This document shows, piece after piece, positions 1 to 64,000 of a stretch of DNA of 64,000 bases. The first letter of the stretch is position 1, and each line of letters starts with the position of its first letter. Source of the stretch: a virus (lineage: Duplodnaviria > Caudoviricetes); the IMG/VR virus record IMGVR_UViG_3300050119_000076, positions 537 through 64,536 of that record, one strand, 5' to 3'. Position numbers and translations under genes: made by a program. The notes under the pieces are model-generated. The model made no database searches. It saw only the letters and a list, made by a program, of their open reading frames with translations, and was not told where the DNA came from.

Positions 1-484
1 CGAGTTGGTGGTTCCATTTAACGACAGCGGCTGAGCCAACCTCGGCAAAGACGCCAGTCGACACGGGAAAAAGTTTCGGCACGAGAATCGTTGCAGCGTG
101 CGCGGTCTTGGCGAAGACACCAGTGGCGCCGGCCAGATGACGATTATACGCGAGCGTAGCAAAGCCAGCGCACGAGAAGGAGGCATTATAAGCGGTGAGT
201 GTCGGGGTCTTTTGAAGAACAGCAGCAGAGCCAGTAAGCGCGAACACACCCGTTGGAGGACCTGTGGCTTTGTAGATGTGCTTGAAGGCGAGGCTCTCGG
301 CGGTCTCGACGAACATACCCGTCAGCGCTACGATCGCCAGCGCGCGCACAACCACAATCGCTCTGCCCGTCACTACGAACGAGCCAGTCGCTCCAGAGAG
401 TTTACGGTTATACGCAAGCTTGTTCGGCGCGTAGGAACCAACGCCGAAGACACCAGTCGCAGCAGCGAGTGAATATGTCGACAT
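1..484 (-). CDS. Repeat-rich virion/tail protein, N-terminal part (runs off window start)
   Basis: ATG at 484, translated by hand: MSTYSLAAATGVFGVGS...GATGSFVVTG...STGVFAEVGSAAVVKWNHQL. Same ATGxFxxxGS repeat as 61820-63907. Not in the ORF track because it is truncated. Confidence 0.75.
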   Translation of the reverse strand, partial: MSTYSLAAATGVFGVGSYAPNKLAYNRKLSGATGSFVVTGRAIVVVRALAIVALTGMFVETAESLAFKHIYKATGPPTGVFALTGSAAVLQKTPTLTAYNASFSCAGFATLAYNRHLAGATGVFAKTAHAATILVPKLFPVSTGVFAEVGSAAVVKWNHQL

Positions 485-497
485 GGCTCACCGCCGA

Positions 498-926
498 TCA
501 GGCAAGGGTGAGAAGCACGGTGCTCGCGGGGGTCACGGTGAACGTCTCGCCTGCCACACCATTCAGTGTGACCGCGCTGCCGTAATCGTACCAGCCGATC
601 AGGTCGCCCGTGGTCGAGTCGTAATAGACCACATAGCGGAACGGTCCCATGTTGCCAGTCGATGACGTCCAGGTCGTGGGGTTCGCGGCCAGCGAAGAAG
701 TACCCGAGCTATTCGTCCAGCCCGTGCCACCGACTGTCGCACCGCCGGTCGTATAACCGTCACCACTGGCCAGCTCGGAAATTCTCGCGGCGATGACCGT
801 ATAGGTCGTGTCCGCCACAACGGGAGTCGCAGCGAACAACGCGACCTTGATTGTATCTGTATTTAGGTCCATACCACCGAGACCTAAATACTGCACGAAG
901 TTGTTGAACTTGCTGAACGTTGCGAT
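498..926 (-). CDS. Virion structural protein (DTIKVAL...YVVYYD...LIGWYDYG type)
   Basis: ORF 498..896 extends in frame to ATC-GCA-ACG-TTC-AGC-AAG (xATFSKFNNF) at 926, 8 nt downstream of GGAG. No upstream ATG before the stop at 960-962. Confidence 0.7.
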   Translation of the reverse strand: MATFSKFNNFVQYLGLGGMDLNTDTIKVALFAATPVVADTTYTVIAARISELASGDGYTTGGATVGGTGWTNSSGTSSLAANPTTWTSSTGNMGPFRYVVYYDSTTGDLIGWYDYGSAVTLNGVAGETFTVTPASTVLLTLA

Positions 927-995
927 GGCCGTTACTCCCGAGTTCGAAAATCCTGCGGACTATGTCACAACACCGTTAACCGTGCAAGTCCTAGC

Positions 996-3900
996 TCATT
1001 TCATATAGCTGAGCAATTTCCTGGTGTACACGTCTTTCATGGGTGTGCCAAGAGGCAATCCGGTGGCCCTAGACTGCCCAACCTCTTGCATCCATTTGCT
1101 AACTCCGCCTTGTAGGTTCATCTGCATGCCTCGATTTTCGGGCTTCATATTGAACTCTAGCGAAGCAGCACGCCACTTCGACATACCCTCCGTATCCTGG
1201 TTCTGTAGCGCGCGAGCGTAGCCTTCCTCAATCACCTGCGAACGCGCTTGCCGCGCCTCCTCGGCTCCGCTCTCTATTTCCTTACCTTCCATAGCCTCGG
1301 AATAAGCGCCGGGCGTCAGGCCTACAGCCTGTTGGAGAGCATCAAGCGCACCATGCTCCAGCGGCATCGGCTTGCCGGTGTGATCGACATAACCATGCTC
1401 TTCGACGTTATACGCGCGAGCGATATTGCGCAGCGATGTGGGGAGGAAATGCGCCATCACCATCGTCGGCGGAACGCCGTTATAGAAGTCTCGCATCGCT
1501 GTCACCGAGTTACCTATCATGCTTATTGGAGCGCCCCAGGCGCGCGACAGAGCATCCGGCAATGCATCTTCCCACTTGCGACGGTCCTCAATGAAGCGCG
1601 TGAAGGGCGCCTCAGCAACACCCCAATCGGCAGCGTCCACACCAAGAGTCCGCGGCAATCCGCGCGCCAACATCTCGGACGTGTCGTGGCCAAAAACCTC
1701 CCTCAGAAAATCACGATAATGCGCGACAACATCGTAGCCCTGGCCCCCAGTGAACAAGTCGGACATGCGGGTAAAGAGCCCGGCCATCAAGCCAGCGGCC
1801 GGCAAACCTAGCGTACCGGTCAGAACAGTCGCCGCGGCTAAATGCGCCATCATGAAACGCTGCGATTCGGCGCGCGTCTCCGGGCTCGCATCCATGCCAC
1901 CGAACGAACGTACCAACTCCGGCAGGAGCTTTGACCAATACTTGGATTGGAACTGATGGAACTTAAAGACCATCGGCGACATTGGTCCCATGAAACCGCC
2001 CTTCGCACTAAAGCCGCGCGGCGTGTCATAGTTGCCCCAATTAAACATGCTCTCACCGAGCACATGATGCGTGTAATCCCCCACACTGTTGAAGCCCGTC
2101 ATCTGATCCGGTCGCGCATCAGCTAAATGCTTGGCGCTGAGAATGATCGACAGGCGCGCATTAACCTCCGCGAACGTCGCAGTCATGTTGGCGTACTGCA
2201 TCCAGCGATTAATGGCCCCATGACCGACAGTACCGCCCTGCTGCGCCTGCGCGAAGCTCCCGGACTCCAGCATAGCGCGATTGCGCATGTCCAGGACGTG
2301 TGCAACCTCTGATTGGTTGAGCCCAGCGCGACCGAGCATAGCGTCATTGAAGCCATCCAGAGGGTTCTTCAGCAGCTCCATCATGATCCGCATGGTCTTC
2401 GGCGCGGTCGAGATCAGCGCGGCGCCGGAATTTACGAAGCCGAACTTCTTCGCGAACTCGGGCCAGCCAAGAAGTGGGTTTTGCATGACCTGCATCGCCA
2501 TAAAAGCCGGGCTGCCACCAAGTTGCCAAGTGTGGGCGATAGCAGTAAGGGCCTCGATATAGCTATGCGGCTCGCGTGACAACATATTCGTGCGGCGCGT
2601 CATGTACTCATCAGCAACACCCTGCATTTTGCTGGCCAGTGCGGTATTACCCATGCCCTTGAATGCGCCTGCCTGTGCCTGCAGATCAACATCATTCTTA
2701 GCCATGTCATAATTCGTCGCCAGTGACGCTAGCGAGTTTGCCACCATCGCATCGCTGCGACCCATGCTGCTAACCATGTCCTTAGATGACCCCAGGACGT
2801 TCTCGCGCTTCTCCCACAACTGGCGCACAGAGTTTGGAGGCAAAAGATCGACCTGCAGCGCGCGAACCGCAGCTAAGATATCGAGTTGGTTTGGATCGCT
2901 GGAGTTCTGTTTCTCTGCATTGGCGAGCAGATGATCGGCGAACGGGATCGCCCCGTCGAAAATCTTTCCTGCGCCAATCGGCCCGGTCGTGATACCCTTC
3001 TCGGTATCGAGAAACCCATCCTTCTGAAGCCCGTATGCTAAATCTGCCATCGCCTGCGCGTTGTCCGTCGTCGGATGGCGGGTATAGACAGTGCGACGAT
3101 CGGATGAGAGCGCGTTCATGTCTACATCACCCATGCCACCTGCGTTCATACGTGTCTCGGCCGCCTTCAACGCAGCCGGATCGATACGACCATCAGGGCC
3201 AGCGCGCAGTGTGAACGCGGTGAAGAAGTCTCCATTGCGCCCAAGAGTGAAATGCGGTGCTTGATTCATAGCCTGCATACGGGCAGTGTTTTCCGCCAGA
3301 ATCTTCTCGAACGGTTTCGCGTAATCTGGCAACTCGCCCTGGCCATGCAGCCCATCTAGGAACGTCTGAACACTTGATTGCATCTGCGTCAGCGCCGCAT
3401 TGCCGTGCTGGTTATACGCGCTGATGTTGCGATGGTCGGGCCGCTGATTCCAAGCACTAGACGGGGACTGATCCGGGAAGTCGGCGACCTTACCGGGCAA
3501 AAACCGGCTCACCATGTCGAAGAGATGCTCCGCCATTTGCATGTAGCCATGTCCCTGCTCCAGTTGGACACGCTCCCTATACAAATTCTGCCCCACACCG
3601 GGCGGCGCGCCGTCTTTAGCCGGCTGCCCGAGGGTGTTATAGACACCCTGCGCGCGGTTAAACTCGCTCTGCAGCTCCGCGAGACGCGGATTCGGCTGCG
3701 TCGGATCGTCGGGGTCCATATGGAGCCATGTCTGCGCTGACCACGGCTTGGTCAGGTCGAACTTATTCTTCGTCGCAGTGCTGATAATGTACTGCAGATT
3801 AGCGTAGGACTGCTTGAACGCCGAATACTGGAGCAGTCCGCGGTTGTTCACGTTCGTAGTGTCGCCTATGGCTGCAGTAATAGCAGCACGAGCCTGATGT

Positions 3901-6900
3901 AGCGTCTCGCCAACACCAAGCGCAGGGAGTTTCTCGCCCCATGAACGCACCATGTCCCGAAGACCCATCAGTTTCATGCGGAAACTCTGTATCGGCTGGC
4001 TAGATATCCAGTCTCCGATCTTCGCAGCCTCCTGCATCCCACGACTGATAACGTCATCCGCTGCTTCGGGACGTTTAGCGAGCATGCTCTGCGCGGGATT
4101 GTCGTAGTTGGCGCCGGGAACCACCGGCCGCTGCGTCCCCTGCATCGCTGTGCGGTTGTCCTCAACCCACTTTGCCACGTCAGAGGCGCCGAAAGTCTTG
4201 AACTTCGCGGCAAACTGATGCAGCCCGACATCATCGAGTTTCGCGGCAATGGCCTGCTTGAACTTTCCAACGATTGCGAGAAGAGCCTGCTGCAGCGGAC
4301 CAGTGCGACCAGGCTCAGAGGCGTGCGCGATAATTTCTTCGGCCGCATTTGCCTTCTCTGCATCCGACATCTCAAAACCATTAGCAGGAAAATACTGAGC
4401 TACGGAGTCCTGAACGCCAAACCGCTGCGCGAGCTTCTGCGCCCCGGCACTACCGCCCATGCGATCGAACACATCAGCCATTGTCGCGGTATGCTCTGGA
4501 GTGCCCTGCTCCCCAACGCGGGCCATCGTGGCCATATGTCCAGCAAGTGCCTCATGCGACAATGTCTGCTCGACCTCCAATGGTGTGCGCATCTGATCGC
4601 GGAAAATATACGCACGCTGGTTATGATAGAGACCCATCAGGTTGTTCAAGTCGAACTTCGCCTGCGCAGCGCTCGCTTGAACATCAGGCGGTAATTGACT
4701 GGCATTATCCAGGACATGAACACGCGCTGCAATGTCCGGTCTAATGCGATCGGTGGCCAGACGGTTCGCGACGATGCGATCAATGCGCGCAGCCGGCATC
4801 GGCGCCGAATTAGGAGCATCGGAATAGCTTGCGAGTGGTGTCTTCACAACCGGATCGGGCTGATACGAAACAACTTGCGGCTTGTCGAAGACGTTCCGCA
4901 GCAGTTTCAAGTCCTCGCCCTTCGGCCCAGTATCGGTGGGCTCAGCATCATTCCAACGCACAACGAGACCATCGTACCCTTTGCCCAGGACCGTATCTTT
5001 CAACGCCTGCGTCTGCTGTGTCATCTGTGCTGGGTCGGTTCCATAGGGATTCGGGAACTTCCAACCGGCCTCCTTCGTTAGCGCGGTCCACTGTTGTCCA
5101 CTCGTGATGGTCAGCGGCTTCTGCACGACTTCAGCGAGGTTGGCCTTCTCGATGTTAGGACCGAATGTCGCCGCGTGCGCCGGATCGAACGAGAAGTAGC
5201 GTCCCTGTCCAGCAATCGGCACCGGCGAACCAGTCGGGTTGTATACAGTAGACACATCACCACGACCAGAGCCACGGAATAACTCCGGCCCCACGTCCGC
5301 CCGCGCACCAATGCCCTTCAAGAACGCCGGCACATCATCAGGTCGCGGTGTCGTCAAGTCTTCAGGAGTTGTTCCGATATCTTGGATAGCAGGGCCTTTT
5401 TCTTCTGGGGGAGCTGGAGGAGTTTCTCGGGGCGCAACTTCCGCAGGGGTAGCATCCCTCGCGGCGTATGGGCTTCCCGCCCCACCACTATTTTCGGATG
5501 CTGCGCCTGGTTCTTGAACGACACCTGGCTCTTGAATAGCAGTTGCCGTATCTGGTGTAGGTTTCAATGCCGCAGCTTGATCGCGCAGCGCGATCAGATT
5601 CTCCAACTTCGGGCTATCGGGGCTCTTGGCCAGCTCGGCATCGAGATCGCGCGCAATGCCTAAATGAGTTGCGAGCTTATCAAACGACTTAGTATCTGTC
5701 ACCGGCAACTTCTGGTCGACCGCAGCCTGCACTTCGTTATAGAACTCAGGGAGATTCTTAGCCTGCGAACCTTTAAGGAAGTCACCCACAACACCAGACG
5801 AAGCCGCGCGAGGCGCGACATCCGCATTGGTAGCGACCTGCTTAGCAATCGGGATCTGCGAAGTTTCATCCACATGAAGCTTCTGCGCAAGCGTCGGTTC
5901 GGCAAGCGCGGTTTCGACCTGTGACACAGGCACGGCCGGAGTTTCAGCAGCCGGAGGCACAGGCACGACCGGAGTTTCAGCAGCCGGAGGCACGGGCGCA
6001 CCAGGCACGGGTGTCTCAGCAGCCGCAATCGGAGGCACAGGCTCAGCGGCCGGCGTCGCGGGAGCAGCACGCTGACCAAAGTCGGGGGCGGGGGGCGCCG
6101 TGGGCGCCATTGCTTTGACCGCCGCAGCCTGATCGGGATCAATGGTGTCGATCTGCGCCTTAATCGCATCGTTTGTCGGCGCGCCGCCACGCATGCCAAG
6201 AACGCCACCCATCAGGCCGCCAGTGATGGCACCCGAGGCTGCGGATTCAGCGATCATATGTGCCTTATCGGCGGTGGAGAGATCCGGCCGCACGGTCATC
6301 TCGGCCGCGGTCTGCAGGCCAGAGCCCACCGTATTGAACGCAGCACCGCCAAAGGCCGTCGCGGCCATGCGCGACATCAGCGTACCGTTAGCTTTCTCCA
6401 ACACCGAGGCCGGGAACATGGCCTGGATCATGCCGACCGGGACGCCGAACATGAGGGCCTTTGCGGCGTCGAGTTGCGTAGCGCCTCCGGGCTTCTGATC
6501 GGCCTGTTGCTCGATCCCACCGACGGCAAGCGGCGTCATGACGCCGGCAGCAGCCGCAGCGAGCTGGTTGCTACCAGTGCCGCCAGCGATTTCAGGGATC
6601 GCCTGAGAGAGTTTGCCCATGATGCCCGGCGCAGCGGAGCGTACTGGCACCCCCATCGCGGTGAGACGCGCCGCATAGGGCGCCGCTTCAGCGCCGGCAC
6701 CGGCCAAGCCTCCAATCCCCGCCAACATTGGAGCCATCTCAAGACCGGTCACAGCGGCTTTCTTCAAGAAGCCGCCCACGCCGTTAGCGAAATAACCGCC
6801 CTGCTCAACACCTTGAATATCCGGCTCGTTAGTCGCGGAGGCCGTCGCGGCGAAGTTACTCATCGCATCTGCAGCGCCGGGCATGCCTAGAACGCGCGGA

Positions 6901-7184
6901 ACTGCGGAGGCAGCATAAGCCGCGCCGCCCACGAGTTGATGCAGCCCGACACCGATCGGCTCGGCGACCGCGCGCACGGGCGCAGGCACATTGGCCCGCA
7001 TCCAATCAGCAAAATTATTGACGGCAGCAGCCGCGTAATCCACGGGTCCGGCGCCAGGCGTCGTGCTCCAGACAGAGCCGGGCGCAGGTGGGGGCGCGGC
7101 AGGCACGGGTGCGGTAGGGCGCGGCAAATTCTGATCACCGCCAGCCCAGGCTATCGGCGCATTTGGATCGGGCATGCCGGCCAT
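996..7184 (-). CDS. Giant (2062 aa) internal virion/ejection protein, polyvalent-protein type
   Basis: ART-like segment (LFRGS...GRYFS...KGYDGLVV), HEALAGH zincin-like motif, PHFTLGRNGDFF (PLxRFG-like); located in the structural operon. Confidence 0.7.
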   Translation of the reverse strand: MAGMPDPNAPIAWAGGDQNLPRPTAPVPAAPPPAPGSVWSTTPGAGPVDYAAAAVNNFADWMRANVPAPVRAVAEPIGVGLHQLVGGAAYAASAVPRVLGMPGAADAMSNFAATASATNEPDIQGVEQGGYFANGVGGFLKKAAVTGLEMAPMLAGIGGLAGAGAEAAPYAARLTAMGVPVRSAAPGIMGKLSQAIPEIAGGTGSNQLAAAAAGVMTPLAVGGIEQQADQKPGGATQLDAAKALMFGVPVGMIQAMFPASVLEKANGTLMSRMAATAFGGAAFNTVGSGLQTAAEMTVRPDLSTADKAHMIAESAASGAITGGLMGGVLGMRGGAPTNDAIKAQIDTIDPDQAAAVKAMAPTAPPAPDFGQRAAPATPAAEPVPPIAAAETPVPGAPVPPAAETPVVPVPPAAETPAVPVSQVETALAEPTLAQKLHVDETSQIPIAKQVATNADVAPRAASSGVVGDFLKGSQAKNLPEFYNEVQAAVDQKLPVTDTKSFDKLATHLGIARDLDAELAKSPDSPKLENLIALRDQAAALKPTPDTATAIQEPGVVQEPGAASENSGGAGSPYAARDATPAEVAPRETPPAPPEEKGPAIQDIGTTPEDLTTPRPDDVPAFLKGIGARADVGPELFRGSGRGDVSTVYNPTGSPVPIAGQGRYFSFDPAHAATFGPNIEKANLAEVVQKPLTITSGQQWTALTKEAGWKFPNPYGTDPAQMTQQTQALKDTVLGKGYDGLVVRWNDAEPTDTGPKGEDLKLLRNVFDKPQVVSYQPDPVVKTPLASYSDAPNSAPMPAARIDRIVANRLATDRIRPDIAARVHVLDNASQLPPDVQASAAQAKFDLNNLMGLYHNQRAYIFRDQMRTPLEVEQTLSHEALAGHMATMARVGEQGTPEHTATMADVFDRMGGSAGAQKLAQRFGVQDSVAQYFPANGFEMSDAEKANAAEEIIAHASEPGRTGPLQQALLAIVGKFKQAIAAKLDDVGLHQFAAKFKTFGASDVAKWVEDNRTAMQGTQRPVVPGANYDNPAQSMLAKRPEAADDVISRGMQEAAKIGDWISSQPIQSFRMKLMGLRDMVRSWGEKLPALGVGETLHQARAAITAAIGDTTNVNNRGLLQYSAFKQSYANLQYIISTATKNKFDLTKPWSAQTWLHMDPDDPTQPNPRLAELQSEFNRAQGVYNTLGQPAKDGAPPGVGQNLYRERVQLEQGHGYMQMAEHLFDMVSRFLPGKVADFPDQSPSSAWNQRPDHRNISAYNQHGNAALTQMQSSVQTFLDGLHGQGELPDYAKPFEKILAENTARMQAMNQAPHFTLGRNGDFFTAFTLRAGPDGRIDPAALKAAETRMNAGGMGDVDMNALSSDRRTVYTRHPTTDNAQAMADLAYGLQKDGFLDTEKGITTGPIGAGKIFDGAIPFADHLLANAEKQNSSDPNQLDILAAVRALQVDLLPPNSVRQLWEKRENVLGSSKDMVSSMGRSDAMVANSLASLATNYDMAKNDVDLQAQAGAFKGMGNTALASKMQGVADEYMTRRTNMLSREPHSYIEALTAIAHTWQLGGSPAFMAMQVMQNPLLGWPEFAKKFGFVNSGAALISTAPKTMRIMMELLKNPLDGFNDAMLGRAGLNQSEVAHVLDMRNRAMLESGSFAQAQQGGTVGHGAINRWMQYANMTATFAEVNARLSIILSAKHLADARPDQMTGFNSVGDYTHHVLGESMFNWGNYDTPRGFSAKGGFMGPMSPMVFKFHQFQSKYWSKLLPELVRSFGGMDASPETRAESQRFMMAHLAAATVLTGTLGLPAAGLMAGLFTRMSDLFTGGQGYDVVAHYRDFLREVFGHDTSEMLARGLPRTLGVDAADWGVAEAPFTRFIEDRRKWEDALPDALSRAWGAPISMIGNSVTAMRDFYNGVPPTMVMAHFLPTSLRNIARAYNVEEHGYVDHTGKPMPLEHGALDALQQAVGLTPGAYSEAMEGKEIESGAEEARQARSQVIEEGYARALQNQDTEGMSKWRAASLEFNMKPENRGMQMNLQGGVSKWMQEVGQSRATGLPLGTPMKDVYTRKLLSYMK

Positions 7185-7187
7185 TTA

Positions 7188-8000
7188 TCAGTTTCCTACA
7201 AAGGAAAATCCTGAGCGGCCAAAGCCCCAAACACTCGGCGCGAACATCTTACGAAGCATCTCGCGCCTCGCTAGATCGACCTTCGCTTCGAAGGTTGTTA
7301 GGAACTCTTGTGCGCGCTCGGGATCACCAAGTTCATGATCGACAATACGCAGCGCGAGATACGCTGCATAGTCCAACAGGTCGAGATGATATTCCTCCGG
7401 GACCTCCGGCGCAACCTCTGTGTTATCAGGCGTCAAATGCTTCGGCAGACGCGCGACACGCATCTGAATAGTGCAGCCGGCGTATAAGGCACTTGGAATG
7501 GGATAGGCGCGAAAGTTGATGATGCCCATAGAGCCATCTTTATTGGCTGTCGTGAACTCGTCCGTATCGTAAGCCAGTGGCTTACCAGGCGGTAGCGTCG
7601 AAAGTTCATTGGGACTGAAGAAATAACGATCGGGGATCGTGTAGCAATCGAACTGGAAATGCCCGGCGCGCGCAAGATCCGCCTTATCCTCGGGCTGCGG
7701 CCCGACCCACACGCCATTGACCCATGAGCCGTTACCCATGAAGCGCGCGGAGATAATCGCGAGGATGGAGGGATCTAGGGGGTAGTTCTTCTGGAAAGCG
7801 ACCGTCTTAAACTGCGTAATAGACGGCGTCGTACCGTCGCGGATACAGAGTGTCCGACGGGCGAACCGACGCTGCGCCTCATCAATATAGCGGACGAGCG
7901 TCGACTTCGACCAAAGGTAATCCGTGTCACCCGCGACGAGATCGCTACGATCGTGCAGGATGTCAGCCCGCAGTATGCCAAGCAATTCACCGAGGGTCAT
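7188..8000 (-). CDS. Head-tail adaptor/connector-like protein
   Basis: MTLGELLGILR...YLWS...LVRYIDEAQRRF and PEVPEEYHLDLLDYAAYLAL pattern; downstream of capsid genes. Confidence 0.6.
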   Translation of the reverse strand: MTLGELLGILRADILHDRSDLVAGDTDYLWSKSTLVRYIDEAQRRFARRTLCIRDGTTPSITQFKTVAFQKNYPLDPSILAIISARFMGNGSWVNGVWVGPQPEDKADLARAGHFQFDCYTIPDRYFFSPNELSTLPPGKPLAYDTDEFTTANKDGSMGIINFRAYPIPSALYAGCTIQMRVARLPKHLTPDNTEVAPEVPEEYHLDLLDYAAYLALRIVDHELGDPERAQEFLTTFEAKVDLARREMLRKMFAPSVWGFGRSGFSFVGN

Positions 8001-8009
8001 GACCGTTCC

Positions 8010-8351
8010 TTATTCGGCCAAGCGCAAATCAGCAGCCGTTACGAGACGATAGGGGAAGCGTCGACGACTCCGAGTGCCGATAACCTTCAGCGTGTTCGAA
8101 TCCTTGCGCGGCATCGCCTGGATAGCGTTATCGAGAACCTCAATGACAGCAGGCGGCACCCAGGCCGGCTCGCCGGCTCTTAGAATATAGCCCTTGCCAT
8201 TGACGCCAATCGGTAAACCGGTAGGCGGCATGTTCTCTGACTCTTCCAGGATGATATGCACGTAATCTTTCGGCATGCCGATCGAAGCCTTTTTGACCGG
8301 CTTGGCGTCCACAGACGGGGGGCTCGCCACGATTTCAACTTTGTCGCTCAT
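8010..8351 (-). CDS. Conserved phage head-module protein
   Basis: IGVNGKGYILRAGEPAWVPPAVIEVLDNA...RFPY; coupled to neighbours. Confidence 0.6.
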   Translation of the reverse strand: MSDKVEIVASPPSVDAKPVKKASIGMPKDYVHIILEESENMPPTGLPIGVNGKGYILRAGEPAWVPPAVIEVLDNAIQAMPRKDSNTLKVIGTRSRRRFPYRLVTAADLRLAE

Positions 8352-8623
8352 TTCTTGTCTTCCTTCTCTTCAGTGTCTTCCTCGGTGGCCTCCTTGAAGG
8401 CCGCCGCAAACGGGTCCGGTGGAGGCGGGTCGAGAGGCAGAGCCTTCTCGGCAATCGTCTTCACGAACTCGCAAGCATCTTCGCAAGTCTTGAATTGATA
8501 CTCGCGCTCAGGGTCCACCCAAACTGTGGAGGGACTTTGTTTACGATTAGCTTCCGCGATCTTCGGATCAGTCGCCGTGACCGAGTAACCGTTCTGATCG
8601 CGCTCAATGCGGATGCAGGCCAT
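8348..8623 (-). CDS. Hypothetical protein
   Basis: 91 aa; ATGA overlap with the next gene. Confidence 0.55.
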   Translation of the reverse strand: MACIRIERDQNGYSVTATDPKIAEANRKQSPSTVWVDPEREYQFKTCEDACEFVKTIAEKALPLDPPPPDPFAAAFKEATEEDTEEKEDKK

Positions 8624-8624
8624 C

Positions 8625-9320
8625 TCAGGCTTCCGTATAGCTGCAGGTGATTTCGTAGTCGATCAGCCCGGTCGCCGATGCGGCCGTAACTGGCGCCACC
8701 GTGCGTGCGACGGCGTCTGTCACAACGCTGGCAATCGCTTCGTCCGCTGCAGTCTGCGAAGTTCCTTCAACGTTCGTGATCTTGGTCTCTTTGATGCAGG
8801 TAAAGTTGGTGACGGCGCCGCGGCCAGTGGAGATACCGAAATCTGCGGCCACGCCGATACCGACCGTGTTGCCGGTGCCCGAGCCGTTCGCGGCATAGCC
8901 CGCAACTGTCGCGGAGGTAAGTTGCGCATAGGCCCATTTGCTCTTGACCGTTGCGGAGGCGTTCTCGATGAGGCTAATGACTTCTGAAACTGGGCTACCA
9001 TCCTGGTCCGTGCCGACCAAAGTCAACGTGCCAGCGGTAATCGCGGTCGTGGTCGTGGTGCCAATCACGATGCGAACACTGAGCTTCCGAGCATGCGGAG
9101 GCTGCGCGGCGAGCGTCAGCGCGACGTTGGCCGGCGTCACAGCCGCGACGATAGAGACCAAGTCCGCAAGAATAGGTGCGTGGATCGACTCTTTGACCGT
9201 AAAGTATTGATCGTTACCTGCGCCGGCTTGACCAAAAAGATCCGCAAACATCGCATCGATCTTAGCGAACGAACTACGGGAATCTTCCTGACCACTGTGG
9301 TCGAGTTTTTGATAGGCCAT
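8625..9320 (-). CDS. Putative virion structural protein
   Basis: 231 aa, T/A/G-rich; GGAG upstream. Confidence 0.6.
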   Translation of the reverse strand: MAYQKLDHSGQEDSRSSFAKIDAMFADLFGQAGAGNDQYFTVKESIHAPILADLVSIVAAVTPANVALTLAAQPPHARKLSVRIVIGTTTTTAITAGTLTLVGTDQDGSPVSEVISLIENASATVKSKWAYAQLTSATVAGYAANGSGTGNTVGIGVAADFGISTGRGAVTNFTCIKETKITNVEGTSQTAADEAIASVVTDAVARTVAPVTAASATGLIDYEITCSYTEA

Positions 9321-9352
9321 TGGTGCGGACTCCAGAAACTAAAATGAAAGGT

Positions 9353-9376
9353 AAAAGGCGCCCCGTAGGGCGCCTT
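9353..9376 (-). terminator. Intrinsic terminator after capsid/decoration genes
   Basis: Minus strand AAGGCGCCC-TACG-GGGCGCCTT followed by TT. Confidence 0.75.
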
Positions 9377-9381
9377 AACTA

Positions 9382-9867
9382 TTAGCTGCCAAAAGCGTAC
9401 CAGACGTACACTTTGGCGGAGACGTTGGCCGGAGCAGCGGCCGAACCAGCGGTACCGAACATGAGAGTCCAGCCCCCCGTCTCGGCCAGGTTCGGCGAAT
9501 AATCTTCGACGGTCGTGTTTATCAGCGTGCCATCACCAGTTTCCGAAGTGCCGGGCGCGTAGACACCTGGCTCAGAGTACGAAGTGCCGACATCCGAATT
9601 GATGACAACTGTGTCGGTGCCAATCGCCGGATCTGCGCCGGTGACGCCGTACCACGAATCAGTCGCGGCTAAGCCTTCAACCCACTCCCACCGCTTGGTG
9701 TCGGTGACGTTGATGAGCACGACCACCCGCGGCACGAACCCGATGTTAATCGGAATGCCACCAGTGTTCCCGTCACCGGTGTAGCTACCATAGGCGAACT
9801 GGCAAGCGCCAGGCGTCTGCGCGGGCAGCACCGTTCCAGGGGCAGTATTTCCAGTTGCGACAGCCAT
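9382..9867 (-). CDS. Putative capsid decoration/minor head protein
   Basis: Directly after capsid gene; GSYTGDG...IGFVPRVV motif; AGGAG RBS. Confidence 0.55.
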   Translation of the reverse strand: MAVATGNTAPGTVLPAQTPGACQFAYGSYTGDGNTGGIPINIGFVPRVVVLINVTDTKRWEWVEGLAATDSWYGVTGADPAIGTDTVVINSDVGTSYSEPGVYAPGTSETGDGTLINTTVEDYSPNLAETGGWTLMFGTAGSAAAPANVSAKVYVWYAFGS

Positions 9868-9901
9868 TATAGTCTCCTATTAACCAAAAGTTATGCCCTT
9901 A

Positions 9902-10984
9902 TCAGGCGGTGCAAGCTGTCTCCAAACGAGCCATCCACAGATCCTGTAGAATGACCTGACCCGTGTAGAGCTTCCAGCCAACGGTGCCGCGCTGTGCCAA
10001 CGGGTCGCCGGCAGCCGGCTTCGGGTTGACAACCATCGGGGTCATCGAAGACTTGCCCTTCAACGGGACGATGCCGTAGGCATCGCGGCCGAAGATGAGG
10101 ATCGGATAGACGTCAAGATCGGTGCCACCGGCGCTCTTGCCGGTACCAACGGGGGTGGAACCTGTGTTGTTGAAGTCAGCAACCACAGCGCCAGCCGCAA
10201 GGAACGGCGCGATGACCGTCGAAGTCAGGTAACGAACCTGCTCGATCGAGCCAATCTCGCCTTCGAACGGCGTGGTGTGCGGCCCGTAGGACGCGACAGC
10301 AACGAAGCCGGTCATATTGCGGATGTCAGATTCCAGATCCGGGTGGCAGACCGCCATGTACGAGGCTTCGACCGACTTCGTATTGAAGTCCGGGTTGGAA
10401 GCCACGACCTGGGTGATCTTGCGCGCATTCTGGCCGTTTAGGGCCGTGGTGACGCGCCGTTGATCGGCCAAACTGATCGGCCAACGCACAGTCGCGCGGG
10501 TCGATACCGCGGTGTTGGAGCCGTAAGAGTAGAAGACGTTCGTTCCGGCAACGAGAGTGTTGAACCGAAGCGTCTCGACCGTGACGGCAGCGGACTCACC
10601 GAGGATGTCGGTGGTTTGCTGGAGCACAGGATCGGTATGGGTGTCTTCGATCACGTCGGTGATGGTGACAAAGTCGCCATACTGACCGAGAGTGACAGTG
10701 TAGTCCTGGTTCGCGAGCAGCGAGCCAGAGGGGGTGACACCTTCAACCAGTGGCGTAATCGCAACTGGAATGAAGAAGGACCCGCTGTCAGGGCCGGCGG
10801 CGCCGGATGCACCAGCCAAAAAGTAACGACGGAACTTGGCGGTCATCGTCGAGTTGGTCGGCAGAGGATAGACCTGACCAAACTTCTCCAGATGCAGATA
10901 CGGCATTGCGCGCTTCAACATGCGTACAACAGAGTACGCAGCGACGGCTGGCGAAATGTCGCCGTATGAGGTGATAGCAGCCAC
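9902..10984 (-). CDS. Major capsid protein, N4-gp56-like family
   Basis: YGDISP...LEKFGQ...AKFRRY...PLVEGVTP...QYG...DPLAQRGTVGWK; GTG start with AAGGAG. Confidence 0.9.
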   Translation of the reverse strand: MAAITSYGDISPAVAAYSVVRMLKRAMPYLHLEKFGQVYPLPTNSTMTAKFRRYFLAGASGAAGPDSGSFFIPVAITPLVEGVTPSGSLLANQDYTVTLGQYGDFVTITDVIEDTHTDPVLQQTTDILGESAAVTVETLRFNTLVAGTNVFYSYGSNTAVSTRATVRWPISLADQRRVTTALNGQNARKITQVVASNPDFNTKSVEASYMAVCHPDLESDIRNMTGFVAVASYGPHTTPFEGEIGSIEQVRYLTSTVIAPFLAAGAVVADFNNTGSTPVGTGKSAGGTDLDVYPILIFGRDAYGIVPLKGKSSMTPMVVNPKPAAGDPLAQRGTVGWKLYTGQVILQDLWMARLETACTA

Positions 10985-11084
10985 GATAGTGCTCCTTGAT
11001 CCAAAGGAAAAATCATGCCCTCTACATGATCTTACTCACTGACCGCTTGATTGGTCAGAAGAAGCACCGAAGGGTATATCGCCG
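10982..11084 (-). promoter_or_regulatory. Structured 5' leader of the capsid gene (predicted RBS sequestration)
   Basis: GTGCTTCTT pairs with AAGGAGCAC (the SD) and encloses hairpins CTGACC/GGTCAG and AAGATCATG/CATGATTTT. Confidence 0.55.
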
Positions 11085-11113
11085 TGTATACGTGTTTACA
11101 GATAGCGTGTCAA
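11085..11113 (-). promoter_or_regulatory. Sigma70-type promoter for the capsid gene
   Basis: TTGACA-17 nt-TATACA on minus strand. Confidence 0.65.
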
Positions 11114-11115
11114 TA

Positions 11116-12207
11116 TCACCTACGCGCACCCGCCATCCGAATATCTTCCTTCTCTTGTTCTAGTCGCGCATCCTCGGAAAATTTAGAGAACGCGCTCTCG
11201 AAATTATTTGGATCAATACCATCTGTCGTGACACCAGAGCGCTTCGAGCCCACCGGTGCAAGTGCCGCAGCCGCGGCCGCAACCTTCTTGGCTTCAACCG
11301 CAGCAGCCGCCGCAGCCGCTGTCGCTTCAGGTGTCGGCGCGAGAGCTGCAGCCGCAGTCGGCGCGGGAGTATTAGTCGCCACGCGCCACCGGCCAATCAG
11401 ATCGTTCACCTGCGCGGGCGAGCCGCTCTTCGCGACGTTTTCATACGCAGCTTTGATGTAATCAGGCTGCTCGCCGACCCACTTAATCACTTTGTCGTGG
11501 ATCTCATCGTAGTCCTCGACCAGATTATAAACCTGCTCGGCGTGTTGACGCTCGGCAACCGATCCGGTTTGCGATCTAAGATCGCGCAGCACAGGTCCAA
11601 TCTGCGCGAAGATGTAGTTGACCATCTGCTGGTACTCGCGACTACGCTTCAGCGTCTCCGCGTGCGAAACATCAGCCCACTCCGCCTCATACTTCGTGAG
11701 GAACGCCTGCTCCTCGGCCGAATATGGAGCGATCTGCTCAACGGGCTGCTCAGGAACCTTCACAGGCTCAGGTTTTACGGCTTCTTTGACCACTTGCTGA
11801 AAGCGCGCGAGCATATCCGCATCTTGTGCGGCCTTCTGCTCGGGTGTTAGCGCAGCCGGAGGAGGCGCAGCAGGCACTTCCGGGGCTGCTCTGGCCGCAA
11901 CTTTGGCGGCTTCAGCAGCCGCAGCGGCAGCAACCACTTCCGGGTCGGGTAAGCCACTGTCCACGACTGCAGAGGGAGGTGCTTTGACGGGTTCTTTGGC
12001 GGGTACGACAGGCGGCACGACCGCAGCAGCCGGCACAACAGGAGGCACGACGGGCGCAGCGGGCTCGGGCTCCAGTTTTACTATCGGCGTATCGTCGGCA
12101 GCCTCCGCGAAAGCCTTCGCGAAGTCCACATCCATACTTTCCCGCGTCTGAATAACAGTCGGCGGGTCCTCCGGCTTTACGGGGATCGCGTCAGTAGCCA
12201 TTATCAT
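11116..12207 (-). CDS. Capsid scaffolding protein (putative)
   Basis: Between portal and capsid; Pro/Ala-rich N-terminus, helical core, C-terminal DPNNFESAFSKF. Confidence 0.7.
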   Translation of the reverse strand: MIMATDAIPVKPEDPPTVIQTRESMDVDFAKAFAEAADDTPIVKLEPEPAAPVVPPVVPAAAVVPPVVPAKEPVKAPPSAVVDSGLPDPEVVAAAAAAEAAKVAARAAPEVPAAPPPAALTPEQKAAQDADMLARFQQVVKEAVKPEPVKVPEQPVEQIAPYSAEEQAFLTKYEAEWADVSHAETLKRSREYQQMVNYIFAQIGPVLRDLRSQTGSVAERQHAEQVYNLVEDYDEIHDKVIKWVGEQPDYIKAAYENVAKSGSPAQVNDLIGRWRVATNTPAPTAAAALAPTPEATAAAAAAAVEAKKVAAAAAALAPVGSKRSGVTTDGIDPNNFESAFSKFSEDARLEQEKEDIRMAGARR

Positions 12208-12431
12208 TCTCCTCCTGAAGATTTAAGACGGTTGGCCAGGGTTTGGTATGCCTGGGCTCGGCCCTGGGCCACCGGGAAGTCCTCCGGGGGGCATTGCACC
12301 AGGCTGTCCTTGGCTGATTGCAGCAAGCATTCCACCAATTCCACTAGCGTCTGGTGGAGGGGGCTGTCCCTGTTCGCTCGAAGGGTTTTTGTTAGCTCCC
12401 CCTCCCGCGTCCGGCTGTTGCGTTCCGCCAT
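12204..12431 (-). CDS. Small conserved head-module protein
   Basis: AKDSLVQC...AQGRAQAY; overlaps the low-complexity portal tail. Confidence 0.5.
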   Translation of the reverse strand: MAERNSRTREGELTKTLRANRDSPLHQTLVELVECLLQSAKDSLVQCPPEDFPVAQGRAQAYQTLANRLKSSGGE

Positions 12432-14526
12432 GACTCAATCCTTTCTCCATAATTTCCAGCGCGGCGTCGATCGCCTGCACGTTCGCGCCCATTTGATTCT
12501 TCTGACCCTGCGCGATGTTTTTGAAGGCATCGGACAGCGTCTTGCGGATATTGGCTTCGAGCCAAGACTGCGTCTGCTGTGCCTGTTGCGCGGCCTGCGC
12601 GTCCTGCGACGCCTGACGACGAGCAGCTTCTGCCTCAGAAACCAGCAGATCATCAAGATCCCGAACCGCAATGCGCGCTTCGACCAGCTTCCGGGCATCG
12701 ATATGCAGCATTTCCTCTGGCTTCAAGGTCGCCGCAAGCTGATCCACCTGCATACCCCGAAGTTCCTTAGCAATCAAGCTCGTCGCGCCACGGGCGATCA
12801 CATCATATTCACTCGGCAGGGCTTTGGACGGGTTAAACTTGCGATTGAACTGCACCAAAGACTGGATCACGCCCTCGGTAAACCGATCGAAATTGCGAAC
12901 GATCTGCTTGAATGGAAGCGACGCCTTGCCAAAGATCATCGACGCGCCGGCCGCGTTGCGCATCGGCTCGCTCGGCATATTCTCCATATCGCCGCCAGCC
13001 GCGGGGCCAGCAAAAGTCTCGATATCGGCGAATTTCATGAACAGCTCGATGATGCCCTGCAGCTCCGGCACATGCGACTCAATCTTTACGTCACGCACAG
13101 CCGGCCATTGTGCCGTAGGGTTCTCATCGTCGCGGTAGAAAATTTTGTAGGAGGTAAGCGAACTAAGATCCTGATCGGGGCGCAGGAGCGCCGTGTTCAA
13201 CTCTAGGATCGGGCCACAGATCACGCTTGCGTTATCGAGCAGCATGCGCGTAGCCGCAGAGATGGACATCTGTGTATCGCGGATGACGTTCGGCAAGCCA
13301 AAACCAATCGGTGCCGTGTCGTCGCGATCAAAAATAAAATAATGCAGCGTCTTGACGTCCACGCCGAGCGATGCCCACGGGTTCAACGCAGCTTTAATGA
13401 CGTAGCCATCCAGCAACCACACCTCGGCGTCGATCTCTTCGGCGAGTTTGTCCGACGCGACTTCAACGCCAGCCATCTGCAGATAATTACCGCTGACCTT
13501 GCCGGCCCAAACGAGCACCTCATACTTAGTGGACTCGATCTTCATCTCGTTGACGTTGACCTTGACACCCATCGCGCGCAGCTCAGTCTCGAACGGCTCG
13601 GGGCGGTAGTTGCCGATCGTATGTGCAGCGAGGTAATCCTTGATGACATCCGCAAAGAAGTCCTCGCGCTTGCTAAGTTCGAGAACTTGATGTCGACTCT
13701 GCACCACCCGCGTGAAATAGCCGTCGCCGGTATCGAGCCGCTTCGCCGACAGATCGGGGTAATAATCCCACACACTGAGAAACTCGAACATCGGCATGTA
13801 GGCCGTGATGGTCTTGCTGCTCGGCTGCTGCGTCTTCGGATCAATTACCCACTGCGTGGACTTGACCTTGCGTGCATATGGCCCGCGTAAAAAGCCGGCG
13901 CCGAACTTAATTCCGCTCTCGATCACTTCATTGTTCAGCGCGACATAATCATAAGCCTGATCGCCGCCTAGCTCTTCCAACTGATCGTCGATGACGAGTG
14001 TCAGGGCCTTGGCACGCTTGGTGGCGAGATCCTGCGCCGCCTCCGTCACATAATCCATATCTACTGTGGACTGCACCCCCGCGGCTTGATCGAGCGCCTG
14101 CTTCTCCGCGATTGCCTCCTTGATGTCCTTGGCATCCATGTCCGGGCTCGGGCGCGCCTGAAGCGTCCAGTTGCGATCATCAGATGGGAACATCAGGTCC
14201 ATAAGGTGAGCCTGCAAGGTGATGCACTTGACGCGCGTCATCTTGGGGTAGGCGCGGGAACGATTAGGCGAAAGCTCCTTCTCCACCTCAGGATCGTAAT
14301 ATCCAAGGTACTGACGCAGGCTTCGCAGCCAGCGCAACTCTTGGATGCGCCGGTCGGAACGATATTGCATGTACAACTTAGAAAGATTGTAGCCGAGAGA
14401 CTTAAGTCCCTCCTTGTTGATCTTCTTAACTGGCACATCATCGCCAGGGACCAAGACGCTAGGCGGCTCGATCTTGTCCTGCATCACCGCTTCCGAGCCG
14501 TAGTTAGGGCCAGCATCAGCCATCAC
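12223..14526 (-). CDS. Portal protein
   Basis: 767 aa after TerL; [10 protein letters not shown]...VWDYYPD...GFGLP...RMLLDNA...NAAGASM. Confidence 0.85.
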
Positions 14527-14648
14527 GCAGCCCTCCGCGACCGCCGGTTACGCATCTGTTCACTCCATGTCGCCCACCGACAGTTCTCGGGACGATAATC
14601 ACCATCATTATCACGTCGGTCTAATGAAAGTCCAGCCGGGCGCTCGCC
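14523..14648 (-). pseudogene. HNH endonuclease C-terminal remnant
   Basis: Hand translation [36 protein letters not shown]; preceded by in-frame TAG, no start codon. Confidence 0.7.
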
Positions 14649-14652
14649 CTAA

Positions 14653-17181
14653 TCATTGGAAATGATATCCTCCGACTTTCCCCTGAATGGGGCGTCGTTC
14701 GCGCCGGTCGGTGACGGTCTCGCCTCTAGCACTACCACGTTCCCATTGACGATGGAAGTAGCGACAGAGATAACCAAATCCATCACCTACGTGTGAGTAT
14801 TCGTTTTTCTCCGGGGTCGGTTTTAGCTGGTCATTTTTGTTGGCGATCTTATCGTACCGCCAGCCACCCGCAAGCGCGCGACACAGCATCGGACACTCAG
14901 CCTTATCGATCAACAGCGCTGGACCCATGTCGGTCAGGCGGCTCGTGAAGCTCTCGATCGCATCGAGTCTCTTAGCTAAATGATTGTTAGTTTCGATTTT
15001 GACCTGAAAGTATTTTTTGAAGATGTCGACGACGGCAGCCTCGTCGGTTTGCACTCGGCTCGCAGACGCAGGATCAGGAGCGACGATAACTTCCGCACCA
15101 GGGAACCGATGTCGAAGGTAAGGTTTGACTTTATCCGTGATGAAGCGCGTGGCCCCCATGCCGCGCGCGGTGATTTCGCCGAGCACGAGAAGGCGCCCAT
15201 AGAGATCTTCCTGGCCGAACACCATCGCGGTTCCCGCAAGACCAGGATCGAGCCCGGCAATCAGTGGGTACGCGGAATTGTAGAGCAGCGGCTTTTTCGA
15301 TAAGTGTATGTCGGGCCGGAACGATCCGACCACCGGTCGACCACTCGCCGAGAAGCCCCACTCGGCGTCCAAGAACTGCTTGATCCACGCGCGCCCCTTA
15401 CCAATCGCCTGATTCGTGTAGTAGGAATTATCACCGGCTATGAAAGGCGGCAGATGCGCTAAATTCTCGGCGTTCGGGCCGAGCCCGCTCGGCTGCACGA
15501 AATAAGAAATGTTGCAGTCGGGTCGAAGTATCACGTGCCGCACCCGTGCGCAGTCTTCATCTTCATACACATTGACGAGTTCAACCGTTTTCTCATCGTG
15601 CAGATAATCGTGCCACCAGTTGTCTTCCGTATCGGGGTTCGACGAACCCCACATCCCCCAATTCGTTGGCTCTCCGTACTTCTTCCAACGCCCTAGACGG
15701 CCGGACAGCGCATCGATAATCGACTTAGGGATTTGCACAAACTCGTCGATGATCGCGAACGTCACTTCTAACGAGAGCACACGCCGAATGTCGTCCGCGG
15801 TATCGAGCGGGCGAAACAGAACTTCGCACTCGACATCATCGAACCGCAACATGAAGATACTATTCGTCGCCGACCAATGCCCGCAGACACCATCCTGAAA
15901 CCAATAGCCCCACGAAACTAACGTCGTGTCGCGAAGCTGCGGCATGGTTTGCGAGCACCAAAAAGGCTTTCCATTGCGTCGAACATAGACCACGTGTGTC
16001 GGGACTTCGACGCAATACACCACGCCATCATACTCCTGCTCGTACCAACTCTCGGCACGCGGACACGGAGAGGCCCGCAGATCCGTTAGCAGCGTCACGG
16101 AGTACAGCACACCGCCGAAGAAACCACCTTGTGGTAGTGGCTGTGGGTCATTACGCCGGTCGCGACAATACTGCGTTGTTGCGTAGCCCGCGAGAAACGC
16201 GATCTCCTGAAGATCGTCGGCAAGCTGCTTCGACGCGGTGTACACCCGTGTCGTGTCACATGCTGCGTTCTTTAGATGACCATCGCCCATAACAAACCCG
16301 TGCAAGAAAGCGCGCAGATGTTCAGGCGGCGCGTGCTTGATCCATAGTGGAATCGCTTTAGTGGTCGCTTTGCCACACGCAGCAAGCTCCTCACATAGCC
16401 GCGTCGTGCGGTCGTCCAGTCGAATCGTCAGATTGAAATTACCGTGACCTTTATCGTGCTCCCCCCATTCGAACCCGGCGCGACGCATCACGTCGCGCGC
16501 GTACTCAATCGCGACTTTCTGCGAGAGCACAAGTCGATGGTGCAGGCGAGGCTCGCGGTCGGGATATGCATACACGCCTGCGTAACCTTCCGCGAACCAA
16601 AACCCGAGAAACTCAAACAGCTCCAGTGTGAACTTCGTCGTGCCATCCCAGCCGGCGGTCATCGAAAACTCGCGGTTGGTCTTGCCAAACGCGGCGGCAC
16701 ACGGCTCTAGTTTGTACGGCGCGCGCTCTTTGGTGCGACCGTTGATTGTCGCAGTCCACAAGTTATGATCCGGCGTCACGAGAAAGTCGAGGTTCTGCTG
16801 CTTGCACCCGAGCATCTTTCCCCTGTACGGCGCGTGATAATGCAGCGTCGGCACGACAAACACAGTCTTCCCGTCCTGAAGCATTGCGACTCTATCGTCG
16901 TCCCGTAAATCGCGGAACAACTGCCAACCGCGTTGCTCGGTCAGAATCTCGGTCTGATCGTCGAAGCAGTTGCGAACGATCACCGCGCGAGTGTGGCGTA
17001 TCCCATCCGGGGATGGTTCCTGCAACTTCGCCATATGCACGAGCTTAAAGAAAAGCGCGGTCGTCTTGCCGGCGCCAAGAGGACCGATGACCCAATCGTA
17101 GAATAGCGCGCCGTGAACGTAATGCCGGATAAACGCGCGTAGGGTCTTTGGAGGCTTATAATCGATACCTTCATCACTCAC
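14653..17181 (-). CDS. terL: Terminase large subunit containing an intein
   Basis: Walker A GPLGAGKT, Walker B FAIIDE, SSNP coupling motif, nuclease GLDPG...SHVGDGFGY. Confidence 0.92.
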   Translation of the reverse strand: MSDEGIDYKPPKTLRAFIRHYVHGALFYDWVIGPLGAGKTTALFFKLVHMAKLQEPSPDGIRHTRAVIVRNCFDDQTEILTEQRGWQLFRDLRDDDRVAMLQDGKTVFVVPTLHYHAPYRGKMLGCKQQNLDFLVTPDHNLWTATINGRTKERAPYKLEPCAAAFGKTNREFSMTAGWDGTTKFTLELFEFLGFWFAEGYAGVYAYPDREPRLHHRLVLSQKVAIEYARDVMRRAGFEWGEHDKGHGNFNLTIRLDDRTTRLCEELAACGKATTKAIPLWIKHAPPEHLRAFLHGFVMGDGHLKNAACDTTRVYTASKQLADDLQEIAFLAGYATTQYCRDRRNDPQPLPQGGFFGGVLYSVTLLTDLRASPCPRAESWYEQEYDGVVYCVEVPTHVVYVRRNGKPFWCSQTMPQLRDTTLVSWGYWFQDGVCGHWSATNSIFMLRFDDVECEVLFRPLDTADDIRRVLSLEVTFAIIDEFVQIPKSIIDALSGRLGRWKKYGEPTNWGMWGSSNPDTEDNWWHDYLHDEKTVELVNVYEDEDCARVRHVILRPDCNISYFVQPSGLGPNAENLAHLPPFIAGDNSYYTNQAIGKGRAWIKQFLDAEWGFSASGRPVVGSFRPDIHLSKKPLLYNSAYPLIAGLDPGLAGTAMVFGQEDLYGRLLVLGEITARGMGATRFITDKVKPYLRHRFPGAEVIVAPDPASASRVQTDEAAVVDIFKKYFQVKIETNNHLAKRLDAIESFTSRLTDMGPALLIDKAECPMLCRALAGGWRYDKIANKNDQLKPTPEKNEYSHVGDGFGYLCRYFHRQWERGSARGETVTDRRERRPIQGKVGGYHFQ
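15949..16968 (-). mobile_element. Intein (340 aa) with LAGLIDADG homing endonuclease, ending in Gln
   Basis: VRN|CFDDQTEILT...VTPDHNL...FLGFWFAEG...FLHGFVMGDG...YDGVVYCVEVP...VRRNGKPFWCSQ|TMPQLRDTT. Confidence 0.9.
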
Positions 17182-17741
17182 GTAGACTTATCTTTCTCGT
17201 GCAGTGTGACCCATGACTGCACCCCCGCGGTAAAGAACACGGCTAGAAGCGGGACATCGAGAATGCCATCCATCAAGCCCGCACCGCCGAACGTCCCCGG
17301 CGCGCCAGGAAGTTCGTGTATGTGAAATAGATCAGCACCGATGAATATGCCGAGCGTGGTCGCGATGTACGCAACAATCGGTACATGAGTGCGCGTGACG
17401 AGAAACACCAGGACCGACGCGAAAGTAGCCATCGCGATTGGATCCAACTGCAGACCGATCACGGATGGAGGACCCATCGGATTGGACCGAAGCGCCGGGG
17501 ATGCGAGAAGACACGCGACAATCGTGCAGCCGACGATAGAGACCAGGATCGGAATCAGCTCGTCGCGGTACACGACCGTCAGAATAAGCGCAATAATAAC
17601 CGGGAGCACCGCCGCGCCGATGTTGATGCGATCCATCGAGTTGATCGGAATGGAGAAGAAAGATCCCACGACAATCGCGACGGTAGCGATGCATAAAAGT
17701 ATGTGGGGACTAAGCGGCCACTTAACGGGTGTTGAGGACAT
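17178..17741 (-). CDS. DUF1614-like multi-pass membrane protein
   Basis: INIGAAVLP...AYIATTLGIFIGADLFH...FGGAGLMDGI motifs. Confidence 0.6.
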   Translation of the reverse strand: MSSTPVKWPLSPHILLCIATVAIVVGSFFSIPINSMDRINIGAAVLPVIIALILTVVYRDELIPILVSIVGCTIVACLLASPALRSNPMGPPSVIGLQLDPIAMATFASVLVFLVTRTHVPIVAYIATTLGIFIGADLFHIHELPGAPGTFGGAGLMDGILDVPLLAVFFTAGVQSWVTLHEKDKST

Positions 17742-17753
17742 CAGATGTTCCTT

Positions 17754-18011
17754 TTATTGGGTATCGGGGCAAATCCGCGCGATCTCTCCCGTCACGTCAC
17801 GGATACGTTTCATAGCGCCGGCCGGGTCGCGCTCGGCGTTTGCCCGAGCCCAGTCCATAGCCGCACGCGCGTCGTTCTGCGCTTGCTTACAGTATTGACC
17901 AGTCAAAAGCGGCTGCACCTGCTGCGTCACCGCGTGCGCTACGTCCAACATCACCCACGCAAAAAAGACAGCAAACAACACTAGAACGAGAAGCGGAACA
18001 TACGTTCTCAT
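17754..18011 (-). CDS. Hypothetical protein with N-terminal TM/signal
   Basis: Hydrophobic N-terminus, two Cys. Confidence 0.5.
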   Translation of the reverse strand: MRTYVPLLVLVLFAVFFAWVMLDVAHAVTQQVQPLLTGQYCKQAQNDARAAMDWARANAERDPAGAMKRIRDVTGEIARICPDTQ

Positions 18012-18217
18012 TTCTTCTTCCCTAAGACCGCATTAGCCTTTGTGTCGATCTTCGCTTCGGTGCCCTTGGACAGTTTGCCCTTCTTCACTTGCTGCGAAGC
18101 GCGCGCCTTAGCGTTCCCGGCGTGAGAAGCATCATTCATAGGAAATTTTCGAGCTGCAGGCATACCGAAGCTCGAAGCAGGAAGAGACTTACGATCTTTG
18201 GTGGTTAGATCAGCCAT
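18008..18217 (-). CDS. Small basic phage protein (DUF6582-like)
   Basis: MADLTTKDRKSLPASSFGMPAARKFPMNDASHAGNAKARA. Confidence 0.6.
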   Translation of the reverse strand: MADLTTKDRKSLPASSFGMPAARKFPMNDASHAGNAKARASQQVKKGKLSKGTEAKIDTKANAVLGKKK

Positions 18218-18218
18218 G

Positions 18219-18728
18219 TTACGCATCCTTATGTTCGATGACTACCATGCGTTCGTCGTCGTCTTTGCCGAGGTCGATGTTGATATGGAAGCTCGGCATC
18301 GCATTTTGCTTACCTAGGATAGCTGGATCTTGGCTCGCGTCAAGCCCCGCGCACCGAATCGTGAACTTTATCAGGTCCGCCCGCACGCTCGCGGGCGTCT
18401 CGCCAGACTTGTCCTGGGTCATATCCCAGGATGTGTCAAGCAATGCAAGCGCCTGCAGCCCAGCGCGCGTCTTGAACTGCATGCCGTCCTTCTTGAGAGC
18501 CTCGAACGCCGCGGCGACTTCAACAATGAACGCTGGGTTGGCACGAATCTCATTCCACCGCTCGGACGAAATGTCGTTGCCTTCGCAAATCTTGCGGATC
18601 GGCCGCGACTTGTCGGCATGGTACAGCGCGACCTCGATCGGAAACGTCGGGGGCCAGCCCATGTCGGCGGGGTCCGCGGGCAGCGGGCGCCGATCGGGCT
18701 CTATGAGTTCTGAAAGTTCAGTGTCCAT
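18219..18728 (-). CDS. Putative terminase small subunit
   Basis: Upstream of terL; HTH-like N-half, PASVRADLIK, C-terminal FHINIDLG. Confidence 0.55.
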   Translation of the reverse strand: MDTELSELIEPDRRPLPADPADMGWPPTFPIEVALYHADKSRPIRKICEGNDISSERWNEIRANPAFIVEVAAAFEALKKDGMQFKTRAGLQALALLDTSWDMTQDKSGETPASVRADLIKFTIRCAGLDASQDPAILGKQNAMPSFHINIDLGKDDDERMVVIEHKDA

Positions 18729-19046
18729 CCCATGTTTCCTTGAGAGCAGTCTAAGTGATCTAAGATGCTCTTAAGAGCAATCGCCGGTTAGCATCTATGT
18801 GAGCGCCATCTTGCGATGAAGCGCCAGAGGCTCTCGATCTCGGGCGCAGTCGGCTTATCCGACAGTGCGATAATAAGTAACCGTTCGGGATGCTCGATCT
18901 CGACCTCTCCGAGAACAATCTCAATCCCCTGCAATGGGGCCAGCCCAACGGGCTTGAGAGCAGGTTTGACAACCTGCCCGTCGTTGGTGCAGGTTCTATC
19001 GTTGAACGAAATCACCGTGGCACTCATTAAGAGATAAGAGCACAGC

Positions 19047-19337
19047 ATGACCCCTGACGTCAATGACTTGGTAAATTGTGGCTTTCTGTCCGCCGGCGCG
19101 ATCGCACAGTGGGCCAACGTCAAGCGCATTCTTCGCGACAAACAAGTCTGCGGCGTCGTCTGGCAGCTCAGTGCGATTTATATCGCGTGGGGCTTTTGGG
19201 GTCTCTATTACTGGCCATCGCTACATCAGTGGTGGTCTTTCGCGGCCGAGATGATCCTCACAATCGGAAGCACCGTATGGGGCGTACTCGCGGTCTGGTA
19301 CACATTACACCCGGAGGCCAAGTATGACTCACAATAA
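19047..19337 (+). CDS. Small 3-TM membrane protein (PQ-loop/SemiSWEET-like, tentative)
   Basis: NVKRILRDKQVCGV...WGFWGLYYWPSLHQWWSF; three hydrophobic segments. Confidence 0.5.
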   Translation: MTPDVNDLVNCGFLSAGAIAQWANVKRILRDKQVCGVVWQLSAIYIAWGFWGLYYWPSLHQWWSFAAEMILTIGSTVWGVLAVWYTLHPEAKYDSQ

Positions 19338-19584
19338 CCTCTCGAAGCATGCCACCTCACCTCGCAGTAACCATGTTCATAGACTAAAACGCCTAGACAG
19401 TGCCGTCCTCTTCCAGACCGCGGAGATGCAGATAGACGTCCTCGGTCTGGCAGAGGACGGGATAGTTCTTTCGTGGGGGCCGGCCAAAAATTATTACGGC
19501 TACCACCGCCCGAACAACAAATTGCTGCGCGGGTATAACCAGTGCGCTCAGGGCCACTTAAGCGCTCCTGATGGGCCAATATAG
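19324..19584 (+). CDS. Hypothetical protein
   Basis: Overlaps previous ORF end; followed by terminator. Confidence 0.35.
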   Translation: MTHNNLSKHATSPRSNHVHRLKRLDSAVLFQTAEMQIDVLGLAEDGIVLSWGPAKNYYGYHRPNNKLLRGYNQCAQGHLSAPDGPI

Positions 19585-19687
19585 CAAACTTTCTCGACTT
19601 AAGTGGTAAGAGCCGCAAATTTTCCAGAGTTAAGGCTTTGAAAGGAGTGTGATGTGCCATGACCGAAGAACGCGGCAACATATAGAG

Positions 19688-19725
19688 AAGCCCCCGGCAT
19701 CTAACCATGCCGGGGGCTTTTGTTT
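19688..19725 (+). terminator. Intrinsic terminator (possibly bidirectional)
   Basis: AAGCCCCCGGCAT-ctaacc-ATGCCGGGGGCTT followed by TTGTTT. Confidence 0.8.
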
Positions 19726-19767
19726 ATCGGGGTTGTCGTAGTGTAACTACGAACCACGCGCGGGAGA

Positions 19768-20133
19768 TCAGCCGATGACGGGGCCGGACGAACCGGGGAC
19801 CGGAGCGGCCGGAGCTACAGACGGACCAGAAGTGCCAGGACGCTCCGCAACCGGAGCGACTGTCGGATTTGCCTGGGCCTGCGCGGCTGCGAGGTTGAGT
19901 CGGCTAATGGCCTCTCCAACTGCAGCGGCATGCCATGTGGGGTCTAAGGCGGCGGTAATAGCCGCTGTTTCCGTGTTGACGGCCGCGATGAGCGTCGCGA
20001 GGACTGCGTTATGCTGCACATATCCCACCTGATGCGCGGGGTACGTGGGGGCGGGATGTGCTAAGGGAGCTGGATGCGCTAAGGGCGCGCGCGTGGGATT
20101 CGCGGGATTCGCGGGTTGTACTGGATTAGTCAT
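19768..20133 (-). CDS. Pro/Ala-rich hypothetical protein
   Basis: AGGAG RBS; PAN and APLAHP repeats. Confidence 0.55.
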   Translation of the reverse strand: MTNPVQPANPANPTRAPLAHPAPLAHPAPTYPAHQVGYVQHNAVLATLIAAVNTETAAITAALDPTWHAAAVGEAISRLNLAAAQAQANPTVAPVAERPGTSGPSVAPAAPVPGSSGPVIG

Positions 20134-20183
20134 GGTCGTTCTCCTGAGATGACGGGTTCACTATACACGAGTTGCCGCAACAA

Positions 20184-20327
20184 TCAAACTCTGCCGAGCA
20201 ACCAGCAGATGAGTAGGATAATCAGGATTGTACCGAGTATGCCGCCCCCAACAAAGGGGCCGCCTGTTCGGTAGCCGAGGCCGCCGAACATAATAATCAA
20301 CACGATGATGAGTAGGATGAGGCCCAT
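20184..20327 (-). CDS. DUF3309-like small membrane protein (47 aa)
   Basis: Hand translation MGLILLIIVLIIMFGGLGYRTGGPFVGGGILGTILIILLICWLLGRV; AGGAG RBS. Confidence 0.65.
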   Translation of the reverse strand: MGLILLIIVLIIMFGGLGYRTGGPFVGGGILGTILIILLICWLLGRV

Positions 20328-20417
20328 TTCAAAGTGCTCCTACGCCTATACACAGCCCGGCCACAAAACTAATAATGAGGCCGAGCAGTGTAAAGACAAT
20401 CCAAATTGTGATCATTT

Positions 20418-20690
20418 TCAGTTATCGCGGTTGTCACGATGATCGCGGTTGTCACGATGATCGCGGTTGTCACGATGATCGCGGTTGCCACGATGATCGC
20501 GGTTGCCACGATCACGATCGCCACGATCACGATCGCCACGATCACGATCGCCACGATGGCTGTCTCCAAGATGAGGGAGGGTCAGTCCACCATGCCAATA
20601 GGTTTCATGCGCGCTGGCAGTTAGCGTGCTGCCAGCGAATAGAATGCTGGCGAAGGCGAGTGCGACGAGGACGGCTTTGGAACTATGCAT
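20418..20690 (-). CDS. Secreted protein with signal peptide and RGD/RDH tandem repeats
   Basis: AGGAG RBS; ...LTASA|HET signal peptide; RGDRD and RGNRDH/RDNRDH repeats. Confidence 0.65.
   Translation of the reverse strand: MHSSKAVLVALAFASILFAGSTLTASAHETYWHGGLTLPHLGDSHRGDRDRGDRDRGDRDRGNRDHRGNRDHRDNRDHRDNRDHRDNRDN
20424..20557. repeat. Tandem 18-bp and 15-bp repeats
   Basis: ATCGCGGTTG(T/C)CACGATG x~5 then ATCACGATCGCCACG x3. Confidence 0.9.
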
Positions 20691-21195
20691 TAGAATCTCC
20701 TAAGTAGCGGGGTAGTCCACTCAGGCTGTGCTAGGCGCCGCGGCGTGTCAAGTGAAATAACTATGTCAAAATTGAAGCAGCTCGGGAGGCGGCATATACT
20801 ACAAAGTTATCGTAGTTTCTAAAGTTTATGTTTTGGTTATTTTTCGAAATTTTTTGTCGATCCTATATGAGGTACGGTGGACGCGCCCGCGCACGCATAT
20901 ACTAACCCCCAATGGCTAATTGTTAAGGTAAAGAATTTCTCCGAAGGGAGAGCCACTAACCCTAAGTCTTAAGGTTAACCAACTCGATACCTGCGGGCGC
21001 GTATCGGTTAAGGTTAATTCTCAAGCATGTAGCATCGACAGTTCGAGTGGTAGTTGCCTACGTTAATCTTAATACTTTACTATAAGTAACTATCGCATGT
21101 TGTTAACCATATATATTAGTTGATTTCATAGTTCATAGTGATATGTGTACGTGTGTATCGTAATCGATTGAACGACAATGTAAGGAAGAACGATC

Positions 21196-21399
21196 ATGAC
21201 GCGCACTTATAACTGGCCACATGATAATGCGCCGTCCTATCAACCTCGCGACCGCTACGGTGACCTACCACAGCCGGCTTTCCTAGAGCCGGATCTTAGC
21301 GAAGACCTTGTTGGGACAGGCGATATCGCCGCTTGGCGAGAGCGTGACGGCAGCCTGGTTCTGCTAGACCGCGACACTGGCGAAATAACGAGGTTTTAG
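21196..21399 (+). CDS. Small early protein
   Basis: AAGGAAG RBS; followed by a perfect hairpin. Confidence 0.55.
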   Translation: MTRTYNWPHDNAPSYQPRDRYGDLPQPAFLEPDLSEDLVGTGDIAAWRERDGSLVLLDRDTGEITRF

Positions 21400-21409
21400 G
21401 CAACCTAGT

Positions 21410-21444
21410 AACCCGCTGAGTTATAAGGCTAACTCAGCGGGTTT
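21410..21444 (+). terminator. Hairpin/terminator
   Basis: AACCCGCTGAGTTA...TAACTCAGCGGGTT, 14-bp perfect stem. Confidence 0.6.
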
Positions 21445-21640
21445 ACAGAATTATCGAAAAATCGCCAAATGATGTTTAAAACATCATATTACGATTTCTC
21501 AATAATTCCAATGGGTTAGGAGAGTGTGACATAAATGTTAAATTAGTATGCCCATGCAATTGTTAGCAAGTTAGCACTTTGTACAGTGATCGAATTACAC
21601 TGGTTTTCTGTAACGAGATAACTGGCTATTTCCATTGATT

Positions 21641-21814
21641 TAATTTCACTATCCCACATATCCAACTTTTTTAGAGTAAAAACATATATACTGCGCGAGG
21701 CACTGGTTTTGGGAGCCCTGATGTTTAAAACATCAGGAGGCAAAGACATATAAATAAATATAGCTAGGGGCGTCTTTTGTCTGAAATCGTTGGATATGTG
21801 GGATAGTGGAATTA
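21641..21814. repeat. 26-bp inverted repeat centred on a 21-bp palindrome
   Basis: TAATTTCACTATCCCACATATCCAAC (21641-66) / GTTGGATATGTGGGATAGTGGAATTA (21789-814); CCTGATGTTT-A-AAACATCAGG at 21717-37. Confidence 0.9.
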
Positions 21815-21893
21815 GAAGAGCAATTTCAAAGGCTTATATTCAAATAGAAAGAAATTCGTAATCGGTTTATAAACCATACTATGTGAATAGGCC

Positions 21894-21921
21894 TTGACTG
21901 CCAATGAAAACAGCATATTAT
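21894..21921 (+). promoter_or_regulatory. Sigma70-like early promoter
   Basis: TTGACT-16 nt-TATTAT upstream of ATG 21955. Confidence 0.5.
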
Positions 21922-21954
21922 CTAACTCTAGAACGAAAACAGGGAATAAACGAT

Positions 21955-22257
21955 ATGAAAAAGTTTAAAGCGGACTTCCGACTATGCGGTACGGTTTATG
22001 TTTATGCTGAGGATGCGAAGCAGGCTCGTGCGCTGTTTCTCAAGGTCATTGGCTCGCGTGTTCATCCTGGCACTATTGACCTGGGCGACGCGGTAATCCC
22101 GCCGCTTAGTGACCAAGTGTGGCTAGCGCCCGCTCTTACTGCCTACGGTTTCGAAGGCTGCGTACGCGACGCGGGCACGGATCAACCAGTGGCGGATGGC
22201 ACTAGTGCCAGGGTGGAAATCAAGAACTATAGCGAAGCGCGACGCGAACACAGATGA
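21955..22257 (+). CDS. Early hypothetical protein
   Basis: MKKFKADFRLCGTVYVYAED... Confidence 0.55.
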   Translation: MKKFKADFRLCGTVYVYAEDAKQARALFLKVIGSRVHPGTIDLGDAVIPPLSDQVWLAPALTAYGFEGCVRDAGTDQPVADGTSARVEIKNYSEARREHR

Positions 22258-22505
22258 ACCAGTTTGATAGGAGAATGAATATGCCCTACACCTTACAAGC
22301 TGATCGAAACGGAAATATGATAATTTGTCATGATCAGCGCAAGCGTAACGGTTATACGATAATCGCTCGTGGTGGTTACGTTGAAATGATCTTGGCGCGC
22401 GCCATGCGCACAATCAAGAACTACAGCGAAGCGTGACATTCTGGCCTACGGCTCGTAATGGCCGTAGAGCAGAGCGTCAACGCTCTAGAAAGCGAGAAAA
22501 CATCA

Positions 22506-22849
22506 TGGTCGATGAAACATTGTTAGCGCGTCCTCATGTTCGCAAGCTTTACGAAATTACCTTGCCAATCTATGACAACTCCGGCAAGCAAACCGAAACC
22601 GCTCATAATCTTTTCAAGAAAGTCATTCTTGAAACGGTAGGTGGTTATTCGACTAGCTCGGGCTATGGTACATGGCGTGACGAAACCGGTCACATTTACG
22701 AAGACAAAAACATTGTCTATCGTATCGCGTGCGAGTATCATATTTTCGAGAGAGAAATTTTACCGAAGGCATTTGAATTGTTTCCTGACCAGCTCGCAAT
22801 TTTCCATGGCGATGTAGGTTGGGCATGGACAACGGCTCGCGCGAGCTAA
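22506..22849 (+). CDS. Early protein, possibly PII/GlnB-like (ferredoxin) fold
   Basis: YEITLP...VGGYSTSSGYGTWRD...FPDQLAIF pattern. Confidence 0.45.
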
Positions 22850-23184
22850 CTTTTCGGGTCGCCCTATTGAAAGTGAGGATTATTGCGGCCTGCCATTCAT
22901 TCTCAGGCGGATGGCAGTGCGGAATAATCAGTATAAAGGTCTAGGAGTAGGGACAATGAGATATCGCACTTACAAAACACAAGCCGGCGCGGAACGATAT
23001 CGCGAAAAGCTCTGCACAAAGTATCCTGAGCGGCGCGCGATGTTTTATGTCGGGGTTGAGCCACAAAGATTTTGGTTCTGTGTTTATTATCAATTACCGG
23101 ATGGAAGACCGCACCAACTATGTGCGGCTATGTGACATTGCGAGCGCTGTCTCGCGGAATAATCAGTGTAAAGGAAACTTAGGC

Positions 23185-23712
<528 letters not shown>

Positions 23713-24423
23713 TATGCCCTATTTCGCATGGCTAACAAACGATAACGATATGGCCGCGAAGCTTCGCGCAATCGATCAAGCTTATGATCGCGCCAAGGCC
23801 AAAGCCGCGCGTGGTCGTCTCGCTCTCAAGGTTCAAGGCTATCGCGACGCCAAGGCCGCACGCGAAGCCTCAATCGCGGCTCTAATGAAGGAACAAACCA
23901 AATGAGCAAATGGTTAGGAGATCTAAGCGATTACCAACGATATGCGGTGATCGCGGCGATTGCGACATGGTTTGCCCTTCCGCTTATCGCGTTGCTCTTC
24001 CTCTTGTTTGCGTCCTAGGAGCTAACCAAATGAGCGCGACAATTATTGACTTTGTGGCTTATCGTGCGAAGCGCGAGGCGACGACTACCATATGCGAGCG
24101 TGAGCTTGATGACTTGCTGCGGCCCTCCTTTGACCGGTCGCCTATCCCGCCGACACAAGCGCGCGAGTCGCGCTTCATGGGTTTAAGCGCCAATGAAATT
24201 TATAACCTTTTAATGGGCGATAGGGAGAAGAAATGAGCCGCAACTATCAAAATTCCGATGAGTTTCGTCGCGAAGACGCGCGCTTGTTCGCAAGGCTAGA
24301 CGCGCGAAACCAAGCTTTGCGCGCGACATTGGACGCGCTCGATTTGCCACCCTCGCAACAACCGCCTCGGAAATATGACCTAAAGGCAATCGAGCGCGAC
24401 TTGCGCGAGATCATGGAGTCGAA

Positions 24424-25137
24424 ATGAGCGATAACGTATCGATTGAAATCCCGCTTGGCCCACAAGAGCAAAAGGCCGCACAAGCCTTAGCGAAGGCCGC
24501 TGGCAAGAGTTTGTCGGCCTGGGCTCTAAGTGAGCTGCTAGGGCAAACAAGGCGCCAGCGACCCGCTCAGCCTGACTTTCGGACGCTGTATGGGGATATT
24601 AAGCATAGATCCAGGGTTAACGCGGTTTTTGTCTTTTGCACGCGCCACGATAAAGCCAAGCTAGAGCGCGCTGCGCACGCGATAAGCGTCAGAAACTTTA
24701 CGTTTTGGGCGCGGACCATTATCTTATGGACCATCGATCGTGACACGGGGCGACTAGGGCCGATCGTGATGCCGGAGATCGTGGCGAGCTTGACCCTGCC
24801 GGCGAGCATTGCCGCGATAACTGAGCCTGAGACCGTAAAGGCAAGCGCCCTAAGCCTTGCGCGCGGCATTCTAAAAATGTCGTCTAACAATCCAACCGAG
24901 ACAGCCGTTATTGAAAAGATTAAGCGTGGCCTTGCACGCGTGCTGGCCCATGCCGACGAGAGTGGCGAGGCTGAGCTAGGCGTCACAATCCCGTTAAGCA
25001 CGATTGAACTTAGCGATATATTCAACGCGGCGGATAGGCTAGGATTAGAAGTTTCCGCATTCCTCGCAGGCGTTGCGCTCACTATCATCGCGCGACGAAA
25101 CGAGGCGTTGCATCGGACAATCGCGAGCAAGGGATAA
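24424..25137 (+). CDS. Putative DNA-binding protein (tandem RHH-like units)
   Basis: AAQALAKAAGKSLSAW / LERAAHAISVRNFTFWAR / AADRLGLEVSAF repeats. Confidence 0.4.
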   Translation: MSDNVSIEIPLGPQEQKAAQALAKAAGKSLSAWALSELLGQTRRQRPAQPDFRTLYGDIKHRSRVNAVFVFCTRHDKAKLERAAHAISVRNFTFWARTIILWTIDRDTGRLGPIVMPEIVASLTLPASIAAITEPETVKASALSLARGILKMSSNNPTETAVIEKIKRGLARVLAHADESGEAELGVTIPLSTIELSDIFNAADRLGLEVSAFLAGVALTIIARRNEALHRTIASKG

Positions 25138-25349
25138 GTGCGAATGAATGGCGCAAGAGCGCGTGCGAGCACGCCAAAGGAATGGTCCGATAGTCAATAT
25201 CGGCGCGGGTATGCCGCAAGCTCAACCAGGGAAGAGTTAGACGCTAATCCTTATCCCGCCGGCTCGCCCGCCCATAGTGCATGGGTTAAAGGATGGGAAC
25301 AGCATACGGTCAATCTAGCAATCGAGACAATCAAAAGGAATTGGCAGAG

Positions 25350-26078
25350 ATGAAACTTCCCGAATTTCCAGCGCTCAACAAGTGTGAATGGGACTTTTAT
25401 CGGCGTTTCCACTCGCTGGTACATGGTCCATTTGTTCAATTCGACAGTGGCGAGTTAATCATAACTCACGCCAATCCGCGCGACCGGGGCGAATACCGCG
25501 AGTTAGGTTTATCGATCCACCTTGCGAAGGATCCACGTTGCCCGAGGCTAACATCGCCCGTCACTGGCAAAGCAGTCGCGAAAACGTGGTTCCCGCGCGG
25601 GGTAACGCTTTTACTGGATCACGATTTAGGCCGCGCTACACTAGTACGTCGGCTTTATGCTCATACCGGCGATGACGAAGCCGCACCTATCCCCGCGTGG
25701 TTGGATGGTGGCTGCTTCGCCTACTTTCCCGGCGGAGGCTTACCGGCAGTTGGTGGCACGATTTGCTATGACGAGCCGCGCAAGATCGACTGGCCTACGG
25801 AAGCGCACGCGCGCGAGATCCATACGCTTTGCGCAGCGTGGTTCGCCACGCGAGCTAATAAAATGTTTCCGGCGCTTTGCGCAGCGTGGTTCGCCACGCG
25901 AGCTAATAAAATGTTTCCGGCTACATGGGTTATTGAGTGCGATGCGCCGCGCATTGACATACTACAACTAGCGTCCTTGTCGTTTGTCGATCTGAGCGAT
26001 GCCGAGCGGTGGACGATCGCACGCCACGGCGTTGCCCGTCCCGTCGATAAGCGCGAAGTAACGCATCTTTTGTATTGA
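25350..26078 (+). CDS. Hypothetical protein with a 16-aa internal duplication
   Basis: 48-bp tandem duplication at 25825-25920. Confidence 0.55.
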   Translation: MKLPEFPALNKCEWDFYRRFHSLVHGPFVQFDSGELIITHANPRDRGEYRELGLSIHLAKDPRCPRLTSPVTGKAVAKTWFPRGVTLLLDHDLGRATLVRRLYAHTGDDEAAPIPAWLDGGCFAYFPGGGLPAVGGTICYDEPRKIDWPTEAHAREIHTLCAAWFATRANKMFPALCAAWFATRANKMFPATWVIECDAPRIDILQLASLSFVDLSDAERWTIARHGVARPVDKREVTHLLY

Positions 26079-26104
26079 CAAGCGATAATCTCTTGCGATA
26101 AGAT
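26075..26104 (+). promoter_or_regulatory. Promoter upstream of AAA ATPase
   Basis: TTGACAAGCGATAA...TAAGAT; same motif at 28982. Confidence 0.55.
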
Positions 26105-26134
26105 GCACTCATAATTAAATGAAGGAAAACACTT

Positions 26135-27232
26135 ATGGAAGTTCTTTCGCTGCCTCGTGCCCTTGAACTAATCGAGCACGTAGGCTTTCGCCATCGTGAT
26201 CCCGTGTATCTGCAAGGTCAGCCCGGTTGTGGCAAGACTGCGGGCGTAACGCAACTTGCCGCTAAACATAACGCGTTCTTGTGCTCGATACGTTTTGCAC
26301 AATTCGATAGCGTTGACTTGCGCGGCTTTCCGGGCGTCACCGACGGCAAAACCGTTTGGCACGTACCCTCAGTGATGCCTTTCGTTGGCAACGAAGATAA
26401 GTTTCCGACCGATCGACCGATATTGCTTTTCCTGGATGAAATGAACGCTGGTAATCCCGCAGTTCAAGCGGCTGGGATGCAATTACTTAACGAAGGTGGC
26501 ATTGGCGAGCATAAGCTTATGCCGAACGTCGTCACTGTCGGCGCTGGTAATCGTGAGAGCGACCGGGGCATTGCAAACCGTATGCCGACGACAACCTGTA
26601 ACCGCTTGACGTTTGTTGAGGTCGCAATCGACGTAAACGCGTACTGCGAGTATCGGCAAACGAAAGAATGCAACCCAGTCGAGATCGCGTTTTACCAATA
26701 TCGGAAAGAGCTTCTGAACACGTTCCTGGTTCCCGGTCCGGGCGGTAGCGGCTTTCAAGTGACAACGGAGAAAGCCTTTAGCACGCCTCGCAGCGCCGAA
26801 AAAGCGTGGACGTATTATGCCGACGCGAAAATGCCGGAGGATATTAAGCGCGCGGCTATGGCCGGCACTATGGGTATGGGACCGACGATCGAGGCTTTCG
26901 GCTTTATTGAGATATGGCACAAAGTGATCGCCGTCGCCAAGATCCTTGCTGACCCGCGCGGCTGCGCCATCCCGGACGAAGCCTCGATGCAATATGCGAC
27001 GGCGGTTTCTGTGTCCGGCCATATGGCGAAGGGCAACGCTGACCCGCTGCACGCGTATCTAACGCGGATGCCGCCCGAGTTTACGGTCCTAGCTTGGAAC
27101 CTCGCGCTAAAGCGCGAAGAGGCCGCTCATGCTGCTAATCCGAGTATCCCGGAAGGCTTGCAGGAAACTGGCGCTTTCGTTGATTTTGCTAAAAAGTTCA
27201 AGGCGGTTTTCGCCGGGGTCGGTGCCGCGTGA
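26135..27232 (+). CDS. MoxR-like AAA+ ATPase
   Basis: GQPGCGKT, DLRGFP, LLFLDEMN, GAGNRESD, NRL, STPRS. Confidence 0.85.
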   Translation: MEVLSLPRALELIEHVGFRHRDPVYLQGQPGCGKTAGVTQLAAKHNAFLCSIRFAQFDSVDLRGFPGVTDGKTVWHVPSVMPFVGNEDKFPTDRPILLFLDEMNAGNPAVQAAGMQLLNEGGIGEHKLMPNVVTVGAGNRESDRGIANRMPTTTCNRLTFVEVAIDVNAYCEYRQTKECNPVEIAFYQYRKELLNTFLVPGPGGSGFQVTTEKAFSTPRSAEKAWTYYADAKMPEDIKRAAMAGTMGMGPTIEAFGFIEIWHKVIAVAKILADPRGCAIPDEASMQYATAVSVSGHMAKGNADPLHAYLTRMPPEFTVLAWNLALKREEAAHAANPSIPEGLQETGAFVDFAKKFKAVFAGVGAA

Positions 27233-27483
27233 CGGATAACCTCACACGCGCGAGGCGATTGTTTGACGTAGCTCCGACAGGCGCAACGGCGCAACGTCTG
27301 TTGCATATTGGAACGCGCTATGTCAAAGCCGGTCGCTTGTCGCGCGAAACGTTCGATACGCTTATCGTTATTCCCGTGGGTCAATTTCTATTGTCCCAAG
27401 TCGGCATAAGGGCCGAAGAGCCAACAGTCTCCGAGGCCTCGCAAGCCGACCTAGAGCCTATTGATGTTCAGGGAGATAGCTAG
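27229..27483 (+). CDS. Hypothetical protein
   Basis: GTGA-coupled between AAA and vWA genes. Confidence 0.45.
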   Translation: MTDNLTRARRLFDVAPTGATAQRLLHIGTRYVKAGRLSRETFDTLIVIPVGQFLLSQVGIRAEEPTVSEASQADLEPIDVQGDS

Positions 27484-27484
27484 G

Positions 27485-28651
27485 ATGGCGGCGCACGGCC
27501 TTACCCAGATCGAGCGTGTTAAAGGGATCATGCTAATGAAGCATGTTTTCTTCGCGAGCGTGCTTCTTTCAACTCCATTGATCGAAAGCGCCGAACAAGC
27601 GGGCGATACAGCTTGCACGGATATGCGCTCGATTTGGTTTAACCCCGTGTTCATGGCAACCTTGGATGATAGGACCGCGCTATTCGTGCTCGCGCATGAG
27701 ACGGCTCACATTGTCTTGAAGCACGGCCTGCGCAGGGGGCGGCGCCATCCTAAGATTTGGAACAAGGCCGCTGACTACGCCATAAACCTTTGGCTGCAAG
27801 ACTGCGGCTTTAGCGTTTGGAAAGACGCGCTAATCGAAAGCAGTTATCGCGGTCTGCCGGCCGAAGAAATTTACGAGCTTATAATTGACGATCTAAAGAA
27901 CAAGCGCGGTAAGCACTATAGCAAAGACGGTGAGCCTATTTCTATTCCTGGATGCGGGGATGTTAGCGTGGGATACGCCGACGGACTAGGCGATGATCTG
28001 GTGCCGATGCCGCCTATGAGCGATGCCGAGGCCGCGAAGATTGGCCAACAGATAACGCAAAAAATTGCCGCCGCCGCCACAATGCAGCGGCAGTCCGGTA
28101 AAATGCCGGCGGGGTTAGAACGTGTCATAGGTCCGCTACTCGATCCGCAAGTGCCGTGGAATGAATTATTCGCAGCTTACGCTAACAAGGTTGTTTTTGC
28201 GAGCGAGAGCTGGTCCCGCCGTAATCGGCGCTTCGCAGAAATTCTCCCCGGTCGTCATTCGCTTGCTATGGGCGAGCTTGTAGTTATTAATGACTCGTCC
28301 GGCTCAATTCGCGACGCTGAGATCGGCGTGATTGCGTCTGAGCTTAACGCCATTCGTGAGACTGTGAACCCGGAGCGTATGCGTGTAATATGGGCCGATG
28401 ATTGTGAATGCTCTCACGAAGAAGTGTTTGAGCAAAATGAGCCGCTAGAGTTGCATCCTAAGGGCGGGGGCGGCACGGACATGCGCAAGCCGCTTAAGTT
28501 TGTCGAGCAGTATGAGCCTATCATCACGGTGCTAATTACCGACGGTCACACGCCGTGGCCGGCTATCGCGCCGCCGTTCCCGCTGATTGTTTGCTGCACC
28601 ACGGATGAGCCCGTGCCGGACTATGCGGAAGTAGTGAGGTTACGAGCATGA
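27485..28651 (+). CDS. Metallopeptidase (HExxH) plus vWA domain protein (DUF2201-like)
   Basis: TACTD...AHETAH...WNKAADYAIN; MIDAS DSSGS, GGGTD, ITDG. Confidence 0.85.
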   Translation: MAAHGLTQIERVKGIMLMKHVFFASVLLSTPLIESAEQAGDTACTDMRSIWFNPVFMATLDDRTALFVLAHETAHIVLKHGLRRGRRHPKIWNKAADYAINLWLQDCGFSVWKDALIESSYRGLPAEEIYELIIDDLKNKRGKHYSKDGEPISIPGCGDVSVGYADGLGDDLVPMPPMSDAEAAKIGQQITQKIAAAATMQRQSGKMPAGLERVIGPLLDPQVPWNELFAAYANKVVFASESWSRRNRRFAEILPGRHSLAMGELVVINDSSGSIRDAEIGVIASELNAIRETVNPERMRVIWADDCECSHEEVFEQNEPLELHPKGGGGTDMRKPLKFVEQYEPIITVLITDGHTPWPAIAPPFPLIVCCTTDEPVPDYAEVVRLRA

Positions 28652-28981
28652 CGTGGATCGCGGTTTTGACTTTCCTTCTGTGGATGTCCCCTACATGGGC
28701 CGGCGAGCGGTATGCCATGGCGCAGGATGCTTATGAGCAGATGCGCACGAAACTCAAGGAGCTACGCAAATGACTGGCAGCGGATTTCGTGGGCGCGGCT
28801 CGCGATTAGTTACACTACAACAACGTCACTTTGAGTTAATTGCGGAGATGGTCGCGACGCTCGCGACGCTGGCATGGGATGATCGCGCCAAAGTTGCGCG
28901 TCACTTCGCTATCCGCCTTCGGGGAACAAATGAAAATTTTGACGAGCCGCGCTTTTTGGAAGCGTGCGGCGTGGAAAGATA

Positions 28982-29012
28982 TTGACAAAGCGATAACTTC
29001 TAGTAGTATGCT
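28982..29012 (+). promoter_or_regulatory. Promoter upstream of DUF3150-like gene
   Basis: TTGACAAAGCGATAA...TAGTATGCT. Confidence 0.55.
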
Positions 29013-29050
29013 ACATCATCGAAAACGAATAAACCAAGGGAGCCAAATCA

Positions 29051-29908
29051 ATGAGTATCGCAACGAACGCAATGGTTGTAAATTTGCAGATATGCGCGTG
29101 GCAGGGCTCTAAACTTGACCGGAGCAAAAGCACCGCTGTTACGGCCGAGGCCGGTGCCGAAAAAGATGCGGCGAACGTAAACAAGCATCTTGTCTCCCGC
29201 GATGATCTGAAGAAGCTCAACGCCGCCGCCGGCGCGCTACGGCTGCACTTCTATAGCCGTACGCTGCCTTGGAAGGATAACGGCGATCGGCTTCTGCCGC
29301 GCAAGGCCTATATTAAATTCATGGGCGAGCATGGCGCGCTGGTGGAAGTGTTCGAGACTGAGGCACAGGACTTTATCGATAGAGTGTACCCGGCTGCACG
29401 CGACCGCGCTGCGTTTCGCATGGGCGATATGTTCAAAGATGCCGATTACCCTGAGCCCCAGGCGCTTCGCGAAAAGCTTTATGTCAAGCTTGACATAGAC
29501 GCGGTTACGACCGCCTCTGATTTTCGCGTGGACATGGATGCGGATCGTTTGGATGCCATCAAGGGAAGCATCGAACAGGCCATGACATCACGCCTACAGC
29601 GTGCGGCGCGCGAGCCATGGGAACGCGTCTCGGCGGCCCTAGAGCGTTTCATCGAGCATCTGCCGGCCGATCGCGTGCTCCAAGCTCGCACCGTTGAGAG
29701 CTTGGCCGAGCTTGCTGAGACGCTGCCGGCCCTCAATATCACCAGTGACCCGGAGATCGACAAGCTCTGTGAGCGTATCACACAGCTACTTTCGGGGGTT
29801 GACTTGAAGGCGGTTCGCGCGGATGGTGCCGCCCGGTCACATATCAAAGAACAAGCCGACGCTATTATGACCGACTTATCAGGATTTATGGCGGCAACGA
29901 GGAATTAA
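29051..29908 (+). CDS. DUF3150-like protein
   Basis: WQGSKLD...NKHLV...TLPWKDNGDRLLP...FKDADYP...LNITSDP. Confidence 0.6.
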   Translation: MSIATNAMVVNLQICAWQGSKLDRSKSTAVTAEAGAEKDAANVNKHLVSRDDLKKLNAAAGALRLHFYSRTLPWKDNGDRLLPRKAYIKFMGEHGALVEVFETEAQDFIDRVYPAARDRAAFRMGDMFKDADYPEPQALREKLYVKLDIDAVTTASDFRVDMDADRLDAIKGSIEQAMTSRLQRAAREPWERVSAALERFIEHLPADRVLQARTVESLAELAETLPALNITSDPEIDKLCERITQLLSGVDLKAVRADGAARSHIKEQADAIMTDLSGFMAATRN

Positions 29909-29909
29909 A

Positions 29910-30389
29910 ATGCCCGTACCTTTCGACAACGGCGGCTATACTCAGCGCGACAACTGGAATGAGCGCGGCGCGCCCGGTATTCGCGCCCGCCATGCTAGTG
30001 CCGATATCCCTGGTGACATCGCCGAGGTCCGCGATCGCACTCGCCGTATCGAGACGCGCTTGACGAAATGGTTGGAGAGCATCGGCTTCGAAACGCACGC
30101 ACAAAAGCCTCTATGGTTCGGGCCGGACGATCAGGTCGCGGTTAGCGACGCGTTCGTCGAGCTTCCTTCGTTGTATGTTTCGATCAAAGATATTTTGGAG
30201 TCTATTCCGCCGGGATATATCGAGACGATCGAAGACGTATGCATCGTTCATGCGGGTCGCATCGTCGCAGTCCTTACGGCGCCGATGCTGGCCGACGGCC
30301 GCCATTATGGGCAGGAGGTTGGCGGCCACCATTATGGGCAGGAGGTTGGCGAGGATGATTATAGACCACCCGAGCCCTCCGATGATTGA
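29910..30389 (+). CDS. Hypothetical protein
   Basis: RTRRIETRLT; 27-bp tandem duplication at 30296-30349. Confidence 0.5.
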   Translation: MPVPFDNGGYTQRDNWNERGAPGIRARHASADIPGDIAEVRDRTRRIETRLTKWLESIGFETHAQKPLWFGPDDQVAVSDAFVELPSLYVSIKDILESIPPGYIETIEDVCIVHAGRIVAVLTAPMLADGRHYGQEVGGHHYGQEVGEDDYRPPEPSDD

Positions 30390-30666
30390 GATTCAAACGG
30401 GCGTGCCGATGCCGAGCGCCATGAAGCTGGCCGGCGATAAGCGCCGGAAATATCCGTGGTCCGACATGGCTATCGGCGGCATGTTCTTCGTGCCGGATCG
30501 CATGAAGAACACTTTATCCGTTCGCGCGTCTGTTATGGGCCGGAAGCTCGGGCTGAAATTCCGCACGCGGCTTTTGTCTATGGAGAAAAGCACTGGAGCA
30601 TGGAAAGAGTGCCCGCCCGGGGGGCTGGGCGCTGTTTGTGGCATAGGAGTATGGCGCATTGCCTGA
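30382..30666 (+). CDS. Small putative DNA-binding protein
   Basis: IEIQTGVPMP...RKYPWSDMAIGGMFFVP...GIGVWRIA. Confidence 0.6.
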   Translation: MIEIQTGVPMPSAMKLAGDKRRKYPWSDMAIGGMFFVPDRMKNTLSVRASVMGRKLGLKFRTRLLSMEKSTGAWKECPPGGLGAVCGIGVWRIA

Positions 30667-31136
30667 ATGTTATTCCACTTTTACCATTGTCAAAATAAGA
30701 CGCGGGCGCTATGCGCTCGTTGATGAGGCGTTGATGAGACGCACACGCTACTTTCCTACGCTACTTCAGGCGCGAGCCTATGGTCTTTGCGTATACGGAG
30801 GTCGCGTATACGGAGGTGCTCGCTTTCGCTTTGCGCCCTGGGTGGTGCGAACCATATGAGCGATCTATTCGATCTCTGCCTCCTAGAGTGGACTGGTGTC
30901 ATGTTAGTGACGCAGCCTGTGGAGTACGAAGGGCATAATTGCGCCATTGATATTTGGATGCTTGCCAAGCCGGATTTCGGGCCGGCAATAACTGTGGTGC
31001 TCCCGCACGGGCGTAGCGACATAGCCGAATTTATGGTGAGGTCTTTGCGCGCCGGACAAAACTGTCTAGTTCAACTAGCCCCAGGTGAGAAATTCGAACC
31101 GGATCTTCGCTGTCCCTTTCCAGAAAGAGCACACTA

Positions 31137-31451
31137 ATGAGTGACACTTACTTTGTTGACCTACTGGAATTCGCGCGAGAGCATGTAAGCGCCATGCGCG
31201 ATCGTCACATTGTGTACAGTTCGAAGCTTGAAGTTCTCGATCAACTAAACCACCCTATTTATCGGCATGAGCGTAGTAAGAATTGGATTCTTGACGGGAA
31301 ACTGACCGAGGATGCTGATAGATTATTGGTGAGGTTGGATCATCAGATTTGTGAGCTTCGCGCAGCGCATAGGGCGTGTGGCATTAGCGCAGAGGATGCG
31401 CAAGTGGATGCCCTGGCGACGTACAAGTCGCGTGGACAGCATTTTCCATGA
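31137..31451 (+). CDS. Hypothetical protein
   Basis: TAATG-coupled ORF. Confidence 0.45.
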   Translation: MSDTYFVDLLEFAREHVSAMRDRHIVYSSKLEVLDQLNHPIYRHERSKNWILDGKLTEDADRLLVRLDHQICELRAAHRACGISAEDAQVDALATYKSRGQHFP

Positions 31452-31751
31452 GCGTCAAAGATCAAAAAGGCGCGCGGCGCCGGATGCGGCTGCGCTACAA
31501 ACTTCCTCCCAAGCTCTTGCTCGGCGAGATCATTGCGCGCGAGCGGCAACAGGCCGTGCGCGAGAACGCACGAAAGAAGGCGGCGAAATGAGATATGTTC
31601 TTCTCACTCTTCTTCTAGCCTTTATTATCGGCCTTATGTTCTTTGCGCACGCGCCGGATGATCCGCGCTGGCATGAGCAACCAACACCACAATGCAAGTC
31701 CGGTTACGTGTTTGATCCTTGGCGGCGTTTTTGCGTGCCGGGATACGTTCC

Positions 31752-32804
31752 ATGAAATGGCTATCGCTAGATCTGGAAACTTCCGGCACACTGCCGGAGT
31801 ACGCGCTGCAGCCGTGGCGCGTGCGGCAGAAGAAAGCTTGGATCACTACCTGCGCATACACGGTGCGCAACGGCGCGGACTTTGCATCGCGCGGGAAGAT
31901 TTATCCGAGCTGCGCCGATCTGAGACGTATCCTTGAACGGGCGCACGAAGCTGGCTTTACGATCGTCGGTTGGAACGTGACTTTCGATATCGCATGGCTT
32001 CTTGCGTATGGATTGGGAGACATTGTGTTTAAGCTCCGATGGCTTGATGGAATGCGCCTCTGGCGTCATTACCACATGGAACCGGAGTACGACATGGACC
32101 GATCCAAAAAGAAATCCTACGGCTTGAAAACATGCGTCGCCGAGATCCTCCCGGACTTGGCAGGCTACGAAAATGGCATTGACTTTCAAACTGATGAACG
32201 CCCACATAGTGCAGAAGCCCTTAAACGCTTGCTCGCTTATAACAAGACCGACACGCTTGTAACGTACATGCTGGCCGGACATTGGTGGGGTCTACTCACT
32301 AAGCGGCAGCGATGCTGCGCGGGTCTTGAGGCGGCGGCTCTTCCTTTCGTGGCACAAGCTAATTTAGAGGGCGTGCGCGTTGATCGCGCGCGTCTAAAAG
32401 ACTTGGACGACGAGCTTGTGGCGATAGCGGCCCAATGTGCGAAAGAGCTAGAGAGCGACGGCGTGACTCCCGCAGTTATCCGATCCCCCGTACAGCTACG
32501 CAAACTGCTATATGATGATTGGAAATTGCTGCCGCCTGACCCGCGCGACGTTCGTCTCACGCCGAAGGGCGATATGAGTACCGACAAGGCTGCGCTACAC
32601 GAGCTTGCGCTGCTCGATCCGCGTGCTAGGCGTGTCCGCGATTACCGCGAGGCGCTTAACCTACGCTCCAAGTTCATAGGCTCGCTATTCAAGTCGGCTG
32701 CCTACAACGATGAACATGATCGCACGCACCCCGAGGCTATTTTGTTCGGCACTTCCACCGGACGCATGACATATGCGTCATCGCAAGGGAAGGGGGCAAA
32801 GTGA
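31752..32804 (+). CDS. polA: Family A DNA polymerase, N-terminal part (3'-5' exonuclease and thumb)
   Basis: DLETSG, GWNVTFD, YNKTD, SPVQL, STDKAAL, GTSTGRMT. Confidence 0.85.
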   Translation: MKWLSLDLETSGTLPEYALQPWRVRQKKAWITTCAYTVRNGADFASRGKIYPSCADLRRILERAHEAGFTIVGWNVTFDIAWLLAYGLGDIVFKLRWLDGMRLWRHYHMEPEYDMDRSKKKSYGLKTCVAEILPDLAGYENGIDFQTDERPHSAEALKRLLAYNKTDTLVTYMLAGHWWGLLTKRQRCCAGLEAAALPFVAQANLEGVRVDRARLKDLDDELVAIAAQCAKELESDGVTPAVIRSPVQLRKLLYDDWKLLPPDPRDVRLTPKGDMSTDKAALHELALLDPRARRVRDYREALNLRSKFIGSLFKSAAYNDEHDRTHPEAILFGTSTGRMTYASSQGKGAK

Positions 32805-33643
32805 AAGTCCAAACAGGGTTCGCCCTGCATCAAATGAAACGCGGCCCTAAGTTCCGCTCCGCTATTATCCCCCCGCCCGGAGACGTGCTCCTAGAGTTCG
32901 ACGCCGCTGGCCAAGAGTTCCGATGGATGGCGCTACAGTCTGGCGACCTGACGATGTTAAAACTCTGCCAGCCGGGGGAAGACCCGCATTGCTACATGGC
33001 CGCCGCGATCAAAGGTTGGGATTACGCTGAGATCATGCGTCTCCACAAAAGTGGAGACAATGTGGAGATTTCCGGGCCGCAGGGTGCTCGCATGTTCGGC
33101 AAGCTCGCGAATCTCTCGCTACAGTTCCGCACCTACGCGAAGCGACTGCGCATGGTCGCGCGAGTAGATTACGACCTGGCGATGAATCCTAGCGAGAGCG
33201 AGCATATATGGAGCACTTATCCTAGAACGTATCCACGCGTGAAAGATTACTGGTTTCTGAGTATTGACAAGGCGAAGCGTCTTGGCTACGCAGAGACCCT
33301 CGCAGGTCGGCGCGTACAGATCGCGGGCGATTGGTCCGGCAAGCAATCTTGGGCGATGGAGAGCACAGCCATTATAGTTCCCATCCAAGGGACCGGGGCC
33401 GATCAAAAATATCTTGCGTTAGCGTGCTTAAAGCCTTACCTTGTCGAACATGGTATCCGGTTCGCTTGGGACATGCATGATGGGCTTTACTTCTATTGCC
33501 CCGAGGCAAAAGCCGAGCGCGCACTAATTGATATAAAGGCGATCTTGGACAACCTACCTTATGAAGCTGCGTGGGGTTTCAAGCCGTCGATCCCGCTACC
33601 GTGGGACGCGAAGTCTGGCCCCTCATGGGGAGAATTAAAATGA
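32801..33643 (+). CDS. polA: Family A DNA polymerase, C-terminal part (palm/fingers)
   Basis: Motif A DAAGQEFR, motif B RMFGKLANLSLQF, PIQGTGAD, motif C MHDGL. Confidence 0.85.
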   Translation: MKVQTGFALHQMKRGPKFRSAIIPPPGDVLLEFDAAGQEFRWMALQSGDLTMLKLCQPGEDPHCYMAAAIKGWDYAEIMRLHKSGDNVEISGPQGARMFGKLANLSLQFRTYAKRLRMVARVDYDLAMNPSESEHIWSTYPRTYPRVKDYWFLSIDKAKRLGYAETLAGRRVQIAGDWSGKQSWAMESTAIIVPIQGTGADQKYLALACLKPYLVEHGIRFAWDMHDGLYFYCPEAKAERALIDIKAILDNLPYEAAWGFKPSIPLPWDAKSGPSWGELK

Positions 33644-34032
33644 AGACGCCAACAGGAGCAACAACCATGACCGACAGGCGCATCAGCGACGGACTCGCGA
33701 AAGAGCTTGGCGACATCGCCAAAGGCCCGCTGCCGTTGTCCAAGCACGAAATTGCATTGTTGCGCACATGGTTCCTTGAAGCTCTCGCCGACCGTGCCTC
33801 TGACATCGCCGAGATTGATGGGCTGCGGAACCTGCTTCCCGATGCGCTGACGATGCTTAGCCTTGTGCTCGCTGAGCCCGAGACGATGCTTAGCCTTGTG
33901 CTCGCTGAGCCCGAACGAGCGGAGATAAACAAAGGGCGCATTGAACGAGTCGCCGCCCGCATCCGCGCTGCGCTCGGCAATGCCGCCGGCCACGCCGCCC
34001 TCGCCGATAAAGAAATTTGGCGGGGGCATTAA
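33640..34032 (+). CDS. Hypothetical protein with 11-aa duplication
   Basis: 33-bp tandem duplication at 33849-33914. Confidence 0.45.
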   Translation: MKTPTGATTMTDRRISDGLAKELGDIAKGPLPLSKHEIALLRTWFLEALADRASDIAEIDGLRNLLPDALTMLSLVLAEPETMLSLVLAEPERAEINKGRIERVAARIRAALGNAAGHAALADKEIWRGH

Positions 34033-34207
34033 CCATAATGAAAGTTTTTCTAGTCAACAAGAAAACCAAGCGGCGGTTCGAAGTAATATCTCTTGACCCA
34101 GCCGCGGGAACCGTTAAGCTACGCGGAGAATTTGGGGTGTTCACTGAGCCCTACTCGAAAGAACGAATGAAGGAACTTGGTTACATACTTATTAAAGAGG
34201 ACACGCT

Positions 34208-34828
34208 ATGACGAAGAAGAAGCAGACCCCCGAACAACAGCTCGAACAAGACGACGCGCCCAAGCTTCATGTCATGTTGGACTTGGAGACGTGGGGCACT
34301 GCGACGGATGCGGGCATTATGTCTATCGGTGCTGTCAAGTTTGATCCCTTCGCCGCCGACGATCGCACTCACAAGTTCCCTGATGAGTTTCACGTCGCTA
34401 TTGATGTGGATTCCGCGCTCCGTTCGGGTGGCGACATAAGTGGATCGACGCTTCTCTGGTGGTTAGACCCGGATCGCCGCAAGGCTCTGGATGAATGGCG
34501 CGGGATGGAGCATCTTGATCTGACCACCGCGCTCGAAGGCTTCTCTATCTGGTTCGGCGCTGACTCGCTGCCGGTATGGGGCAACGGTGCAGGCTTTGAC
34601 AATGTGATTCTCCGCTCCGCATACACCAAGCTCGGCGGCAACGCGCCGTGGCATTACCATCATGATCGGTGCTTCCGCACGCTCAAGGCGCTGCGTCCCC
34701 AGGGCCTTATATTACGCACGCCTCCGCCCGCGTGGGACGTCATCGCGCACGAAGCACTTTCTGATGCGCGGATTCAGGCGCGTGAGCTTCAGCAGATCGC
34801 TGCGTTTTTGAGGTTGCCTCAGTTATGA
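34208..34828 (+). CDS. DEDD 3'-5' exonuclease (Rv2179c/ExoVIII-like)
   Basis: VMLDLET...IMSIGAV...WGNGAGFDNVIL...RCFRT...HEALSDA. Confidence 0.85.
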   Translation: MTKKKQTPEQQLEQDDAPKLHVMLDLETWGTATDAGIMSIGAVKFDPFAADDRTHKFPDEFHVAIDVDSALRSGGDISGSTLLWWLDPDRRKALDEWRGMEHLDLTTALEGFSIWFGADSLPVWGNGAGFDNVILRSAYTKLGGNAPWHYHHDRCFRTLKALRPQGLILRTPPPAWDVIAHEALSDARIQARELQQIAAFLRLPQL

Positions 34829-35218
34829 GCAGTCGTAAGGGCCGGCACGGTCAACGAAAGGGCGACAGCCTAGCACGGCAGAACGCCACGAAAGTTGACA
34901 ATCATCGGCGGACTGGCGCTAGGTACGCTACGTCGAAGCAAGATGGGGTGATGTACCGCCCGAGACAGGTACGCGGTAAGATATACGATACGAAAGGAAA
35001 ACGATAATGACAGATAAGCTCAAATTTAGCAATGAGAGAGATCAGGACTTGAAGTTGAGTATCGTTCTCAACTTGCTAGCGACGCATCCACATTATACGA
35101 TTGCCAAGCTTGTTGAGGCGGCTTCTTGGCTATCTCAATTCGTCGTGCTCGATGACATTGCTGATATTCAGCTCGTCACGATCGTCGTGGACGACGCCGG
35201 TGACGCTGGCGACGCGGA

Positions 35219-35536
35219 ATGAGTGCAAAATCGCCAATCACCACGCAACACCTCCACTGGATCCTCACGTTTCCAGTGGGGGAGTGGACAACCTACTTCA
35301 CGTCGAAGAAGGACGACACGCTTGGTTGGCAGTCCGAGCATAAGCCTGACCTGCGTGCGTTCGCTAAAATCCTGTTCGGGCTTCATCTGCGCGGGTGCGC
35401 GACTCTCATGCAGCGTCGCGTATGGGGCGCCGGCACGCAGTACATGATCTTTCCGTTTCGAAATATCACGGACCTCGACATTGAGGTAGCCGGCAAACTC
35501 GAACGTGAGTACGTGTGGAAGGACACACCCCTTTGA
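35219..35536 (+). CDS. Hypothetical protein
   Basis: Coupled ORF in replication module. Confidence 0.45.
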   Translation: MSAKSPITTQHLHWILTFPVGEWTTYFTSKKDDTLGWQSEHKPDLRAFAKILFGLHLRGCATLMQRRVWGAGTQYMIFPFRNITDLDIEVAGKLEREYVWKDTPL

Positions 35537-36223
35537 ATGAAGCCCGCCCCCTGGTCATTCTCGAAATACGACACGTTCCAAACATGCCCGCGCATGTACG
35601 CGGCGAAATACGTTTGGAAGTCGGTGGTGGACGAGACGACGCCCGAAGCGCAGTACGGATTGGACGTTCACAAGACGTTCGAGTTGTACGTCAAGGGCGA
35701 CGTGGTCGATCTGCCGGCCGAGTTGGCGACTCACGAGCCGTTTATGAAGCGGTTGCGGGATTTGCCTGGGACGAAGTCAGCGGAACGCAAGGTGGGCCTT
35801 ACCCGGACCTTGACACCGTGCGACTTCTTGGATCCCGAAGTCTGGTGGAGGGGCATCATTGACTATACTCGCACCACCACCTTTCAACGAGAGGGAAGTC
35901 CGGCACTTCGTGCGACAATCGTTGACTACAAAACGGGCAACCCTGCGCGGCCCAAGGTTGCCCAACTCAACATCAATTCATTATACGCCTTTGCAGAGGG
36001 CGCTGACCTTGTGGACGCATCTTTTTATTGGACTCGGACTGGCAAGCCTACTCGTTTTGTCTACGATCGTAGCGACGTTCCCGATCTGTGGGCAGGCTTT
36101 GCGCCGGGTTTGCACGCGTATGTTCAAGCGTATCGTACAGATCAATGGCCACCCAAGCCGAACGGCCTTTGCCACGGTTGGTGCCCGGTCAAGGACTGTG
36201 AATTTTGGAGATCAAAGAGATGA
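35537..36223 (+). CDS. PD-(D/E)XK (Cas4/RecB-like) nuclease
   Basis: WSFS...TCP...GLDVH...GIID...DYKTG...LCHGWCPVKDC. Confidence 0.85.
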   Translation: MKPAPWSFSKYDTFQTCPRMYAAKYVWKSVVDETTPEAQYGLDVHKTFELYVKGDVVDLPAELATHEPFMKRLRDLPGTKSAERKVGLTRTLTPCDFLDPEVWWRGIIDYTRTTTFQREGSPALRATIVDYKTGNPARPKVAQLNINSLYAFAEGADLVDASFYWTRTGKPTRFVYDRSDVPDLWAGFAPGLHAYVQAYRTDQWPPKPNGLCHGWCPVKDCEFWRSKR

Positions 36224-36636
36224 CCAAGCAGCATCCTACCGAGGGGGACGTCAAGAAGGGTGTCAAACTTATTTTGAATAAGCACGGCTGGTTTTGGTGG
36301 ATGCCGCCAGCGGCTATGTACGCTAAGACAGGGATCAGCGATTTCAATGCGCTTAAGGATCATGTGTTTATGGCCATCGAGACGAAGCACGCCGACAATA
36401 AACCAACGAAGAATCAGGAAGGCTTCCTCGCCTCGGTCTTATCGTCAGGTGGCTATGCCTTTGTAGTGAACGAAGATCGCCTGCCTATCTTGGACGCGTT
36501 CCTAACTGCGTTCGCCGCCGCGACTCAGCGCACACACGCTGCGCTTGCTGCTGGTGAAAAAGAAGCCAAGGTAAGCGAGAGCGATGCGCAACTGATGGTG
36601 AATTGTATCCGCTCACTTTCATGGGAGATTACCTGA
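36220..36636 (+). CDS. VRR-NUC domain nuclease
   Basis: EGDVK...GISDF...AIETK...PTKNQ...GGYAFVV. Confidence 0.8.
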   Translation: MTKQHPTEGDVKKGVKLILNKHGWFWWMPPAAMYAKTGISDFNALKDHVFMAIETKHADNKPTKNQEGFLASVLSSGGYAFVVNEDRLPILDAFLTAFAAATQRTHAALAAGEKEAKVSESDAQLMVNCIRSLSWEIT

Positions 36637-36820
36637 TGCTCGTAAACAGTATAGGGTTCCATTCAAGAAAGCTCCACAAGACGCGATCCGGCTATGGTCG
36701 TAGCCCATACGCACGGGCGCTTGCCGAGCAGAGAGTATGGCTGCAAGCTAATGCTCGTTATGCCAAGCCCATCACACTGCCACGTGTGCAGTGGATGGAA
36801 ACCACGAAGGGAAAAGTCTG

Positions 36821-37354
36821 ATGCCAGTAGATGATAGCATGCGTGAGGCTGCGAAGATCGCAGTTGCCTCGCTTAGTAGCGACGCCACCGCGGCCGATAT
36901 CGCCACAGCGGCGATCAATGCCGCGGAGATAAAGGCCAACGAGAACCTCGCGGCTGCGCAGGCTTCGAACAAAGCCGCGCAGGAAGCTGCGCATGAGGCC
37001 GCCGCGACGAGCCCGCTGGTCGTGGGCTGGAAAGAATTCATCACTACACCACAGTACACCGCGGCCTTTACAGGGGGGCGCCTGATCGTCCTAGCTCCGT
37101 CGAAGGAAGGCATGGAGGTGCAGCATCCTCAACTCGCGCAGGCACTCGGTACCGCTTACGCGGCCGGCTTCGTGGCCGGCGTCGAGTCGTTGAAGCCCTC
37201 AGTCGCACAACCAGCAGCACCGACTATTCCAGTCCCGCCGCCCAAGTCTGGTTCGATCCAAGTCGGAGTGGTCGGCAACGATGCGGATATGAAGATCGGT
37301 CGGCCTGCGACGCCCGGTGTGCGAGTTGATGGGCGCCCACGGCGGGGTCGCTAA
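36821..37354 (+). CDS. Ala-rich hypothetical protein
   Basis: MPVDDSMREAAKIA... Confidence 0.5.
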   Translation: MPVDDSMREAAKIAVASLSSDATAADIATAAINAAEIKANENLAAAQASNKAAQEAAHEAAATSPLVVGWKEFITTPQYTAAFTGGRLIVLAPSKEGMEVQHPQLAQALGTAYAAGFVAGVESLKPSVAQPAAPTIPVPPPKSGSIQVGVVGNDADMKIGRPATPGVRVDGRPRRGR

Positions 37355-37444
37355 ATGGAAGGCAACATCATTGCTGCCGTTTCGATCGCCGCGTTCCTTA
37401 TCGGCTGCATCGCGCTTGTGTGTATCTTTGGATAAGGCGAGTTA

Positions 37445-39064
37445 ATGTTCGTACACGAAGCAACGCGAAGCTTAATGCTTCGCGCCGATGACCCATTGGC
37501 AATTCGTGAGGTGATCCCGCACAGCCGCATCATGGGCCATCCAGATTACAATATAGCGGTACAGCATACGGTTGAGTCCACGCGCATCCTGCGTAACATG
37601 GGCTACGAAGACACGCCGTCGCCGATCGCGGCTTACTATGATTGGCCAGGGAAGTTCACGCCGTTCGATCATCAACGTGTCATGGCTGAAGCGTACACCA
37701 TGCACAGCCGCATCTTTAATCTGAGTGAGATGGGCACTGGAAAGACCGCCGCATCGCTGTGGGCCGCCGATTGGCTCATGAAAGAGGGTAAGGTCAATCG
37801 TGTGCTCGTCGTCGCGCCGCTGTCTTCGTTGGAACGTATCTGGATGGAAGCAGCTTTCGACGTTACCATGCATCGCAAGGCGGTAGTTGTTCACGGGACG
37901 CGCGAGAAACGACAAGCCATGCTTGACAGCGGAGCTGACTTTTATATTATTAACCACGATGGTATTTCGATCCGCCCGATCCGCGAAGCCATCATGCGCG
38001 ATCCCCGCATCGACCTCGTCATCGTGGACGAAGGCGGCAAGTTCCGCAATTCTAAGACCGACAGATACCGCGCGCTTGCGGAGATAACCACCACCCGGCC
38101 TGACATGAGGGTGTGGTGGCTAACCGGAACACCGTGCCCCAATGCTCCATCGGACGTGTGGTCGCAGTGCCGCATCGTCAGTCCGGCCCGCGTGCCGCCG
38201 TACTTTGGGAAGTTCCGCAACATGACGATGTATGAAGTAGACTCACAGCATCATACTTGGAAGCCTAAGCCCGACGCTTACACTGTCGCGTTCAACGCGA
38301 TGCAGCCGGCCGTGCGGTTTAATAAAGACGACTGCCTAGATCTGCCGCCTGTGATGTCTGAGGACTGGCAGGCCGAGATGTCCTCCGACCAGAAGCGCGC
38401 TTACGACGAGATGCGTAATGAGATGTACATGGCGGACGTTGCAAATCAGTGCAAGGGCAAAGAGATTACCGCGGTCAACGCAGCGGACAAGTTGAACAAG
38501 CTTCGCCAAATTCTCTGCGGGGCAGTCAAGGTGACGGAGGATGTAGCAAAAGGTAAGAGCCCCTCTCAATATGTGATCCTCGATCATAAGCCTCGATTCA
38601 AGGTACTTATGGACGCCATCGAGACCGCCGCGACTAAGGTGCTTGTCGTCGTCCCGTTCAAGGGCATCATCCGATCGCTAGAGAAAGAGCTAAGCGAACA
38701 CTACAGCGTGGGGATGCTCAATGGTGACGTGCCTATAGGTAGGCGCAACGCGATCATTACCGACTTTAAGACCAAGACCGATCCGCATATCCTGCTCTGC
38801 CATCCGCAGGTCATGGCCCACGGGCTTAACCTTGTTGAAGCAAATGTCTTGATTTTCTATGCTCCGATATACTCTAATGACGACTACCGGCAAGTGATCG
38901 AGCGGTTCAATCGCCCTGGTCAGTTGCATAAGATGACGATCATTCGTATAGGAGCGCACCCATTGGACTGGTCCATCTATGCCACAGTTGACAATCGCGA
39001 TGATGGGCAGCAGAGTGTGCTACGCTTATATAAGTCAGTGATTTATGGAGACGACAATGTTTAA
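37445..39064 (+). CDS. SNF2-family (SF2) helicase
   Basis: EMGTGKT, IVDEG, LTGTP, HGLNL, QVIERFNRPGQ. Confidence 0.9.
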   Translation: MFVHEATRSLMLRADDPLAIREVIPHSRIMGHPDYNIAVQHTVESTRILRNMGYEDTPSPIAAYYDWPGKFTPFDHQRVMAEAYTMHSRIFNLSEMGTGKTAASLWAADWLMKEGKVNRVLVVAPLSSLERIWMEAAFDVTMHRKAVVVHGTREKRQAMLDSGADFYIINHDGISIRPIREAIMRDPRIDLVIVDEGGKFRNSKTDRYRALAEITTTRPDMRVWWLTGTPCPNAPSDVWSQCRIVSPARVPPYFGKFRNMTMYEVDSQHHTWKPKPDAYTVAFNAMQPAVRFNKDDCLDLPPVMSEDWQAEMSSDQKRAYDEMRNEMYMADVANQCKGKEITAVNAADKLNKLRQILCGAVKVTEDVAKGKSPSQYVILDHKPRFKVLMDAIETAATKVLVVVPFKGIIRSLEKELSEHYSVGMLNGDVPIGRRNAIITDFKTKTDPHILLCHPQVMAHGLNLVEANVLIFYAPIYSNDDYRQVIERFNRPGQLHKMTIIRIGAHPLDWSIYATVDNRDDGQQSVLRLYKSVIYGDDNV

Positions 39065-39342
39065 GCAGTTCGCCAAATGGTGGTTCAACGGCACACTAGT
39101 TTTCCCACTGACCACGAAGAGTGGTCAGCGCGTGAGCGTCACCCTTCAGCGTACCTATATCGTCAATATGGCGGAGAACAAAACCTTTGCGACGCCCGAC
39201 GAGTTTGCGAAGTACGCTGAGTCTCTGCCGCGGTCGCCACAGCAACTTCGCGAAGAAAGCCAGCAGTTCGAGGCCGCGTTCGATAAAGAGGCGGCGAATA
39301 CCGCGCCTCTCTGGTTGCCCCACAACAAACACGAGAACACAA

Positions 39343-39750
39343 ATGGTTGACGCACCGCCGCTTGATCTTGAACGCATCGTTCGCGCCGTCATCAAGATTG
39401 ATGACAAGCGTAAGGCCGACAAAGCCGTGTGGGCAAAGGAAGATCATCGGCTCGAAGCGCAGCAGGACGCGCTAGAAGCTGTCTTGCTTCAGGCGCTCAA
39501 CACCGCTAAGATCGATTCGATGAATGTGAAGGGCCTTGGCTACTTCTACCGCAAGGTTGACACCAAGCCACAGGCTACCGACTGGCCCATCTTCTACGCT
39601 TGGATCAAAGAGAATGACGCATTCGAGGCGCTTAACAAGCGCATCACCAAGACCTTCATCGAGACCTTCATGGACGAGCACGGCGGCTCGCCGCCACCCG
39701 GCGTCGCCGTGCAACAGGAATACAAGGTGCATGTAGTTCGCAAAGCATAA
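39343..39750 (+). CDS. Conserved phage replication-module protein
   Basis: IKIDDKRK...DWPIFYAWI...LNKRI...PPGV. Confidence 0.6.
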   Translation: MVDAPPLDLERIVRAVIKIDDKRKADKAVWAKEDHRLEAQQDALEAVLLQALNTAKIDSMNVKGLGYFYRKVDTKPQATDWPIFYAWIKENDAFEALNKRITKTFIETFMDEHGGSPPPGVAVQQEYKVHVVRKA

Positions 39751-39766
39751 ACAAGGAGTAACGTCA

Positions 39767-40852
39767 ATGGCTAATGACTTGATGCAATTTGAAAAAGGCA
39801 GTCTCCCGGCGCATCTCGCCGAGATATTCGGCGACGAGCAGAACATCGTCGAGCGCGAGACGGTTCCGTCTCTAAGCTTTGGCGGCAAGGTGTGGTCGAT
39901 CGCCATGAAGGGTGAGAGCACGCCTCTGTTTCGCACCGATCCCGATGGCGATCAGGTCCCACTGGCCACCATGCAGGTGGTCATCCTGGACTACGCGCAT
40001 GAGCGTGGGCGCACGTATTATGCTGGCGCGTACAACGCCGACAATGTCAAGCCGCCGGTCTGCTGGAGTAACGATGGCATCGTGCCGGATCAGAGCGTCG
40101 CAGAGAAGCAGCATGAAACTTGTGCGGGTTGCCCGCAGTCTATAAAGGGCTCACGCACGACGGACAACGGCAAGGCTACGGCCGCATGCAGTCAGCATCG
40201 TATGCTGGCGATCGTCCCCGCGCAGGACCTGGGCTTCACGCCGCTGCGTCTCAAGATCCCGATCACGTCTGATTGGGACGGGCAGAGCCCGGACCTTCAG
40301 ATGCAGCTTCTATTCGCCTTCAGCAACTATCTCAAGTTCCTGCAGGCGCGGGGGGTGCCACATACGGCTTCGCTTGTTACCAAGATGAAGTTTGACCCCA
40401 ATGTTACCTATCCAAAGATACTCTTCTCCCCATCGCGTTGGCTTACTGCAGATGAAGCAGCGCGAGCCAAGGCGGCTGCTGATAGCGACATAGTGAAGAA
40501 TTTACTACATGGGACATGGACACCCGCAGGTGTGGATGGTACACGTCTTACGTCGCCCGAGACGATAGCTGCGAAGGTGGAGGCGGTGATGCCACCTGCG
40601 AAGGTGCAGTCGCCAACACCGGCAGCGGCGGCGCAGTCACAGCCGAAGGCTGCTGCACCGAAGAAACCAAAGCCGCCTGTCGAAGATGACGACGGTAGTT
40701 TTAATATCAAAGGACTTACCGCGTCCGCGCCAGCGCCCGCCACACCTGCTCCAGTGAAAGCTCCCGCAACTCCAAAGACTGTGCCGACGGCACAGTCAGT
40801 GGAAGTGCCGCCCGAGATCGCTGGCATGTTGGAGGAATGGGGCGAAGATTAA
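39767..40852 (+). CDS. Putative ssDNA-binding/annealing protein with Cys cluster
   Basis: PVCWSNDG..PD...CAGCPQSIKGS...ACS; acidic C-terminus EEWGED. Confidence 0.55.
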   Translation: MANDLMQFEKGSLPAHLAEIFGDEQNIVERETVPSLSFGGKVWSIAMKGESTPLFRTDPDGDQVPLATMQVVILDYAHERGRTYYAGAYNADNVKPPVCWSNDGIVPDQSVAEKQHETCAGCPQSIKGSRTTDNGKATAACSQHRMLAIVPAQDLGFTPLRLKIPITSDWDGQSPDLQMQLLFAFSNYLKFLQARGVPHTASLVTKMKFDPNVTYPKILFSPSRWLTADEAARAKAAADSDIVKNLLHGTWTPAGVDGTRLTSPETIAAKVEAVMPPAKVQSPTPAAAAQSQPKAAAPKKPKPPVEDDDGSFNIKGLTASAPAPATPAPVKAPATPKTVPTAQSVEVPPEIAGMLEEWGED

Positions 40853-40858
40853 ACAGGA

Positions 40859-41293
40859 GTGATTATGTCCAATCTGCCTCAAGATTCGAAAGCTCGTAAG
40901 GAAGTACCGCTGGTCACTGGTCTGTTGCGGTACTTCCCTGACGCTCTTGCCGAAGTTGCAAAGGTCTCATTCTACGGCAATGAGAAACATAACCCCGGAG
41001 AGCCACTACATTGGGCGCGCGACAAAAGTACCGATCATCTCGACTGCGCTGGACGGCATTTGCTCGACGCTGGCGGCTTCGATGCGCCGGACTTTCCTGG
41101 TGCACCTCCGCAACGTCATACCGCAAAGCTCGCATGGCGCGCGCTTGCTGAACTACAGGTGGAGATCGAGCGAGATCGTGGCTCCGTGCCATATGACACC
41201 GCGCCATATGATCGCGCGCACGAACCGTGGGGACGCCCTGATACGGAAGTCCCCCTCAATGATCTCGCGGATGGCGAGCGCATAGCCGACTGA
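40859..41293 (+). CDS. dATP/dGTP diphosphohydrolase-like (DUF5664-type) protein
   Basis: ALAEVAKVSFYGNEKH...W...RHL...HTAKLAWRAL. Confidence 0.7.
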   Translation: MIMSNLPQDSKARKEVPLVTGLLRYFPDALAEVAKVSFYGNEKHNPGEPLHWARDKSTDHLDCAGRHLLDAGGFDAPDFPGAPPQRHTAKLAWRALAELQVEIERDRGSVPYDTAPYDRAHEPWGRPDTEVPLNDLADGERIAD

Positions 41294-44265
41294 TGGACAC
41301 CTTCGAGTTTCTTCGAACCGTATGGCCGGATGAAGGGCTGTACTGCATCGCTACTCCACAACGATCCAGCGATGGCAAGCAGGAGTGGTGGAAGCATTAC
41401 GTCTTCGAGACGATCGAGGACGCCGCCTCGCACGCGTTGAAGATTAGCGCGCTCATGCAGAACACCTACTTCTGCATGAACACGCTGGCGCAAAAAGAAG
41501 TATGGGACCCGACGAAGAAATCTAAGACGGGCGCGCCCGGCGGCATGCGTATACGGACGAAAGAGAACACGAAAGAATGCCGCGTCTTCTTCGCCGACCT
41601 GGACGTTGGTGAAGAAGATGGAAGGTTCGGCAGTCGCAGCGCCGCGCTGAACGGCCTCACCATTTTTCTTAATCAGACCGGGCTTCCGTGGCCCGGCGTA
41701 TCATCCTCCGGTCGGGGGTTGCATGTATTCTGGCCACTTACGGAGGCGCTCCCATCTGCTGTATGGGAGCAGCATGCAACCAAATTACTTCGGCTCGCGC
41801 AGCACTACGGCTTTCGCCTCGATCCTTCGCGCGTGAAGGATCGTACTAGCGTGCTTCGCGTGCCTGGCACTTGGCATCTGAAGGACCCAACGCACCCACT
41901 TCGAGTGGAGTTGCGGGTGCCTCCGGTGCGCATCCCTACTGCGGAGTTTCTTACTAGCTTAGACGTGGCATTTGCGGCTGCAGGAATTGCGGAGATTGCG
42001 CCAGCCAATCTCCGCATCGAGATCGATATGCCGGCGCACATCGCGGCGCTTGAGCCTAATATAAAACTTACCTATGAAGAAGGTCCACCCCCAACTCTTA
42101 AGACGCTGGGTAAAGTGTGCGCGCAGGTGCGCTGGATGCTACAGCATCCGGCCGAGGTGTCGCAGCCGCAGTGGTATCTCGGACTTCTCAACACGGTGCG
42201 GTTCTGTGAGGACGGCGATAAGCAAGCACGCGCTGTCTCGAAGTACGTTCGTGCCGATCACGGGCACTCGGCCGACGAAGTCGAAGAGAAGTTACAGCAG
42301 CTTAAGGATGGCAACTTCGGACCCGCAACTTGTGGCAAGATGGCTGAGCTGTGCGGCGAGGACCGCTGTAAGGTGTGTCCATTTTACGGTAAGCCCACGT
42401 CTTCCCCCGTCCATTTCGCGCGCACGTACCGGCCGCCGATTATTCATAAGACGCCTGAAGGCGTGGAGGTTGAGGTGCCTCCTGCCCCTCGCCCTTTTTC
42501 ACGTACCAAGGATGGGGTCCTTTTTACTTCGAAGACCCCGAAGGGCGTGCTAGTGGAGAAGGTGATCTATCCATATGACCTGTATCCATTTCAGATTTTG
42601 GACAACGCGGATAAGCGCACCAAATCATTTATGTGGCATGCGACTTTGCCACTACGCGAGCCGATTAACTTTGAAATAGCGGGGCCGGCTACAGGCGATT
42701 TGCGGATGCTGCATGAGGTGTTCGTTAACGCCGGCGTGAATGTCGATCCTGATAACCTGCCACACATGAGGAAATACGTGATCGCTTATATCCGCGAGCT
42801 TCAGAAACGAACGCTCGATCAGCAGCAGCATTCGCATCTCGGATGGACTGCTCGCTACAAATCATTCGTGCTCCCTGATGGCGTCATTAGCTTCAGCGAT
42901 GGGTGCGTGCAGACCAAGCGTGCGCTTCTTAGTCCAGGCGCGCAGAACGCATCAGACACCGTCTGTAGTGATGGCACGTTGGAGAAGCAGGTCGAGCTGC
43001 TACGGTTCTACAATCAACCGCAGTACACACATCTACAGTTTGCAGTCGTCGCTGGCCTCGCCGCGCCAATCTTTTATATGACTGGGCACAAAGGCGCGCT
43101 AGTCAATATGAGTGGCGAGTCAGGCGCCTCCAAGTCCACGGCTCTGTACAGCGCCGCCAGCTTTTGGGGAGACCCCGATCGGTACACGATTAACGGAACG
43201 AACAAAGGGTTCACCACGCTCGCGCGGCATACGCGCATGGCGGTACTCTCTAATCTGCCTGTCTGCGTGGACGAGATCACGGGGATGGATCATGCCGAAG
43301 CGCGTGACATGGCGCTCAGTGTTTCGCAGTTCACTGGCCGCGTGGGGTGCGCAACCTCGGGCGACGAGAAAAAGAGCGCCCTTACGCTTAAGTCCACTGT
43401 CATGATAACGACAGCGAACAACAGCTTGCATGAGGGGCTGTCGCTCAAGAGTGCCGCCGGCACGGCCAGCTCGATGCGTGTCTTCGAGATCACTTGCCCG
43501 AAGCAGCCCAAGAAAGATAAGGAGGCGTCCGATGACTATCTGCGCGAGCTACGCCACAACTACGGTCACGTTGGCCCTGTATTCATGGAGTACATCCTGG
43601 CTAACCACGATAGTGTTGGAAAGCGCGTTATCGACAAGATGCGCAAGCTGGACATCCTTGGTTCCGTCGAGCCCGCCGAACGCTTCTGGAGCGCCCTCGC
43701 CGCCTCCGTTCTGGTAGCCGCGGAGATCGCTGAAGAGATAGGGCTTCTTGCGTTCAGTCCGCTGGTTCTGCAGGACTGGATTATGAATGAGCAGCTTCCC
43801 ATGATGCGCGGCGCCGTGAAGTCTAACTACTCGAACGCGCTGGACGTGCTTATGGAGTACATCGAGCATGTCGCTGGTGACACACTAGTTGTGCGTCCAC
43901 GCGAGGGTAGCATCCCAACCATCGATAAAGGTGTGCGCGCCGGGCTGCTGGCGCGCTACGAGTTGGGGCCGGGGAGCGAGAAGGTTCTCTTTGTAAGAGA
44001 GGACTCGTTCAAGAATTACTGTCTACGCGGCGGAGCAGTGTACCACGCGTTAGTGATCGAGTTGATAAAGTCGAAGGTCGCCACGCAGCGGCGTGTGATC
44101 TTAGGCGCGGGTTGCTCCGACTACTCGAAGGGGCAAACGCGCGTGCTTGCCATTGATATGACACACCCACTCGTTACGGGTCAGCCGAAGTTCACAGTGA
44201 TTGAAGGTGGTCTGCGGGTTAAGGTATCCGAGGACCAGGAAGAGGCGCAGGAGAGTAAGTCATGA
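41293..44265 (+). CDS. Primase-helicase (RepB-like primase plus DUF927/ATPase)
   Basis: ADLD, SGRGLHVFW, VLRVPGT; Zn-like C..C; HLGW; GESGASKST; CVDEIT; NYGHVG. Confidence 0.85.
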   Translation: MDTFEFLRTVWPDEGLYCIATPQRSSDGKQEWWKHYVFETIEDAASHALKISALMQNTYFCMNTLAQKEVWDPTKKSKTGAPGGMRIRTKENTKECRVFFADLDVGEEDGRFGSRSAALNGLTIFLNQTGLPWPGVSSSGRGLHVFWPLTEALPSAVWEQHATKLLRLAQHYGFRLDPSRVKDRTSVLRVPGTWHLKDPTHPLRVELRVPPVRIPTAEFLTSLDVAFAAAGIAEIAPANLRIEIDMPAHIAALEPNIKLTYEEGPPPTLKTLGKVCAQVRWMLQHPAEVSQPQWYLGLLNTVRFCEDGDKQARAVSKYVRADHGHSADEVEEKLQQLKDGNFGPATCGKMAELCGEDRCKVCPFYGKPTSSPVHFARTYRPPIIHKTPEGVEVEVPPAPRPFSRTKDGVLFTSKTPKGVLVEKVIYPYDLYPFQILDNADKRTKSFMWHATLPLREPINFEIAGPATGDLRMLHEVFVNAGVNVDPDNLPHMRKYVIAYIRELQKRTLDQQQHSHLGWTARYKSFVLPDGVISFSDGCVQTKRALLSPGAQNASDTVCSDGTLEKQVELLRFYNQPQYTHLQFAVVAGLAAPIFYMTGHKGALVNMSGESGASKSTALYSAASFWGDPDRYTINGTNKGFTTLARHTRMAVLSNLPVCVDEITGMDHAEARDMALSVSQFTGRVGCATSGDEKKSALTLKSTVMITTANNSLHEGLSLKSAAGTASSMRVFEITCPKQPKKDKEASDDYLRELRHNYGHVGPVFMEYILANHDSVGKRVIDKMRKLDILGSVEPAERFWSALAASVLVAAEIAEEIGLLAFSPLVLQDWIMNEQLPMMRGAVKSNYSNALDVLMEYIEHVAGDTLVVRPREGSIPTIDKGVRAGLLARYELGPGSEKVLFVREDSFKNYCLRGGAVYHALVIELIKSKVATQRRVILGAGCSDYSKGQTRVLAIDMTHPLVTGQPKFTVIEGGLRVKVSEDQEEAQESKS

Positions 44266-44846
44266 TACCTACAGGCCCCGTTGAAGGTTCAGTAATGCAG
44301 TTTAAGAGCGGTCGGTATTTCGACATCCTTAAACCGTGGGATGAGCCTGACATCTTAGTTGACGACCTCGCACACTCACTCTCTAATCTGTGCAGATACA
44401 CTGGCCACTCGGCGAGAAATTATACCGTCGCCGAGCATTCCGTGTGGTGCAGTTATCTTGTGCCGGAGGAAGAGGCCTTTGACGCACTGATGCACGATAC
44501 TGCCGAGATGATAACAGGCGACATCGCGAGCCCGTTCAAGTTTTGCCTTGGTGATACCTATAAAAAATTAGAGAAGCCGATCAATGAACGGTTGGCTCTG
44601 CAGTTCGATTTGCATTATCCGTGGTCGCAAGCAGTGCGGGACGCCGATCTTGCGATGCTCGCGGCGGAGCGTAGGCAACTCATGATGCCGATAGGTGAGT
44701 GGAAATGTTTGACCGGCGTGGTACCGGCTCCGATCGCAGTGGAGTGTTGGGAGCCGTGGCACGCTAAGGAAAAGTTCCTAAGCCGCCTGCGTGCGTTGGC
44801 CTATAGGCGCGGGCTGCATATTCCGCTTTTAGTGCGGAATATATAA
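44262..44846 (+). CDS. HD-domain 5'-deoxynucleotidase (YfbR-like)
   Basis: LAHSLSNLCRYTGH...YTVAEHS...LMHDTAE..TGDI...ADL. Confidence 0.85.
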   Translation: MIPTGPVEGSVMQFKSGRYFDILKPWDEPDILVDDLAHSLSNLCRYTGHSARNYTVAEHSVWCSYLVPEEEAFDALMHDTAEMITGDIASPFKFCLGDTYKKLEKPINERLALQFDLHYPWSQAVRDADLAMLAAERRQLMMPIGEWKCLTGVVPAPIAVECWEPWHAKEKFLSRLRALAYRRGLHIPLLVRNI

Positions 44847-44852
44847 CATGAG

Positions 44853-44929
44853 TGGTCGCGCAGGACAGATTCGAACTGTCGATTTCCTGGGTATGAGCCA
44901 GGCGAGATAGACCGCTTCTCTACCGCGCA
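44853..44929 (-). tRNA. tRNA-Met(CAU), initiator-like, CCA encoded
   Basis: TGCGCGG-TA-GAGAAGCGGTCTATCTC-G-CCTGG-CTCATAC-CCAGG-AAATC-GACAG-TTCGAAT-CTGTC-CTGCGCG-ACCA. Confidence 0.9.
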
Positions 44930-44933
44930 ATAA

Positions 44934-45260
44934 GTGGTGGAGCTTCTGTTGCTAGGTGCTCCACCGAACCCCGACTCGATTACGCGGCTAAGCGCATCTC
45001 GTCATATGCGACATTATCGTTCGCATTTCCATGTTGGTCATTCACGGGAACCACCCCGAGCACACTGTACACCTTACACGCCCGATCGAACCTGTTTCGC
45101 CCCCATCAAATACGCGATCACGTATAAAATGACCTTATACGTTCTCGCGTATATGGTGGAGGCGGCCGGTACTGCCCCGGCGTCTCGAACGCTTACGCTG
45201 CACGATTCAGCGCCATCTTCCGTTGCCAACAACGAAACTCTCGGTCAGGATAAGCCGCCT
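44934..45260 (-). ncRNA. ssrA: Circularly permuted two-piece tmRNA: acceptor piece ends 45154, spacer 45105-45153, coding piece 45104-~44934
   Basis: ...GCCGGGGCAGTACCGGCCGCCTCCACCA; GGGGGCGAAACAGGTTCGA; G3-U70 pair; tag ANDNVAYDEMRLAA* at 45024-44980. The upstream boundary (45260) is approximate. Confidence 0.92.
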
Positions 45261-45299
45261 GACCTTATGAATGGGGCGCGCGGCCTCGCGCCGGTGACT

Positions 45300-45482
45300 T
45301 TAGTAGGTACCGCCCGGACCCAACAAGAGCCGGATGAGAATAATCCCCAAGATCACCAGAAGTAGCCACGCAACACCGCCGCCAACCGGGCCGCCGGGGA
45401 TGCGATCACGGCCGACCCATAGGCCGCCGCTGCACACGATAATCCAAAGCACAGTAACAAGTAAAATGATTGACGGTTGCAT
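45300..45482 (-). CDS. Small 2-TM membrane protein (DUF3309-like)
   Basis: TM-GGPVGGG-TM, resembling 20184-20327. Confidence 0.5.
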   Translation of the reverse strand: MQPSIILLVTVLWIIVCSGGLWVGRDRIPGGPVGGGVAWLLLVILGIILIRLLLGPGGTY

Positions 45483-45486
45483 GATC

Positions 45487-45759
45487 TTAACCCTTCTCTT
45501 TGTCCGCGTCTCGAAGGGCGAGCACCTTAGCGCGCTCCTCAGATATTACTTCTTTTCCACCTGCGATCGTTATCAACTCGCCACGCCGGGGGAGCGGGAG
45601 CGTAGCGCGTACCAACTTAGCTAAAGAAAGAGCTTCCTTCTTGAAGGAAGGAGTCTTAAGCAAGTCCGCATCCACGAGCAAGTCACGGATAGCATCCGTG
45701 CGCCGCGCGATGACATCTTCCTGATACCCCGGCTCGTAGGCGTCAACGTCGTCGCTCAT
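45487..45759 (-). CDS. Hypothetical protein
   Basis: MSDDVDAYEPGYQED...; GAGGG RBS. Confidence 0.5.
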   Translation of the reverse strand: MSDDVDAYEPGYQEDVIARRTDAIRDLLVDADLLKTPSFKKEALSLAKLVRATLPLPRRGELITIAGGKEVISEERAKVLALRDADKEKG

Positions 45760-45796
45760 GGCGCAGCCCTCGGCTAATGGTGAAACCGCTTGCAGA

Positions 45797-47182
45797 TTAC
45801 GCCTCCGGGGAGGCGCTATCAAGTGACAAATCGAAGGGCACGGCCGAGATGTTCCGTAGGCGTTCCCCTAGATTCTTGTCGTAAGTGACTGCAGTCATTG
45901 ATCTTCCTGCCCCACCGAAGCCCTTAGCGGCATGCCATGAGTCGGCTGGTGCAAGTGTCTGGAATGTCTCGCAAACAACGCCTCCGACCTCTTTACAGAA
46001 TTTTTCTGTGTGGTGGACGTGACCCCCTACCGCGTAGCGGAACCGGGTGCGGCCCCACATTGCCGGCTGGTGGGCGGCCATGATGCCTGGCATGTCCTTG
46101 ATCTTCGCCATGTCGTTGTGCGTGCCAGCGAGCATCGTCAGACCGTGCTCTAAGTAGAAATAGCGAGACGAGCTGCAATGCACGATAACGCGAGGGTTGT
46201 TATGAAAGAACGCCCACATGGAAAGCTCCAGCGTGGGGGTCGACTCCGGGTCATGGTTGCCGGGCAGGCAACGTACCTCGACGGTCTCATGCTTAGTCAG
46301 CGCCAACTCGATGCATTGGACTAGCAGCATCACGCCGGCCTTATAAACTTTGGCGCGACGACTATCGACATCGAGCGCGTGGCCACTTGCGGGCGTCTGG
46401 TTGTTCGAGCTATCGGCATGGAAGAAGTCTCCGAGCGAGACAACAATCGCGCGCTTTGAGTTTGGTGTGGCACGTACCAGATCGACCATTGCGTTCTGCA
46501 GGAGCTTGGTGCTGATCTTCAAGTCGTAATCGAAGCCTGTCTCTTCACGCCAGCTAAACATGCCGAGATGGTGATCCGCGATGTAGTACGCGGTCAGGTA
46601 ATCATCGATCGTTTCTTCTGGCGCCGGGCCAAGCTCCGATCGGCCAGTGTACTCTTCGAATGCAGCCTTGACCGCCTCGATCGCGAGCACACGCTGCTCA
46701 GCTCCGGGCTTAGACTGTACCCACTTGCCGACAACTTTGTCATCGCGCACATACGCAGAGATTTTTGAAATCTCGTGATCTGGCGGTAGCTCGTAAATCT
46801 CGGTGTGTTCGGGCTTCTGCTGAATATACTCTTTGAGAAGGTTGCCATCGGGGTCGCGCGCCGTAGTGACTTGCGTCGTTTCGAAGCCTGGCAGGATGGG
46901 CTCGAATCCTAGTTTGCCCTTCTTCGCAGCGTAGGGGGGGTAGAGATCCCAATCAGGGCAGAAGTGCTGATTACCTTTTGCGCGGCGTCGCTCTTGTAGA
47001 GATACCCATTCGCAAATGGTTGACTTAGCGGTATTAGTGATGGCACCAGTGGACTTAAGGTGCTCGTAGGTCGCAGCAACGGCGCTGCCCTTACCATCCA
47101 TGCCGCGGTACATCTTGTACGGGGCATAGCCTTCCGATAGGAACCGTTCGATGGTCCCTTTGAAAAGTTCGTCACGGGTCAT
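45797..47182 (-). CDS. Calcineurin-like metallophosphoesterase
   Basis: ADHHLG, GDFFH, GNHD, THND, GHVHH. Confidence 0.8.
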   Translation of the reverse strand: MTRDELFKGTIERFLSEGYAPYKMYRGMDGKGSAVAATYEHLKSTGAITNTAKSTICEWVSLQERRRAKGNQHFCPDWDLYPPYAAKKGKLGFEPILPGFETTQVTTARDPDGNLLKEYIQQKPEHTEIYELPPDHEISKISAYVRDDKVVGKWVQSKPGAEQRVLAIEAVKAAFEEYTGRSELGPAPEETIDDYLTAYYIADHHLGMFSWREETGFDYDLKISTKLLQNAMVDLVRATPNSKRAIVVSLGDFFHADSSNNQTPASGHALDVDSRRAKVYKAGVMLLVQCIELALTKHETVEVRCLPGNHDPESTPTLELSMWAFFHNNPRVIVHCSSSRYFYLEHGLTMLAGTHNDMAKIKDMPGIMAAHQPAMWGRTRFRYAVGGHVHHTEKFCKEVGGVVCETFQTLAPADSWHAAKGFGGAGRSMTAVTYDKNLGERLRNISAVPFDLSLDSASPEA

Positions 47183-47189
47183 GAGTTCC

Positions 47190-49400
47190 TCAAAGCATTG
47201 GTTGCTGTGGCATTGAAGCCATAGGCATGCTTGGCATTGCCGGCATTGTCAAGCCGGGAGGCGACGCCATAGGAACGGCCGGCATGGATTTCGTTGACTT
47301 GCCAGCCTTCGCAGATTTCACCTTCGTGGTGCCCTTGGCGTAACCTGAGGGCTTCTTGTCCGGCATACCGCCTGCCGTACCGGCTCCCTTGACAGTGGCC
47401 TTAGCAAGCTGTGGCGTGGCCATTGCGGCCGCGCCAGCCCGAGCACCCTCATTGGTAGTGCTGCCCATTGAATACACTTCATCGACACCATCCGCGAAAC
47501 CTTGTGGCGCTGTCACACGAATGCTTGGGTCTCCGCCAGTGTTGATGCTGAAGCCCCCAGGAGCCCGCACACCGGCAAGGTACGCCGCAGTGTTAGCATC
47601 AGGGGCGCCCGAGCCAAGGCCGCTACCGACCGGCTGAAAGCTTGCTTCTTGTGCCGCGCGCATCGCGCCTAGCGAGGGTGCTATTGACATCCCCATACCG
47701 GGTGAAAAGCCGGCTGATGCGAATGGAGGCGGAACAGCAGCCGGAGCAATCGGCGCTACGCGCCCAAGCCCATCAGTCGGTTGCGCCTGGAGCAATCCGC
47801 CCGGTCCGGCCTGCGCTGCACGAGGGGCCTGAGGGGATGCAAGCTGATTTAGATAGCTGCCGAGGTTGTCATAGCGTGGCATGCCCCGACTATCTCGGCC
47901 TTTGTATGGTGTGTTGGTGCTGTACACATCCTCGCCAATGTTCGCGTCGCCGTCAGCAAAGCCAGGAACGCCGCCACGAATAACCTGTGGCAGCGGTGCT
48001 CTTGCGGCGGGCGCAGGACCATAGCCGCCGTCAGATGCGATCGGGTCTTCAGCACGCGTCTCAGAGACCAAAGGAATCGTCGTATAGCCCTGCGTGAACG
48101 GGTTCTTTCCATCCAGGAGGCCGCCACCTAGTCCGATCGGGCCACCGTTCGCTTCCATCTTGCCGACAACATCTGGAGTACCGTCAGCGTAGAAACGCGC
48201 GAAAGGCACCATGCCGCCGAGAGCCAACTGCATAACGGGTGTGTCGCCGCCTGTCGGCGTTTGTGGCGCGCGACTCTTGGATATTTTCGTGGCGCCCGTC
48301 GCGTGGCCTGGAGGGGTTTTCTCTTTCTTCGAAAGCTCTTTGGGATTGGTACGCGGAAGATTCTGTGATGCGAAGTCAGCGCCTGTCAGGGGTGCGCGGC
48401 CAGCGTCCGTGCCGCCACCATCGCGCATCGTCGGAGCGGCCTTCTTCGGAGCAGCCTGTACTTTCTTTCGACTAGCCGCCTGCGCCGCGGGCTGACCGCC
48501 CGTGCCTCCGGCGTTCGTCGCGGCCATACGCATGAGGCCGATCTTGTTGAGATGCTCGATGATGCCGCGGCCAACGTGCTCCGCTGCGCCCTTGTTGAGC
48601 ACTGCTTCACCCGGCGATAGCATGGCTGGCACAATATCAGTCGGACCGGCCTTTGATCCCTTAGCCGGTAGCCCCTTGCCGGAAGCCTTCTGAGAAGGCT
48701 TCTGAGTGTCTGCGGTGCCCTTGGCCCACTGTGCGATCCCCGTGTAACCGGCGCCAGTCGATTCGGGTGTCTGTGGCTGTGGCGTATAAACGCTAGAATT
48801 AGGGTCCGGCGCGGGTGTGCCTCCTTCCTGAGCTATATGGCCGAGGGCTTGTCCGTTCTGAATTTGATCGTCGGTCAGTCCGTACATACGTGCTTGTGCG
48901 ACTGTCAACATAGTTTTGCCACTTGCAGCCTCGCCTTGTTTCTGACGCAGAGACTCCAAAGATGGCATCGCGCCTATCTGCGCTGCGCGTAGACCTACGA
49001 GAGACGGCGCAACTTCAGCCTGAGCCTGCGAAAGCGCGCCAGTACCCATCTGTGCAATCGCCTCGGCTGGGATACCAATTCGTGCCTGTGCCTCACGAAG
49101 CATAGCTTCGGAGGGGGTTGCGAATGCTTGCTGTGTCGTAAGGCCAGCCTGTGCATTGCGCATGGCGATATCGGCTGCGGACACGGGACCTAGGGTCTTG
49201 CCTTGTTCGCGGGTTGTGAAGGCCGATGCACGCTCGGCTGCTTGCTGAGCCTCCGCGGTCGGTCCGAACTGCGCGGCCTGCTCGCCAGTCAGGGCGGCCT
49301 GCGCTCTCACGACTTGAGCTTGCGCCAAATTCGCGGGAATGCGCGATGCCGCTTCAGCACCTAGCTGTTTCTGATAGGTAGAGAGATCGCCCATCGCCAT
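47190..49400 (-). CDS. Putative internal virion/DNA-ejection protein
   Basis: A/Q/G-rich; TDIVPAMLSPGEAVLN motif; repeated aromatic-A-x-G motifs. Confidence 0.55.
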   Translation of the reverse strand: MAMGDLSTYQKQLGAEAASRIPANLAQAQVVRAQAALTGEQAAQFGPTAEAQQAAERASAFTTREQGKTLGPVSAADIAMRNAQAGLTTQQAFATPSEAMLREAQARIGIPAEAIAQMGTGALSQAQAEVAPSLVGLRAAQIGAMPSLESLRQKQGEAASGKTMLTVAQARMYGLTDDQIQNGQALGHIAQEGGTPAPDPNSSVYTPQPQTPESTGAGYTGIAQWAKGTADTQKPSQKASGKGLPAKGSKAGPTDIVPAMLSPGEAVLNKGAAEHVGRGIIEHLNKIGLMRMAATNAGGTGGQPAAQAASRKKVQAAPKKAAPTMRDGGGTDAGRAPLTGADFASQNLPRTNPKELSKKEKTPPGHATGATKISKSRAPQTPTGGDTPVMQLALGGMVPFARFYADGTPDVVGKMEANGGPIGLGGGLLDGKNPFTQGYTTIPLVSETRAEDPIASDGGYGPAPAARAPLPQVIRGGVPGFADGDANIGEDVYSTNTPYKGRDSRGMPRYDNLGSYLNQLASPQAPRAAQAGPGGLLQAQPTDGLGRVAPIAPAAVPPPFASAGFSPGMGMSIAPSLGAMRAAQEASFQPVGSGLGSGAPDANTAAYLAGVRAPGGFSINTGGDPSIRVTAPQGFADGVDEVYSMGSTTNEGARAGAAAMATPQLAKATVKGAGTAGGMPDKKPSGYAKGTTKVKSAKAGKSTKSMPAVPMASPPGLTMPAMPSMPMASMPQQPML

Positions 49401-49593
49401 GATAGTTACCCGCTGTTCTCTTCGCCCGTGGGCTTACCTGCCTGTGGCAATACAATCGGCGACCACCAATCATCCTGGTGTGGCGCCCACTTATACCCAT
49501 ACACCACTCGAAGCTCTGGCGCTAGTTCCACGCGGAATGTCTTCTCAGGATCAGGATAGCCACCACTGGCCTCGTCTAGGGGGAGATACATGC

Positions 49594-51654
49594 TCACTCC
49601 GTAGAAGCAATGTTGAGGTTGGTGTTGTTGGACTGGCTCACGCTCTCCTGGCTCTCGCCGATATTAGAGGCCGTCTGCGAGGCGCTGTTGCTCGTCTGGT
49701 TGCTATTGATGAACTCCGTAACGTCGCTCCGGCTAACCTGCCAGCTAGACGAAGATCCGAAGTTGACGTTGTCCTGACGTGCGCGATGGCTTGCCCATGT
49801 AACGGAGCCGAGTGCCGATGCAGCGATTTGAGCCTCAACCTGCGCGCCTACCTTGGCAGCATCGGTCGCGATCGACTTGGCCGTCATATAAAGCTGCGCG
49901 TTCATATTGGCAGCCGAGACACCGACTTGCGTAGCCTGCAGCGCCTCATCTAGCGCAGCCTGCCACTCCTTGATAATCGCGTCGTTGTACGCACTGGTGC
50001 CGGAAACCTCCGACGCATAGATGCGCGCGGTTGCTTCATTCTGCGCGGCTATGGCCTGCACTTGTGCAGACTGACCAACGACCAGGGCTTTATAACCTTC
50101 GTACTCGGCCACGTAAGCATCAAGTTGCGCTTTGTAGACAGCGATATTTTCGTCGATCTCTTTGGCAACGGCCGTAACCTGCGTAGAGAAGACATCAGCC
50201 TGCGTCCCGAAGACCTGCTCCTTGACCTGCTCGCCTTGCAGCAGCGCCTTATAGGCTTCGACGTTCGCCGTATAGGCGTTGATCTGCGCGGCGTAGGCAG
50301 CCACTTCCTGCCCGAAAATTTGCACCTTGAGGCTCTCGACCTGTGCCTCGACCTGGATAATCTGGATCTCGCCCTTGAAGACCTCGATCGATGCCAGCGC
50401 AGCGTCGACCTCGACTTTGTACTGCTGGACCAAGGCCGTGTTCATTTGAACCTTGACCATCTCGGCTTCAAGCTCGGCGCGGTACGCTGCCACTAAAGCC
50501 ATCTGCCCCTGGATCTTTGCGTTGTAGATGTCGATCGTGGCACGATACACGGCGACCTGTGCTGTAAACGCTTGGATCTGCGCGTTGTAGATCGCGACAC
50601 CGGCATCGGTCATATACTTACATGTCTCGAAGCGGCGTTGCTCGGTCTGGTTGGCGTAGTCGATCAGCTTGCCCTCAAGCTGTGTCGCACTATCCAGCGC
50701 CATCTTGATATTATCTTGTTCAAGTTTGGCCTGAGCGACAGCAATATCTCGCGATGATCCAACCAACACAAAGGCCAGTTCAGTTTGGATCTTGATCTGC
50801 GCGTCAATAAACACACCGGGCGGGAAGGCGTAGCCCATCGTCTCCATGCGATCTAGTGCGGCGATTGCGTCGCCCGCCTGCTTCATTTCCCGCTCACGTT
50901 CACGATTCCAGATGTTCTCTTCGATCGCGGGCGGCAGGCCGGTGTTAGTTCCCGTGTTGCCAATGTCGAGACGCTGTAGCAGCGTCGCTTGCATCTCGCT
51001 AAGAAGAGCATCGGTGTACGGGGCGTTGGGGATATAGTCCACGATGCCAGGGGAGACAATCGTCAGTACCGGCGCTGTCGCGCTTAGCGTCGGCAGCGTC
51101 ACGCCGCCGAAGGCATAGGTCTGCAATGATAAGAGGCTAGGCGGCGCCGGGAGATCCACGCTGACCGTCGGGTACGTGAAGTTGGTATCGATCGCCGGCG
51201 CGCCAGGCTCCACTAAGAAAGGTTGCGGGGGCGCATTGGGAAAGTTGATCGTCGGAGGCGTCGCCGTGAACAGCGGGAACACGTCCGTGATCGCGAGCTG
51301 CGCGTTGAACGCCGCCGGAATAGGTGGCGCGCTCCACACAATAGGCTCGACAACTGGAGGCGCCGGTACGGTGACGGCAGGCCCTAGGGTGTTGATCGGG
51401 TAAACTGGCGTGATGACTGGCGGCACAAGAGATAAGGCCAGCGTCCCAAGCTGCTGAATGTAGCTGTCCGCGGTAGCAGCATGATCTTCGGCAAAAGTAG
51501 TGACGTCCTGCGCGCCGATGAAATCTTGTTCAATCGGCAGGATGACTGGCGGCGACGGCGGTAGCGGCGGCACTGGTACGGGAGACGACGGAGTCGTCGG
51601 CTTCAGCGGCGGCACTGCTGTCGGTGGCGGGACGGGGATATAGAGATCGACCAT
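49594..51654 (-). CDS. Virion structural protein (Pro-rich N-terminus, long coiled coil)
   Basis: GYAFPPG; heptad YxAQI repeats. Confidence 0.6.
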   Translation of the reverse strand: MVDLYIPVPPPTAVPPLKPTTPSSPVPVPPLPPSPPVILPIEQDFIGAQDVTTFAEDHAATADSYIQQLGTLALSLVPPVITPVYPINTLGPAVTVPAPPVVEPIVWSAPPIPAAFNAQLAITDVFPLFTATPPTINFPNAPPQPFLVEPGAPAIDTNFTYPTVSVDLPAPPSLLSLQTYAFGGVTLPTLSATAPVLTIVSPGIVDYIPNAPYTDALLSEMQATLLQRLDIGNTGTNTGLPPAIEENIWNREREREMKQAGDAIAALDRMETMGYAFPPGVFIDAQIKIQTELAFVLVGSSRDIAVAQAKLEQDNIKMALDSATQLEGKLIDYANQTEQRRFETCKYMTDAGVAIYNAQIQAFTAQVAVYRATIDIYNAKIQGQMALVAAYRAELEAEMVKVQMNTALVQQYKVEVDAALASIEVFKGEIQIIQVEAQVESLKVQIFGQEVAAYAAQINAYTANVEAYKALLQGEQVKEQVFGTQADVFSTQVTAVAKEIDENIAVYKAQLDAYVAEYEGYKALVVGQSAQVQAIAAQNEATARIYASEVSGTSAYNDAIIKEWQAALDEALQATQVGVSAANMNAQLYMTAKSIATDAAKVGAQVEAQIAASALGSVTWASHRARQDNVNFGSSSSWQVSRSDVTEFINSNQTSNSASQTASNIGESQESVSQSNNTNLNIASTE

Positions 51655-51698
51655 TGGCGCTCCTCAACAGAGCACCGTATCTCAATTAAGTCACAGCT

Positions 51699-51935
51699 TC
51701 AAGCGGCGTGGAGATCCGCCTTCTGCAGCATAGCGATAAGATGCACAGTCGTCAGACCACACTCGACTAGAATGTCTTCGACGTGGCCGAATGTCAGTGT
51801 GTTCTTATGCGCATCCCATTCACTCTGGAGCAGCCGAACCGCTGCATCATAGATGGGCTTGCGAACATCTGCGTCATGGCGCTTGGAGATAATAAGAACT
51901 TCGCGAAAGACGCCCGATACATCGAGATGACTCAT
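51699..51935 (-). CDS. Hypothetical protein
   Basis: AGGAG RBS. Confidence 0.45.
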   Translation of the reverse strand: MSHLDVSGVFREVLIISKRHDADVRKPIYDAAVRLLQSEWDAHKNTLTFGHVEDILVECGLTTVHLIAMLQKADLHAA

Positions 51936-51947
51936 GGCGCCCTCCTA

Positions 51948-54362
51948 TCATGTTACCGCCGCTGGCGGTTTAACCGTCACATTGCAGATCCCTTGGGCTA
52001 CACCATATGGGATGTCCATGAACAGCGCACGAATATCCGTGGGCTGGCAGCGCAAAGCTTTCGTCAACGCAGGCATAAAGTCTACGCCGTCCAGATAGAG
52101 ATAGGGCGTCTTGTCTACATAGAAACCCTGCGCATAATGCATACCGTTGGAGACGTGCAGCCAGGGATCGAAACTGCTCGCCGTCGTGCCAGTAAAGATA
52201 CCATAAGGTGTGTGAATTTCAAGCGCCGTAACGACTTCGCTATAGTTGAGTGTCGACACGCTGTAGAAATCTGGATCGCTGCCTAATGCGCCGGTCGGAA
52301 CTTGCGACAAGCTCGGTGGAAATGGATGTAGATTTACGGCTACGAGATATGTAGCGCTTAAATCAAGCTCGCCGGAGAAGTCGAAAATCTTGAGTGTTTC
52401 GTCGGCGCTTAGAGTGCCGTTAATCTCGTCGACATTAGAGTACGTGTAGATTAGTGGGCAGCCCGGCAACTCCTCGGTGGCGCCGTTATAGCTCGTCCCG
52501 CTTACCGTGCCGCTCGTGTGCAGCACAGGCGCGATGTCAGGTACACTTGTGATGCCGGGGAAGTCCGACACAGGTGCGGTGGCGAAGCCGTTGAAGTAAC
52601 TGCCGGACGGAAGCCAACTAGCGGCTCCGCTATAAACCCCCGCGGGCGTCGGAATATGGCTAGGATTCTCGCCGTTCGACACATCCCACCACGCCGCCAG
52701 ATCAATAAGAGGACCACCCTCGCCGTCGGACGTAATATCTTGTGGCGCGGTTTCGCCAACACCGGTCCCGCTATCGTACATATCGTTGGTGCCGAACACG
52801 AGCCAGTTACTATTTACCGGGTTCGGAGATGCCCAATCGGCTGCATCCGCCAGCCACGCTGCGACGGTTGACCAATTCTCCGCGAGGGCCGGAGCAGAGG
52901 CCGTGACGATCGGAGCTACGAAAGTCTCAAGGACCACGAGAGAAACAGGGACCATCGCTGCTGGCAGACTGTCCTGCGACTGACCTGGTGTCGGAATCTG
53001 ATATTGCGGCCAAGGAAGCTGACCGCCGATGTCTCCTCCCGTGCCGGGCGCCAACACATATGTCTGCTTCCAATCTAAGTACCATAGACCGACATAAGCT
53101 GTCGTGTTGGTGGGCAACGATGGCGCGCCATTTGCTGGGCTGGTGGCGACGGTTCCGAATCCAACATTATTCTGAACTGTCTGTAGTTGTGGGGTCGTAA
53201 CCGGAGGAGTCCCGCCAAGGACCGGGATCACGTACATATCAAATGCGGCGCTACTGCCGTCGGAACTATAAAGCTCTTTCACACACGCTTCCGGGTATGT
53301 GTAGATTATTTCTTGAGGCGCGGCCGCTGGCCCGGTCGGAGTAAGGCTGTTTTCCAACGTCGCAATCGCATCCGGTGCAGTCGACGCGGGCGGGACCGCC
53401 TCGGCGTTGCCGTACTGAATGCCGTAGAAGTTCTTGAACGGGGATGTATGTGGCAGCGTCGGCGCAGCCTGGGGATATGTAATCGGGTCCAGGCCGACAG
53501 TGATAAGCGCCGGCGACGGCACCCACGACGGCGCGTAATAATAATCGCCGTCCGGTGAGATACAGTAAGGCATCAACGATGTGAGGTCTGGCTCCAGCAC
53601 ATTAAGGCCGCCAGGGCCTGTGCGCGTGATCGTGCCGCTGATGTCGAACACATCGAGCGCCGTCCATATCGTGCTTTCTTTGCCGTTCATGATCGGCACA
53701 TGAGCCTGTTCGGTCGCGGTGGTGCTACCGCCAGCCAGGGGAGTGGAGTAGAGCACAAGCGTCGTCGCGGCCTCACCACCGGACGTAAAGTTGATGGGTG
53801 TCAGGATCGCCTCGATCGGTCCAAAGGCTTCCTGGTGGACCCGGATATGCTGCCCGCCCCAGGTTGTGGTTTTTATGCCGGCACAAAATAGGTTGGGGAG
53901 CGGCTCGAAGAAGTTATTAGGGTCCAGGGGCGGCGATAGCGACTGTGGGTTGAGTGTTGCCATGTCGAACACGGCAAAGTCGCAATCCCCGTCAGGGCCA
54001 TTGTAGAGGACCAGGAGGCATGTCACCGGTATGGGGGGTGACAGTAGCGGGGGCCTCACGCCAGGCACCTGGGCGACGCGCTGACGGGGCTGTGCGGGCT
54101 GTGGCGTGGTTAACGTCTTCGGGGGATGCGCCGTCAGGGTGATTATTTCATTTCCGAACTGATTTTGGTAGCGGATATCCAGGCCGGGAGACAGAAGCTC
54201 GGCAGTATGGATCTGGACGATGCTGAGCGAATACGCCTGCCGCTGGCGCGCGACGAACCAGTTAATTAGGCCGCGGCTGGCTTCCACCAGGGCAATAGCG
54301 CCGGGGCCAATGCCGTCCATACGGTAGGATGCGGGAGTTTTGTACCGGTCATCGTCGTCCAT
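51948..54362 (-). CDS. Putative tail/virion protein
   Basis: 804 aa, P/T/G-rich, in tail cluster. Confidence 0.55.
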   Translation of the reverse strand: MDDDDRYKTPASYRMDGIGPGAIALVEASRGLINWFVARQRQAYSLSIVQIHTAELLSPGLDIRYQNQFGNEIITLTAHPPKTLTTPQPAQPRQRVAQVPGVRPPLLSPPIPVTCLLVLYNGPDGDCDFAVFDMATLNPQSLSPPLDPNNFFEPLPNLFCAGIKTTTWGGQHIRVHQEAFGPIEAILTPINFTSGGEAATTLVLYSTPLAGGSTTATEQAHVPIMNGKESTIWTALDVFDISGTITRTGPGGLNVLEPDLTSLMPYCISPDGDYYYAPSWVPSPALITVGLDPITYPQAAPTLPHTSPFKNFYGIQYGNAEAVPPASTAPDAIATLENSLTPTGPAAAPQEIIYTYPEACVKELYSSDGSSAAFDMYVIPVLGGTPPVTTPQLQTVQNNVGFGTVATSPANGAPSLPTNTTAYVGLWYLDWKQTYVLAPGTGGDIGGQLPWPQYQIPTPGQSQDSLPAAMVPVSLVVLETFVAPIVTASAPALAENWSTVAAWLADAADWASPNPVNSNWLVFGTNDMYDSGTGVGETAPQDITSDGEGGPLIDLAAWWDVSNGENPSHIPTPAGVYSGAASWLPSGSYFNGFATAPVSDFPGITSVPDIAPVLHTSGTVSGTSYNGATEELPGCPLIYTYSNVDEINGTLSADETLKIFDFSGELDLSATYLVAVNLHPFPPSLSQVPTGALGSDPDFYSVSTLNYSEVVTALEIHTPYGIFTGTTASSFDPWLHVSNGMHYAQGFYVDKTPYLYLDGVDFMPALTKALRCQPTDIRALFMDIPYGVAQGICNVTVKPPAAVT

Positions 54363-54477
54363 CAGCGATCTCTTAATATCCCTAGATCGCGAAGTAACTG
54401 CTTACCGACAAACCACCACGGCTGCCGCAGACAGATACTTGAATGAGCACGATAGAATCGTCTTTTAAGCCACTTCA

Positions 54478-55731
54478 TCATACTCTCCGTGTGCTGCTGA
54501 TCGGCAGGAACTCGATGCTGTCCAGGTCAAAATTCTGGCCCACGCTCGTCAGCTCCCAAGTGAAGTAGCGAGAGCGCAGCCCTTTACCTATATCGACGCG
54601 GGCTGTGCGAAGTGAATGTGTACGAATTTTATAGACATATTCCTTCTCGTCGCCGGAACACAGCTTCAGGAAGAAGTCACCTTTGCCACGAAGGCCGAGG
54701 TAAGCGGCTTTAAAGGATGTAAGGTAGGAGCCGGAAAGCTGTAGCAATCCGCCCATGAGGTCTGTAATGATCGGCTTTCCAGCGTCACTCCCACCAGAAA
54801 GCTCAAAGAGCCCACTAGAATTAGCACCAAGATAGACATCCCCAAGTTTCGCGAATGAGTTGAATTCATAATTTGTGTACTCCGTGACGGCGCCCGTGCG
54901 GCTGTTCATGGCCCAGGCGGTGAAGCCCCCGCCGGGGGACATATACGCGATGCTGCATTTGAGGGTATCTTGCAAGGCGAGATTGTAGATCGCCAGCAGT
55001 GAGTTTGAGTCGCTGAAAATGGCGTTCTCGTCCATCACCATTGTGACGATAAGCTGGTCGGCGAACGCGTCACTTAAAGACATCGTGTCACTTTGCAAAA
55101 CACCGGCGCAATAAACCGGAGTCAGCGTGTCGGAGAACATCGCCGTGTCGGTCCAGTTGCCCCCCAGGAACCAGGCCAATGCCTCGTTAAGCGCAAGGAA
55201 CTCCGTCATGGACTGTGAATAATTGTAGCTAGCTAGGGACGTATCGACCAGTCCGAGCTGCTCCAGCACGACTAGTCCCTGCACCACCGACATGAACATG
55301 GAGAACGTGAGGGTGTCTTGGAGCTTCGCCGTTGTCGATAGACCGAAGAAGTCTTCAAGAACGGCCTGCTCGCGCTGCGTAAAGTTGTAAACGCCGAGCG
55401 TAGTCATCGTCGGCGTGATCGTCAGCAATTCATTGATAAGTCCCGACGGCCGCCAGAGCAGCGCCTGTACCGCGGTCAGGGTGATCGTATCGACAATCGC
55501 GCACGGCGAGCCAAAGACCGGGCTCCAGCCCCATTGATCGGACGGCGACACGCCTAACGTAAGCTCTTCGGCGAGCGACACATAAGCTGTCCAGGCGGCG
55601 GTGAGGGTGTCCGAGAAATCAACGGTCTCAGTAAGAGCTAGTGGAAAGATCGCCGAGGTATAGACGAGCGCAGCGTTGCCGCCGCCCACTGTGAAATGGC
55701 CCGAGGTAGCCGCGAGGACGTGATTAGTCAC
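54478..55731 (-). CDS. Tail structural protein
   Basis: WAMNSRTGAVTEYTNYEFNSFA...RVDIGKGLRSRYF...SRRV-type C-terminus. Confidence 0.65.
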   Translation of the reverse strand: MTNHVLAATSGHFTVGGGNAALVYTSAIFPLALTETVDFSDTLTAAWTAYVSLAEELTLGVSPSDQWGWSPVFGSPCAIVDTITLTAVQALLWRPSGLINELLTITPTMTTLGVYNFTQREQAVLEDFFGLSTTAKLQDTLTFSMFMSVVQGLVVLEQLGLVDTSLASYNYSQSMTEFLALNEALAWFLGGNWTDTAMFSDTLTPVYCAGVLQSDTMSLSDAFADQLIVTMVMDENAIFSDSNSLLAIYNLALQDTLKCSIAYMSPGGGFTAWAMNSRTGAVTEYTNYEFNSFAKLGDVYLGANSSGLFELSGGSDAGKPIITDLMGGLLQLSGSYLTSFKAAYLGLRGKGDFFLKLCSGDEKEYVYKIRTHSLRTARVDIGKGLRSRYFTWELTSVGQNFDLDSIEFLPISSTRRV

Positions 55732-55766
55732 GGCTTAAAATCCGGGATCTGTGTCTACGGCACTCA

Positions 55767-56303
55767 TTAACCTGCAGCCGCGGCGGTATAAGTGAGCAGC
55801 AACTGATCGCCTACACCCACCGACTTCGGCGTGCTGAACTGCGCAGCCGAAAACAAAATGCCTGACGTTGAACTCTTCGTCGAGGCCGACGACAAGAACG
55901 CACCGTAGATCGTCAATATAGAGGTAAATACGAAGACTGCCGGCGAAGCGGAATTTGTGGCCTGCTGACCACTCTCGACACCCGCAAAGGGGACACGAGT
56001 CACAGCCGAGTAAGCCGTTGCTTCGGTCGCATTACCAGGAATCGAAGCAGCAGTGTCCGTCGCAACGGGTACATAGTTGCCCGTAAAAGGCGCCAGATAC
56101 CACGAGCTGATCTGCGAGACGCCGGTAAATTCAACGCCAAGAATGTGATCGAGGCCCTGATTGACGATAAGGTTGTCCGCCTCGAACTCGTCTATCACTT
56201 TGCCGGCGCGAACGATCTTGCCCGAATAGCGCCCCTCAAGCCGCAATAACTGCTTCGGCACTAGAATGCCCCGCTCCAGGCGGTATCCATCATTGCCTTC
56301 CAT
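55767..56303 (-). CDS. Tail/virion structural protein
   Basis: NLIVNQGLDHIL...TIYGAFL...GILFSAAQF. Confidence 0.65.
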   Translation of the reverse strand: MEGNDGYRLERGILVPKQLLRLEGRYSGKIVRAGKVIDEFEADNLIVNQGLDHILGVEFTGVSQISSWYLAPFTGNYVPVATDTAASIPGNATEATAYSAVTRVPFAGVESGQQATNSASPAVFVFTSILTIYGAFLSSASTKSSTSGILFSAAQFSTPKSVGVGDQLLLTYTAAAAG

Positions 56304-56416
56304 AGCGCGCTCCTTACGGCATATCCCCAGGGCGTAGCGTCGTCGCTATGCCTGCAAAAACTGTGATCAAGATAAGCACGATAAGGGCCGCAACGCCGAT
56401 ACCGGCTAGAATGTGC

Positions 56417-57547
56417 TCAACCGTCATTCCTATTAGCACGGATTATCTCCGCGTCAAAGCGATCCGTAAACCGGGCGGTCGCCGTAACCGGCGTGCCCCC
56501 CGAGTTAAGAGCCTGAACTATCGTGTGCATCCCGTCCTGGTGACGAAACAGCGTGGCCGACCGCGTAGCGTTCGGAAATAAGAACCTATCGTGGGTCATG
56601 CGAAAGGTCTGGCCGCCGGGCATACCGAGCACGATTCCTTCGGTCGTCAGGCAGACCATACACCGAGCATTGCGATAGGGGATGTCGGGAAACCGTCGCG
56701 CCTCCGGGTCGATCTCCGCGGATGGCACGGTTATCATAGAGCCCGGCACTACACCGGCGTCTTCTCGAATCGTGCGTTCCTGCTTTTCGTCAAAGGCGCC
56801 CGACAAGAAGTAAAGCTTTGCCGCGGTGCCAACATAGATGCCGTCCTCGACCATCCCAAGAGCGGTGATATCCTCTTCAAAGTGCCGATAGCCCTTAGTC
56901 TTGTCGACATAGTCATAAAGGAAAAGCTCTGTCGCCCATAGCGTGCGCTGGCCAGCGAGGTATATGCGACCGTTGAACCAAGTGAGCGCGGTTGCGAAAG
57001 GAGCTGGCCCAAGGAGTCGACCGCCGACCGATCCAAGGGTAGGCTCGGGGTTGACAACTGGCGAGAACCAAAAGTCTGCATTGGGGGGGTCCGATGTGGT
57101 TGTAGCCGGGGTGTAGGAGGGTGAAATGATGCGTCCCCAAGGCGACACTATGTTCGTCTTCAGATCAATTTTCCCCGAAACGCTGATCGAGCTGTAATAG
57201 AGTGTACGCCCAACCTGCACATAAGCCAGAGGCGCGCGAGGAATACCAGTCACCAGCGGCATGAAGGTAAAGTCGGGGTTGATACGCCCTAGCGTGCCAT
57301 TCATAACCACCAGCACCTTATTGCCGTTGGTCGTGAAGAGCGAGTGGAAGACGCCTATTAGCCTCTGTGTATAACCGCGGCGACGGTGAGCTTCTCCCAA
57401 GTCATCTATATCTATGTTCTCCGCGCGCTGCAGCTCGGCGTTCGATAGGCGCTCAGGAGCAACGGTGTTCTTCAGACCAGTGAACTTGTCAAACCGAACA
57501 GGTGGGTCCGGCGGTTCTTGGGGAGGCGGTGCTTGCTGGGCCATCAT
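56417..57547 (-). CDS. Tail structural protein
   Basis: FTGLKN...AENIDID.....RRRGY...GIYVGT...YFLSG; start coupled to upstream stop. Confidence 0.65.
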   Translation of the reverse strand: MMAQQAPPPQEPPDPPVRFDKFTGLKNTVAPERLSNAELQRAENIDIDDLGEAHRRRGYTQRLIGVFHSLFTTNGNKVLVVMNGTLGRINPDFTFMPLVTGIPRAPLAYVQVGRTLYYSSISVSGKIDLKTNIVSPWGRIISPSYTPATTTSDPPNADFWFSPVVNPEPTLGSVGGRLLGPAPFATALTWFNGRIYLAGQRTLWATELFLYDYVDKTKGYRHFEEDITALGMVEDGIYVGTAAKLYFLSGAFDEKQERTIREDAGVVPGSMITVPSAEIDPEARRFPDIPYRNARCMVCLTTEGIVLGMPGGQTFRMTHDRFLFPNATRSATLFRHQDGMHTIVQALNSGGTPVTATARFTDRFDAEIIRANRNDG

Positions 57548-58866
57548 CAAAGCTCCGCACTCGCCATGTAGTGGAGGGATGCCGTGATATCGCTGTGCCA
57601 GTAAAAATCGAACCCATCTGTAGCGATGTTCAAGACCCCGCCACCACTTCCGAATGCCAAATCGTCTGACCAAGTGCCGGTGATGAACTCAGATATCTTG
57701 TTTACGTTACCTGCGCCATCCCAAATTGAGATTGATGCTGGGGCAGCTCGCATCGGCGCATGGAATTGAACGCCGAACAATGGATAATATACAGCTCCGC
57801 CTTGGTAAGAATATCCAACTCCGGATCGCAGCCCCGATCTCGTTGCTGTGCCTGGAGGAACACTGTTTCCATAAGAGCTGTCAAAGTACCGCTGACAAAA
57901 GGTCAGCTCAGTGTGAATCGGCCGGCCCTCGACACGCGGCGGTGCATAGTTAAGTCCAGTCGGCACACCGGGCGTAGCGCGGCCATCGGCTTGTCCGATA
58001 TCTACATAACCAGAAGTTAACGCGCCAAGCGAGAGCTTGATCTGATAACCCAAAGCGAGATGCGCCCCGGAGATCGACGGCAAGAAAGTGTACGCGACTC
58101 TCGTTAGTGTGGCGTTCGGACACACCTGCAGATTGGTCGCGGCGAGATCAGCATCCACCGTCGCGAAGTTATCTTGCGCGGACGCGTACCCGCAGGTCAG
58201 CGTCGGCGTGATCGAGGCACCTGAATTATTATAGATAAGGAACTGCACCGTGATCGGCTGAACCGCAAGCGCGTCAGTAAGCAGGTCCGCCGCAATGTAG
58301 CTCTCAATACGCTGGATAAGCGTGTTCTGCGAGTTAGACGTGACACCGGTGATGCGAAGGGCGTTGCCCTTCATGTTCTGGCAATACTCTTGCGTCCAGG
58401 TGGTCGTGGCTCCCGTGGGGGTAAAGATCCAGCCATCCAGAGAATAGGTCGGCGTTGCCGTGGCGATATTTGCCGTCGTGCCGCGCTGAGCGATGTCGAA
58501 AACTGGATTGCGAAACTTGTTAAGATAACCAACCGAGAGACCAGCAATGTCCTGAACACCGATCGAGACGCTCACCAGTGCGGCCACGGTCAGCGTTGCC
58601 GCGGTCGCGGCGCCGGCCGAGGACTCAATGACCTGTGTTCGCGTCAGCGTCCAAACACCGGCCGCGAGCGTGAACGCGCCGTAACCAAACTCCCACGCGC
58701 CGTCGACGTCATCCACTTCATATGGCAAAATTGCACCCGAGGCTGGTTCTGCGGTCGAGCTGGACAGTCCTTGATAGCCGGCTGCTGATGGACCAAGCGT
58801 AATCGCTCCGGTGCCGGGCGTGCCAGTGACGCTGTGACGGATGCGGTTTGGGAAAGGTAGGATCAT
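57547..58866 (-). CDS. Tail fibre/receptor-binding protein
   Basis: TGTPGTGAITLG...WEFGYG N-terminus; NPVFDIAQRGT; ELTFCQRYF; MRAAP; ASAEL end. Confidence 0.7.
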   Translation of the reverse strand: MILPFPNRIRHSVTGTPGTGAITLGPSAAGYQGLSSSTAEPASGAILPYEVDDVDGAWEFGYGAFTLAAGVWTLTRTQVIESSAGAATAATLTVAALVSVSIGVQDIAGLSVGYLNKFRNPVFDIAQRGTTANIATATPTYSLDGWIFTPTGATTTWTQEYCQNMKGNALRITGVTSNSQNTLIQRIESYIAADLLTDALAVQPITVQFLIYNNSGASITPTLTCGYASAQDNFATVDADLAATNLQVCPNATLTRVAYTFLPSISGAHLALGYQIKLSLGALTSGYVDIGQADGRATPGVPTGLNYAPPRVEGRPIHTELTFCQRYFDSSYGNSVPPGTATRSGLRSGVGYSYQGGAVYYPLFGVQFHAPMRAAPASISIWDGAGNVNKISEFITGTWSDDLAFGSGGGVLNIATDGFDFYWHSDITASLHYMASAEL

Positions 58867-58867
58867 T

Positions 58868-59284
58868 TTACTTTCCGAGCCAATGGGCGCCGCTTAGATA
58901 GATGACGAGAATCGTAACGACCGCAACAACGACACCCCAGGCGGTTCCAACTAGACCAGTATGTGCGATGCGCGTCGAGGTGACATTTGTTTTCCAATTA
59001 TCCAAATCATCGACACGCTTAGCCAATTCCCCAACTTCGCGTTCAGTCTTCTCCATCAGAGCGATGAGGTTCTTCATATTGACATTGATCGTGACGAGCA
59101 GGTCATGATCGATATTAGCACGTTCGCGAGCTTCTGTAATTAGAGCTGACGCAACTTTCGTAGCCTCTGCGCCGACGGCCGCGGCGGTAGCAGCAGCCGT
59201 GGCGGCGACACCCGCCGCGGTGGCAGCAGCCGTAGCTGCAGCAGTGGCAGCAGCGGAGCGGATTTCGTCATCTACATCGGCCAT
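58868..59284 (-). CDS. Coiled-coil protein with C-terminal TM (lysis region)
   Basis: Ala tract, HDLLVTI, terminal TM. Confidence 0.6.
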   Translation of the reverse strand: MADVDDEIRSAAATAAATAAATAAGVAATAAATAAAVGAEATKVASALITEARERANIDHDLLVTINVNMKNLIALMEKTEREVGELAKRVDDLDNWKTNVTSTRIAHTGLVGTAWGVVVAVVTILVIYLSGAHWLGK

Positions 59285-59538
59285 CAGCGTTTTCCAAGAG
59301 TGGAGTGGATCGTGACGAGCAGGTCATGGTTGACCTTTTCGTGTTCGCGAGCTTCGTCTAGAAGAACCTTCGCAACTTTCGTAGCCTCTTCAGCGACAGC
59401 CGTAGCAGTGTCCGTAGCCGTATTAGCAACAGCAGCAGCAGTCGCAGTCGCAGCCGCAGCCGCAGCAGTCGCAGCCGCAACATCCGCGGCGGCGGCAGCG
59501 ACACCCACGGCTGCAATCTCAGCGGCGGTCTTAGCCAT
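59284..59538 (-). CDS. Truncated paralogue of 58868-59284
   Basis: EATKVA...EARE...HDLLVTI shared; GGAG RBS. Confidence 0.5.
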   Translation of the reverse strand: MAKTAAEIAAVGVAAAAADVAAATAAAAAATATAAAVANTATDTATAVAEEATKVAKVLLDEAREHEKVNHDLLVTIHSTLGKR

Positions 59539-59953
59539 TATTTCGTCTCCCCAACAAGCCAGCGATCGAGGTAACAATCGGCATGGCGGGGGCGAGTATA
59601 AAGAAGCTCAAGGCGATATTCAACTCCGCGCCGGCGTAACCACCTGGCAGAGCAGGCACATGCCAGCCAAAACGGAAAGTGCTGTCGAGAAACACAGCGT
59701 TCCAATGCAGTGCAGCCGGCAGGCCGAACAAATAAATCATCAGGTGCGCGCCCCACCAAGCGTTCGCGGCTATCTTGGAATTGTTCATCACGCCAATGGC
59801 TTGCGCGTAGGCGATATATTCCGCCTGCTCCGCGCCGGTCAACGCAGCAAATTCCTGGCCTTTGACCACATTAGCGGATGTGAAGAAGCCCATGATTGGC
59901 GAAAGAATCGCACCGATGCCACCGCTGAATAGGGAGCCTAGTAGCCCGAACAT
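59531..59953 (-). CDS. Putative holin-like membrane protein
   Basis: Multiple TMs, in lysis cluster. Confidence 0.5.
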   Translation of the reverse strand: MFGLLGSLFSGGIGAILSPIMGFFTSANVVKGQEFAALTGAEQAEYIAYAQAIGVMNNSKIAANAWWGAHLMIYLFGLPAALHWNAVFLDSTFRFGWHVPALPGGYAGAELNIALSFFILAPAMPIVTSIAGLLGRRNNG

Positions 59954-60369
59954 CAGTGCTGCTCCTCAGGCGGGATTGGCGACGCCTGTGCGGCTCGGTA
60001 TAACCCATGAGCGTGTGTCAGCGGGATCAAGAGTGTGCAGACAATGGTAATCATATCAGCCGTGCGCGGGGAGAAGACCCCACTCCACGGAAGGCCGCCG
60101 ATCATCGGCAGGTATGGCGCCATAAGGCTAAGGGCCTGCGCGCCAACAGCGACCCAAGCGAGGATGATCGTCTTCCAGCCGAAAAGTTTGACTTGAGTCC
60201 AGTGCCACCACGGGGCAGCGCAAAGCAGCAGGTCCTTACCAAGAACCTGCGCGGTGAGTTTCATGTAATGTTTGATGACTAGGAAGTAGGCGACAAGCGC
60301 CGTTGAACCGGCGGCTATAAGCCACCAGCCCAACCACACTTCTTGCAGGGCAAGCCAGAGCTTGCTCAC
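59953..60369 (-). CDS. Membrane protein (lysis cluster)
   Basis: Three TMs; GWKTII motif. Confidence 0.5.
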   Translation of the reverse strand: MSKLWLALQEVWLGWWLIAAGSTALVAYFLVIKHYMKLTAQVLGKDLLLCAAPWWHWTQVKLFGWKTIILAWVAVGAQALSLMAPYLPMIGGLPWSGVFSPRTADMITIVCTLLIPLTHAHGLYRAAQASPIPPEEQH

Positions 60370-60527
60370 GCTGCCGGCTTCACGGGAGCCTTCACAACCG
60401 ACGCAACGCCGGTTGTAATGGCGGTCTCAACTGCCGTCAGCCGCTTGTCGATAAACTCGAACACGCGCCAACCAACGAAGGCGAGAGCAAGTACCGACAC
60501 GACGTCGAAAACTAACCAGAGATGCAT
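60366..60527 (-). CDS. Small membrane protein (53 aa)
   Basis: AAGGAG RBS; MHLWLVFDVVSVLALAFVGWRVFEFIDKRL... Confidence 0.55.
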   Translation of the reverse strand: MHLWLVFDVVSVLALAFVGWRVFEFIDKRLTAVETAITTGVASVVKAPVKPAA

Positions 60528-60539
60528 AGTTATTCTCCT

Positions 60540-61499
60540 TTATGCGGACCCAATAGGGGGAACGGCCGTTGTACTCGGCTTAGGCTCCAAAGTCGAGGGT
60601 GTCAGCGGCGCGGTAAGTGATACAACCGGGGCGCCAGCGTCACCGGCTAATCCAGAAAGCACGAGCGAACTAGTAACGATGGGCGGCGGAATGACAGGCG
60701 TGGGCTTGGTAGCCGCAACCAACGCCTGCTGCGTGACGACAGCACTAGCCGCCGCTTTTACCGCCCCAACAATCGCCACGAACACCGCCGCGGCAAGCAC
60801 GCCCAGGACAATCCAGCCCCACAGAGGCATATGCCACGAGACATGCGTCCCTATCGTAGCGGCAGCCGCGATCGTACCAGCGCCAGCGACAGCGAGACCG
60901 CCTGTCTGCGTATTCTTCTGAGAGGCGGCGGTCATATTCAGCACCGTCGTAGGAGCCGAGGAATTCATTTTCGGCATGGCTGCGAACACCGCTTTGGCCT
61001 GCGCCACGCGGAACGCGAGACGAGCTGTTGCAACGGCCGGGCGCTCGTACTGCCAGCAGATCGCCGCGGTCAGCGTTGCAATGTCGCCACCAGCACGCAA
61101 CTGCGCATCCAGCGCGCCATAACTCTCACGACACTCGATCGCCGTGAAGGCAACCTGATAATCCATACGACCGTACCACGGCCATAGCTCCTGAGTTGTG
61201 AGGCCAGGATGCAGGCTCTTGACGTATTGTTCGTATCGCGTCAGGCGATCCAGGCGCCACTGCGCCAGCCCTTCGCTCCCGTGGTCTAGGCCCGCAGTGC
61301 GGAAAGCAGTCGGAAGGCTGACACCGGACTCGGCGCTAAAGTCACCGACGAACGCCGCAGCAGACTCGGCCGGATAACCTTGCGCCTCAAACAGCGTAGC
61401 GCATTGAATTTGTCTGGGGGTCGCCATTGAAAGAACTCCGTAGGGGTTGCCTTGCCACGATGCCGCGAAGGCATCCTTATAATCTTGGGCGGTTTCCAT
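60540..61499 (-). CDS. Endolysin, phage-tail-lysozyme-like domain with C-terminal hydrophobic segments
   Basis: AAAFVGDFSAESG...GLAQW..DR...QVAF...YERP; followed by TM. Confidence 0.75.
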   Translation of the reverse strand: METAQDYKDAFAASWQGNPYGVLSMATPRQIQCATLFEAQGYPAESAAAFVGDFSAESGVSLPTAFRTAGLDHGSEGLAQWRLDRLTRYEQYVKSLHPGLTTQELWPWYGRMDYQVAFTAIECRESYGALDAQLRAGGDIATLTAAICWQYERPAVATARLAFRVAQAKAVFAAMPKMNSSAPTTVLNMTAASQKNTQTGGLAVAGAGTIAAAATIGTHVSWHMPLWGWIVLGVLAAAVFVAIVGAVKAAASAVVTQQALVAATKPTPVIPPPIVTSSLVLSGLAGDAGAPVVSLTAPLTPSTLEPKPSTTAVPPIGSA

Positions 61500-61509
61500 A
61501 GATAGTCCC

Positions 61510-61788
61510 TTATTGAAAAGCGGACGGCTGAACCTCGAAGGCGCCCTCGACTGCGGCCGTCACAATGCCCGTCCCAACCCATCTATAGTGCCATATACCG
61601 GCTACGAGCGGGGTATACAAAGCCTGGAAAACGCCCGTGGTGGGATTCGTCGGCACCACACTTGTCTCATTCCCGCATGGGTCCAGAACGAGACACGCGA
61701 CGTTCGTCGGGTTTGTCGGTACCTTAGTCGTCGCGTCGGCAAACGTCACCGAAATGGTCATTTCGTTGCCTAGCGGGTAGCTGTCCAT
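61510..61788 (-). CDS. Small Ig-like/BppU-like virion protein
   Basis: DPCG...TGVFQALY...AGIWHYRW. Confidence 0.55.
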   Translation of the reverse strand: MDSYPLGNEMTISVTFADATTKVPTNPTNVACLVLDPCGNETSVVPTNPTTGVFQALYTPLVAGIWHYRWVGTGIVTAAVEGAFEVQPSAFQ

Positions 61789-61819
61789 GCTCATTCTCCT
61801 GAGATTGACTTATATAGCA

Positions 61820-63907
61820 TTATGGCCCTCTGAAGACAAACCCCGTAGCCAGGTTATCAATGGCCACCCAATGAGAGATGAGGTTCTGATCCGTCAGAAC
61901 AATCCTCACAGTCTGGTTCCAAGGACTACCAGTCGCGCGAAAGGCACCTGTTTCGCAGGCCAGAAACAGCGGGGTAGTTAACACAAATGTTGCAGTAGAG
62001 CCAATCAGCGCGAAGGAACCGATAGCGCCGTTCAGCGCGTACTGACCGCTCAGTAGCATTGTATTAATGCTACCAACTTCACTAAAGACACCTACGACTT
62101 CATCGAGAATACGATCCCATGCGAGTTGAGCAGATGCCGCTTCACTAAAGACGCCGGTCGCAGCGACGAGATCGCGGCCCCAAGCAAGTTCTGCGGCACC
62201 AGCTTCAGCGAATATGCCGGTCGCGCCGACAAGTTGATGATCCCATGCAAACGAGGTTGCCGAACCGACTTCACTAAAGATGCCGGTCGCAGCAGCACAC
62301 CAGTAATTATGCCGGCACGACGCTATGGAGCCGGTCTCGCTAAAGATGCCAGTCGCACATGCGAGACGATAGCCCGCCGCCAAAGCGGCAGCAGAACCTG
62401 TTAACGCATAGGAGCCCGAAGGGGCGACAATGTCGTGACCCCACTCCAACACTTCGGAGCCGGTCTCGGCGAAGGTACCGGTCGCGCCGACAAGTTTATG
62501 ATTCCAAGCGAACTGTGTCGCAGAGCCGGTCTCAGTGAATACACCCGTAGCCGCGACCAGTTTGTGCCCGACAGTGAGTTTAGCAACGGAGCCTGTTAGC
62601 GCGAACGAACCATCAGACTCGACTAACTTATGGCTCCATTTGAAAGTGGCGGCCTCGCCAGTTAGTGCGAAGGCACCGGTCGCGCCGACAAGTTGATGAT
62701 CCCATGCAAACGAGGTCGCCGAACCGACTTCACTAAAGATGCCGGTCGCCGCAGCACACCGGTAATTATGCCGAAGTATCGCACTGTTTCCGGCCAGCGA
62801 GAAATTACCGTGATCGCCTGCAGCATTATGAGCCCATGCAAGTTTTGCGGAACCGGTAATCGCGAAAGAGCCGGTCGGACAAGTGAGCGTCATACTTTGC
62901 AGCGGAGAAAGTGCTTCAGTGGGGACAGCATCCGTTGGGCCAAAGTCCCCAAGTCCACCAAAAGCTGATGGGTAATGAGAGCGCAAGAAAGTCGCCGAAG
63001 AACCTACCAGCGCAAACGCACCAGGTGCAGCAGTAATTATCTTTGGAAAAGGTTCAACGAACGTCGGAGCGGCATCGGTTGGGCCGAAGAAGCCAAGACC
63101 ACTGCTTAATGTAACTGGAGCGCTCGTTGAACTTCCGACGACAAGAAAGACACCCGAAGGGACTTGGAAAATCCGATCGTAGGCGAACTGTGCCGCAGAG
63201 CCGGTAAAACCGAATGAACCCGTAGCGCCGACAAGTGAATAAGCGGCTGCGTATGAAATCGCGACAAAGCCGGAGCCACCGTTCCCACCGTAAAATGCCG
63301 CAGATAGCGAACCACCCGCGCCGCCACCACCGCCGCCCGTATTAGCGCCGCCGGCACCACCATTCGAAGCATTACCACCAGCCCCGCCACCACCAGCACC
63401 CCCCGCTCCGGCCGTACCTAAGTATGTGCCGCCACCGCCACCGCCGCCGTATGTGCCTCCGGTAAGGGCTGCATAGCTGCCAGCGCCACCTGGACCTGGA
63501 TTGTTACCAGTAGTGGCAGCAGAGTCACCACCACCGCCGCCACCGTTCGATGTAGCGCTATTGCCACCAGTGTTCCCACTTCCTGAAGTGCCACCAACGC
63601 CGACATATTTCCCCGCGCCACCTGGTGCTGCTGAGATCGAGCCAAAGCTTGTGCCGCTACCTGGTGAACCGTTTGAGCTGGGTGCTCCACCAGCGCCACC
63701 AGGACCGATCGCGACAGTAATAACGTCACCAGGCACAACGGACATCGTACCCGTCTTGACCTGACCACCGCCGCCGCCACTGCCAACAGCGTTGTAGCTA
63801 TCTCCACCGCCGCCGCCGCCATCACCGACGACCAAATAGTCGATCGAGTAGACGCCGGTCGGGACGGTGAATAATGTACTGGAGTAAAAATACTGAAAGA
63901 CGGCCAT
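61820..63907 (-). CDS. Gly-rich domain plus ATGxFxxxGS-repeat virion protein
   Basis: FTVPTGV..IDYLVVG.GGGGG...GGSGFVAI; ~20-aa repeats; 98-bp duplicate at 62217-62314/62676-62773. Confidence 0.7.
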   Translation of the reverse strand: MAVFQYFYSSTLFTVPTGVYSIDYLVVGDGGGGGGDSYNAVGSGGGGGQVKTGTMSVVPGDVITVAIGPGGAGGAPSSNGSPGSGTSFGSISAAPGGAGKYVGVGGTSGSGNTGGNSATSNGGGGGGDSAATTGNNPGPGGAGSYAALTGGTYGGGGGGGTYLGTAGAGGAGGGGAGGNASNGGAGGANTGGGGGGAGGSLSAAFYGGNGGSGFVAISYAAAYSLVGATGSFGFTGSAAQFAYDRIFQVPSGVFLVVGSSTSAPVTLSSGLGFFGPTDAAPTFVEPFPKIITAAPGAFALVGSSATFLRSHYPSAFGGLGDFGPTDAVPTEALSPLQSMTLTCPTGSFAITGSAKLAWAHNAAGDHGNFSLAGNSAILRHNYRCAAATGIFSEVGSATSFAWDHQLVGATGAFALTGEAATFKWSHKLVESDGSFALTGSVAKLTVGHKLVAATGVFTETGSATQFAWNHKLVGATGTFAETGSEVLEWGHDIVAPSGSYALTGSAAALAAGYRLACATGIFSETGSIASCRHNYWCAAATGIFSEVGSATSFAWDHQLVGATGIFAEAGAAELAWGRDLVAATGVFSEAASAQLAWDRILDEVVGVFSEVGSINTMLLSGQYALNGAIGSFALIGSTATFVLTTPLFLACETGAFRATGSPWNQTVRIVLTDQNLISHWVAIDNLATGFVFRGP

Positions 63908-63911
63908 CGGC

Positions 63912-64000
63912 TTACCTCACTTCGAGGTCAGCCCATGAGCCCGTCAACGCGAAAGAGCCAGAGATGTTCAGCATTGGCAGCGGCCACATAGCGGCGAAGT
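63912..64000 (-). CDS. C-terminal end of a repeat-type virion protein (truncated by window end)
   Basis: ...LNISGSFALTGSWADLEVR*; same repeat as ORF 1-484. Confidence 0.55.
   Translation of the reverse strand, partial: FAAMWPLPMLNISGSFALTGSWADLEVR

Follow-up and report, generated by a model that had tools for sequence, protein, structure and literature searches.

An uncultured peat/soil phage carries a genuine and intact tmRNA gene of the alphaproteobacterial type, in two pieces and circularly permuted, in the window studied here (the whole stretch of DNA that was analysed, 64,000 nucleotides). It is probable, in our view, that an intact tmRNA of this type was taken up into one phage lineage together with an accessory block of ~3 kb, where it likely provides extra rescue capacity.

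The permuted tmRNA gene and its tag frame

The covariance-model check proposed in the earlier note yielded a full-length match to the Rfam alpha_tmRNA model (RF01849), at 134.3 bits far above the cut-off of 50 (E 1.8e-36; model positions 1-355 of 355; 44933-45275, minus strand). The tmRNA_permuted model (RF04321) was also matched in full (114.8 bits against a cut-off of 47, E 1.1e-21, model positions 1-213 of 213, 44980-45214, minus strand), the match stopping exactly at the TAA of the tag; both cut-offs are the curated gathering scores. The first ~35 nt of the RF01849 match (45275-45241) align to what is the promoter part in cellular genes and are non-homologous here. Hence the gene proper spans about 45242-44933, near the 44934-45260 first put forward.

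The permuted order is evident from the CCA at 45156-45154, which precedes the coding piece starting at 45104, and ARAGORN run at a lowered threshold (-ps80) labels the tmRNA 'Permuted'. At default settings the same program reports just the neighbouring tRNA-Met and misses the tmRNA; the ARAGORN check that the earlier note had suggested thus succeeds at -ps80, where the tag is found, and fails at the default, so that this check alone would have led to the wrongful dismissal of a real gene. The gene is missing from the open-reading-frame track as well, as had been pointed out, which is ordinary for an RNA gene. The features of the gene are as follows.

44933..45275, minus: whole Rfam alpha_tmRNA match, comprising acceptor piece, spacer and coding piece (RF01849)
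45154..45242 (5' limit approximate), minus: acceptor piece (sequence, CM alignment, pair list)
45218-45237, minus: 8-bp hairpin with UUGG loop in the acceptor piece (sequence)
45165-45181, minus: T-arm GCCGG-GGCAGUA-CCGGC, 5-bp stem and 7-nt loop (sequence, CM alignment)
45158-45164, minus: acceptor 3' strand CGCCUCC (sequence)
45154-45157, minus: discriminator A and encoded CCA (sequence)
45105..45153, minus: intervening spacer, 49 nt (sequence)
44933..45104, minus: coding piece (sequence, CM alignment, pair list, alignment)
45098-45104, minus: acceptor 5' strand GGGGGCG, G3 being 45102 (sequence)
45035..45058, minus: candidate pseudoknot PK1, lying before the resume codon, in which CGGG/CCCG can pair as stem 1 and UGGUU/GACCA as stem 2
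44980..45024, minus: tag reading frame, from GCG (45024-45022) to TAA (44982-44980) (ARAGORN -ps80)
44936..44971, minus: 3'-terminal pseudoknot (stem GGUGGAGC/GCUCCACC, GGGU:ACCU in the loop)

The acceptor piece, which ends in ...GCCGGGGCAGTACCGGCCGCCTCCACCA with its last A at 45154, holds the 5' strands of P2a, P2b and P2c. The CCA end at 45154, the 49-nt spacer and the coding piece from 45104 all lie in the sequence where the earlier note had placed them, and the G3-U70 pair that it had described in the 7-bp acceptor stem is present (GGGGGCG/CGCCUCC). The spacer can be drawn as a hairpin with an outer stem (UAUACGCGA...UCGCGUAU) and an inner stem (ACGUAUAAG/UUUAUACGU), which the acceptor stem closes in both the MFE and the centroid folds. 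The coding piece also holds the D-loop analogue GAAACAGGUUCGAUCGG, the 3' strands of P2c, P2b and P2a, PK1, the tag frame and the 3' pseudoknot, the latter carrying the conserved loop CAACAGAA. All 57 proposed pairs are standard, including 16 of 16 in P2 and nine of nine in PK1 of the phage copy; the CM alignment flags one non-standard pair and supports P2b and P2c for the phage copy. The full-length model match and these pairs bear out the proposal of a complete two-piece tmRNA on a phage.

The tag frame, described previously as intact, is confirmed in the sequence: the resume codon GCG (Ala), 14 codons and the stop TAA (GCG AAC GAU AAU ... UUA GCC GCG UAA) give ANDNVAYDEMRLAA*, and ARAGORN at -ps80 returns the same tag. 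The cellular alpha tags sampled (n=30) take the form ANDN...[A/R/M][L/V/A]AA and have 10-13 residues, against 14 in the phage tag; 29 of the 30 cellular tags read by ARAGORN begin with ANDN, and the ends of the phage tag (ANDN... and ...RLAA) are of the ordinary kind that two cellular tags, ANDNVAQARLAA and ANDNYAEARLAA, also show. The tag has 0 occurrences in one tmRNA-database supplement file of PMC11915505, a file which may not list tags.

A longer tag with an acidic middle (YDEM) might mean that the phage tmRNA competes for SmpB and either shifts the choice of adaptor or protease or damps host trans-translation. Such re-routing would be in keeping with the extra acidic stretch and the 14 residues, with a tag that is not recognised by ARAGORN, and with the inhibition of endogenous tmRNA in E. 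coli by the CDS-less tmRNA of mycobacteriophage DS6A, described in the accessible excerpt of PMC11915505. However, the recognition-relevant ends of the tag are ordinary, and the frame here is full, unlike that of DS6A; we therefore regard interference of this kind as very improbable.

Helix conservation and distance from other tmRNAs

Thirty-four alpha-type tmRNAs were aligned with MAFFT, and 500 shuffles were employed as the control. The structure is 77.8% paired compared with 70.1% in the shuffles, none of which (0 of 500) reaches the observed value, while pair changes on both sides number 36 observed against 19.7 expected. Pairing is complete (100%) across the 34 sequences in P2a, where four of five pairs show both-sided changes, in the T-arm and in the acceptor helix; both-sided changes affect three of the five pairs of the T-arm (helix 6), and the U-G column of the acceptor (helix 7), which represents G3-U70, is kept in 34 of 34. 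Helices 10 and 11 of the 3' pseudoknot are 97.8% and 94.0% paired, with both-sided changes in two of four and eight of eight pairs, respectively, and GU/CG and UA/CG switches that covary. PK1 helices 8 and 9 are 76.6% and 44.7% paired in the imposed register, and P2b and P2c only 59-60%, values that are affected by register problems in the MAFFT alignment (range 44.7-60.1% for P2b, P2c and PK1 stem 2). Three of the four pairs of PK1 stem 1 are invariant in the alignment. By eye, the PK1 core UG[G/A] : [C/U]CA covaries among the cellular copies.

Relative to the cellular consensus, T-stem pairs 1 and 3 and P2b of the phage copy have changed on both sides with pairing kept, which argues that the phage copy evolved under structural constraint.

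The best blastn match among 401 alphaproteobacterial genomes is 72% over 131 nt, only conserved blocks being matched, and the phage tmRNA is ~65-72% identical to any other tmRNA found. Its RF01849 score of 134 bits lies below nearly all cellular copies (158-313 bits for 113 full-length matches from 121 sampled genomes, G015 and G035 excluded). Judged by these identities, it was not freshly captured from any sampled cell.

Comparison of the tmRNA with 50,697 phage records (blastn, E <= 1e-5) revealed no similarity to any tmRNA. In IMG/VR, a collection that may omit the phage's own or a near record, an exonuclease-based locus search found no closer gene-carrying relative, and both the back-translated tag pattern and a 26-mer from the 5' end of the coding piece gave 0 matches. 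Two further patterns produced matches that were taken as chance: YDEMRLAA* in the metagenome contigs, which may likewise omit such a record (one match, without a tmRNA), and, in IMG/VR, a pattern reaching from the 3' loop of the tmRNA into the D-arm of the tRNA (three matches, none with an Rfam family). By these searches the gene is a singleton.

A 28-mer covering the T-arm and acceptor strand (GCCGG/CCGGC) occurs in 58 IMG/VR contigs versus three contigs, all of them MAG contigs, in 185,579 species genomes. A cellular-type 29-mer was found in at least 120 viral contigs of IMG/VR, and the two exact T-arm patterns together in at least 178 IMG/VR contigs. A 7-kb contig from a Phreatobacter MAG, the only named alphaproteobacterial one to carry the 28-mer, scores 138.5 bits and is 63.7% identical to the phage tmRNA; the two ORFs adjoining its tmRNA match no Pfam or PHROG family. 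The notion of a virus-only clade is retained here solely within the more elaborate proposal described further below: whole-gene identity is no higher to the 28-mer viral contigs than to cellular genes, and viral contigs also carry the cellular-type 29-mer.

The accessory block and the proposed working of the tmRNA

The virus record comprises 64,536 bp (CheckV completeness 100) and has PHROG matches to a major head protein, adaptor, DNA polymerase, helicase, primase and tail proteins. The phage belongs to a family of ~60-64-kb phages, and its nearest cultured match is Pseudomonas phage Rollin (41.5% major-capsid identity). The tmRNA, with phage genes (PHROG matches) on either side, is contained in an accessory block of ~3 kb (44.2-47.2 kb) at the junction of the replication module (plus strand) and the tail-structural module (minus strand). 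The locus is no assembly artefact: Logan contigs from four other peat/soil studies cover the region with 0 differences (some bins are uncovered in some runs), one 833-nt contig running across 44842-45674 and others joining phosphatase to tRNA (44200-44923) and tRNA to tmRNA (44907-45070). Among the sequencing runs listed as containing the stretch there is no RNA run.

According to the accessible excerpts of PMC9004378 and PMC11915505, integration into ssrA is frequent and pieces of that gene are often found in prophages. This would suit an attP relic, in which host ssrA DNA is retained by a phage that uses ssrA as its integration site, or whose ancestor did so. The earlier note had argued for a whole gene and against an att fragment, and its position holds: the model is matched over positions 1-355 rather than as a 3' fragment, phage genes flank the locus, and neither tyrosine integrase (PF00589) nor resolvase (serine recombinase, PF00239) has a match in the phage genome even at E <= 1. 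Furthermore, none of the 401 genomes has a near-identical ssrA, although a match to the target is required of any att site, and a relic of integration is accordingly extremely improbable. The SmpB family (PF01668) is likewise without a match in the phage genome even at E <= 1, in agreement with the previous remark that no SmpB gene is visible.

The remaining features of the block are listed below.

44262..44846, plus: dNMP phosphatase-like gene (YfbR-like), convergent with the tRNA and tmRNA (phrog_318, E 2.3e-55; PF12917 weak)
44809..44838, no strand assigned: hairpin between the phosphatase gene (plus) and the tRNA (minus), a candidate bidirectional terminator (stem AUAUUCCGC/GCGGAAUAU)
44853..44929, minus: tRNA(CAU), 'tRNA-Met', initiator-like (ARAGORN; RF00005, 55.4 bits)
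45275..45292, minus: hairpin rich in G+C (GGCGCG...CGCGCC), separating the tmRNA from ORF60 and without a T-run (sequence, partly in the fold)
45300..45482, minus: ORF60, encoding a small hydrophobic protein, next to the tmRNA on its upstream side (frame and RBS-like GAGAAGGG)
45487..45759, minus: ORF90 (frame read from the sequence)
45797..47182, minus: DNA repair exonuclease-like gene at the upstream end of the block (phrog_704, E 2.3e-88)

Neither the tmRNA nor the phosphatase gene occurs in any of 13 related phage records, seven of which are at least 97% complete. The four complete relatives examined have 0 tRNA and 0 tmRNA genes, and all four lack the exonuclease gene at the syntenic site; G005 has a 39% homologue elsewhere. 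No Pfam or PHROG family was matched by ORF60 or ORF90, and no riboswitch or other RNA was detected near the tmRNA with Rfam at E <= 1.

No sigma-70-like promoter was found upstream of the tmRNA (44500-46000 scanned), and the phage tmRNA lacks the CTT-N-TATAWN motif that 29 of 30 ssrA genes from cells possess. A single promoter-like site (45041-45013, minus), which falls inside the coding piece, and a terminator-like site (45650-45633, minus), which falls inside ORF90, were taken as chance. The candidate terminator hairpin includes a terminator-like site at 44809-44826 on the plus strand and no clean T-run on the minus strand. The G+C-rich hairpin at 45275-45292 is a possible processing or stability element.

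The absence of the gene from all 13 related records and of tRNA and tmRNA from the four complete relatives, the want of a promoter of its own, and the fact that no second copy was found by pattern in IMG/VR or the metagenome contigs are what would be expected of a neutral passenger, a tmRNA-tRNA pair that came with a mobile block, is poorly or not expressed, confers no benefit and will decay or go. A decaying copy should, however, show broken pairs, whereas all helices and the tag frame are intact at ~65-72% identity, and neither the invariant G-U nor the CCA nor the conserved D-loop analogue has been lost. Moreover, tRNAs and tmRNAs at phage operon ends are commonly expressed via read-through. 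On balance a mere passenger seems unlikely.

The tRNA(CAU) starts 3 nt downstream of the tmRNA. Bacterial initiator tRNAs are marked by a C1xA72 mismatch, three G-C pairs at 29-31:39-41 and purine11:pyrimidine24; the phage tRNA has A11:U24, G30:C40 and G31:C39 as in initiators, with U:A at 29:41 and a U-G wobble at 1:72, and by these positions appears to be initiator-like and not canonical. Phages of Rhizobium, Sinorhizobium and Mesorhizobium have tRNA-Met genes that are ~80% identical to it, and no tmRNA was found beside the similar tRNA-Met of the Rhizobiales phages. Four of five alphaproteobacterial genomes gave no match to it, and the fifth a match of 26 nt (E 0.0098).

These divergent sequences also bear on a counter-defence role, raised in the earlier note for the tmRNA and widened here to the tRNA, in which the tmRNA and initiator-like tRNA would be spare parts replacing host copies cleaved by toxins or defence nucleases. 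Both RNAs have diverged from cellular ones (134 bits against 158-313 for the tmRNA, and the near absence of tRNA matches just described), the two form one cassette, and the accessible excerpt of PMC10264068 argues for phage tRNAs as a means of escaping defences that target tRNAs. Divergence would be expected from drift among phages too, however; no tmRNA-targeting nuclease was linked to the host, and neither Pfam nor PHROG recognised an anti-defence gene in the block. We hold this role to be quite improbable.

Under the favoured reading, that of extra rescue capacity, the promoter-less tmRNA would be transcribed at the distal end of a minus-strand unit running exonuclease - ORF90 - ORF60 - tmRNA - tRNA(CAU). 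Judging from how tRNAs and two-piece tmRNAs mature, RNase P of the host would cut 5' of G45104 and once more at 44929, 5' of the tRNA, this second cut fixing the 3' terminus of the coding piece. By analogy with established two-piece tmRNA biology, the 49-nt spacer hairpin would be lost on processing, exposing the encoded CCA at 45154, and pairing in P2 and in the acceptor stem would keep the two pieces together. Host AlaRS would then charge the tmRNA via G3-U70, and host SmpB, needed because the phage has none, would deliver it with EF-Tu to stalled ribosomes. Translation would resume at GCG and append A-ANDNVAYDEMRLAA, whose ...LAA end is presumably the usual ClpXP-type degron; compatibility with host SmpB, AlaRS and ClpXP is assumed. 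The likely benefit would be added capacity for ribosome rescue, along with one more initiator-like tRNA, during translation of the phage's messages. The earlier note's suggestions that the tmRNA replaces cut host tmRNA or redirects rescue are possibilities that we do not favour over plain supplementation.

A more elaborate proposal, which we rate as distinctly doubtful, is that tmRNA and tRNA(CAU) form a co-processed 'translation repair' cassette. By cutting at the tRNA, RNase P would define the 3' terminus of the tmRNA coding piece and thereby allow a promoter-less tmRNA to mature from a late transcript, and the diverged pair would sustain initiation and rescue when host tRNA-fMet and tmRNA are depleted or are cleaved by host toxins or defence nucleases. 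The GCCGG/CCGGC T-arm would also be the hallmark of a tmRNA lineage passed on chiefly from phage to phage, instead of being acquired afresh from hosts on every occasion.

Comparison with known tmRNAs of cells and phages

The phage gene shares with cellular alpha tmRNA (ssrA, RF01849) the permuted order, the 7-bp acceptor stem with G3-U70, the encoded CCA, the T-loop GGCRGUA, the D-loop analogue GAAAYAGGWUCGA, the P2 helices, a possible PK1, the Ala resume codon, an ANDN...LAA tag and the 3' pseudoknot with CAACAGAA. The two-piece tmRNA of Caulobacter, attributed to Keiler, Shapiro and Williams (2000), is said to be the prototype. The short form, which lacks a post-stop segment of ~45 nt, is found in the phage copy and in 13 of the 30 aligned cellular copies. 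Unlike cellular genes, the phage copy is followed by a tRNA after 3 nt, sits in a phage genome without SmpB, lacks the CTT-N-TATAWN promoter and has T-stem pairs 1 and 3 flipped (GCCGG/CCGGC versus the cellular CCSGG type).

The IMG/VR contigs with the 28-mer have an identical T-arm, acceptor strand and CCA and the alpha-type architecture. Four of these loci were compared with Rfam, and their RF01849 scores are 68-88 bits for three and 138.5 bits for the fourth (L159). Tags are of the same form, the ...EMRLAA end being common to the phage and ANDNFAPEMRLAA (L100/L153, L105). Outside the 28-mer, identity to the phage tmRNA is ~61-71%, and the spacers, measured by a rough regex, range from 3 to ~250 nt compared with 49 nt in the phage. 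None of 61 related loci has a tRNA abutting the tmRNA 3' end, as the phage does, and in the alignment L105 and L160 show an upstream TGGTATAAT-like motif of which the phage copy has none. ARAGORN at default settings called 22 of these 61 loci and missed 39 as well as the phage tmRNA; counts of phage two-piece tmRNAs that are based on it are thus likely to be underestimates.

Phage two-piece tmRNAs are already documented, and the present gene is a further example. The accessible excerpt of PMC9004378, to which all statements on that source here are limited, reports them in phages of Caulobacter, Sphingobium, Roseobacter and Pelagibacter; its cases include Methylophilales phage Melnitz, Pelagibacter phages HTVC008M and Mosig, phiCbK-like Caulobacter phages, Sphingobium phage Lacusarx and Roseobacter phage DSS3_MAL1, among others. 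These have in common with the present phage a complete permuted ssrA and, so far as the excerpt goes, no integrase and no SmpB. Melnitz has a riboswitch according to the same excerpt, whereas the phage here has none and its tmRNA is joined to tRNA(CAU). One-piece tmRNAs of the mycobacteriophage Bxz1 type and of Streptomyces and Lactococcus phages are, in that excerpt, also phage-carried and dependent on host SmpB, but their genes are of the standard unpermuted kind and their hosts belong to other phyla.

As to the role of phage tmRNAs, the excerpt of PMC9004378 treats function as unproven and gives hypotheses only, namely that hijacked translation machinery is kept running or that proteins are tagged for recycling. 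Its entries with alphaproteobacterial hosts and its marine entries measure 130-322 kb, compared with 64.5 kb for the phage here, which is of a different, uncultured peat/soil family; small size alone is not new, since the excerpt includes a permuted tmRNA call in the 40-kb Pseudomonas phage Phi-S1. The present phage extends the list beyond marine T4-like and jumbo phages with a compact example: at 64.5 kb and from peat/soil, it has a tmRNA that is clearly an add-on (0 of 13 relatives), promoter-less and joined to an initiator-like tRNA.

A complete two-piece tmRNA gene

The earlier note had read a complete two-piece tmRNA with an intact tag frame from the sequence, and this observation is confirmed in every detail. 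The Rfam alpha_tmRNA model (RF01849; gathering cut-off 50 bits) matches 44933-45275 (-) over its full length (positions 1-355 of 355) at 134.3 bits and E 1.8e-36, far above the cut-off, and the tmRNA_permuted model (RF04321; cut-off 47 bits) matches 44980-45214 (-) at 114.8 bits and E 1.1e-21; the third of the three matches over gathering score in the window is a tRNA (55.4 bits). The CCA end, the spacer, the coding-piece start and the 7-bp acceptor stem are all found as the note had placed them:

Parts of the tmRNA gene
45154 (-): final A of the acceptor piece, whose 3' end reads GCCGG-GGCAGUA-CCGGC-CGCCUCC-A-CCA
45153-45105 (-): 49-nt spacer between acceptor piece and coding piece
45104 (-): start of the coding piece, GGGGGCG, the 5' strand of a 7-bp acceptor stem that includes G3-U70
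45024-44980 (-): tag frame, GCG AAC GAU AAU GUC GCA UAU GAC GAG AUG CGC UUA GCC GCG UAA = ANDNVAYDEMRLAA*

Run at default settings on the entire window, ARAGORN reported no tmRNA and called a single gene, the neighbouring tRNA-Met(CAT). This is a false negative, and of the two computational checks suggested in the earlier note the one by ARAGORN would, run by default, have misled in this way: at a lowered threshold (-ps80) the program returns the permuted gene with a tag identical to the one read, which it marks 'not identified'. By default it also calls a tmRNA at only 22 of the 61 loci that carry the exact 28-mer of T-arm plus acceptor strand, and counts of two-piece tmRNAs in phages that rely on ARAGORN are probably too low.

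All 57 proposed base pairs, which cover the 5' hairpin of the acceptor piece, P2a, P2b, P2c, the T-arm, the acceptor stem, PK1 (two stems) and the 3' pseudoknot (two stems), are standard pairs in the window copy, and a spacer hairpin closed by the acceptor stem is present in both the MFE and centroid folds of a 461-nt stretch (z = -3.86). Covariation was assessed in a MAFFT alignment of 34 sequences, comprising the window copy, 30 cellular alphaproteobacterial genes and three copies sharing its T-arm (L159, L105 and L160). Here 77.8% of cells are paired, versus 70.1% in shuffles (0 of 500 reach the observed value), both-sided changes affect 36 pairs against 19.7 expected, and every slid control drops to 33-51%. 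Pairing reaches 100% in P2a, the T-arm and the acceptor stem, and the acceptor-stem G-U column is conserved in 34/34 sequences; in the 3' pseudoknot pairing is 94-98%, and the covariation is clear. Low values (40-64%) fall on P2b, P2c, PK1 stem 2 and the 5' hairpin; because MAFFT registers differ among sequences, these rest on pairing in the window copy and on the covariance-model alignment, where one pair in P2b is marked as non-standard and, in that alignment's own register, two pairs of the 5' hairpin are. Compared with the cellular consensus, T-stem pairs 1 and 3 and several P2b pairs are flipped in the window copy with pairing kept.

Genome setting, expression and proposed working

The IMG/VR virus record is 64,536 bp long, with a CheckV completeness of 100, and the window covers its bases 537-64536; the principal features, in window positions, are as follows:

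Features of the phage genome (PHROG matches where marked)
9902-10984: major head protein (PHROG)
12223-14526: head-tail adaptor/portal-like (PHROG)
31719-32804 and 32801-33643 (+): family-A DNA polymerase split into two overlapping ORFs, consecutive parts of phrog_17
37445-39064: helicase (PHROG)
41293-44265: primase (PHROG)
44262-44846: dNMP phosphatase (PHROG), convergent with the tRNA/tmRNA
44809-44838: hairpin beyond the tRNA(CAU), facing the convergent phosphatase gene
44853-44929 (-): tRNA(CAU), called tRNA-Met, 3 nt beyond the tmRNA
45275-45292: G+C-rich hairpin between ORF60 and tmRNA
45300-45482 (-): ORF60, hydrophobic
45487-45759 (-): ORF90
45797-47182 (-): repair exonuclease (PHROG)
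54-61 kb: tail proteins (PHROG)

The minus-strand order is tail/structural genes, exonuclease, ORF90, ORF60, G+C-rich hairpin, tmRNA, 3 nt, tRNA(CAU) and hairpin. At least part of a 1-kb stretch was found in 17 runs from 13 studies; eight of the runs contain at least half of its words, one may be the source, and all 17 are labelled as peat, soil, freshwater or permafrost metagenomes. Window-like contigs from four runs of four studies show 0 differences, and hence zero variation to analyse, and those spanning junctions (833 nt over 44842-45674, 786 nt over 44200-44923 and 164 nt over 44907-45070) confirm that the phosphatase-tRNA-tmRNA junctions are genuine. Some short pieces that differ at 2-6 positions across the T-arm or the tRNA, few in number, belong to other organisms.

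The major head protein has 184 IMG/VR relatives, of which 80 were kept (67-79% identity); the nearest cultured phage, Pseudomonas phage Rollin, is distant (41.5% head-protein identity). Among the 13 related records above 30 kb, seven of them 97-100% complete by CheckV, neither RF01849, RF04321 nor the phosphatase is found in any, and ARAGORN reports no tRNA or tmRNA gene in four complete relatives. Gene order is conserved between the window and these four (tblastn): in three, homologues of 47190-49400 and of 49594-51654 come next after the primase gene, within ~70 to 1,300 bases, and in the fourth (G002) the homologue of 49594-51654 begins ~1,750 bases past the primase gene. Block 44262-47182 (phosphatase, tRNA, tmRNA, ORF60, ORF90, exonuclease) is lacking from this otherwise conserved order, and is therefore accessory DNA inserted where the genes converge.

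Several further observations concern the genome at large. The split polymerase is common to the window and the four complete relatives. A terminase-like ORF of 842 aa (14653-17181, -) matches relatives with contiguous genes at residues 1-73 and ~402-842; the part in between (residues ~74-401) is inserted and weakly matches LAGLIDADG_3, so that it is likely an intein or homing endonuclease. A 2,062-aa ORF (996-7184, -) matches no Pfam family; over its last ~500-600 residues it matches giant phage proteins, among them a DarB-like antirestriction family, phrog_10089 (E 4.2e-09). G+C falls to 46-51% at 20001-24000 versus ~57% elsewhere, at the divergent junction of the head-gene (-) and replication (+) blocks, which may be a regulatory or origin region.

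In 44500-46000, the sole sigma-70-like site lies within the coding piece, with none upstream of the tmRNA. Within the 35 nt that open the RF01849 match, cellular alphaproteobacterial ssrA genes carry TATAWN, always at one offset (29 of 30), and CTT at offset 3 (27 of 30), which together look like a promoter. The corresponding stretch of the window copy holds neither, and forms a hairpin (GGUCAGG/CCUGACC). With no outside sigma-70-like site and no cellular-type motif, expression would be by read-through. It appears that the 5' end of the Rfam model is the ssrA promoter, so matches to model positions 1-35 are uninformative on the RNA itself. By alignment, the viral loci L105 and L160 have a TGGTATAAT-like extended -10 motif directly upstream, which the window copy does not.

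The gene is quite probably a working rescue tmRNA, and the best-supported reading is an intact tmRNA acting with host factors, although we infer, from established tmRNA biology, every step past its being intact and in the phage. It would be processed out of a phage operon transcript, the RNase P site of the adjoining tRNA setting the 3' end of the coding piece, and would work with host RNase P, 3' trimming, AlaRS, SmpB, EF-Tu and ClpXP, raising ribosome-rescue capacity during infection. The earlier note saw no SmpB gene, and the phage shows no SmpB (PF01668) match at E <= 1, a search to which control genomes respond. Rival readings make the gene a neutral passenger, spare parts for counter-defence, or a means of re-routing or interference. 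A fourth, an att relic, faces the full model match (1-355) and the lack of tyrosine integrase (PF00589) or resolvase (PF00239) matches at E <= 1, again with responding controls; these support the note's core interpretation of a whole phage-borne tmRNA.

Origin of the tmRNA and hints of the host

Against 50,697 phage records, blastn of the gene matched only in its tRNA part. Sampled alphaproteobacterial genomes (149 of 401, including the unpublished G256) match in conserved blocks only, at best 72% over 131 nt. RF01849 scores above cut-off in 116 of 121 sampled genomes (including the unpublished G056); leaving aside G035 and G015, the full-length cellular matches (113) reach 158-313 bits, mostly 220-270, and the two set aside, one a genome of 0.5 Mb (G035, 123 bits) and the other a Phreatobacter MAG contig (G015, 138.5 bits), are the only ones near the window copy's 134 bits. 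The exact 28-mer occurs in 58 IMG/VR contigs and in three contigs, all MAGs, of a 185,579-species collection; one of the three is probably the same contig as an IMG/VR one, because both are 19,246 bp with identical results at both loci. Whole-gene identity to the viral 28-mer copies is only ~61-71%, not above that to cellular genes, and a cellular-type 29-mer is found in at least 120 IMG/VR contigs. We conclude, on these comparisons, that the tmRNA is not a recent capture from any sampled cell; it may belong to a phage-circulating lineage.

A Verrucomicrobiales MAG (G016) holds three different alpha-type tmRNA loci on three contigs (L160, L162 and L163; 88, 79 and 74 bits), one adjoining a manA RNA motif (L162 1283-1490). 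This suggests that phage contigs were binned into the MAG, and not cellular ssrA.

The tRNA(CAU) bears the initiator-like marks A11:U24, G30:C40 and G31:C39; with U29:A41 and a U1-G72 wobble beside them, it is initiator-like, not canonical. It is ~80% identical to the tRNA-Met of Rhizobium phage RR1-A, Sinorhizobium phage NV1.1.1 and Mesorhizobium phage Cp1R7A-A1, none of which has a tmRNA beside it; the stretches shown for RR1-A and NV1.1.1 hold no second tRNA. Five alphaproteobacterial genomes offered nothing comparable (a lone 26-nt match, E 0.0098). None of the 61 28-mer loci has a tRNA directly 3' of the coding piece, and three have a tRNA-Glu ~450 nt past it. The alpha type of both tmRNA and tag, and the tRNA just described, weakly tilt the balance towards an alphaproteobacterial host, perhaps Rhizobiales-like.

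The tag and known phage tmRNAs

Cellular tags, read by ARAGORN in 30 of 35 loci, are 10-13 residues long and include ANDNYAEARLAA, ANDNVAQARLAA, ANDNVASDLRMAA and ANDNSATEGRLAA. The phage tag retains the ANDNVA... and ...RLAA ends, and its middle (YDEM) is longer and acidic. Two viral sequences share the ...EMRLAA end (ANDNFAPEMRLAA); pattern searches of IMG/VR, metagenome contigs and one PMC11915505 supplement file found the window tag in no other sequence.

Phage two-piece tmRNAs are already documented. According to PMC9004378, 402 phage genomes out of 18,146 have tmRNA genes; the unique structures number 133 (53 two-piece by ARAGORN), and permuted genes are reported in Caulobacter phiCbK-like phages, Sphingobium phage Lacusarx, Roseobacter phage DSS3_MAL1, Pelagibacter phages HTVC008M and Mosig, Melnitz, cyanophages, and Stenotrophomonas, Citrobacter, Bordetella and Pseudomonas phages. 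PMC11915505, where RF04321 is described, has 79 sequences from bacteriophages in a total of 97,179. The window gene is, therefore, a further example of such a gene, and what is its own is a tag without match elsewhere, a missing promoter, an accessory-island position, fusion to tRNA(CAU), and its place in a small non-marine phage family.
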